Source: Patescibacteria group bacterium
Lineage (GTDB): Bacteria > Patescibacteriota > Patescibacteriia > 2-01-FULL-39-33
DNA: 32,000 nt
Assembly: GCA_041662745.1 (NCBI GenBank)
Contig: JBAZRV010000005.1
Coordinates: 60,001-92,000, forward strand
Reading direction: 5' to 3'
Made by a program: the position numbers and the translations under genes. The notes under the pieces were generated by a model. That model was not told where the DNA came from, did no database searches, and worked only from the letters and a program-made list of their open reading frames with translations. Shown here piece by piece: positions 1 to 32,000 of this stretch; within the stretch, counting starts at the first letter, position 1; every line of letters starts with the position of its first letter.

Positions 1-1
1 T

Positions 2-1258
2 ACCCTGACCGGACTGGTTATTGATCGCGATGTCTATAAATTTTACTTGTTAGACATTGTCATAGTATTATCTTTCGCCGCCCTGGCCGTCCGGCATTTT
101 ATCCTGCAAAAAAAGCGCCAATTGATCTGGGGCTGGCCGGAGACTATTCTCGCCTGCTTTATGCTATTAGTCGCGATCTATCTCTTCCGCTCATTGTTTG
201 ATATTAACGCAAAATTTGAAGTGGCTTTCAGTTCGTTTAAGAATTATTTTTTCTATCCCTTATTATATTTTTTCACTGTCTTAGTGGTACAGTCGCCCAA
301 AAGATTAAAACAAGTCAGCCAACTGATAATGCTTAACGGCGTTTTCCTGATCGCTTTCTTATTGATCGGTTTTGTCCGTGGTGCTGGCCTATGGACCGAA
401 TTCACTCCTCTGTCTACGGCCGGCGTACGCTACTTAGCCGGCACTCACGCCTTCTATCTGTTAATCGCTATAATGATCGGCGTACCGCTTTTAGCCTTTA
501 ACCGCTTGCGCAACCAGGGATTGGGGCTTTTGGTTTTCGCCTTATGGTCTCTGGGCGTGACAGTTTCCTTGATGCGCCATTTATGGCTGGCTGCAGTTAT
601 CGGCATCGCCGCCTTATTCATCTTAATGCCTTACCAAAACAAAAAATTCATTTCCCGCCAAGCGGTCAAAGCCGGATTATTAGTGGTGTCGCTGGCTTTA
701 GTCGCCATATTGGCGGCCAATCTCGCTTACTTTAATCCGGCCACAGAAACCGCCGCCGACAACGTTCGCCATGTCAGCGAAAGGCTGCTGTCGTTGGGAA
801 ACCTAAGTGAGGACACTTCTGCTTCTTGGCGTTTGGATCTCTGGAACGACGCCCGACAAGTCTGGCAAGCCAATCCGGTTGGGGGTATTGGTTTCGGCCA
901 CACGATCTTAATCGACATCGGCGACTATCAAAATTTTGAAGAAATCAGAAATATCCATAATTCGCCCCTGGCCATTATGGTGCAAATGGGCCTAGCGGGT
1001 CTGATTGTTTTTGTCCTGTTTATTGTGGCGGTTTTCAGTTCTGCTTGGCGTCCGGTTTACGCCAATTTCGATCTGATTCCCTACTATTTGGGCATTGCCG
1101 TCGCCGCTTTGATTTTTCTTTTCGCCAGCTGTTTTCAACCATACCTGGAAACCAACTTGATGGGTATTTGGTTTTGGATATTATTAGGTTTATTGCGTTC
1201 CGCGGCAATCATCAATAAGCCATTCAAGCACTCCGAACAAACAGTAACCGCCAAATAA
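2..1258 (+). CDS. O-antigen ligase / Wzy_C-like polytopic membrane protein (N-terminus probably off-window)
   Basis: The frame of track ORF 47..1258 stays open back to nt 2 with no stop, and the listed start is TTG, so the true start may lie upstream of the window. There are about ten hydrophobic helices. The loop WRLDLWNDARQVW..GGIGFGH..IHNSPLAIMVQMGLAG matches the pattern I associate with the Wzy_C/O-antigen-ligase family. The stop overlaps the next start (TAATG, 1256-1260). Confidence 0.65.
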   Translation, partial: TLTGLVIDRDVYKFYLLDIVIVLSFAALAVRHFILQKKRQLIWGWPETILACFMLLVAIYLFRSLFDINAKFEVAFSSFKNYFFYPLLYFFTVLVVQSPKRLKQVSQLIMLNGVFLIAFLLIGFVRGAGLWTEFTPLSTAGVRYLAGTHAFYLLIAIMIGVPLLAFNRLRNQGLGLLVFALWSLGVTVSLMRHLWLAAVIGIAALFILMPYQNKKFISRQAVKAGLLVVSLALVAILAANLAYFNPATETAADNVRHVSERLLSLGNLSEDTSASWRLDLWNDARQVWQANPVGGIGFGHTILIDIGDYQNFEEIRNIHNSPLAIMVQMGLAGLIVFVLFIVAVFSSAWRPVYANFDLIPYYLGIAVAALIFLFASCFQPYLETNLMGIWFWILLGLLRSAAIINKPFKHSEQTVTAK

Positions 1259-4200
1259 TGACTATGAAAATCCTGCAAGTCAATAAATTCTTATATCCCA
1301 AAGGCGGAGCGGAGACCTATCTTTTCGCCCTGTCCAACTTACTGATGGCTAATGGCCATGAGGTGATTTATTTTTCCCAAAAAAATCCTAAGAATATTAA
1401 AAACGATCAAGAAAAATATTTTGTCACTGATCTGGATCTGGGCCGATTCAATTTTAAGGCCCTGATGCTGATTTTCAGGATTTTCTGGTCTCCGCTGTCC
1501 CGCTACAAAATAAAAAAACTGATCAAAAAAGAACGGCCGGAATTAGCTCATATCCATAATATCTACCATCAATTATCGCCGGCTGTTTTAACCGGCCTTA
1601 AAGAATACGGCCTGCCGACGGTGATGACCGTGCATGATTTCAAGCTGGTAACCCCGGGCTATACCTTGCGAGCCGACGGCATCAAAAAACGCCATAAAGA
1701 TTCGTTTATTATTGACTGGCTGTTAAAACTGGAATTCGCTTTTCACCGCCTGATCAAAGTTTATGACCGGTGCATTGATATCTTTATCGCTCCCTCGCAG
1801 TTCGTCAAAAATGAACTGGTCAAGGCCGGCTATAAAACGGAAAAAATAGTCGTTATCCCCCACTTCATCAAAATGAACACTTTTAGTGTTCAGAGAAACA
1901 CTGGCAAATATTTTTTTACTTTCGGCCGGCTGGATGAAAGCAAGGGCCTGGATGATATCATTCGCGCTTTTGCCGCCCTGCCGGAAAACGGTTTAAAACT
2001 GAAAATCGCCGGCACCGGTCCGGAAGAAGAAAACTTGCGCCGATTGATTAAAGAATTCAAGGCGGAAAACCGCATTGAACTGCTGGGATTCAAGCAGGGG
2101 CAGGAATTATTGGATTTAATCGGCAACTCCTTAGCCGTGGTTTTTGCTTCCCGCGTCCATGAAACTTTCGGCCTGACCGTATTGGAGTCACTGGCGCTGG
2201 GCAAAGCCGTCATCGCTGCCAAAGTCGGAGCGATTCCTGAATTGATAAAAGACGGCCAAACCGGCTTACTGTTTGCCGTGGCTGATATCGGCGAGCTTAA
2301 AGAAAAAATGTCGCTAGTTCTAAATGACGACCAGTTGCGCCAAAAACTGGAGCGGGCGGGCCAAGCCCAAGCCAAGGAGTATTCGCCGGAAAGACACTAC
2401 GAACAATTGGCTGAGATTTATGACCGCTTAACCGCGCCGGGCAGCGCCGCCAAACGTAAAATCAAAAAAATCGCCCTCTCGATAATTCTGGCTATTTGCG
2501 CCCTGCTGATTATCTGGCCGATTTACTACATCGATGTCAATCGCAGTCGGGCTTTTATTGCGCCTCAACATGATTATCCCCGTCTGGCTAACCTATACTG
2601 GAAGAATCCGATTACTCTGGATGACGCCAAACAATTGGCCAAGTGGGACATAATCGTTTTGGACATGCAAACGCAAACCAACAGCGCCTCGGCGATCAAA
2701 GAAATCAAACGACTCAATCCTAAAGCGGTCATACTGGCTTACACCACAGCCAATGAAATGCCGGTGGAACGATTAAACCAGGTAGAGCCGTCAGGCTCGG
2801 GCCTATGGCACGAACTGACTCAAGGCGATAAATCAGCCTGGCGACTTAAAACCATATCCGGCGATAGCCTTGTTTTTTGGCCGGGCAATGTCATGATGAA
2901 CTTAGGCGCTAAAGATGAGACCGGCAAAACTTACGCCGATTTCCTGGCTGATTTCTATCAGAATAAAGTCCTGTCCACCGGCCTCTGGGATGGCCTTTTC
3001 TTTGATAACGTCTGGCAAAATGTGACTTGGTTCAATAAAAACGTTGATATTGATAATAACGGCCGGCAACGGCCGGCGGCGGAAATAGATTGGCAATGGC
3101 AAAACTACTATCGGGACTTTTTCCAAAAATTACGCGACCGCTTCGGTTCGCAATATTTAATCATCGGCAACGGCGACGGCGCTTACCACCAAGCAATCAA
3201 CGGCCGAATGTTTGAGTCATTTCCCGATTACTGGCAGGGTGGCTGGTCCGGCTCGCTTAAGAGCTATAACGAAACTAACGATAACGGCTACGCTCCTCGC
3301 CTGAACATTATTGAATCCAATACGGCTAACACCGGCAACCGCTACGATTACCAATCCCTGCGTTACGGCTTGACCTCAACTTTAATGTTTGACGGCTACT
3401 ACGCCTTCGGCTACGGCACCAATCTGCGCGAACAACTGTGGTGGTACGATGAATATGATGCCCAAATCGGCCAGCCCGTTTCCGATTCCTACAATCTGTT
3501 GGATCGCGATTCCAAACAATGGAAAACCGGCGTCTGGCAGAGAGATTTTGAATTCGGCACGGTAGTCGTTAATTCTACGGACCGACCGCAAACAATCTCA
3601 TTTGAAGGCGAATATGAAAAACTGCGAGGCACTCAAGACAAGCAGATTAATGACGGCGCCATCATTAACCGTCTGACCTTGGCCGCCAATGACGGCATAA
3701 TTATGATGCGACCGCTTAACACTATCGCCGATGCCGCGTATATCAACGGCTCGTTCGCCAGAATCTTTGACGGGCAAGGGAAAATAAAACGTAACGGCTT
3801 CTTCTCTTATGACAGTAATTTCAAGGGCAGCAATAAAATCCTTAAACTGGATATAAATAATGACGGTGAAAGGGAAACCGTGGTTGCCGGACTGAATTCC
3901 ATTACTTTATATGACAAGCACGGATTGGGAGTCAAGACTGTTTATCCCTACGGCGATCGCTTTGTCGGCGGACTAAGCCTGGCGCCGATTAAAATGGAAG
4001 ATAATAAATTTTGGCTGGCGGTCAGCCCGGAAAAAGGGGGCTCTAACTTGATTAAAATCTATGATTGGAATTTAGGCGATGCGGGCAAATCGTTCAACGC
4101 CTACGGCAGCCGGTGGCCCGCTTTAGGCGCCAATGTGGCGTCCGGCGATATTGACGGCGATGGCCGCAGCGAACTAATTGTCGGCGCCGGATTCGGCGGC

Positions 4201-4518
4201 GGACCGCACGTCAAAATATTTGATCTAAACGGCAACCTGAAAAGTGAATTCTTCGCCTATGCCAATAATTTCAGGGGCGGCGTCAATGTGGCCGCCGGAG
4301 ACACTAATGGCGACGGCCAAGATGAAATCATTACCGGCGCCGGGCAAACCGGCGGACCGCACATCAGAGTCTGGAATAATAATAAACTCATTGGCCAATG
4401 GTTCGGTTTTGACTCAAATAAACGCACCGGCGTCAAAGTAACCGCCACCGATGTTGACGGCGACGGCCGGGATGAGGTCATCGCCCTAACCACTAACGTA
4501 TTCATGACTAATAAATAA
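1258..4518 (+). CDS. Multidomain fusion: GT4 glycosyltransferase + TM helix + GH114/GHL-like TIM-barrel domain + FG-GAP repeat propeller
   Basis: aa 3-390 look like GT4 (KGGAETY; HETFGLTVLESLALGKAVIA, an E-x7-E-type motif). A TM helix lies at aa 404-424 (nt 2467-2529). aa ~437-815 carry WDIIVLD, WDGLFFDNVW (nt 2986-3015) and YLIIGNGD, which are glycoside-hydrolase-like TIM-barrel signatures. aa ~826-1080 hold four DxDxDG/FG-GAP units: DINNDGERETVVAG, GDIDGDGRSELIVGAG, GDTNGDGQDEIITGAG, TDVDGDGRDEVIA. Confidence 0.8.
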   Translation: MTMKILQVNKFLYPKGGAETYLFALSNLLMANGHEVIYFSQKNPKNIKNDQEKYFVTDLDLGRFNFKALMLIFRIFWSPLSRYKIKKLIKKERPELAHIHNIYHQLSPAVLTGLKEYGLPTVMTVHDFKLVTPGYTLRADGIKKRHKDSFIIDWLLKLEFAFHRLIKVYDRCIDIFIAPSQFVKNELVKAGYKTEKIVVIPHFIKMNTFSVQRNTGKYFFTFGRLDESKGLDDIIRAFAALPENGLKLKIAGTGPEEENLRRLIKEFKAENRIELLGFKQGQELLDLIGNSLAVVFASRVHETFGLTVLESLALGKAVIAAKVGAIPELIKDGQTGLLFAVADIGELKEKMSLVLNDDQLRQKLERAGQAQAKEYSPERHYEQLAEIYDRLTAPGSAAKRKIKKIALSIILAICALLIIWPIYYIDVNRSRAFIAPQHDYPRLANLYWKNPITLDDAKQLAKWDIIVLDMQTQTNSASAIKEIKRLNPKAVILAYTTANEMPVERLNQVEPSGSGLWHELTQGDKSAWRLKTISGDSLVFWPGNVMMNLGAKDETGKTYADFLADFYQNKVLSTGLWDGLFFDNVWQNVTWFNKNVDIDNNGRQRPAAEIDWQWQNYYRDFFQKLRDRFGSQYLIIGNGDGAYHQAINGRMFESFPDYWQGGWSGSLKSYNETNDNGYAPRLNIIESNTANTGNRYDYQSLRYGLTSTLMFDGYYAFGYGTNLREQLWWYDEYDAQIGQPVSDSYNLLDRDSKQWKTGVWQRDFEFGTVVVNSTDRPQTISFEGEYEKLRGTQDKQINDGAIINRLTLAANDGIIMMRPLNTIADAAYINGSFARIFDGQGKIKRNGFFSYDSNFKGSNKILKLDINNDGERETVVAGLNSITLYDKHGLGVKTVYPYGDRFVGGLSLAPIKMEDNKFWLAVSPEKGGSNLIKIYDWNLGDAGKSFNAYGSRWPALGANVASGDIDGDGRSELIVGAGFGGGPHVKIFDLNGNLKSEFFAYANNFRGGVNVAAGDTNGDGQDEIITGAGQTGGPHIRVWNNNKLIGQWFGFDSNKRTGVKVTATDVDGDGRDEVIALTTNVFMTNK

Positions 4519-4519
4519 T

Positions 4520-5671
4520 ATGCCAGAAGAAATAATCAAAGTTGAACCAAAGCCGATTGAAAAGAACCGCCGGCCGATCGCCCGAATCACTATCGGCACG
4601 CTTAATATCTTCCTGGTGCCGGCCAAAAAAAGATTCCATAAATTTTACCATCCGCAAAAAAACAGCAACTGGCTCTGGCATATTGCCGTAGACGGCTTGT
4701 TAGCTTTAGCGATCATTCTTATCACTGTCTTTAATATTTATATCTGGCTTAATCCGCCCCGATATGCCAATGATATTTCCAGTCTTCTGACTGCGGCTTT
4801 CTCTCAGCCGAGATTAGCGGTCGCCTTAAAAACCGGTGACAGCATTGTCAGCCCCGGCGGAAAACTGGTTTATCGCATTAAAGTCAAAAACGTCGGCCGC
4901 GCCTCCGCCAAAGATGTTACCGTCAATCTGCATATTGACAGCGAACTTTATGGCGGCGATAAAAAAATCATTTTTACCTCCGAGCAGGCTCCGGCTTTAG
5001 CAGAATTAAAACCTAACGCCGAACAGGAAGTCACTTACTCTTTCACGCTGAACAAAAATTTTGTTCAGCAAACCTCCGATCAAACCCAACCGGTTATTGT
5101 CTCCTATACTGAAGTATTATTTTACCCTGAGAACAATCTCAAAAAGCAGGTTATCGTCAGCGAGAAGTCAATCCAAAAAATCAGAAGCGTTATCGGACTG
5201 GAAGCTTTTAGCCGCTATCAATCTGCCGAGGGCGAACAGCTTGGCATCGGACCGAATCCTCCGCTGGCCGGATCAGCCACCCGCTATTGGATCTTCTTCG
5301 TTGCTAATACTAATTATAATGACGCTGAAAATTTCATAGCTACCGGCCATCTGCCGGATAATGTCCGCTTTACCGGACGCTCCAGCGCCTTAAGCGAAGA
5401 AGGCATCAGCTACAATCCTAACAATAGGATGATTGCTTGGCGACTTGATCGCGTAACCGCGCCCACTGATTTTTATTCAATTGTCGGCGCTTCATTAGAG
5501 GTGGAAATCATTCCCTGGCAAAGCCAATCCGGCCAAACAGCAACCCTGATTGATAACATAAAACTGACTGCTACCGATTCATTCACGGGAGAAGGGATAG
5601 AAAAAACCATAAAAGACATCACCACGGCCACTGCCGAGGAACCCGACGGCGGTCTGGTAAAAAGCAAGTAA
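4520..5671 (+). CDS. Membrane-anchored protein with DUF11/CARDB-like beta-sandwich domain
   Basis: The ATG lies 1 nt after the upstream stop, suggesting coupled translation. A basic N-terminus is followed by a TM helix (LWHIAVDGLLALAIILITVFNIYIWL). GGKLVYRIKVKNVGRASAKDVTVNL is the typical first strand pair of DUF11/CARDB-type repeats. Confidence 0.6.
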   Translation: MPEEIIKVEPKPIEKNRRPIARITIGTLNIFLVPAKKRFHKFYHPQKNSNWLWHIAVDGLLALAIILITVFNIYIWLNPPRYANDISSLLTAAFSQPRLAVALKTGDSIVSPGGKLVYRIKVKNVGRASAKDVTVNLHIDSELYGGDKKIIFTSEQAPALAELKPNAEQEVTYSFTLNKNFVQQTSDQTQPVIVSYTEVLFYPENNLKKQVIVSEKSIQKIRSVIGLEAFSRYQSAEGEQLGIGPNPPLAGSATRYWIFFVANTNYNDAENFIATGHLPDNVRFTGRSSALSEEGISYNPNNRMIAWRLDRVTAPTDFYSIVGASLEVEIIPWQSQSGQTATLIDNIKLTATDSFTGEGIEKTIKDITTATAEEPDGGLVKSK

Positions 5672-5695
5672 ATTCCGATGTTTTAGACCAAACTA

Positions 5696-5724
5696 TTGAC
5701 ATTTGTACCATTGTTTGCTATACT
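5696..5724 (+). promoter_or_regulatory. sigma70-type promoter TTGACA-17-TATACT
   Basis: TTGACA at 5696-5701, a 17-nt spacer, and TATACT at 5719-5724. It lies about 175 nt upstream of the ATG at 5899. Confidence 0.6.
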
Positions 5725-5898
5725 GATATATCAAGTTGGGATGTTCCCAACTGATGATAAGAACATTAAAAAAAGCTTAAAAAGGAGGAAGCGGCGCTGT
5801 GTGCCGCCAACTCAGGATGGGTAAGCGGCAATGTTGTCGCCCCCAATTTTAGGGCAAATTCGTACCGCTAAGGCGGGAAAACAAAAGGAGTTAAGCCC

Positions 5899-7260
5899 AT
5901 GCGTAAGGTATCGTTGTTGCTGGTTGGTTTGCTGGCCCTGTCGGCCATCGGTCTTGTCGGTTGCATGCCGGAGAAATTTATCGTTTCCGGCGACTTCTAC
6001 GTCCAAGCGGATGATCCGCGGGACGATGACTACTACCTGGGATCCGTTGACTTGACTGATGAGGCCAATATGCCCGTCGATTATTCGGACGCGGATTACG
6101 TCGTGTGGAACGTGGACACCGTTTTTAGTAGCGGTCGAACCATTCCGTTCGATTGGACAATTAGCAAGACCGGCGCCGATCCCGAAACTTCGGCCCCGCG
6201 AATCTGGCAAAAGGGTTCCAATCGCGCCGGCGTTAAAATGTCCCTGGACGGATCACGCTTCGGCCTGATCTTTGATGCCGCTGTCGGCTACAGCAATAGC
6301 GAGGGCGTCGGCATCACTACCTGGACGGCGCAAAAGTCCTGCCTGATGGCAACCGATTGGTCCGGCGAAGGCGAGGGTGAAGGTGAAGCGGTTCCCGTTA
6401 TCACCAATCAGCCCGATTCTTTGACGGCTAACGTCGGCCAGCAAGTACAATTCACGGTCGGCGCCACCGGCGGCAACCTGAAATACTGTTGGCAGGACAA
6501 CGGCATTGACATTACGCCCAATCAGTATTCGGGCGGAGTCAATTCGGCAACCCTCACGATTTACTCCATTGGAGAGATCAATGAGGGCGCCTATCGTTGT
6601 CGGGTCTGGAATAGCCAGGGATCGGTTTACTCCGATCCGGCCATTCTAACCATTACCAATGGTTCAACCGGTGATACTACTCCGCCGGTCATTACGCTTA
6701 ACGGCGCCTCCACGATTTATCTGTCAGTCGGCGGTTCCTGGGTTGACCCGGGCGCCACAGCCACAGATAATGTGGATGGCAATTTGACGTCAAAGATCAA
6801 TGTGACTGGCACCGTCAACACGGCAATCGCCGGAACATACCACCTAACCTACACAGCCAGCGACAACAGTGGCAATCAGGCCTCGGTAACGCGGACAGTC
6901 ATCGTTGGCAGTATCGCTCCCACGAGTGATCTGACGATCGCGTTGACATGGAACGGCAGTTACTTGTACCTTTCGGCCACGAACGCGCCGGCCAGCGGGA
7001 TTATTGGACTGGAACTATACCAGCCCAGCTACCCGTGGATTGAACGGGAAACCTACAATGTCTCGTCCGCCGGACTAGCTAATGGAACTGTCACCAAGTT
7101 CCGCTTCAATGTCAGCCGAACGATACGGTTCTCGGTGGTTACCAACGCCTCCAGCGGCGGTTATGTCGCCAATGATGCGGTAACGATTACCTTGAACGGA
7201 GCGACCGTACCGCTCGTCAATGACGGCAATGGTAACTGGGCCTTCCAAGCCGCCGTCTAA
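5899..7260 (+). CDS. Surface lipoprotein with I-set-like Ig domain and DUF5011/HYR-like Ig domain
   Basis: SD AAGGAG lies 8 nt before the ATG. The signal peptide carries lipobox LVGC (Cys22). A (GE)n linker sits at nt 6361-6387. aa 165-253 read PVITNQPDSLTANVGQQVQFTV..YCWQDNG..GAYRCRVWNSQGSV..AILTI, Ig I-set-like. aa 262-336 read PPVITLNG..GGSWVDPGATATDNVDGNLTSKI..AGTYHLTYTASDNSGNQAS..RTVIV, DUF5011-like. The C-terminal ~115 aa are unassigned. Confidence 0.8.
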   Translation: MRKVSLLLVGLLALSAIGLVGCMPEKFIVSGDFYVQADDPRDDDYYLGSVDLTDEANMPVDYSDADYVVWNVDTVFSSGRTIPFDWTISKTGADPETSAPRIWQKGSNRAGVKMSLDGSRFGLIFDAAVGYSNSEGVGITTWTAQKSCLMATDWSGEGEGEGEAVPVITNQPDSLTANVGQQVQFTVGATGGNLKYCWQDNGIDITPNQYSGGVNSATLTIYSIGEINEGAYRCRVWNSQGSVYSDPAILTITNGSTGDTTPPVITLNGASTIYLSVGGSWVDPGATATDNVDGNLTSKINVTGTVNTAIAGTYHLTYTASDNSGNQASVTRTVIVGSIAPTSDLTIALTWNGSYLYLSATNAPASGIIGLELYQPSYPWIERETYNVSSAGLANGTVTKFRFNVSRTIRFSVVTNASSGGYVANDAVTITLNGATVPLVNDGNGNWAFQAAV

Positions 7261-7283
7261 AAGTAAATAGCACTTTCCACCGT

Positions 7284-7320
7284 AGAGTGGCGACGATTAA
7301 ACCCGTTGCCACTCTTTTTT
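7284..7320 (+). terminator. Rho-independent terminator
   Basis: An 11-bp stem (agagtggcgac at 7284-7294 pairing with gttgccactct at 7305-7315, one G-U pair), a 10-nt loop, then a T-run to 7320. Confidence 0.8.
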
Positions 7321-7358
7321 AATTTAAAATTAGATAAAACTATTATTATTCACGGCTA

Positions 7359-7387
7359 TTGACAAAAAACTTTATATTTGATATAAT
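7359..7387 (+). promoter_or_regulatory. sigma70-type promoter TTGACA-17-TATAAT
   Basis: TTGACA at 7359-7364, a 17-nt spacer, and TATAAT at 7382-7387. The ATG at 7408 is only 20 nt past the -10, giving a very short leader with no clear SD. Confidence 0.65.
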
Positions 7388-7407
7388 GACATATCCTAAA
7401 GAAACTT

Positions 7408-8568
7408 ATGCGCATAGCGTTTATCGGCCAAAAAGGCATTCCTACTAGCCAGGGCGGAATCGAAAAACACGTTGAGGAACTCTCCACCAGACTGGTTGAG
7501 CAGGGTTTTGACGTTACCGTTTATGGCCGGCCGAATTATACCGGCGACAGTCGCAAAGAATATGAGTACCGCGGAGTCAAAATCATCCAACTCCCCTCTT
7601 TGGCGACCAAGCATTTAGACGCCATCACCCACACCTTTGTTGCTACCATCCACGCCTTATTCCAAAATTATGACATCATCCATTACCATGGCGTCGGCCC
7701 CTCGCTTTTATCTTTCATCCCGCGCTTATTAAAACCGCACGCCAAAGTAGTCGTCACCTTCCATTGCATTGACCGCACCCATCAGAAATGGGGTCGCTTT
7801 GCCCGTTTGGCTTTAGCTATCGGCGAATGGACTGCTGTTACCTTCCCTCATGAAACCATTGTCATTTCCAATATTTTAAAAAAGTACTGCCTTTACCGTT
7901 TTGACAAGGAATGCCGATACATTCCCAACGGCGTAGCCGTAAACCAGTCGGAAGAGGAGGAATACAGCCTAATCAAAAACGGTTTAATCGCCGGCGAATA
8001 TATTATTGCCGTTTCTCGCTTAGTGCCGCACAAGGGTATCCATACCCTGATCAAAGCTTACAGCTCTATCGCGACTGACAAAAAATTAGTCATTATCGGC
8101 GACGGCGCCAACACTGACGCTTATGTGGCTCAAATTAAAAGCTTGGCCAAGAGTAACCCCAGTATTATTTTAGCCGGACTGAAATCGGGTAACGAATTAG
8201 CGGCCCTATTTAAAAATGCCTACTTATTCGTTCAACCTTCGGAAGCCGAGGGCTTGTCTATCGCCTTACTGGAAGCCATGGCTTATGGCGTTCCGGCTAT
8301 TATCTCCAATATTGAAGAGAACCAAGAACCGGCCGAGGGTTTGGCCTTGGAGTTCATTAATAAATCCTGGGAGAGCTTGGCTAAAAAAATAGAATTCGCT
8401 TTAGCTAACTCAGTAGAAATAAAACGCTTGGCTGACTTGGCCCAAAAACGCGTGGCCACCGAATACGATTGGCAAGACATCGCGCAACAAACTTCCGCTC
8501 TGTATCGCGAACTGACCAAAGAAAAACAACTTGGAGTATTAACTGCCAAATATAAGCATAACGGCTAA
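7408..8568 (+). CDS. Glycosyltransferase family 4 (DUF1972-type N-terminal half, RgpA/WchF-like)
   Basis: The N-terminus MRIAFIGQKGIPTSQGGIEKHVEELSTRL is the pattern I associate with DUF1972. The C-terminal half carries the GT4 E-x7-E motif PSEAEGLSIALLEAMAYGVPAI. Confidence 0.85.
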   Translation: MRIAFIGQKGIPTSQGGIEKHVEELSTRLVEQGFDVTVYGRPNYTGDSRKEYEYRGVKIIQLPSLATKHLDAITHTFVATIHALFQNYDIIHYHGVGPSLLSFIPRLLKPHAKVVVTFHCIDRTHQKWGRFARLALAIGEWTAVTFPHETIVISNILKKYCLYRFDKECRYIPNGVAVNQSEEEEYSLIKNGLIAGEYIIAVSRLVPHKGIHTLIKAYSSIATDKKLVIIGDGANTDAYVAQIKSLAKSNPSIILAGLKSGNELAALFKNAYLFVQPSEAEGLSIALLEAMAYGVPAIISNIEENQEPAEGLALEFINKSWESLAKKIEFALANSVEIKRLADLAQKRVATEYDWQDIAQQTSALYRELTKEKQLGVLTAKYKHNG

Positions 8569-8676
8569 AACCAAAGTCGTTCTGTTTGTTTTGAGATGGA
8601 TAATCTAAGTTTTCGGACATTACAATGCAATCAAACCGTCTACGCCAAAAACATGGCGAGACAAAAAGGAGAAAAC

Positions 8677-9051
8677 ATGCATATTTTACTTAGTTGGTTT
8701 ATTGGATTATCGCTTTTAGGCACAGCAATCGGATGTGTTTATATGAAAAAATATAAAAGCAGGTTTTATATCATAACGCTCATAATATTGACGGCGTTTG
8801 TTTTCTTTGCTATCGGCTTAATGACTTTTATCGGCAATCCAGTATCATTATCTAAGCTTAAAACCGATACCGTCTATCAGGTTGTAGGCCAGCATCGCGA
8901 CGCGGATAACGGCTTTATTACTACAGTCAAAGCGCCGAATGGCGCTTTCAGATTGATTAAATGCAAAGAACAAGTACCTGAATTGTTCATTGTCAAGCAC
9001 TCGTTTTGGGATGGCAAGATAACGATCGAAGAGTTTATGATAAAGCACTAA
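8677..9051 (+). CDS. Hypothetical small membrane protein (2 TM + soluble tail)
   Basis: The internal ATG at 8677 is preceded by AAAGGAG (8665-8671). Two hydrophobic helices are present and no family was recognised. The track start at 8596 lacks an SD. Confidence 0.55.
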   Translation: MHILLSWFIGLSLLGTAIGCVYMKKYKSRFYIITLIILTAFVFFAIGLMTFIGNPVSLSKLKTDTVYQVVGQHRDADNGFITTVKAPNGAFRLIKCKEQVPELFIVKHSFWDGKITIEEFMIKH

Positions 9052-9074
9052 TCCACAATCAAGAACCTTATCCG

Positions 9075-9111
9075 CCCCGCGCAGCGATTTGCTGACGCGG
9101 GGTTTTATTTT
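9075..9111 (+). terminator. Rho-independent terminator
   Basis: ccccgcg (9075-9081) pairs with cgcgggg (9096-9102), followed by TTTTATTTT. Confidence 0.8.
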
Positions 9112-9138
9112 GTTCTTCTCCTGTTTTTGTGTTATAAT
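9110..9138 (+). promoter_or_regulatory. Promoter with extended -10 (TTGTTC-17-TGtTATAAT)
   Basis: TTGTTC at 9110-9115 and TATAAT at 9133-9138, preceded by TG at 9130-9131. It lies 35 nt upstream of the pilB ATG. Confidence 0.5.
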
Positions 9139-9172
9139 AATATCAATTAATCCACCCGGAAGGTGACAAACT

Positions 9173-10891
9173 ATGCTTAACCAAAAAGATTTGGAAGAGA
9201 TTTTGCTCCAAAGCAAAATTTTAGAAACCAAACAAATCAAAGAATACTCCGACAAGGCCCGTCAGGCCAATAAAAAGCTGGAGGATTTTTTGGTTGACAA
9301 AAAAATCATCGCCCCCAATTTGCTGTACGAATCGGCGGCCAAATATTACGATCTGCCCTATATTGATCTCAAAAATCAAACTATCCGCAAGGATATCCTA
9401 TTCACCATCCCCGAAGTAACGGCCAGCGCCCACAAAACCATAGCTTTTGACAAAACCACCAAGGAACTCAAAGTCGCCACACTGGATATCTCCAATATTG
9501 AACTGTTTGATTTCTTAGCCAAAAAAACCGGCTTAGAGGTCCTGCTTCATTTGACTTCTCCGGATAATATCAAAGACGCGCTCAAACAATATCATAAAGG
9601 ATTGTCAGCCGACATCAAAACGATTGAAGAAGAAGAGAGCGAAGAAAAACCGGAAAACCTCAAATCCCTGGCTCAAGATCTGCCGGTGGTGCGCATCGTG
9701 GACACCCTGTTAGAGTACGCCATTCTGGAAAAGGCCTCGGACATCCATATTGAGCCCTCCGACCAGGACGTAGCCGTACGCTACCGTATTGACGGCATGT
9801 TGCGTAAAGTCATGACTCTGCCCAAAACCGCTCATGCCGGCATTATCGCCAGAATCAAAATCCTGTCTAACTTAAAATTAGACGAACACCGCCTGCCCCA
9901 AGACGGGCGCTTCAAAATAAAAAGCCAAGACTACCAGGTCTCTTTTCGCGTTTCCATCATCCCGACTTTTGACGGCGAGAAAGCGGTTTTGCGCCTTCTG
10001 CCCGATACGGCCCAACAAATGACTTTGGAACAACTGGGCTTTCAACCTCAGGCGCTGGACGTGGTTAAACGCAACATCGTCAAGCCGCACGGCATGATTC
10101 TGGTTACCGGTCCGACCGGCTCCGGCAAAACCACCACCCTGTACACCATGTTGCAAGTCCTTAACAAACCGGAAGTAAATATTTCCACGGTTGAAGATCC
10201 GATTGAATACAAAATGCCCGGCATCAACCAATGCCAAGTCCAACCGAAAATAGGCTTTACTTTTGCCGCGGCCCTGCGCTCCTTTTTGCGCCAAGATCCC
10301 AACATTATCCTGGTCGGAGAAATCCGCGACAATGAAACCGCCGACATTGCCATAAACGCCGCCATGACCGGCCACTTGGTCTTATCCACCTTGCACACTA
10401 ACGACGCGGCCACCTCCATCCCCCGTTTGACCGACATGAATGTGCCGACTTTCTTAATCTCCTCAACCCTTAACTTGATTATCGCCCAACGCTTGGTCAG
10501 GAAAATCTGCAAAAATTGCATTGAAAGTTATAATCTAGACAAAAAGGGCGTCATGGAATTGGAAAAAGAATTCAACCTAAGCGCGGTAGAAAAAAGCCTG
10601 TCAGAACTGGGCATGTTAGGCAAAAAACAAAAGCTTAAAGACACCTTGTTTTTTCGCGGCCGCGGCTGCCAGCAATGCGATAATTCCGGCTACAAAGGCC
10701 GCATCGGCATCTATGAAACATTGGAAATAAATGACAAGATATCGGCGATGATCTTAAGCAAGGCGACGCGCGACGAATTGCAGAAAGCCGCGATTGAAAA
10801 CGGCATGGTAACGATTATGTTGGACGGTTTCATCAAGGCTAAGACCGGTGTCACCTCCATTGAGGAAGTGTTAAGAGTAACGAAAGAATAA
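9173..10891 (+). CDS. pilB: Type IV pilus assembly ATPase PilB (GspE family)
   Basis: Has an N-terminal T2SSE_N-like domain, Walker A GPTGSGKTT, the Asp/His boxes (ILVGEIRD, TGHLVLSTLHTN) and a tetracysteine zinc motif CKNC...CQQC. SD-like GGAAGGTGA lies upstream. Confidence 0.95.
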   Translation: MLNQKDLEEILLQSKILETKQIKEYSDKARQANKKLEDFLVDKKIIAPNLLYESAAKYYDLPYIDLKNQTIRKDILFTIPEVTASAHKTIAFDKTTKELKVATLDISNIELFDFLAKKTGLEVLLHLTSPDNIKDALKQYHKGLSADIKTIEEEESEEKPENLKSLAQDLPVVRIVDTLLEYAILEKASDIHIEPSDQDVAVRYRIDGMLRKVMTLPKTAHAGIIARIKILSNLKLDEHRLPQDGRFKIKSQDYQVSFRVSIIPTFDGEKAVLRLLPDTAQQMTLEQLGFQPQALDVVKRNIVKPHGMILVTGPTGSGKTTTLYTMLQVLNKPEVNISTVEDPIEYKMPGINQCQVQPKIGFTFAAALRSFLRQDPNIILVGEIRDNETADIAINAAMTGHLVLSTLHTNDAATSIPRLTDMNVPTFLISSTLNLIIAQRLVRKICKNCIESYNLDKKGVMELEKEFNLSAVEKSLSELGMLGKKQKLKDTLFFRGRGCQQCDNSGYKGRIGIYETLEINDKISAMILSKATRDELQKAAIENGMVTIMLDGFIKAKTGVTSIEEVLRVTKE

Positions 10892-10898
10892 AATAATT

Positions 10899-11966
10899 AT
10901 GGCGAATCTAAATCAAATGTTTATCAGCCTGCAACGCGTGCCGGAAACGGCAAAAATCTTCATGTTGCAAAACCTGTCTGTCATGATTAAGGCCGGACTG
11001 CCGTTGGCCGACGCCTTGAATATTCTCTCGGAACAAGGCAAGAGCGCCAAGTTAAAAATGGTCCTAGGCGAAATACAGCAACAAATTCGCGGCGGCAAAA
11101 GTTTCGCCGAGGCCCTCTTGCCCTATCAGCGCGATTTCGGCGAAATGTTCGTTAATATGATTGCCGCCGGCGAAGCCTCCGGCAACTTGGAGGGCGTCTT
11201 GAATAATCTTTATATCCAACTCAAAAAAGACCACACCATCAAAAGCAAGATCAAAAACGCCATGATCTACCCGATTATTATTGTCTGCGCCATGATTGCC
11301 TTAAGCATTTTCGTTATGATTTATGTCCTGCCCAACATTACCTCAATGTTCAAAGACCTGGAGGCGGGCTTGCCCCTGCCGACCAAAATACTTATAGCTG
11401 TCAGTAATTTTGTTACGACTAACGGCCTGATTTTGGGGCCGTTGATTGTTTTGCTTTTTATTCTTCTTTGGCGCCTTACCCGTTCCGGCCCGTTGCGTCT
11501 GCTGTGGCATCAATTAATACTAAAAACACCGATCATCGGCCCGATTTCCATTAAAATAAATGTTGCCAGGATGTCCGCGGCCCTGAGTTCCCTAATTCAA
11601 ACCGACATTCCCATTCCCGATAGCTTAAAAATCACCGCCAAAATAATGTCCAACGCGGTTTATAGGCAAGCATTAATGGAGGCGTCGGAAAAAATAAAAA
11701 AAGGCATTAAGCTGGCGGATGTTTTCAAACAATACCAAGTCTTTCCGGTTATTATCATTCAAATGGTGGCGGTCGGCGAAGAAACCGGCTCGTTGGATGC
11801 GGTCTTAAAAAATTTAGCGGAATTCTATCAGGAAGAAGTGGAACAAACCATGGAATCGCTGCCCACGATCATTGAACCGCTACTGATGATTTTAATGGGA
11901 TTCGGCGTGGGCGGTTTGGCCATCGCCATTATTCTGCCGATCTACTCCATGACTTCTCAATTCTAA
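10899..11966 (+). CDS. pilC: Type IV pilus platform protein PilC (GspF family)
   Basis: Two GspF-type repeats (GKSFAEAL..FGEMFVNMIAAGEASGNLE and GIKLADVF..FPVIIIQMVAVGEETGSLD) and three TM helices. It starts 7 nt after pilB. Confidence 0.9.
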   Translation: MANLNQMFISLQRVPETAKIFMLQNLSVMIKAGLPLADALNILSEQGKSAKLKMVLGEIQQQIRGGKSFAEALLPYQRDFGEMFVNMIAAGEASGNLEGVLNNLYIQLKKDHTIKSKIKNAMIYPIIIVCAMIALSIFVMIYVLPNITSMFKDLEAGLPLPTKILIAVSNFVTTNGLILGPLIVLLFILLWRLTRSGPLRLLWHQLILKTPIIGPISIKINVARMSAALSSLIQTDIPIPDSLKITAKIMSNAVYRQALMEASEKIKKGIKLADVFKQYQVFPVIIIQMVAVGEETGSLDAVLKNLAEFYQEEVEQTMESLPTIIEPLLMILMGFGVGGLAIAIILPIYSMTSQF

Positions 11967-12019
11967 ATGGTTCTCGCTTTATTAAGCATCGCCCGATCAA
12001 TGGTAAGACGAACTCGCGT

Positions 12020-12511
12020 ATGAGCAAATCAGAAAAGAAATTACATTTTGCCGGCCCCCCAACCGTCCGGTGCAACCTGGCCGGTTTTTCTTTATTGGAG
12101 TTAGTGGTGGTAATCGCCTTACTCGGCATTATCACCGGCGTCGGCCTGCCTTATTATCAAAGCTTCACCGTCAGCCTGCAATTGCAGGGTGCGGCGCGCG
12201 ATTTGACTTCCGATTTGCGTTACGCCCAACAACAGGCCGTCACCACCCAAAACAATTATCAAGTGGTTTTTGATATCAATCAAAATCTCTACACCGTAGA
12301 AAACGCCTCCAGCGGATTATTGATAAAATCCCGCGTCATTAAAAGTCCGATCAGCTTGGAATCAACCACCTTAGCCTCCTCAACCGCCGTCTTTAATGCC
12401 ACGGGCGCAGCCGTTTCTTCGGGCAATGTCATCCTATCCAATTCTAACGGCCGTCACGCCACTATAGATATAAAACCCTCCGGCTATGCCCAAATATCAT
12501 TCTCCTACTGA
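12020..12511 (+). CDS. Minor pilin, GspH/FimT-like prepilin
   Basis: Class III signal NLAG|FSLLELVVVIALLGII with Glu+5. The following LQGAARDLTSDLRYAQQQAV resembles the GspH/FimT domain. The leader is 22 aa if the ATG at 12020 is used. Confidence 0.75.
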   Translation: MSKSEKKLHFAGPPTVRCNLAGFSLLELVVVIALLGIITGVGLPYYQSFTVSLQLQGAARDLTSDLRYAQQQAVTTQNNYQVVFDINQNLYTVENASSGLLIKSRVIKSPISLESTTLASSTAVFNATGAAVSSGNVILSNSNGRHATIDIKPSGYAQISFSY

Positions 12512-12917
12512 AGCAGGCATTTCCATCCTGGAAGCCATCTTGGCTATTGCCGTCCTGGCTATGGCTATTTTGGGCATTATTCAAATCTTCCCCTTGGCCC
12601 TAAAAATGTCGCGCATCGCCGAACAAACCACGGTGGCGGCCAACCTGGCCCAAGCTCAGGCTGAAACAATCCACTCCTTAAATTACAGTGAAATTAGCAC
12701 TGGCGCCATTGAGGCCAGGCATCGTTTGGCCAGTGATCCGGCCAATCCCTTTTACAAATACGAAAGGCAAACAGTGGTGGATTATGTTGATGGCGATCTG
12801 AACAATTCGGCCACGGATTTAGGATTAAAAAAAATTTCCATTACGGTTTATTGGCTGTCTTCTTATTTGAATAAAGAAATAACCTTCCCGTTAACCTTTT
12901 TAATCAGCGAAAAATAA
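12486..12917 (+). CDS. Minor pilin, PilV/GspI-like prepilin
   Basis: TEAG|ISILEAILAIAVLAMAILG carries Gly-1 and Glu+5. The gene overlaps the upstream gene by 26 nt. Confidence 0.7.
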   Translation: MPKYHSPTEAGISILEAILAIAVLAMAILGIIQIFPLALKMSRIAEQTTVAANLAQAQAETIHSLNYSEISTGAIEARHRLASDPANPFYKYERQTVVDYVDGDLNNSATDLGLKKISITVYWLSSYLNKEITFPLTFLISEK

Positions 12918-13495
12918 TGCGACTGGGTCCAACCGACAATTCCGGCTTTACGATCGTAGAAATCGTGGTATCAATAACGATTGCCATAATAATTTTTTTG
13001 TTGATTACTTCCACCTACGTCATCAGCCAAAACGCCTACAGCCAAACCGACACCACGGCCGAATTAACCCAAAACGGCCGCGTTATGCTGGATCGCCTGG
13101 TACGGGAAATCCGCCAAGCCCAACGTTTGTCCAATGATTTGCCTATTGATACTTCGGATCCGGATAATCTGCCCAATGAAATAAAATTCTTAGACGGCCA
13201 TGATATCTCTTACAAGCATTACATCCGTTATTATCAGGCTGGCAACACGCTCAAACGCCAAGTAATCCTTTATTACTTTCCGGCCTCCACCACTTATTAC
13301 GTTTTGGAAACTGACACTGACGTGGATGAACCGCACAACCCTCCCCTGGCAACCACTACGGAAGATAAGATTGTCGGAGAATTTGTTGATGATATTGAAT
13401 TTTGGGGCGATAAACTGATAAACATCAATCTTTATTTATCCAAAGACAATGCCAGTCAGGTGATATACACGGCGGTATTCGGCCGAAACTTATGA
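12917..13495 (+). CDS. Minor pilin, PilW/GspJ-like prepilin
   Basis: DNSG|FTIVEIVVSITIAIIIFLL is followed by GRVMLDRLVREIRQAQ. It is joined to the upstream gene by a TAATG overlap. Confidence 0.7.
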   Translation: MRLGPTDNSGFTIVEIVVSITIAIIIFLLITSTYVISQNAYSQTDTTAELTQNGRVMLDRLVREIRQAQRLSNDLPIDTSDPDNLPNEIKFLDGHDISYKHYIRYYQAGNTLKRQVILYYFPASTTYYVLETDTDVDEPHNPPLATTTEDKIVGEFVDDIEFWGDKLININLYLSKDNASQVIYTAVFGRNL

Positions 13496-14760
13496 AAAAA
13501 TTTTTCAATTTTAAACTAACCGATTGCTGGAAAATTTTTAACCCTTCTCAGGGGTTTGTTTTGGTAACCTCGATTTTCGTCATGTTGCTATTGCTGTCCT
13601 TAGGATTATTCGTCGCTTCCTTTGTCTTGACCGAATTGCATATCGCCAATAGCCAAGCGGCCTCGGTTCAAAACTATTATTTGGCGGAAAGCGGCGTAGC
13701 CGAAGCGGTCTGGCGCGTCAAAAACGACGCCGCCTGGAAAACCCAATTTGAAAGCGAAGACGACTGGAACATAATATATACCCGATCGGCGGCTCTGTAT
13801 GACAATGGCAGCTACACCATCAACATTAAAAACAGCCTGCGCGGCCGAGGAGAAGTTAATGTTACCAGCACCCTCGCTTTAAGCGGCGGTTCCTCCCGGC
13901 GCGTCATTAAAACCCTGATTTACAAAGCTTTGGGAGAAAGCTTGGTCGGCAATAACGGCGAATACGCCGACGGCAACATTGATATGTCCGGATCCAACCT
14001 GGCAATCGTTAATGGCGGATTTTTCTCCAACCTGAACGTTATCATTAACTTCTGGAGCACTATTGATGCCGATAAACAAGTCCAAGCCGTGGGCAATATA
14101 AATATCGGCAGTAAATCAGCTCTTAATGCCACAGAAATCCATTCCCATAACATCAATCCGCCGGCACCGGACCCCCTGGCCATGCCGGCAGTCTCATTTG
14201 ATAATCCCGGCGATCCCGACTCCTACAAAGCCAAGGCCGATCATATCTATACGACCAGCCAATTTGACAGCCTGCTCTGGGATAACCGAGGCGGCACCTT
14301 AACCTTAGATGGCATCACTTATGTTACCGGCGATGTCTCCATCCGAGGCAATAATAACTTAATCATTAACGGCGTCTTGGCCGCCGATGGCGACATTGAG
14401 CTGGGCGCCAACACCCTACTATGCTGTTGGGGGCTTAACTGCGGCCGCAGCCACATTACCATTAATCGCGTCGGCTCCACCACCCCGGCCGGAATATTAA
14501 GCAAACAGGATGTCAGTTTTGAACTTTGTTTGGACAGTTTCTCCGGCACCGGCCTGGTTTATGCCAATGACAAAATAAACATCTTAAGCCTGCCTAACAG
14601 CATTGGTTTGACCGGCGGTTTAATCTCGCGCAAAATCACTCTGACCAGCATCTGGCAACCCATGATCATTACTTATGACAATAGCGTTGTCAATTATACT
14701 TTGGGCGACCCGCAATTCTCGCCGATTGTAACCGTTGAGCACTGGGAGGAAGAATACTGA
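13492..14760 (+). CDS. Large PilX/GspK-like pilin-like protein (candidate pilus tip subunit)
   Basis: PSQG|FVLVTSIFVMLLLLSL has Thr rather than Glu at +5, as in GspK/PilX. NYYLAESGVAEAVWRV resembles the PilX_N pattern. The remaining ~340 aa are rich in G-N-I/V repeats and look beta-helix-like. It is joined to the upstream gene by an ATGA overlap. Confidence 0.7.
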   Translation: MKKFFNFKLTDCWKIFNPSQGFVLVTSIFVMLLLLSLGLFVASFVLTELHIANSQAASVQNYYLAESGVAEAVWRVKNDAAWKTQFESEDDWNIIYTRSAALYDNGSYTINIKNSLRGRGEVNVTSTLALSGGSSRRVIKTLIYKALGESLVGNNGEYADGNIDMSGSNLAIVNGGFFSNLNVIINFWSTIDADKQVQAVGNINIGSKSALNATEIHSHNINPPAPDPLAMPAVSFDNPGDPDSYKAKADHIYTTSQFDSLLWDNRGGTLTLDGITYVTGDVSIRGNNNLIINGVLAADGDIELGANTLLCCWGLNCGRSHITINRVGSTTPAGILSKQDVSFELCLDSFSGTGLVYANDKINILSLPNSIGLTGGLISRKITLTSIWQPMIITYDNSVVNYTLGDPQFSPIVTVEHWEEEY

Positions 14761-14812
14761 TGAACCGGACAATCAAAGTTAATAAAATCTAAAAAATTAT
14801 AAACAATAAAAA

Positions 14813-14841
14813 TTGAGACCTTAAACAAAAAATGCTATAAT
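14813..14841 (+). promoter_or_regulatory. sigma70-type promoter TTGAGA-17-TATAAT
   Basis: TTGAGA at 14813-14818, a 17-nt spacer, and TATAAT at 14836-14841, upstream of pilM. Confidence 0.6.
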
Positions 14842-14899
14842 ATAATCATTAAGCCAAACTTTTAACTTATAAATTATCGCCTTTGCCGGTTTTAACACT

Positions 14900-15976
14900 A
14901 TGTCCTTTTTTTCCACCGACGAATTGGCTTTCGGTCTGGATATCTCCGATCATTTCTTGCGGCTGATCCAGCTTAAGCGCTTCGGTAAAAAAATAAAAAT
15001 CCAATTATTCAACGAGGTGAAGTTGCCGCCGCAAACCGTGGTCAGCGGCAAAGTTGTCAATAGCCAATATTTTGTCCAAGCGCTGAAACAGCTCACCGGC
15101 ACCAAACGCGGACTGGGCGGATTAAGCAATGAAGCTGTCGTGGCCCTGCCTCAAGCCGGCACCTTTCTCAAAACCTTAGAAATTGCCGCCAACAATGAGG
15201 AGGAACTCCTGCCCAAAATTGAGGAACTGTTGCCGCAAAGCCTGCCTCTGGCCCTGGAAGAGATCTACTACGATTGGCAAACCATTAAAAGCCAGGAGGG
15301 CGTTTACACCATTCTGGTCGGAGCCGCTCCGCGGGCATTGGTTGATTCATATTCTTCCGCCCTAAACAGCTTAGGCATCCTGCCGGTGGTATTTGAAATT
15401 GAAGCTATTGCCATCGCCCGATTGCTGGTTGAACGCGCCGGCGACACTCGGCCGCAGATTATTGCCGATTTGGGAGCTAACCGCAGCAGCCTGATCCTCT
15501 GCGAGGGATCTGACGTCAAATTCAACGTAACCCTGGCTTTGTCCGGCAAGCAGATTGACCAATATATCGCCGAATCGTTGGAATTGGATTTGGGTAAAGC
15601 CGAGCAAGCCAAGATTATCTGCGGCTTAAGCCAGGATAAGTGCCATGGCGCCGTTCTGGAACTGCTCGTACCGCTAATTGACGAGCTGGCGACGCAAATC
15701 CTCCATGCTGTTGATTTCTACCAAAATAATTTTTCCTCTCCGGGTTTAATTGAACAAATCCAGCTTTGCGGCGGTTTATCCGGACTGACGGGCTTAAGCC
15801 GAGAAATTAAAAATCGCCTTAATACGCCGGTTGTCAGCGCCGAACCGTTCAAAAATATCGTTAATCCCGATCCTCACTATTTCACGGCTGAAAAATCGCA
15901 ATCTTTCGTTCCCGCCATCGGCCTGGCCCTGAGAGGCTTGTCGCCCAAAACTTTTTATGATCACAATCAGGCTTAA
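14900..15976 (+). CDS. pilM: Type IV pilus assembly protein PilM (actin-like ATPase fold)
   Basis: FGLDISDHFLRLIQL, VALPQAGTF, ADLGANRSSLIL and LCGGLSGLTGL match the PilM/FtsA-like phosphate and adenosine motifs. Its position ahead of pilN and pilO fits. Confidence 0.85.
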   Translation: MSFFSTDELAFGLDISDHFLRLIQLKRFGKKIKIQLFNEVKLPPQTVVSGKVVNSQYFVQALKQLTGTKRGLGGLSNEAVVALPQAGTFLKTLEIAANNEEELLPKIEELLPQSLPLALEEIYYDWQTIKSQEGVYTILVGAAPRALVDSYSSALNSLGILPVVFEIEAIAIARLLVERAGDTRPQIIADLGANRSSLILCEGSDVKFNVTLALSGKQIDQYIAESLELDLGKAEQAKIICGLSQDKCHGAVLELLVPLIDELATQILHAVDFYQNNFSSPGLIEQIQLCGGLSGLTGLSREIKNRLNTPVVSAEPFKNIVNPDPHYFTAEKSQSFVPAIGLALRGLSPKTFYDHNQA

Positions 15977-16526
15977 CTTGGTTCCGCCCAAGCAAAAAAA
16001 TCAATTAAAAAACAATCGCCTTTACCAAGCCGTCCAAGAGTCGCTGACCTTATTGTTTTTATTCGCCGCCATTATCAGTATTCTGCTTTTGATTTCCCGT
16101 TATTTCTTGGAACAGCAATTAAGCGAAATGATCACCCAAAATGCCGCCAATATTTATTCCAATCAGCTGGTCGCCAAAAAGATAAACGTCTTAAACCAAG
16201 AGATCAACGCCTCTTTGGGCATACAAAAAAATTACCAACCGGTAACTCCGATTATCTCCGCCATCTCCTACACCCTGCCGGCCAATGTCGCTATCAGCAG
16301 TTTGCGTTTTTTCCGCCAAGAAAGCCGAATAGAATTTTCCGGCAGTACCAAAACCCGAGATGACCTGATGAAATTTAAAAATTATTTGGATAAGGCCGAT
16401 TGGCTCAGCGACGCCGAAATCCCCTTGTCCGCTTTAGTGCCCAAAGAAAACAATGCTTTCAGCATCAAAGCCAATATCAACTATCAGGCGCTAACGCCCA
16501 CCAATGTATGTCCCGAATCAAAATAG
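15957..16526 (+). CDS. pilN: PilN-like fimbrial assembly protein
   Basis: The N-terminus IRLNLVPPK resembles the INLLP motif and is followed by a single TM helix. The gene overlaps pilM by 20 nt. Confidence 0.75.
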   Translation: MITIRLNLVPPKQKNQLKNNRLYQAVQESLTLLFLFAAIISILLLISRYFLEQQLSEMITQNAANIYSNQLVAKKINVLNQEINASLGIQKNYQPVTPIISAISYTLPANVAISSLRFFRQESRIEFSGSTKTRDDLMKFKNYLDKADWLSDAEIPLSALVPKENNAFSIKANINYQALTPTNVCPESK

Positions 16527-17059
16527 ACAAAAAAATAATTTGGGCGCTTATCCTATTCTTGGCTTGGACAGCTTTGATTATTGTTATTATTTATCCTACG
16601 GCCAACAAAATTATCGCTATCCGCCAAGAGATACTCAAAGAACGCCAGGATTTGGAGAAAAAACTGGCCATGGGTCTTAATGCCAATAAAATCAAGGAAG
16701 AGGCCGATGCCGTGGAGAAAATAATGCCGGGACTGCGCCAAGTTTATATCAAGCCGGGGCAAGAGCTGGAATTTCTTAATTACCTTGACGGTTTAGCCGC
16801 CAAAAATAACCTGGCTATAGACATCAAGCCCGATTTCACCGGTAAAGCCCTTTCCCCGGAAATCACTCGTTTGCCGATTGAACTGATTTTATCAGGAAAA
16901 TTTGAAAATGTTTTGACAACCCTAAACGAATTGGAACGCCGAGACACTTATTTTATAATTGACGTTTTAAGCTTAACGGCGCAAAACGACGGTTTAGTGG
17001 CCGCCGCTGTCAGCGGTAACATTTATCGGCAAGAAAATAAAATCGCCGCCACCAAATAA
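16508..17059 (+). CDS. pilO: PilO-like pilus assembly protein
   Basis: The internal ATG at 16508 gives MSRIKIDKKIIWALILFLAW (TM helix), then a coiled coil and an alpha/beta domain, as in PilO. The track start at 16400 would lie inside pilN in another frame. Confidence 0.6.
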   Translation: MSRIKIDKKIIWALILFLAWTALIIVIIYPTANKIIAIRQEILKERQDLEKKLAMGLNANKIKEEADAVEKIMPGLRQVYIKPGQELEFLNYLDGLAAKNNLAIDIKPDFTGKALSPEITRLPIELILSGKFENVLTTLNELERRDTYFIIDVLSLTAQNDGLVAAAVSGNIYRQENKIAATK

Positions 17060-17060
17060 T

Positions 17061-17555
17061 ATGGGCTTAATGGAAAAAATAAAAAATATAACCCAAGTAA
17101 AGACTGAAATGGAAGAGACGGAACTGTCAGGTCCAAACAAGGCCAAAACCAACAAGATTAAGCTGGATTGGTTCTGGCTGGCCAGATTAATGTACCCCCT
17201 GACCATAATCGTTATCGTTGTCATTTTGTTTATCGTCATGTCCTTCCTGTATCAACAGGTCTATCAGACAGCGACTCAGATGGATTTGTTGGCCGGGTTA
17301 AAAAGCAAGGTTATAGAAGTCCAAATCAATGGCAATTCCTTAAACCAGATCAAGGAACTGTTATGCCGGAAAACCTCCACGCCGGCCATCTGGCCCTTCA
17401 AAAATCCTTTTGTTTTTTCGCCAAACGATCCGCCCTTGCGGCCGTCAAATGATTTTCAACCCTTAAATATCATTAATAATTTGCTTAGCACCAGCACCGC
17501 CTCTTCCACTGCTCTTTCTTCCACCACCAAAGCTACCAGTACCATTAAAAATTAA
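17061..17555 (+). CDS. Hypothetical single-pass membrane protein with Ser/Thr-rich tail (last gene of pilMNO unit)
   Basis: The ATG lies 1 nt after the pilO stop. It has a TM helix (YPLTIIVIVVILFIVMSFLY) and the C-terminal tail LSTSTASSTALSSTTKATST. No family was recognised. Confidence 0.5.
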   Translation: MGLMEKIKNITQVKTEMEETELSGPNKAKTNKIKLDWFWLARLMYPLTIIVIVVILFIVMSFLYQQVYQTATQMDLLAGLKSKVIEVQINGNSLNQIKELLCRKTSTPAIWPFKNPFVFSPNDPPLRPSNDFQPLNIINNLLSTSTASSTALSSTTKATSTIKN

Positions 17556-17596
17556 AAATCAAACAGATTATCAGCCGGGGGACATATTAATCGCAC

Positions 17597-17625
17597 AAAA
17601 AGACGCCGATTTTCGGCGTCTTTTA
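17597..17625. terminator. Bidirectional rho-independent terminator between convergent operons
   Basis: agacgccga (17601-17609) pairs with tcggcgtct (17613-17621). An A-run lies on the left and a T-run on the right. Confidence 0.8.
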
Positions 17626-17664
17626 TTATCTTATTTATATTCTATTTTTCTAAACTATTCTAAG

Positions 17665-18873
17665 CTATTTCAGAGGCGACATGGCGCGGAGCTTCGCGAT
17701 AATCGGCGGCAGTTCCTTAAGCAAGGCATCAACATCGGCTTTCTTAGAATAACGGCCTAAAGTAACGCGTAGCGACCCGTGAGCGACTTCCGGCGGCAAG
17801 CCAATGGCCAGAAGCACATGGCTGGGTTCCAGTGATCCGGACGAACAGGCCGAACCCGTAGAAACGCAAATACCCTTTTGCGACAGCATCAATAAAACGC
17901 TCTCCCCCTCCACCCCCTCAATCACAAAGCTGGCATTATTGGGCAAACGCCTAATTAGGTCTCCGGTAACTCGGCAGTTCTTGATCTTTTTCGGCAAATT
18001 CTTCAGCAAATAATCCCTTAACTTTTTTATTTCCTTAATTTCCTTAACTCTAATTTTCTTGTCAGCAATCAACTCTACGGCTTTGCCCAGGCCGACAATG
18101 CCCGGAACATTGTAAGTGCCGGAACGGACCTGCCCTTGCTGGCCGCCGCCGTAAAATAACGGTTTCAAAGGCGTGCCTTTTCTGACAAACAAAGCACCCA
18201 CGCCCTTGGGTCCGTAAATCTTATGCGCCGATAGCGACAACAGATCAACTTGCAGCTTAGCCGTATCGCAAGCCAAATAAGCCGGAGCTTGCGTGGCGTC
18301 AGTATGGAAATAAATCTTTTGCCGGCGATTCTTGTTCAACTCGCCGATTATCTTACCTATCTCCTCTATGGGCTGGATAGCGCCGATCTCATTGTTGGCC
18401 AGCATAATGGAAACAAAAATCGTGTTATCCTTAATGGCTTTCTTCAATGCCGACGGATCAACTATACCCTTTTCGCCGACCGACAAGAAAGTCACTGCCA
18501 CGCCGGACTTTTCCAAATGTTTGGCCGGCTCCAAAATAGCGTCATGTTCAATGGCCGAGATGATTATATGGGGCTTTTGGCCTGACTTTTCAATAAACCC
18601 TTGCGATAAAACACCCTTAATCACGCCCAGGACAGCCAAATTATCGCTCTCGGTGGCGCCGGAAGTAAAATAAACCTCATCAGTCCGGCAATTCAAAAAC
18701 TTAGCCACCGCGACCCTGGCTTGATCAACCGCTTTGGCGGCAGAAATACCGGCCTGGTGCAGAGAACTGGCATTGCCGAAATTATCCTTAAGGCACGGCT
18801 CCATGGTTTTCACCACTCGCGGATCAACCGGCGCAGTCGCGGCATAATCAAGATAAATTAATTTTTTAGGCAT
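17665..18873 (-). CDS. iscS: Cysteine desulfurase (NifS/IscS, class V aminotransferase)
   Basis: Has the PLP-lysine motif SLSAHKIYGPKGVGALF, the active-site loop SVSTGSACSSGS and the conserved C-terminal region HGSLRVTLGR. Confidence 0.92.
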   Translation of the reverse strand: MPKKLIYLDYAATAPVDPRVVKTMEPCLKDNFGNASSLHQAGISAAKAVDQARVAVAKFLNCRTDEVYFTSGATESDNLAVLGVIKGVLSQGFIEKSGQKPHIIISAIEHDAILEPAKHLEKSGVAVTFLSVGEKGIVDPSALKKAIKDNTIFVSIMLANNEIGAIQPIEEIGKIIGELNKNRRQKIYFHTDATQAPAYLACDTAKLQVDLLSLSAHKIYGPKGVGALFVRKGTPLKPLFYGGGQQGQVRSGTYNVPGIVGLGKAVELIADKKIRVKEIKEIKKLRDYLLKNLPKKIKNCRVTGDLIRRLPNNASFVIEGVEGESVLLMLSQKGICVSTGSACSSGSLEPSHVLLAIGLPPEVAHGSLRVTLGRYSKKADVDALLKELPPIIAKLRAMSPLK

Positions 18874-18920
18874 ATGATTGCAGTTTATGGCGCCTAGCCA
18901 ATGATTGACGATTAAATAAA

Positions 18921-19148
18921 TTAAACGTTTTCAATTTCCTTGACTTCGGGGACGCGTTCCATCACTACTTTGCCGATGCCTTCTTTTAGGGTGATGGCTG
19001 ACATGGGGCAGCCATGGCAAGCGCCTTGCAGGCGCACCGTTAACTTTCCCGACTTTTCATCAAAAGAAATGAATTCCACATCGCCACTGTCCATTTGCAG
19101 ATGCGGTCTGAGTTCGTCCAGCACCGCTTTGATTTTTTGCTCTAACAT
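18921..19148 (-). CDS. NifU C-terminal-like (Nfu) Fe-S carrier domain protein
   Basis: 75 aa, with LRPHLQMDSGDVEF and the CXXC motif GACHGCPMS. Confidence 0.8.
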   Translation of the reverse strand: MLEQKIKAVLDELRPHLQMDSGDVEFISFDEKSGKLTVRLQGACHGCPMSAITLKEGIGKVVMERVPEVKEIENV

Positions 19149-19162
19149 ATTTTGCTTTGTTA

Positions 19163-19555
19163 TTAATCTTTGGTTTGCTTTTTTCCTTCATACTCCTTGA
19201 CTGCGGCGGCCAAAGCGTCGTGCGCCAGAATGGAACAATGCAATTTGGCTTCCGGCAATCCGTCCAATTCATTGGCAATATCCAGCTTGCCGACTTTCAG
19301 GGCTTCGGCAATGGTCTTGCCCTTAACCATTTCAGTCAACATGGACGAGGTGGCGATTGCGGCGCCGCAACCCAAGGTTTCAAATTTGATATCCTTAATG
19401 ACATCCTCGCCTTGCTTATCGGCTTCCACTTTGATGTAAACCTTCATTACATCGCCGCAGACCGGATTGCCGACCTGCCCGACGCCGCTGGCGTTTTCAA
19501 TGACGCCTTGATTGCGGGGGTGGGAAAAATGATCCATGACTTTTTCTGTATACAT
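19163..19555 (-). CDS. iscU: Fe-S cluster scaffold IscU/NifU N-terminal type
   Basis: Has three ligand cysteines in canonical context: GNPVCGDVM, LGCGAAIATSS, KLHCS. Confidence 0.92.
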   Translation of the reverse strand: MYTEKVMDHFSHPRNQGVIENASGVGQVGNPVCGDVMKVYIKVEADKQGEDVIKDIKFETLGCGAAIATSSMLTEMVKGKTIAEALKVGKLDIANELDGLPEAKLHCSILAHDALAAAVKEYEGKKQTKD

Positions 19556-19561
19556 ATTTAA

Positions 19562-19948
19562 TTATATTAAATTGCTTAGCTTATATTTTTTTAGCGTCTT
19601 AATCACATCGCCTTGCACTTGGAGCCAGACGCGGCGAGTCAGGCAATTTTTGGTTGAACAATTGCTAGACATGCATTGATTGACCGCCACTGAACCTTCC
19701 AACGCCTCCACGATCTCCAATAAGTTAATCCGGCCGGCGGAACGCGACAAAGCATAACCGCCTTCGGCGCCCTTGATACTTTTGACCAATTTGGCTTGCT
19801 TCAGCTTGGCAAACAGCTGTTCCAAATAAGACAATGACAAACCGGTAACTCGGGCGATTTCCGCCAAAGAAATCGGACGTTGAGCCTGATTTTCAGCCAA
19901 AATTACCAAAGCCTTAAGCCCATATTCGGTTTTAGTGGTAAACAGCAT
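19562..19948 (-). CDS. Rrf2-family transcriptional regulator (IscR-like)
   Basis: The N-terminal wHTH reads TKTEYGLKALVILA..ISLAEIA..LSLSYLEQLFAKLKQAKLV. The Cys cluster CMSSNCSTKNC has CX4CX4C spacing. It is the first gene of the Fe-S operon. Confidence 0.85.
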   Translation of the reverse strand: MLFTTKTEYGLKALVILAENQAQRPISLAEIARVTGLSLSYLEQLFAKLKQAKLVKSIKGAEGGYALSRSAGRINLLEIVEALEGSVAVNQCMSSNCSTKNCLTRRVWLQVQGDVIKTLKKYKLSNLI

Positions 19949-19962
19949 AATCGTTTAATTCC

Positions 19963-19985
19963 TACTAAATTACTTGGTATTAGTA
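19963..19985. promoter_or_regulatory. Inverted repeat TACTAA-N11-TTAGTA, candidate Rrf2 operator
   Basis: A perfect 6-bp inverted repeat lying between the -10 hexamer and the Rrf2 start codon. It is AT-rich, so a chance occurrence is possible. Confidence 0.35.
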
Positions 19986-20014
19986 TTATAGCAACATAAA
20001 AACCGGCTGTCAAG
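19985..20014 (-). promoter_or_regulatory. sigma70-type promoter TTGACA-18-TATAAT (minus strand) for Fe-S operon
   Basis: Read on the minus strand, TTGACA is at 20014->20009 and TATAAT at 19990->19985. Confidence 0.6.
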
Positions 20015-20022
20015 AGCCGGTT
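19995..20022 (-). terminator. Rho-independent terminator of the C39-like gene
   Basis: On the minus strand, AACCGGCT-cttgac-AGCCGGTT (20022->20001) is followed by TTTTTAT. Confidence 0.7.
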
Positions 20023-20031
20023 TATAATAAG

Positions 20032-20895
20032 CTATCTGCTGACAACAATCATCACTTTCCGCCCCTGGATCATTTCGGCGTCAGTCATGCCATCGGCGGC
20101 CAAAAGCGGATTCCAATCATGCACGGCGTTCAACAATGTGGCATAGCCATAGCGATAACCATTGCCCTTTCTGGTGCCGGGATCATTGGTCACAAACTCG
20201 CTGCCGGTCCAACCCTTAATTACCAACATATGATAAATCGGGCCCGGCGCTTTAAAATTGGGATTACCCAGCAAACGGCCGGCGGCCGGAATCAGAACCA
20301 AACGGCCCTTAAAAATTTCCGTTTTTATCCGTTCCGTTGTCACTTCAGAAACTATTTCGGCTTTTAAACCGAAATATAACTGCAGTACGGTAACGGTTTC
20401 CTCGGCAGTCAGATCAACCTGGTAACCCTTGCCCGATTCCCATTTGACCAGCTTCTGAATTTCTTCTTCCATAATGCTTTCATCCAAAGGCTGAGTCTTA
20501 TAAAACCTGTCGGCCATAATCATGGACGCCTCCTCGCAGGCCTCTTCATGCAAGGCGTCCCAGTTGGCAAAAGGAGCTTGCTGGGCAAAACTGACATTCA
20601 ATTGATAACTCTTGGGCATTGACTGGGCCGGAACGGCAACCGTTCCAGTTTGAGTCGGCTTGGTTGCGATCGGCCGAGTGACGGACTGAGCAGCGGGTTG
20701 AGAATTTTGGGTCGCTGGAGCGGTAAGATTTGAACTGTCCGAAACAGCTGTTGCCGGCGTTGCCGTTGAAAGAGCCGTGATCGGCGTTGCCTGCCTGTCA
20801 CAACCGGCCAAACCAAAAATCATCAGGCTGATGATGCCGAAAACAAAAATATAAAAATTGAAAATATTTTTCTTCATAAGTTTAACATTGTTCAC
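20032..20895 (-). CDS. Secreted/lipoprotein C39-like (papain-fold) peptidase domain protein
   Basis: The signal peptide has lipobox LAGC and is followed by a Pro/Thr/Ala-rich linker. QQAPFANWDALHEEACEEASMIMA is the candidate Cys site; YHMLVIKGW and TNDPGT are the candidate His and Asp sites. Confidence 0.6.
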   Translation of the reverse strand: MNNVKLMKKNIFNFYIFVFGIISLMIFGLAGCDRQATPITALSTATPATAVSDSSNLTAPATQNSQPAAQSVTRPIATKPTQTGTVAVPAQSMPKSYQLNVSFAQQAPFANWDALHEEACEEASMIMADRFYKTQPLDESIMEEEIQKLVKWESGKGYQVDLTAEETVTVLQLYFGLKAEIVSEVTTERIKTEIFKGRLVLIPAAGRLLGNPNFKAPGPIYHMLVIKGWTGSEFVTNDPGTRKGNGYRYGYATLLNAVHDWNPLLAADGMTDAEMIQGRKVMIVVSR

Positions 20896-21559
20896 TATGA
20901 CTTTCTTGTGAGGTAACTATATCAGTCGCCGTACTGCCGGACACTTGTACCGTGCCCAAGTAAAGAGTTTCAGTGCAACATTGCCCATCCATAAAACGGA
21001 AATCATACTTGCTGCTGGCGGTTTCCGTCAGCATAATGCCGTTAAGCTGCTTGATCTTATTATAAACCTCCAAATCGGTTTTCAGCGAATATTTTTGCCG
21101 CAAAAATTCAGCCAACCCCTTATTATCAGCAATCATGCTCTGGATCGCCACTTCCGGTACGGTTATGGCCGAGCCGTAACAGATGCCCGGTTTATATTTA
21201 TCAACCAAATGCATTTTGGCAATCAGTTGCGGGGTGATTACAAATTTGCTCTCAACCGGAACGGAGGCCGAACCGGAACTGCCGGCCAATGCCTGAGCCA
21301 AACTCTGATCGGGATAATAGCGCTTAACCTCGGCCGGCGCCGGCGCGCTGGAATCGGAGGCGGGAACTGTCGCGAGCGACTGGTTAATTGCCGGCGATCC
21401 GACTGCCGGCGCGGTTACTGCCGGAACAGAAGCGGTTGCGGCGGATTGCCGTTCAACGCCGGCAACGGTCAAATCTGTCGGTTTGAATTTTTGATAAACG
21501 CCAAAGCCGATCATTAGAACACACAAAAAAATTATGCTTAAAGTTATAACGTTTTTCAT
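20882..21559 (-). CDS. Hypothetical secreted/membrane-anchored protein
   Basis: An N-terminal TM helix is followed by an Ala/Pro/Ser linker and a ~130-aa domain with cysteines (GICYG, DGQCCTE, terminal C). It overlaps the downstream C39-like gene by 14 nt. Confidence 0.55.
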   Translation of the reverse strand: MKNVITLSIIFLCVLMIGFGVYQKFKPTDLTVAGVERQSAATASVPAVTAPAVGSPAINQSLATVPASDSSAPAPAEVKRYYPDQSLAQALAGSSGSASVPVESKFVITPQLIAKMHLVDKYKPGICYGSAITVPEVAIQSMIADNKGLAEFLRQKYSLKTDLEVYNKIKQLNGIMLTETASSKYDFRFMDGQCCTETLYLGTVQVSGSTATDIVTSQESHSEQC

Positions 21560-21577
21560 AGTAGTGTTACTGCTTAT

Positions 21578-21606
21578 ATTATAACAAAAAACCTATAACT
21601 TGGTAA
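21578..21606 (-). promoter_or_regulatory. Promoter TTACCA-17-TATAAT (minus strand)
   Basis: Read on the minus strand, TTACCA is at 21606->21601 and TATAAT at 21583->21578. It lies 19 nt upstream of the ATG at 21559. Confidence 0.5.
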
Positions 21607-21625
21607 TAGCTATTATTCATACATC

Positions 21626-21660
21626 AAAACCCCGAGGCAGCAAGAGGCGTCGCGGGGTTT
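21626..21660 (-). terminator. Weak hairpin terminator downstream of uvrA
   Basis: CCCCG pairs with CGGGG (21657-21653 and 21634-21630) across a long imperfect loop, followed by a TTTT run on the minus strand. Confidence 0.4.
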
Positions 21661-21680
21661 CTAATTACCCAAATTATATT

Positions 21681-24242
21681 TCATTTCAAATATTTTCTTA
21701 AATAATCACCGGTCAAGCAATCTTTCGCGCCGGTAAGCTGTTCGGGCGTACCCTTGGCTACGACTTTACCGCCATTATCCCCGCCTTCCGGTCCCAGATC
21801 AATCACCCAGTCCGCTTCTTTGATGATATGCATGTTGTGTTCAATCAAAACGACACTATTACCCTTATCAATTAATTTATTTAAAGCTTTAAGCAATAAT
21901 TCAATATCATGGTAATGCAAACCGACCGAGGGCTCGTCCAATAAGTATAAAGTTTTAGCGCCCAAGGTGTGCGTCAATTCGCGAGCCAACTTAATTCTTT
22001 GCGCTTCACCGCCGGACAGGGTGGTGGCTGACTGGCCTAATTGCAGATAACCCAATCCGACTTCTTGCAAAACCTTAAGTTTGTCGGTAATCAGATATTG
22101 GCCGTCAAAATAATCAATTGCTTCGTCAATCGTCAATTGTAGAACTTCGGCGATGTTTTTGTTCTTATATTTGACCTGCAATGTCTCGCGGTTGAATCTT
22201 CTGCTACGGCAAACCTCGCATTCCACCAGCACGGCCGGCAAGAAATGCATTTCAATCAGATTGAATCCGGCGCCGTCGCAAGACTCGCAACGTCCGCCCG
22301 GACGATTGAAAGAAAAGCGCGAAGCAGTGTAAGCGCGTTCGCGGCTGGCCGGCAGCTGGGCAAAAAATTCGCGAATCGGCGTAAAAATTCCGGTATAGGT
22401 GGCGGGGTTGCTTCGCGGCGTCCGGCCGATAGGCGACTGATTTACGATAATCACCTTGTTAATGTATTCGCTGCCGATAATTTTGGCCACACCCCTGATT
22501 TCTTTCCGAAAACCGTGCTTGATTTTCAGTAGATTTTCATATAGGGCATCATAAAGCAGGGTGGACTTGCCGCTGCCGGACACGCCGGTAATGGCAATGA
22601 ATTTCCGCAAGGGAAACTCCACATCAATACTTTTCAAGTTATTGATCTTGGCGCCGATAACCTTGATGGCTTCAGCTTCCTTAAGGCGGCGGCTGCGATC
22701 CAGGTTGATTTCTTTCTCCCCGCGCAAATATTGCAATGTCAAAGAATCGGGGTAATCTTTGCCCTTAAGCAGTTTTTTGGTTTCCCCGACGGCCGTCACT
22801 TCCCCGCCGTGGCGTCCCGCCAAAGGTCCCAAATCTACCAGATAATCCGAGGCCATAATCGTCCGCTCATCATGTTCCACCACGATAACGGTATTATTCT
22901 GATCCCGCAATGATTTTAGGGTTTCAATCAGTTTCTCCGTATCCCTTTCATGCAGGCCGATAGTCGGCTCGTCAAGAACATACAGGGTATGGGACAAATG
23001 CGAACCGATCTGGGAAGCCAGGCGGATTCTCTGAGCCTCGCCGCCTGATAGCGTCTCAGCCTCGCGATCCAGCGTCAAATAATTCAAACCGACCTTAAGC
23101 AAGAAATCCAAACGGGCGCTGATTTCATAAACTACGGTTTCGCCGATAGTCTTCTGACGTTCAGTCATTTTGTTGTAATATTCGGAAAAAAACTTCTGGG
23201 CTTTATCCAGAGACAACGCCGAGGTCTCGGCGATATTTTTGCCGTTGACCCGCACCGACAAGGCATTTTCATTCAAGCGCAAGCCATGGCAAGTCAGGCA
23301 CTCCTCCACGATGCGTTCGTATTTGTTGCCGTCATCATCTTCGTCGGTTTTTTCCCTTTCCACCCATTTTTCTTTCCGGCCCAAACCGTGGCATTCGGGG
23401 CAGGCGCCATGCGGACTATTGAATGAGAACAGGCGCGGCTCCACTTCAGGGAAGGCAAAACCGTCATTGGGGCACGTCCAATTGGAAGACAAGAGGATCT
23501 CCGCCGGTTCTTTATCTTTCTGATTAAAAATCACGCGCACCAAACCCTTGGCATGATCCAAGGCGCTTTCCACGGCTTCAGTCAAACGCGTTTCATCTGC
23601 TAATCTGACTTTATCAATAACAATATCAATGGAATGTTTTTTGTTCTTGCTCAGTTCAATACGTTCGCGTAAAGAATTAATTTTGCCATCCACGCGCGCC
23701 TCGCCAAAACCCAGGGCCAAAAAATCATACAGCATCTGATAATATTCCCCTTTCCTATCCACCACCACCGGCGATAAAATCATAATATTATCCGCGCCCG
23801 ACTCTTCGGCTTTGTTTTTGATGATTTCTATCATCTCATCCAAAGACATCTTAGCGATCTTAGTGCCGCAAACCGGGCAAAATACTTCGCCCAAGCGGGC
23901 ATACAGGACCCGCAGGTAATCGTAAATCTCGGTCAAGGTGCCCACGGTGGAACGGGGGTTATGCGACAGGGCTTTCTGGTCAATACTGATAGCCGGCGCC
24001 AAGCCGACAATTTCGTCCACATCAGCCGGCTTCATTTGGCCCAAAAACTGCCGGGCATAAGGCGACAGCGATTCAATATAACGCCTTTGGCCTTCGGCAA
24101 AAATCGTATCAAAAGCCAGCGACGATTTGCCGCTGCCGGACACGCCGGTCATGACCGTCAACTTGTTATGCGGTATTTCCAACGAAATATTCTTTAAATT
24201 GTGCACCCGCGCGTTGCGGATAATTATCTTATCTTCAGTCAT
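21681..24242 (-). CDS. uvrA: Excinuclease ABC subunit A (UvrA), short form
   Basis: Has two ABC modules (GVSGSGKSS and GVSGSGKST; LSGGEAQRI twice) and zinc modules (CPVCG, CPND..CPECHG, CLTCHG, CESCDG..CEVC). It is 853 aa, against the roughly 940 aa that is usual. Confidence 0.95.
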
Positions 24243-24264
24243 TTTTTTAAATTATTTTTTTACG

Positions 24265-25080
24265 CTACGTCAACGGGCTTTTGATATTCCTGATGCTCGG
24301 ATTAGTAACATGAGTATAAATTTGCGTGGTGCGGATATTCTGATGCCCCAAAAGTTCTTGCACATAACGAACATCAGTGCTGTTTTCTAACAAGTGGGTG
24401 GCGAAACTGTGGCGCAAACTGTGAAAAGTTGCTTCCTTCTTGATGCTTGACTTTTCAAGCACTTTGGCAAAAATCGCCTGTAAAGTTCTTTCCGTCAATT
24501 TTCCGCCACGTTCACTCTCAAACAGATAGTCATTGCCCGAGCGATCACTGATAAGCGCGGCTAATTTACTTTTAATTTTTTCCGGAACAATCGTCAAGCG
24601 ATCCTTTCGTCCCTTGCCCTGATCCACCTTAAGCGTCAACTCATTAAGAAAAACGTCTTTGATTCTTAAATTAACTGCCTCACTGACTCTAAGTCCGGCG
24701 CCATAAGACAAAGCCAAAATTAGCTTATGTTTCTCATTATCGGTGTTGCTTATCATCAGATTTATTTCCTCCCGGCTCAAAACCACCGGCAACCGCTTAT
24801 TTTTTTTGGCTAATTTAAAATCAATATGTTGAGGCTTTTTTAGAATTTCGCGATAAAAAAACTTAATAGCGTTAAGGCACAAGTTGATCGTCTGAGGGGA
24901 ATAGCCTTTTTCCTGCTTGATTAAAATAAACTCTTTAATTTTAGCGGAATCCGCCGCCATGGGGTTGTCATTTACAAAACATAGAAAGTCATTCAGATAA
25001 TGAATATAACTATTGATGGTCTTTCGGCTGTAGTTCCTGATTTTTAGCTCAATTATTGTTTTATCCGAATAACTTTGCAT
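24265..25080 (-). CDS. Tyrosine recombinase (XerC/XerD / integron-integrase-like)
   Basis: The SAM-like N-domain reads [20 protein letters not shown]. Catalytic residues are [21 protein letters not shown] and [16 protein letters not shown]. The start is placed at the ATG at 25080, because the 30-aa upstream extension in the track ORF runs through promoter-like sequence. Confidence 0.9.
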
Positions 25081-25117
25081 AAATAGGGTAAAAAGGCTAT
25101 AATTTATATGTAAATTG

Positions 25118-25146
25118 ATTATATCAACTATTCGTAAAATAATCAA
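25118..25146 (-). promoter_or_regulatory. Promoter TTGATT-17-TATAAT (minus strand) for the recombinase
   Basis: Read on the minus strand, TTGATT is at 25146->25141 and TATAAT at 25123->25118. Confidence 0.45.
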
Positions 25147-25231
25147 TATCCACACATTATACGAAAACAATTCGCATAAGCGCTAGTTATGTGAAATCTT
25201 AAAAAAACAAACTTTTTATTAATTTAAACTT

Positions 25232-25540
25232 ATGAAACCGTGGTTTAAAAATGGCTGCTGGGGAGTAGCCGTCGCGACGATCTTAGCTTTAGCCTCATGG
25301 ATAATTTGTATTATTGTTTATGCCCCTGATTTTAAATATTGGGCACAACCGCTTTGGTTATTCTTTTCATTTCCCGGGGCAATCATTATCGGAGTCGCTA
25401 TGTTTCTGATGTTTGACTACTATCCCCCGCGCATAATAGATTCATTTTCATTAATTTTAAGTACGGCTATTTCAATGGGAATTTATTTCTTATTTGGCCT
25501 CTTTGTTGGTTGGATAATTAAAAAAATAAAAACATGGTAA
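25232..25540 (+). CDS. Hypothetical small membrane protein (3 TM)
   Basis: 102 aa, with three hydrophobic helices and no recognisable family. Confidence 0.55.
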   Translation: MKPWFKNGCWGVAVATILALASWIICIIVYAPDFKYWAQPLWLFFSFPGAIIIGVAMFLMFDYYPPRIIDSFSLILSTAISMGIYFLFGLFVGWIIKKIKTW

Positions 25541-25623
25541 ATATCGGGATTATAATTTTAGTTATCTTGATAGTGGCCGGCGCAATAATTATGGGTATGA
25601 GGGAAGATAAGCATAACCCATAA
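25534..25623 (+). CDS. Possible 29-aa single-TM micro-protein
   Basis: ATG overlaps the upstream stop (ATGGTAA). The product is MVNIGIIILVILIVAGAIIMGMREDKHNP. It falls below the ORF-track cutoff, has no SD, and is supported only by the overlap and its hydrophobicity. Confidence 0.25.
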   Translation: MVNIGIIILVILIVAGAIIMGMREDKHNP

Positions 25624-25696
25624 AATACTAAAACACGTCGGCAACATTGGCAAAATCAACAAGATGGATTGACACAGATCATCGTTCCGCCTTGTC

Positions 25697-25725
25697 TTGA
25701 CTTTTTTACTTCTCTTGGCTATAAT
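25697..25725 (+). promoter_or_regulatory. sigma70-type promoter TTGACT-17-TATAAT
   Basis: TTGACT at 25697-25702, a 17-nt spacer, and TATAAT at 25720-25725. Confidence 0.65.
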
Positions 25726-25813
25726 AAATAATCAGAGCAAAAAGAACCTTAAAATCCAAATAACCCATGGTAAGCGACTTTTTAGATCAATGCCACATGG
25801 AAGGAGGTTAATA

Positions 25814-26263
25814 ATGAACTCCAAGATTTTCAAAAAGCCGTATATCAAAGTGGAAATCACCGACACTGCCGTGTCGGGCAGTATGTTGTTTAGAAAACTG
25901 GGATCATGGTGCGAGGCGGAATCGTCGGTTCTAATGTGGGAAACAACCTACGAAGAAGCGCCCCTGCAACAATACTTTGCCACTACGGGAAGCAATGCGG
26001 GGAAAAAAACTGATACTGCCGGCGGTAATTGGAGAATTGAATTCCAATTTGTCCGAGTCAACACTGGCGCTGAAAGAGGGTTTTTTGATGGCGCGATTAT
26101 CATTGCCGGATTCATCAAGAACACTTTGGAAGCGACCAACGATGAATCGCAACCGGCTTATTTATTATCAATTAATTCCCGATCATTGAAGGGCGAGCAA
26201 ACATTCTTATCCGCCCCCGATCTCTGGAAGACGCTCACTAATTTGGGAGTGAAAAAAACTTAG
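25814..26263 (+). CDS. Hypothetical soluble protein (149 aa)
   Basis: The ATG at 25814 is preceded by GGAAGGAGG (25799-25807). It has no TM helix and no family was recognised. Confidence 0.6.
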   Translation: MNSKIFKKPYIKVEITDTAVSGSMLFRKLGSWCEAESSVLMWETTYEEAPLQQYFATTGSNAGKKTDTAGGNWRIEFQFVRVNTGAERGFFDGAIIIAGFIKNTLEATNDESQPAYLLSINSRSLKGEQTFLSAPDLWKTLTNLGVKKT

Positions 26264-26484
26264 GACATTTTTGAATCAAAAAGAGGAGAATTATACCCGA
26301 ATCATTGCTAAAAATACGGGGGCAATAATATTCAATTCGTGGAATACCCTCATGATCATCCTAATTACTATGATAGCATCAGTGAAATCCATTGCCAGAA
26401 TTGCGACCGACGTTTCGGCCGTTGGTCAGGCAAAGAATTAAAAGAAGGCGAATGCGAGAAACCTTATAGTAAGGAGAATTAAAC

Positions 26485-26775
26485 ATGACTAAAAAAAGGT
26501 TCATTGAACTGCATGGCCAATCTGCTTGGGACCTGCTAGTGGAGACGATTGAACCGCCGTTTGCCTGGATGAAAAAATTTATGCCCAGTGACGACAAAAT
26601 GTCAGAACGCGGTCACAAAACCGTTATGCGGCTTCTTGAACGGCTCGGCATAGTCGAAGCAACTGGCCTTAATGAGGCTGAACAAAAATCATGCGAAAAA
26701 GACTTAGAAATTGCCCGATTAGAAAAAGAAATAAAGAAATTGCGAAAACAACTTGAGCAAGGTGACCGACTATGA
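26485..26775 (+). CDS. Hypothetical protein with C-terminal coiled coil
   Basis: SD AAGGAG lies 8 nt upstream. The C-terminus LEIARLEKEIKKLRKQLEQ shows a heptad-like pattern. Confidence 0.6.
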   Translation: MTKKRFIELHGQSAWDLLVETIEPPFAWMKKFMPSDDKMSERGHKTVMRLLERLGIVEATGLNEAEQKSCEKDLEIARLEKEIKKLRKQLEQGDRL

Positions 26776-26843
26776 CTAAAACTCAATTTGAAGTCCAAAG
26801 ATGGCAATACTTTAATCAATATAACAACCAAGGAGGACTCTAA
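26772..26843 (+). CDS. Possible 23-aa micro-ORF
   Basis: Joined to the upstream gene by an ATGA overlap and ends 2 nt before the next GTG start. Its 3' end carries that gene's SD. The product is MTKTQFEVQRWQYFNQYNNQGGL. Confidence 0.3.
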   Translation: MTKTQFEVQRWQYFNQYNNQGGL

Positions 26844-26845
26844 TT

Positions 26846-27037
26846 GTGAGTAAACCGAGATACACTCAATGGATAGATGGCGAGGGTTGGACAGGAATTA
26901 CTCGGAAAATCCAGGGCCGGCCAGATGTTGCTATTGGTGTCATAACCGGCGCCTGCCATTCTATAAAAGACTTAATCAAAATGTTACAAGAAGCCTATAA
27001 AATGGGGTTAGCGGATGGAAAAAAATTAAGACAATAA
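26846..27037 (+). CDS. Hypothetical small protein (63 aa)
   Basis: The GTG start has AAGGAGG 8 nt upstream, and a terminator follows directly. Confidence 0.5.
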   Translation: MSKPRYTQWIDGEGWTGITRKIQGRPDVAIGVITGACHSIKDLIKMLQEAYKMGLADGKKLRQ

Positions 27038-27048
27038 GCACTTTAACC

Positions 27049-27076
27049 AAACACGGCACCCCTGCCGTGTTTTTTG
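27049..27076. terminator. Bidirectional rho-independent terminator
   Basis: acacggca (27051-27058), loop cccc, and tgccgtgt (27063-27070), followed by TTTTT and preceded by AA. It sits between the convergent 26846 gene and cysS. Confidence 0.8.
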
Positions 27077-27077
27077 C

Positions 27078-28490
27078 TTAGATTTTTTTTAATTTATAAT
27101 CATCCTTACTGTCTTCCATTTGCCAACCGGCTTGCAAGAGTTCATCACGCAAACGATCCGACTCGGCCCAATTCTTGGTTTGTCGAGCCTGCCAACGCGC
27201 TTCGGCTAAAGTTTTTATTTCAGCGGGAATTTCTTCCGCTCTAAGTTGCGATAAATTCAAGCCCAAAACTTGATCAAAATCAATTATGGTCGCATATTTT
27301 TCCGCATCAGGCAAATCAGCCTTGAGTATTTCCCAAACCAATGCTAAGGCTTGGGGAATATTAAAATCATCTTCCAGGGCGGCGATGAACTTATTTTTAA
27401 ATAATTCCTCCGTTCGCCCGCCATCCGGCTGGTTCGGTCGGAATGACAATAATTGCAAGCGTAAATTATTTAATGCGGATTGGGCGGCATCAAGCGCCTC
27501 CCAAGTAAAATTTTGCTTACTGCGATAATGCGCGCCCAAGAAAAAATAACGCAAGACCAGCGGATCATACCCTTTGGCCTTGATATCGGTTACCGAATAA
27601 GCCGTACCGTCGGATTTTGACATCTTGCCGCCGTCAACATTAAGATGTTCATTATGCAACCAATAATCCACGAACTTTTGGCCGGAAAAGGCCTCGCTCT
27701 GAGCAATCTCGTTGGTATGATGCACGGGCACGTGCTCAATACCGCCCATATGCAAATCAATCGTTGGACCGAAAATCTTATAGTTCATAGCCGAACATTC
27801 CAAATGCCAGCCGGGGAAACCCTCCCCTTTAATTGTTTTACCCTGAACACGAAATTTGTACGGCCAAGTTTGTAAGGCATTTTCATGCGCGCCCGCCTTA
27901 AAAAACCATACGGCAAAGTCAGCCGAATTCCTTTTTCCCGGATCGCCCACTTCGCCCTTGCCGGCCTCAGCCTGATTTTCTTCCAATTTCTGGCCGGACA
28001 ACCTGGTGTAGTCCCGGGCCTTGGCAATATCAAAATAAATCGCCAAATCGGTGACATAAGCATAATCCTTATCCAGAAAAACCTGCACCATTTTTTGCAT
28101 TTGCTTGATATACTCCGTGGCCCGCGGTTTATAGTCGGGGGGCAAACAATTCAAATCAGCCACATCAGCTTCAAATTGCGCGATGTATTTATCAGCTATC
28201 TGCTTCGGCGTTAGGCCTTCGCGTCTGGCCGCCTTAATCATCTTGTCTTCGCCCTCATCCTCATCGCTGGTCAAATGGCCGACATCGGTATAATTCCGGG
28301 CAAACTTCACTTTGTAACCAAGATAGGCAAGCGACCGGCGAATCAAGTCGGCCAGCACCATGGCGCGCATATTGCCGAGATGCTGAATCCAATAAACAGT
28401 CGGCCCGCATTGGTAGAAAGTGACTTCTTTCTTTTTAAGCGGCTTAAAATCCTCTTGTTTTTTACTTAAGGTGTTGAAAATCTTTAACAT
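27078..28490 (-). CDS. cysS: Cysteine--tRNA ligase
   Basis: MLKIFNTLSKKQEDFKP is a typical CysRS N-terminus. Also present are CGPTVY..HLGN (HIGH-type), HLECSAM, VHHTNE and KMSKS. The start is placed at the ATG at 28490; the alternatives are TTG 28559 and ATG 28553. Confidence 0.93.
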   Translation of the reverse strand: MLKIFNTLSKKQEDFKPLKKKEVTFYQCGPTVYWIQHLGNMRAMVLADLIRRSLAYLGYKVKFARNYTDVGHLTSDEDEGEDKMIKAARREGLTPKQIADKYIAQFEADVADLNCLPPDYKPRATEYIKQMQKMVQVFLDKDYAYVTDLAIYFDIAKARDYTRLSGQKLEENQAEAGKGEVGDPGKRNSADFAVWFFKAGAHENALQTWPYKFRVQGKTIKGEGFPGWHLECSAMNYKIFGPTIDLHMGGIEHVPVHHTNEIAQSEAFSGQKFVDYWLHNEHLNVDGGKMSKSDGTAYSVTDIKAKGYDPLVLRYFFLGAHYRSKQNFTWEALDAAQSALNNLRLQLLSFRPNQPDGGRTEELFKNKFIAALEDDFNIPQALALVWEILKADLPDAEKYATIIDFDQVLGLNLSQLRAEEIPAEIKTLAEARWQARQTKNWAESDRLRDELLQAGWQMEDSKDDYKLKKI

Positions 28491-28697
28491 AGATTTCTTT
28501 GCCGCTTTTTCTAGAAAAATCGGCTGAAAAAGTCGCGACCGGTCATAAATCATGGCCAAATTTTACACTTCACTCACTAAAATTTTCTGACGCTACGCTT
28601 GCGAAAATTTTTAGCGTTCGCTTTCGTATAAAATTAGCACAAGATTTATTTATAGTCGCATTTTAAATGCTAATAATAAATACAATAATTAATAAAA

Positions 28698-29150
28698 CTA
28701 TTCAATTCTTACTTCATCACCTGCCCTAATCCCGTGGCTGGCGACGAAACCGGCGTTGGCCTCTAATACCATATTTACCGGGCCGGGCGAAGCATAAAGC
28801 TCAGTTGGTCGCTCCCCTGCCGGCGGCAGATTCTCACTGGCGCCGACGACCTGATTATCTTTTAACCAAATGATATCCAAAGGAAAATTCATATCTTTCA
28901 TCCAAAAACTGCGAGCGGACGGAGCGTTATAGACAAACAACATGCCACAATCGGCGCACAAGGACCGGCGATCGGATAAACCCTTGATTTTATCCGCTTC
29001 GGTCGTTACCAATTCCACTTTGATTTTTTTCTCGCCGAAATAAACATGTTTATCAGCTTTATCGGCCGTCTTAATGGCAGTACAGCCGGTTAGCAACAAA
29101 CCGGAAAACAAGGCGAACGACAAAATTAAGCTTTTTTTGATTTGACCCAT
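28698..29150 (-). CDS. DUF192 domain lipoprotein
   Basis: MGQIKKSLILSFALFSGLLLTGC is a lipoprotein signal peptide. MNFPLDIIWL resembles the DUF192 core. Confidence 0.75.
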   Translation of the reverse strand: MGQIKKSLILSFALFSGLLLTGCTAIKTADKADKHVYFGEKKIKVELVTTEADKIKGLSDRRSLCADCGMLFVYNAPSARSFWMKDMNFPLDIIWLKDNQVVGASENLPPAGERPTELYASPGPVNMVLEANAGFVASHGIRAGDEVRIE

Positions 29151-30178
29151 AAGGCGACGGAAATTATTGCCATAACCAAAACCAAACAAATAATCAATAT
29201 CATTTTACCAGAACTGGTTGAAATAATTCCCAAGGAGCCAAAGGCCAGGGCGATCAGCCACAAGAGCCAAACCGCCTGGGTGTGCGATAAGCCCAAGCCG
29301 AGCAAGCGGTAATGCAAGTGATTGCGATCGCCGGCGAACGGCGATTTGCCGGAAATTAAGCGACGTATAATCACCAGCAGAACATCCAGGGCCGGCAAAC
29401 CCATCACCAGTAGCGTAGTAATGATTTTTGAGCCGGAAACAATGGAGAGCACCCCCAACAAAAATCCGATGAATACGGAACCGCCCTCGCCCAAAAAAAT
29501 TGAGGCCGGGCGCCAATTGTAAATCAAAAAACCGAGCGCTGCCCCCAAAAGCAACAAGGCCCAAATGCCTGTCGCCGACAACGGCGCATCCCAACGCAAA
29601 GAAACCAAAAAAATAAACAACGCGGCAATAGTGGCGATGCCGGCCACCAAACCGTCCAAACCGTCCAAAAACTTAGTGGTATAGGCCATGCCCAAGAGCC
29701 AAAAAAACACGATGGCTATGCCCAAATACTTGCCAATAAACAAAACGGCTCCGGATTGGCTTAAGGGATTGGTGATAAAAGCTATATGCAGCCCCGACAA
29801 TAAAACAACGATAACGGCGAAGACAGGGAAAAATATTTGCTGTTGCGGTTTAAGGCTGTATTTATCGTCAATCGTGCCGCCGATCATCAATATCAAACAA
29901 GCAAGAAAAATGCCCCAGAGCAAGCAATCGTTAATCAAAGAAAAATCCGCCAAATTAAAAAATCTAAAAATAAAAACACCGGCAAAAACCGATAAAAATA
30001 TCGCCCACCCGCCCATGAAAGGCACCGGATTCTGATGGATCTTGCGTTCGGCCGCCTGCGGTTTATCCATAATATCAAAACGCCGGGCCACCAATTTGAC
30101 TAACGGGGTCAAACCGACGGCCAACAAAAAAGACAGCAAAATAGCGCCAAAATAAATGATGGGATCATTGTCATTCAT
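29126..30178 (-). CDS. Polyprenyl-phosphate sugar-1-phosphate transferase, MraY/WecA family (glycosyltransferase family 4 membrane enzyme)
   Basis: About ten TM helices, GGTIDDKYSL, and the motif TKFLDGLDGLVAG. Its size fits a WecA/TagO-like enzyme better than MraY. The start is placed at the ATG at 30178, because the track's TTG at 30193 overlaps the -10 hexamer. Confidence 0.85.
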   Translation of the reverse strand: MNDNDPIIYFGAILLSFLLAVGLTPLVKLVARRFDIMDKPQAAERKIHQNPVPFMGGWAIFLSVFAGVFIFRFFNLADFSLINDCLLWGIFLACLILMIGGTIDDKYSLKPQQQIFFPVFAVIVVLLSGLHIAFITNPLSQSGAVLFIGKYLGIAIVFFWLLGMAYTTKFLDGLDGLVAGIATIAALFIFLVSLRWDAPLSATGIWALLLLGAALGFLIYNWRPASIFLGEGGSVFIGFLLGVLSIVSGSKIITTLLVMGLPALDVLLVIIRRLISGKSPFAGDRNHLHYRLLGLGLSHTQAVWLLWLIALAFGSLGIISTSSGKMILIICLVLVMAIISVALWVKSKKA

Positions 30179-30184
30179 GCCATA

Positions 30185-30213
30185 ATTATACAAAAATCTT
30201 GGCTAAAATTCAA
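30185..30213 (-). promoter_or_regulatory. Promoter TTGAAT-17-TATAAT (minus strand), -10 only 6 nt from ATG
   Basis: Read on the minus strand, TTGAAT is at 30213->30208 and TATAAT at 30190->30185, followed by tatggc and then the ATG at 30178. Confidence 0.55.
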
Positions 30214-30214
30214 G

Positions 30215-30243
30215 AAAAACAAAAGGACCGGCTGAACCGGTCC
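30215..30243 (-). terminator. Rho-independent terminator
   Basis: On the minus strand, GGACCGG-ttcag-CCGGTCC (30243->30225) is followed by TTTTGTTTTT. Confidence 0.8.
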
Positions 30244-30271
30244 CGTTAAAGTGCTATTGTTGTAAATCGTT

Positions 30272-30484
30272 TTACTGTTCCGTTTCATCGGACGGGCAAG
30301 GCGGTGTTTCCACCGGCGGATCACCCAGTTTCAAGCCGCAGGACGGGCAACGCGATAAATAGCTATAAAATTCTGCATGGCATTGCGCGCATTTAACCTT
30401 GACGCCGACAAAAGAGATAAAGACGAAAAGCGCAAAAAAAATGCACAAGACTTCCATAACCGGCGTACAAATTGCCGGCCACAT
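30272..30484 (-). CDS. Small membrane-anchored zinc-ribbon protein (70 aa)
   Basis: The ATG at 30484 has AGGAG 8 nt upstream. A TM helix (VLCIFFALFVFISFVGV) is followed by CAQC-x12-CPSC. Confidence 0.5.
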   Translation of the reverse strand: MWPAICTPVMEVLCIFFALFVFISFVGVKVKCAQCHAEFYSYLSRCPSCGLKLGDPPVETPPCPSDETEQ

Positions 30485-30485
30485 G

Positions 30486-30620
30486 TCAATTGCTCCTCTT
30501 GCGGTTGGCGCGCCGCTCCGCTCTGCGCTCCTCCCGCTTTGAACCGGTACGAGGCAAAAAACCGGCGCCGCTGCCATAATAAGCGGAAAAGAACTTAAGC
30601 CACAATCTGCGCAGACTCAT
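30486..30620 (-). CDS. Possible 44-aa Arg-rich small protein
   Basis: The ATG at 30620 has AAGGAG 7 nt upstream. The product is MSLRRLWLKFFSAYYGSGAGFLPRTGSKREERRAERRANRKRSN, and its stop lies 1 nt before the next ATG. It is below the ORF-track cutoff. Confidence 0.3.
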   Translation of the reverse strand: MSLRRLWLKFFSAYYGSGAGFLPRTGSKREERRAERRANRKRSN

Positions 30621-30678
30621 GAATTTTCTCCTTTTTAGTTATCATAGCCATTTTAGGTCAGGAATTGCCATTCAAGTT

Positions 30679-30707
30679 ATCCTATCAGCAACAACGTTTT
30701 TTGTCAA
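30679..30707 (-). promoter_or_regulatory. Possible promoter TTGACA-17-TAGGAT (minus strand)
   Basis: Read on the minus strand, TTGACA is at 30707->30702, overlapping the T-run of the ftsX terminator. TAGGAT is at 30684->30679. Confidence 0.35.
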
Positions 30708-30733
30708 ACAAAAACTGTCGAAAATTTCGACAG
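30705..30733 (-). terminator. Rho-independent terminator of ftsEX
   Basis: The palindrome ctgtcgaaaatttcgacag (30715-30733) is followed on the minus strand by TTTTTGTTTG. Confidence 0.75.
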
Positions 30734-30753
30734 TAATAAAGTGAGATTTCTGC

Positions 30754-30779
30754 TAATTTTAGACGTTAATTTTAGACGT
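30754..30779. repeat. Perfect 13-bp tandem duplication (taattttagacgt x2) spanning the ftsX stop codon
   Basis: 30754-30766 is identical to 30767-30779. Confidence 0.9.
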
Positions 30780-31689
30780 TTAAATATTTGCCAATGGCCA
30801 CCGCCGAAGAAACAATGTTGACGGCGGTAATGGCTAACAATTCCGTACCGAAGATATAAACAAAATTAGCATTAAAATAACCGGTCAAATCAAAGGTGGC
30901 GCCGGCAAAAAAACCGGAAACATACGGTTGCAACACCGATAACAAAGGATAGAAAAAAACTATGGTAATAAATACCGCGACGATTCCGGCAATAACGCTT
31001 TCCAAAATAAAAGGCGAACGGATAAACCAATTGGAAGCCCCGACCAACTTCATGATGCCGATTTCATTTTGGTGAGTGAAAATAGCCACGCGAACCGTAT
31101 TAAAAATTATCAAGATGGAAATAAGAGCGAAGATGCCGATAACGAAATAAGCGGCGCGGCGCACCGTATCGGCAATGCCGTTAATCCGCGAAATCACCAA
31201 TTGATTATCATCATAATTCTTTTCCTCAATCAACTCGGCAAAAGATGGATCATCGATGGCTTTTAGAATCTCCGGGTAATCCTTGAGATCCTTGGCTTTG
31301 ATTACCAGGGTGGCGCTCATAGGGTTGGCGGATAACTCTTTAAGCGTCTCCTGAATCTTAACGTCGCCGGCATGCTTCTCCTTAAACGCTTCCAGATTGT
31401 CTTCAGATGAACGATAAGTGATATTTTTGACTTGAGACAATCCTTCCAGATGGGATTTGACTTCGGCGACTTTGCTTTCCCTGACTTCCGGCTTGAAATA
31501 AACTGAGACATCAATGCGGTCTTTAACCGCCGCAATGGCCGAGTCGGAAATAACATTGACGACCAGAAGCAGATTAACGGAAATCAAAGTTAAAAAAATC
31601 ACAAAAACAGTGGCCAGAGACAGCCAAATATTGCGCCAAAAAGACTGCAGGGCGAAAAAAATTGAACGATTTAAAGTCAAAAGAAACAT
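30772..31689 (-). CDS. ftsX: Cell division permease-like protein FtsX
   Basis: Four TM helices with a large loop between TM1 and TM2. MKLVGASNWFIRSPFILE is the conserved FtsX box. It lies directly downstream of ftsE. Confidence 0.88.
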   Translation of the reverse strand: MFLLTLNRSIFFALQSFWRNIWLSLATVFVIFLTLISVNLLLVVNVISDSAIAAVKDRIDVSVYFKPEVRESKVAEVKSHLEGLSQVKNITYRSSEDNLEAFKEKHAGDVKIQETLKELSANPMSATLVIKAKDLKDYPEILKAIDDPSFAELIEEKNYDDNQLVISRINGIADTVRRAAYFVIGIFALISILIIFNTVRVAIFTHQNEIGIMKLVGASNWFIRSPFILESVIAGIVAVFITIVFFYPLLSVLQPYVSGFFAGATFDLTGYFNANFVYIFGTELLAITAVNIVSSAVAIGKYLNV

Positions 31690-31692
31690 AAA

Positions 31693-32000
31693 TTAGATTA
31701 CATATTTCCCTACTTTTTGATCTCCGACCACTAAGCCTTCATCCAAAGTAATAACGCGACGCTTGAGGGAATTAACAATTTCTTTATTATGAGTCACCAT
31801 CACGACAGTGGTGCCAAACTCGTTAATTTTTAATAATAAATCAATAATATCCTTGGTGTTTAGGGCGTCCAGATTGCCGGTCGGCTCATCGGCCAAAAGC
31901 ACCTTGGGACGATGAATCAGGGCACGGGCGATGGCCACGCGCTGTTTCTCTCCGCCGGACAACTCATGCGGATAACGCGCCAGCTTATCCTGCAGATCCA
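31693..32000 (-). CDS. ftsE: Cell division ATP-binding protein FtsE (N-terminus off-window)
   Basis: Has the ABC signature LSGGEKQRVAIARAL, Walker B LLADEPTGNLD and the H-loop VMVTHN. The frame stays open to the window edge (..DLQDKLARYPHELSGGE). Confidence 0.9.
   Translation of the reverse strand, partial: DLQDKLARYPHELSGGEKQRVAIARALIHRPKVLLADEPTGNLDALNTKDIIDLLLKINEFGTTVVMVTHNKEIVNSLKRRVITLDEGLVVGDQKVGKYVI

Follow-up and report, generated by a model that had tools for sequence, protein, structure and literature searches.

A GT4-GH168-like fusion protein as a variant of a common gene pair in a probable Wzy-type glycan cassette of Patescibacteria

The abundant Patescibacteria (Candidate Phyla Radiation) have for the most part not been cultured and are presumed to be host attached, and to our knowledge their surface glycans are essentially undescribed. 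The window analyzed here, a stretch of 32,000 nucleotides, contains a single open reading frame of 1,086 amino acids (aa) in which a glycosyltransferase family 4 (GT4) domain, one transmembrane (TM) helix, a GHL15 TIM barrel with a beta-sandwich, and an FG-GAP propeller follow one another (Table 1). The genome from which it comes is that of a groundwater, non-marine member of the group. An initial annotation had proposed that the protein places a polymerizing GT4 synthase and a GH114/GHL-type trimming hydrolase on opposite faces of the membrane, in the manner of Pel and galactosaminogalactan (GAG) systems, and that this architecture is not a described system. The locus raises the question of whether such a protein exists, what its parts do, and whether it represents a system of its own. 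The uninterrupted frame was recovered as described, and the four parts and their order were confirmed, the three domains by Pfam matches that all exceed the gathering scores.

Table 1. Coordinates of the fused open reading frame, its parts, and its neighbors in the window
Feature	Position (nt)	Strand	Evidence or remark
Wzy_C-family membrane protein (O-antigen polymerase/ligase-like), cut by left edge	1..1258	+	PF04932, 3.5e-16, 59.8 bits vs 31.7
Fused ORF, 1086 aa	1258..4518	+	ATG start, no internal stop
Cytoplasmic GT4 domain (GT-B fold, retaining-type), aa 1-395	1258..2442	+	PF13439, PF00534, PF13692; EX7E
Single TM helix, aa 405-423, after basic stretch KRKIKK	2470..2526	+	Hydropathy and flanking charges; N-in/C-out predicted
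Extracytoplasmic (beta/alpha)8 barrel, GHL15/GH168 type, aa 437-758	2566..3531	+	PF14885; AlphaFold2; Foldseek; profile search
Codon of D583, predicted catalytic nucleophile (beta4, motif WDGLFFD)	3004..3006	+	Aligns with PbFucA D184
Codon of E653, predicted general acid/base (beta6, motif RMFESFP)	3214..3216	+	Aligns with PbFucA E254
Small beta-sandwich subdomain after barrel, aa 759-817	3532..3708	+	Strands at model residues 330-388
FG-GAP beta-propeller, about five blades, aa 827-1078	3736..4491	+	PF01839, PF13517; AlphaFold2
TM-anchored DUF11/CARDB-like surface protein	4520..5671	+	PF01345, PF07705; starts 1 nt after fused-ORF stop
Ig-like surface lipoprotein (LVGC lipobox)	5899..7260	+	PF16403 and Ig domains; syntenic in L001
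Second GT4 of cassette (GT4b)	7408..8568	+	PF00534, PF13439; conserved downstream in many loci
WecA/TagO-like polyprenyl-phosphate sugar-1-phosphate transferase, candidate initiating enzyme	29126..30193	-	PF00953; 25 kb from cassette

As anticipated, the N-terminal part matched PF13439 (aa 16 to 204; E value of 4e-22; 79.5 bits versus a cut-off of 28.5) and PF00534 (aa 213 to 369; 7e-36; 123.7 bits versus 26.4). The EX7E signature motif of GT4 enzymes lies in its C-terminal lobe (E302-TFGLTVL-E310) and is kept in the consensus of the fused orthologues. The closest solved structures were those of BshA-type and other non-processive GT4 enzymes. Scores of the GT4 domain against the NCBIfam equivalogs (BshA, Agl16, PglJ, EpsE, and others) all fell far under the respective cut-offs; likewise, the PelF model NF038011 reached only 39.7 bits versus a cut-off of 100, which places the domain outside that family.

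The single helix reported earlier at aa 404 to 424 proved to be the sole hydrophobic segment of the protein (aa 405 to 423; 19-residue Kyte-Doolittle mean of 2.63, the next best elsewhere being 1.53), and no N-terminal signal peptide was found. The net charge of the flanking residues was +4 on the N-terminal side and 0 on the C-terminal side. The orientation predicted from the sequence is N-in/C-out, which would place the GT4 domain inside and the barrel outside the cytoplasmic membrane, as had been supposed.

For the middle domain, either PF03537 or a PF14885-like family had been expected. PF14885 (GHL15), named specifically in advance, was matched over its entire length (profile positions 1 to 271 of 271; aa 484 to 768; 3.9e-22; 79.9 to 83.1 bits versus a cut-off of 27), and it was the only family matched when the barrel alone was scanned against Pfam at an E value of ≤1, PF03537 (GH114) being absent. 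The AlphaFold2 model was a confident TIM barrel (pLDDT of 92.5) with glycoside hydrolases as structural matches, an outcome on which the initial annotation had staked its claim. However, the relatives were not those proposed. The top 14 Foldseek matches were all GH168 structures (best E value of 1e-17; TM scores of 0.58 to 0.70), and a profile search with the barrel retrieved the GH168 enzyme PbFucA at 1.5e-12, whereas the GH114 structure 9ep6 was matched more remotely (6e-9; TMq of 0.45). The GH114 assignment was therefore replaced by one to the neighborhood of the GH168 endo-fucanases. One GH168 enzyme (PDB 9nhf) was deposited as a "GHL15 protein," and Pfam GHL15 corresponds to CAZy GH168.

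The GH168 endo-alpha-1,3/1,4-L-fucanases (Fun168A, PbFucA, and Rho5174) have a beta4 Asp and a beta6 Glu in common with the barrel (D583 and E653), although the identity between them is only 16 to 18%; in structural comparison, TM scores of 0.63 to 0.70 were obtained. In PbFucA the nucleophile D184 and the acid/base E254 were defined experimentally (PMC11685898; PMC12534559), and the layout of a barrel with a beta-sandwich is shared among GH168 enzymes (PMC11685898). D583 and E653 were invariant in three alignments of 25 to 34 diverse homologues (A1, A2, and A4) and, together with R702 and the motif WWYDEYDA, are strictly conserved in the ectodomain family. The three motifs quoted in support of a hydrolase were located at aa 463 to 469 (WDIIVLD), aa 577 to 586 (WDGLFFDNVW), and around N638 (IIGNGD); N638 corresponds to N218 of the GH168 subsite -1, as Y495 does to Y99 and W729 to W332. 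In GH168 enzymes the 2-O-sulfate at subsite -1 is bound by an invariant Lys, the "polar knuckle" (K66 of WfGH168_II), and by Asn101 (PMC12534559). In an HMM sequence alignment, the only basis for this correspondence, the two are replaced by Met470 and Thr497 in the barrel (IEK of Fun168A stands opposite LDM, and the Y-x-N motif opposite Y495-T-T497), so that this defining feature of GH168 is missing. The barrel further differs from GH168 in an extra DxDxxG loop inserted after beta4. As the sulfate-binding residues are lost and the gene lies in a biosynthetic context (see below), we argue for a substrate other than sulfated fucan.

The C-terminal part (aa 815 to 1086) matched the two expected FG-GAP models above threshold (PF01839, 58.3 bits; PF13517, 49.6 bits). 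Its AlphaFold2 model (pLDDT of 94.1) contained 21 strands in 272 aa, which, read from the DSSP string, would make about five blades with a closing strand. The likeness to integrins suggested previously did not hold, as integrins have seven blades, only generic propeller matches were obtained, and integrin heads aligned to the model in part only (TMt of 0.18 to 0.38). Four calcium-loop-like motifs of the form Dx[DN]x[DN]G were present, as reported, but only two of them (DIDGDG at 964 and DVDGDG at 1065) are strict DxDxDG units, the others being DINNDG (865) and DTNGDG (1015); a fifth loop of this kind, DIDNNG (597), sits within the barrel. To judge from its sequence, the propeller probably binds calcium. 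As about ten fused relatives do not have it, the propeller is evidently dispensable in some lineages.

The fused gene is shared by other organisms. The same full architecture was found in 15 other full-length proteins (P0001 to P0015; 50 to 88% identity) from JGI, Logan, ENA, and NCBI assemblies, and the junction between GT4 and GHL15 is common to about 25 independent metagenome proteins (16 full-length ones, including the present one, and about 10 propeller-less ones), in which the basic stretch and TM linker are conserved. In L001, an independent Buchananbacteria metagenome-assembled genome, the DNA formed one collinear 5.5-kb HSP of 82% identity that spans both domain junctions with the frame kept. 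Because the junction recurs in independent assemblies and is collinear in this relative, assembly chimerism is excluded.

The fused form is nevertheless the exception. In at least 1,062 clusters of Patescibacteria proteins the ectodomain stands alone, and its gene usually comes immediately after that for the orthologous GT4. Relatives at 50 to 55% identity (L003, L005, and L006) have two genes, the orthologous GT4 gene lying directly upstream with a 4-bp ATGA overlap, and in split orthologues the GHL15 gene opens with a signal peptide at the position equivalent to the TM helix. The linker of the fused forms is a proper internal TM helix and not a read-through signal peptide. A neighbor-joining tree shows fused forms interspersed with split ones among closely related sequences. 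The fusion thus appears to be a rare, polyphyletic variant, for which a merger of two adjacent, overlapping genes is the best explanation. The same ectodomain has also been fused independently to a GT2 enzyme (P0145) and to a radical-SAM enzyme (P0246), so that three different cytoplasmic cassette enzymes have been joined to it, always in a topologically sensible order. No description of the GT4-TM-GHL15-FG-GAP architecture was found in the literature searched, and to that extent its novelty stands. However, it does not amount to a separate system: the protein is real and uncharacterized, but it represents a rare, local fusion of two genes that in Patescibacteria very commonly lie side by side.

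The surrounding genes indicate the kind of pathway involved. The TAA stop codon of the upstream Wzy_C gene overlaps the ATG of the fused ORF (TAATG) in an operon-like arrangement; its frame has no in-frame stop before nt 47, and the L001 orthologue is 509 aa long. A Wzz gene (PF02706) precedes wzy in the syntenic loci L059 and L061, and L001 encodes a 42%-identical homologue of that Wzz, without a Pfam match of its own, at a position that in the window would lie beyond the left edge. Downstream, a DUF11-like gene follows the GHL15 gene in most related loci, while the Ig-like lipoprotein gene has promoter-like and terminator-like sites of its own in a promoter/terminator scan. The distant WecA-like protein scored 109 bits against TIGR02380 (WecA) and 51 bits against MraY, both under the equivalog cut-offs. 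A cassette of Wzy_C, GT4(s), GHL15-FG-GAP, DUF11-like, and GT4 genes recurs in distant Patescibacteria, and the GHL15-FG-GAP gene still has Wzy_C, GT4, and DUF11-like neighbors in relatives at only about 30% identity. Neither PelD/E/G nor a deacetylase or Gtb3-like synthase was found nearby, and there are no pel genes in the window. The context, as judged from gene content, is thus Wzy-type (Wzz-like, Wzy_C, extra GT4, WecA-like) and not Pel/GAG-type. As a result, the polymerizing activity ascribed to the GT4 domain was not upheld; it is most likely a single-addition repeat-unit transferase, the polymerase more likely being Wzy.

Taken together, the product of the fused ORF is probably a bitopic, bifunctional enzyme of a Wzy-type cell surface glycan pathway conserved in Patescibacteria. 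In the lipid-linked route that we infer, the GT4 domain, kept at the membrane by the single TM helix, would transfer one sugar from its donor to an acceptor in the cytoplasm, namely, a polyprenyl-linked repeat unit that the WecA-like enzyme had begun and the second cassette GT4 had lengthened. Once this unit had been flipped, polymerization or transfer of the glycan outside would fall to the Wzy_C protein and its Wzz-like partner. There, the GH168-like barrel may use its predicted retaining Asp583/Glu653 pair to act on the non-sulfated polymer made by this pathway, either by cleavage or by transglycosylation, and could thereby trim, release, or reroute it, as PslG does in Psl synthesis. The propeller may hold on to the glycan or the wall or, alternatively, to a partner protein, of which the co-conserved DUF11-like protein would be an example. 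This explanation is weakened by the distance of the WecA-like gene (25 kb) and its scores below cut-off, and also by the fact that neither the window nor the cassettes inspected revealed a Wzx-type flippase. Furthermore, the Wzy_C family also covers WaaL ligases and PglL/PilO O-oligosaccharyltransferases, so that polymerization by the Wzy_C protein is not proven. On balance, we consider it probable as a whole that a GT4 domain inside adds a repeat-unit sugar and a GH168-like barrel outside processes the polymer of the same pathway.

Other explanations can be weighed against this one. An assembly misjoin, or a sequencing frameshift that erased the stop codon between two genes, would be in keeping with the two-gene arrangement and ATGA overlap of the close relatives and with an A7 run in the linker (nt 2464). 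In view of the about 25 fused proteins from independent assemblies with a conserved linker, the frame-preserving collinearity with L001, and the presence of a true internal TM helix, such an artifact is extremely unlikely. It is also conceivable that the ectodomain serves an episymbiont as a glycosidase for nutrient scavenging or for attack on host surfaces and that its fusion to GT4 is a neutral gene-packing accident of a streamlined genome, with no pathway in common. Indeed, characterized GH168 enzymes are catabolic fucanases (PMC11685898; PMC12534559), the cassette genes overlap by 1 to 4 nt and can easily be fused by small indels, and in the tree the two forms are intermingled among closely related sequences. 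However, the GHL15-FG-GAP gene keeps its biosynthetic neighbors to about 30% identity, and the ectodomain is fused in a sensible order to three cytoplasmic cassette enzymes; the residues for sulfated-fucan recognition are missing, and no sugar uptake or catabolic genes are adjacent in the window or the examined loci. We therefore regard this possibility as quite unlikely.

The synthase-dependent, Pel/GAG-like model of the initial annotation, with GT4 as polymerase and a GH114-like trimming domain, correctly combines a GT4 with a TIM-barrel glycoside hydrolase, GH114 is a detectable structural relative, and several PDB depositors label GH168 proteins "GH114 TIM-barrel domain-containing protein." Nevertheless, it is very improbable given the low PelF score, Wzy_C and Wzz-like genes in place of the expected Pel/GAG components, GH168 matches about nine orders of magnitude better than those to GH114 (with none to PF03537), and a single TM helix, which provides no export channel. 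A closer alternative concerns only the outer step. Retaining double-displacement permits transglycosylation, and within the same pathway the GH168-like domain could be a retaining transglycosylase or ligase that links the chains produced by Wzy with one another or with the wall or a surface protein, by analogy with the GH13 domain of Ags1. GH168 enzymes use this mechanism (PMC11685898), and in fungal Ags1p a GH13 transglycosylase domain outside the cell, a TM region, and a GT-B synthase domain inside it are likewise united in one protein (PMC5753165). The near-universal presence of the ectodomain in the cassette, with strict conservation of WWYDEYDA, D583, E653, and R702, is as expected for an essential biosynthetic step, and apart from the Wzy_C protein, no LCP- or WaaL-type ligase was found in the cassettes examined. 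In contrast, all characterized GH168 enzymes are hydrolases (PMC11685898; PMC12534559), the sequence has no feature that separates a transglycosylase from a hydrolase, and there is no multi-TM export domain like that of Ags1. We consider this alternative rather unlikely. A bolder version, somewhat more doubtful still, is that the ectodomain is a non-degradative ligase/transglycosylase of a Patescibacteria-specific envelope glycan machine. Its task would be to attach the product of Wzy, a polymer that may be methylated or modified by radical-SAM enzymes, to the wall or the DUF11-like protein, and the GT4, GT2, and radical-SAM fusions would reflect a trans-membrane complex coupling cytoplasmic and surface steps. 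If true, this would give GH168/GHL15 a biosynthetic role and a major uncultured radiation a signature envelope pathway.

Whichever activity the barrel has, processing of the pathway's own polymer being the reading preferred here, the analysis identifies a conserved cassette (Wzz-like, Wzy_C, GT4[s], GHL15-FG-GAP, DUF11-like, and another GT4) in dozens of species-level genomes and more than 1,000 protein clusters. The fused proteins provide "Rosetta stone" evidence that ties the GH168-like enzyme functionally to cytoplasmic glycan-building enzymes, and GH168/GHL15, so far known only from marine fucoidan degraders, is extended to a different setting, in which residues that bind the substrate are altered. 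In evolutionary terms, the fusion as such is only a modest variant.

Several known systems resemble parts of this arrangement. GH168 enzymes are encoded in fucoidan utilization loci, whereas the barrel described here is membrane tethered, followed by a propeller, and encoded in a biosynthetic cassette. PelF/PelA and Ega3/Sph3 of the Pel and GAG systems likewise pair a GT with a dedicated TIM-barrel hydrolase for one exopolysaccharide, Ega3-type GH114 being a remote structural relative of the barrel, but these systems are synthase dependent, and the fused ORF has a GH168-type barrel, a Wzy-type context, a GT4 outside PelF, and no other Pel/GAG parts. In the fungal alpha-1,3-glucan synthase Ags1p/AgsB, a glycoside hydrolase TIM barrel outside and a retaining GT-B enzyme inside form one chain that couples synthesis to extracellular processing (PMC5753165). 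However, the order is reversed in this eukaryotic, processive synthase (GH13 outside at the N terminus, GT5 inside), export is multi-TM, and its domains are unrelated to the GH168-like and GT4 domains; with one TM segment only, the fused ORF is not of the Ags1 type. PslG (GH39) of Pseudomonas aeruginosa is a periplasmic endoglycosidase of the Psl Wzx/Wzy pathway that acts on the polymer of its own Wzy-dependent cluster and has a proposed fail-safe or trimming function (PMC13434223). In contrast to the fused ORF, it belongs to another GH family, is a separate protein without a GT fusion or propeller, and works with diderm export (PslD/PslE). The stand-alone Patescibacteria GHL15-FG-GAP proteins ("putative glycoside hydrolase," about 680 aa) are orthologous to aa 430 to 1086 at 30 to 60% identity. 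They have a signal peptide or anchor of their own and a separate upstream GT4 gene where the fused ORF has an internal TM helix, and they share with it the barrel, the beta-sandwich, the propeller, the invariant residues, and the gene neighborhood.

The uninterrupted reading frame described in the initial annotation was confirmed, and the families proposed there (GT4, then PF14885, then FG-GAP) were all matched in a Pfam scan. The GT4 domain was detected as PF13439 (aa 16-204) and PF00534 (aa 213-369; E 7e-36 for the latter) and retains an intact EX7E signature (E302-E310). The GHL15 match (PF14885; aa 484-768, E 3.9e-22) spanned the entire profile, and the C-terminal region matched both PF01839 and PF13517. 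The single hydrophobic helix was also recovered: a hydropathy scan found exactly one membrane-spanning segment, at aa 405-423 (mean Kyte-Doolittle value of 2.63, compared to 1.53 for the runner-up elsewhere in the protein), and no N-terminal signal peptide was found. As the helix is flanked by charges of +4 (N-terminal side, including a KRKIKK stretch) and 0 (C-terminal side), GT4 is predicted to lie inside and the remainder of the protein outside the membrane, in line with the opposite-face placement assumed by the annotation. The codons of this basic linker, directly before the helix, contain an A7 homopolymer, where slippage could plausibly convert fused into split forms or the reverse.

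A homologue search covering 5.8 billion proteins returned the same domain order from other genomes. It yielded 15 further full-length proteins (50-88% identity, 1084-1100 aa) in JGI, Logan, ENA, and NCBI assemblies and about 10 more fused proteins (P0016-P0025; e.g., P0019 on a 91-kb contig) that consist of GT4, TM helix, and GHL15 and stop right behind the beta-sandwich, without a propeller. In all fused relatives, basic residues precede a hydrophobic helix at the junction. Furthermore, nt 1263-6781 of the window align collinearly, as a single 5.5-kb segment of 82% identity, to locus L001 of a Candidatus Buchananbacteria MAG (JBAYFY010000008.1), and this segment covers both domain junctions. 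Judging from these alignments, the fused ORF is very unlikely to result from a misjoin or frameshift, and the probability that it is an artefact is very low. A group of ~820-aa homologues (P0027 and P0030-P0038) that might have had a divergent barrel at the C-terminus was rejected, as these are tandem double-GT4 proteins.

The middle domain had been annotated as a GH114/GHL-type barrel. The GHL part of this assignment stood, as did the expected structural resemblance to glycoside hydrolases, but the closest family is GH168. An AlphaFold2 model of aa 430-818 (pLDDT 92.5, pTM 0.91) matched GH168 endo-fucanases in the top 14 Foldseek entries from the PDB (Rho5174 9f9v, PbFucA 8rg3, 9nhf, 9jom, and others; E 1e-17 to 1e-12, TM 0.58-0.70, identity 12-18%). 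A GH114 enzyme followed at E 6e-9, with GH191, GH13, and GH31 lower. PF03537 (GH114), the alternative family named in the annotation, gave no match even at E<=1, and GH114 membership was therefore rejected. Single-sequence phmmer of the barrel against the PDB likewise gave no meaningful match, and GH168 was found only through the family profile and the fold search. Since a profile from alignment A1, with full-length rows in it, was dominated by GT4 matches, a barrel-only alignment of 25 diverse sequences was used instead. This profile found PbFucA by sequence (E 1.5e-12) as well as 9nhf, a GH168 structure deposited as 'GHL15 protein'; the 'hypothetical' GHL15 of Pfam therefore now corresponds to CAZy GH168.

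GH168 enzymes use a retaining mechanism with an Asp on beta4 as the nucleophile and a Glu on beta6 as the acid/base (D206/E264 in Fun168A, D184/E254 in PbFucA, and D172/E243 in WfGH168_II; PMC11685898, PMC12534559). Counted through the HMM alignment, the equivalents in the window protein are D583 (WDGLFFD) and E653 (RMFESFP), both invariant in all alignments made, and Y495, N638, and W729 are the counterparts of the -1 subsite residues Y99, N218, and W332. Thus, the domain is a divergent GH168/GHL15 barrel that, from its sequence, looks catalytically competent. The 'polar knuckle' Lys, considered the most distinctive GH168 feature by the authors of that work, binds the 2-O-sulfate together with Asn101 (PMC12534559). 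As these residues align with Met470 and Thr497 in the window barrel, sulfated fucan is almost certainly not its substrate. The octapeptide WWYDEYDA, the counterpart of WYPEFD in GH168, is invariant in the 25 barrel sequences down to ~29% identity and is conserved far more strongly than the rest of the domain. Behind the nucleophile strand, the profile alignment places an inserted DxDxxG loop (family consensus IDIDxDG) where GH168 structures have a gap. The calcium-loop-like version in the window barrel, DIDNNG, with its nearly invariant D597, may mark a subfamily-specific metal site close to the active site.

The C-terminal domain is a compact FG-GAP-type propeller, modeled for aa 815-1086 (pLDDT 94.1, pTM 0.92) as an all-beta fold of 21 strands, which we read as five blades of four strands each and one closing strand, in contrast to the seven blades of integrins. 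The four DxDxDG units described initially are strict calcium-loop motifs in only 2 of 4 cases, and a fifth such motif sits within the barrel. The integrin-like label holds insofar as the domain is of FG-GAP type and integrin-alpha heads occur among its PDB matches, but these matches are generic (E ~1e-5, TM ~0.5) and also include BBS2, NHL domains, and the integrin-like fungal lectin PVL. No close solved relative was found among them. As propeller-less fused forms are interleaved with propeller-bearing ones on the barrel tree, the propeller was apparently lost more than once.

Coordinates of features in the window
Feature	Position (nt)	Strand	Details
Fused ORF	1258..4518	+	1086 aa; ATG start; no internal stops
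A7 homopolymer	2464-2470		
DIDNNG loop	3046-3063		aa 597-602
WWYDEYDA octapeptide	3439-3462		aa 728-735
TM-anchored DUF11/CARDB-like gene	4520-5671		Begins one nucleotide past the stop of the fused gene
Lipoprotein transcription unit	5696-7315		
Promoter-like site, lipoprotein gene	5696-5724		11/12
Ig-like surface lipoprotein gene	5899-7260		LVGC lipobox
Terminator-like site, lipoprotein gene	7284-7315		12-bp stem
Promoter-like site ahead of GT4b	7359-7387		Perfect 12/12
Type IV pilus cluster	9173-17555		PilB, PilC, GspH-like pseudopilin, PilM, PilN, several unannotated small genes
Low-GC stretch	24265-27050		0.36-0.42; GC skew reversal
Tyrosine recombinase gene	24265-25170		XerA/integron-integrase-like
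WecA-like transferase	29126-30193	-	PF00953; 109 bits vs WecA, 51 bits vs MraY

The fused gene belongs to a tight operon. Its ATG overlaps the TAA stop (TAATG) of a Wzy_C-family gene (PF04932) that extends past the left window edge, and a DUF11/CARDB-like gene follows it here; across the phylum, the majority of related loci also have such a gene immediately behind GHL15-FG-GAP. The C-terminal domain of the DUF11-like protein is 42% identical to a 251-aa protein encoded at the equivalent place in the syntenic locus L059, and the protein is likely a partner or substrate. The next gene, encoding a surface lipoprotein, forms its own transcription unit, and a second GT4 (GT4b) comes after it. The gene before Wzy_C in L059 and L061, both syntenic, is a Pfam-positive Wzz chain-length regulator, of which L001 carries a 42%-identical homologue. 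In the window, as in L059 and L061, type IV pilus genes lie directly downstream of the glycan cassette. This adjacency raised the possibility that the Wzy_C gene acts in O-glycosylation of the PglL/PilO type, but the Wzz gene of the syntenic loci favors polymerization. Based on its scores, the PF00953 protein is probably the initiating phosphoglycosyl transferase, though encoded 25 kb from the cassette, and was rejected as MraY. L001 and L002 instead carry a true MraY, recognizable by its signature motif, directly upstream of the cassette. Neither the window nor the cassettes examined showed a Wzx-type flippase, and scans of the window for tRNAs and Rfam families gave no matches. The low-GC stretch beside the recombinase gene, which contains only small ORFs without family matches, may be a small integrated element.

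Ectodomain relatives were encoded by 56 GTDB species genomes, and almost all of these belong to Patescibacteria (Buchanan-, Uhr-, Falkow-, Kerfeld-, and Magasanikbacteria). Numerous TPA_asm MAG records named 'uncultured Gammaproteobacteria bacterium' (L003-L005, L007, L012, and many others) hold the Patescibacteria-type cassette at 30-55% identity, and these labels are probably generic or wrong. An ectodomain-only search gave at least 1062 clusters (90% identity). Nearly all of these proteins stand alone, are 660-720 aa long, and carry a signal peptide of their own (NCBI name 'putative glycoside hydrolase'); the total of 74,465 from the representative search (E<=1e-3) is swollen by generic FG-GAP proteins and was not taken as family size. 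At 50%-identity resolution, a long N-terminal extension occurred in only 5 of ~100 full-length matches. Most loci carry an orthologous GT4 immediately or closely upstream (30-38% identity over full length) and a DUF11-like gene plus another GT4 downstream, and the same cassette recurs in distant loci, sometimes with a radical-SAM gene ahead. In L003, L005, and L006, which are 50-55% identical, GT4 and GHL15 are encoded by two genes with an ATGA overlap, and a signal peptide opens the second gene at the position of the TM helix in the fused protein.

On a neighbor-joining tree of the barrel, calculated without support values, split forms are interrupted by fused ones at a minimum of four or five positions, which suggests repeated fusion or fission. 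Other cassette enzymes are joined to the same module: P0145 (L057 7943-10831) combines GT2, TM, GHL15, and FG-GAP in one chain, and P0246 is a radical SAM-GHL15-FG-GAP fusion. In sister lineages, GT4 is joined to a methyltransferase instead; P0039 (L059 6966-8972), P0050, P0051, P0063, and P0064 represent the GT4-methyltransferase and GT4-radical SAM/SPASM types. Taken together, these combinations hint at a methylated or radical-SAM-modified glycan.

Because GT4, GT2, and radical-SAM enzymes are all fused to one module, these proteins constitute 'Rosetta-stone' evidence that the outward GH168-like module acts in the same pathway as cytoplasmic glycan-building enzymes. That the ectodomain is an unrelated scavenging hydrolase joined to GT4 by chance is improbable. 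Still less probable is the Pel/galactosaminogalactan-like synthase of the initial annotation: the window GT4 scored 39.7 bits against the PelF model (cut-off 100), and with a Wzy_C gene overlapping the fused gene, a Wzz gene in syntenic loci, and a WecA-like gene elsewhere in the window, the context is Wzy-type rather than Pel- or GAG-type. We consider it reasonably probable that an inner-face GT4 step, a Wzy_C step, and outer-face GH168-like processing serve one glycan. The tethered GT4 would add a sugar to a polyprenyl-linked repeat unit; once this unit is flipped, the Wzy_C protein, assisted by a Wzz-like partner, would polymerize or transfer it. The barrel would cleave or transglycosylate the nascent non-sulfated polymer, and the propeller, perhaps with the DUF11-like partner, would hold glycan or wall. 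This reading builds on the domains, fold, catalytic residues, predicted topology, operon structure, synteny, and fusions found here, while the participating sugars, the choice between hydrolysis and transfer, the part played by the propeller, and the lipid-linked route are inferred. A dedicated transglycosylase or ligase role of the ectodomain is an unlikely variant, though less so than a chance fusion.

Every part of the fused protein comes from a known family, and biosynthetic clusters with their own glycosidase are a known theme. The searched literature contained no description of the GT4-TM-GHL15-FG-GAP architecture, the cassette, or the recurrent fusions, so the claim of an undescribed architecture stands, with the qualification that the fused protein is rare and confined to certain lineages, and that the two-gene arrangement of which it is a variant is very common. 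New are the biosynthetic, membrane-tethered setting of GH168/GHL15, a conserved Patescibacteria surface-glycan cassette, and the recurrent fusion of one ectodomain to several cassette enzymes. The closest functional precedent is PslG, an endoglycosidase that forms part of the Psl Wzx/Wzy pathway and has a proposed fail-safe role (PMC13434223). The closest architectural precedent is fungal Ags1p, in which an extracellular GH13 transglycosylase domain and an intracellular GT-B synthase domain are combined with a TM region and a multi-TM export domain (PMC5753165).
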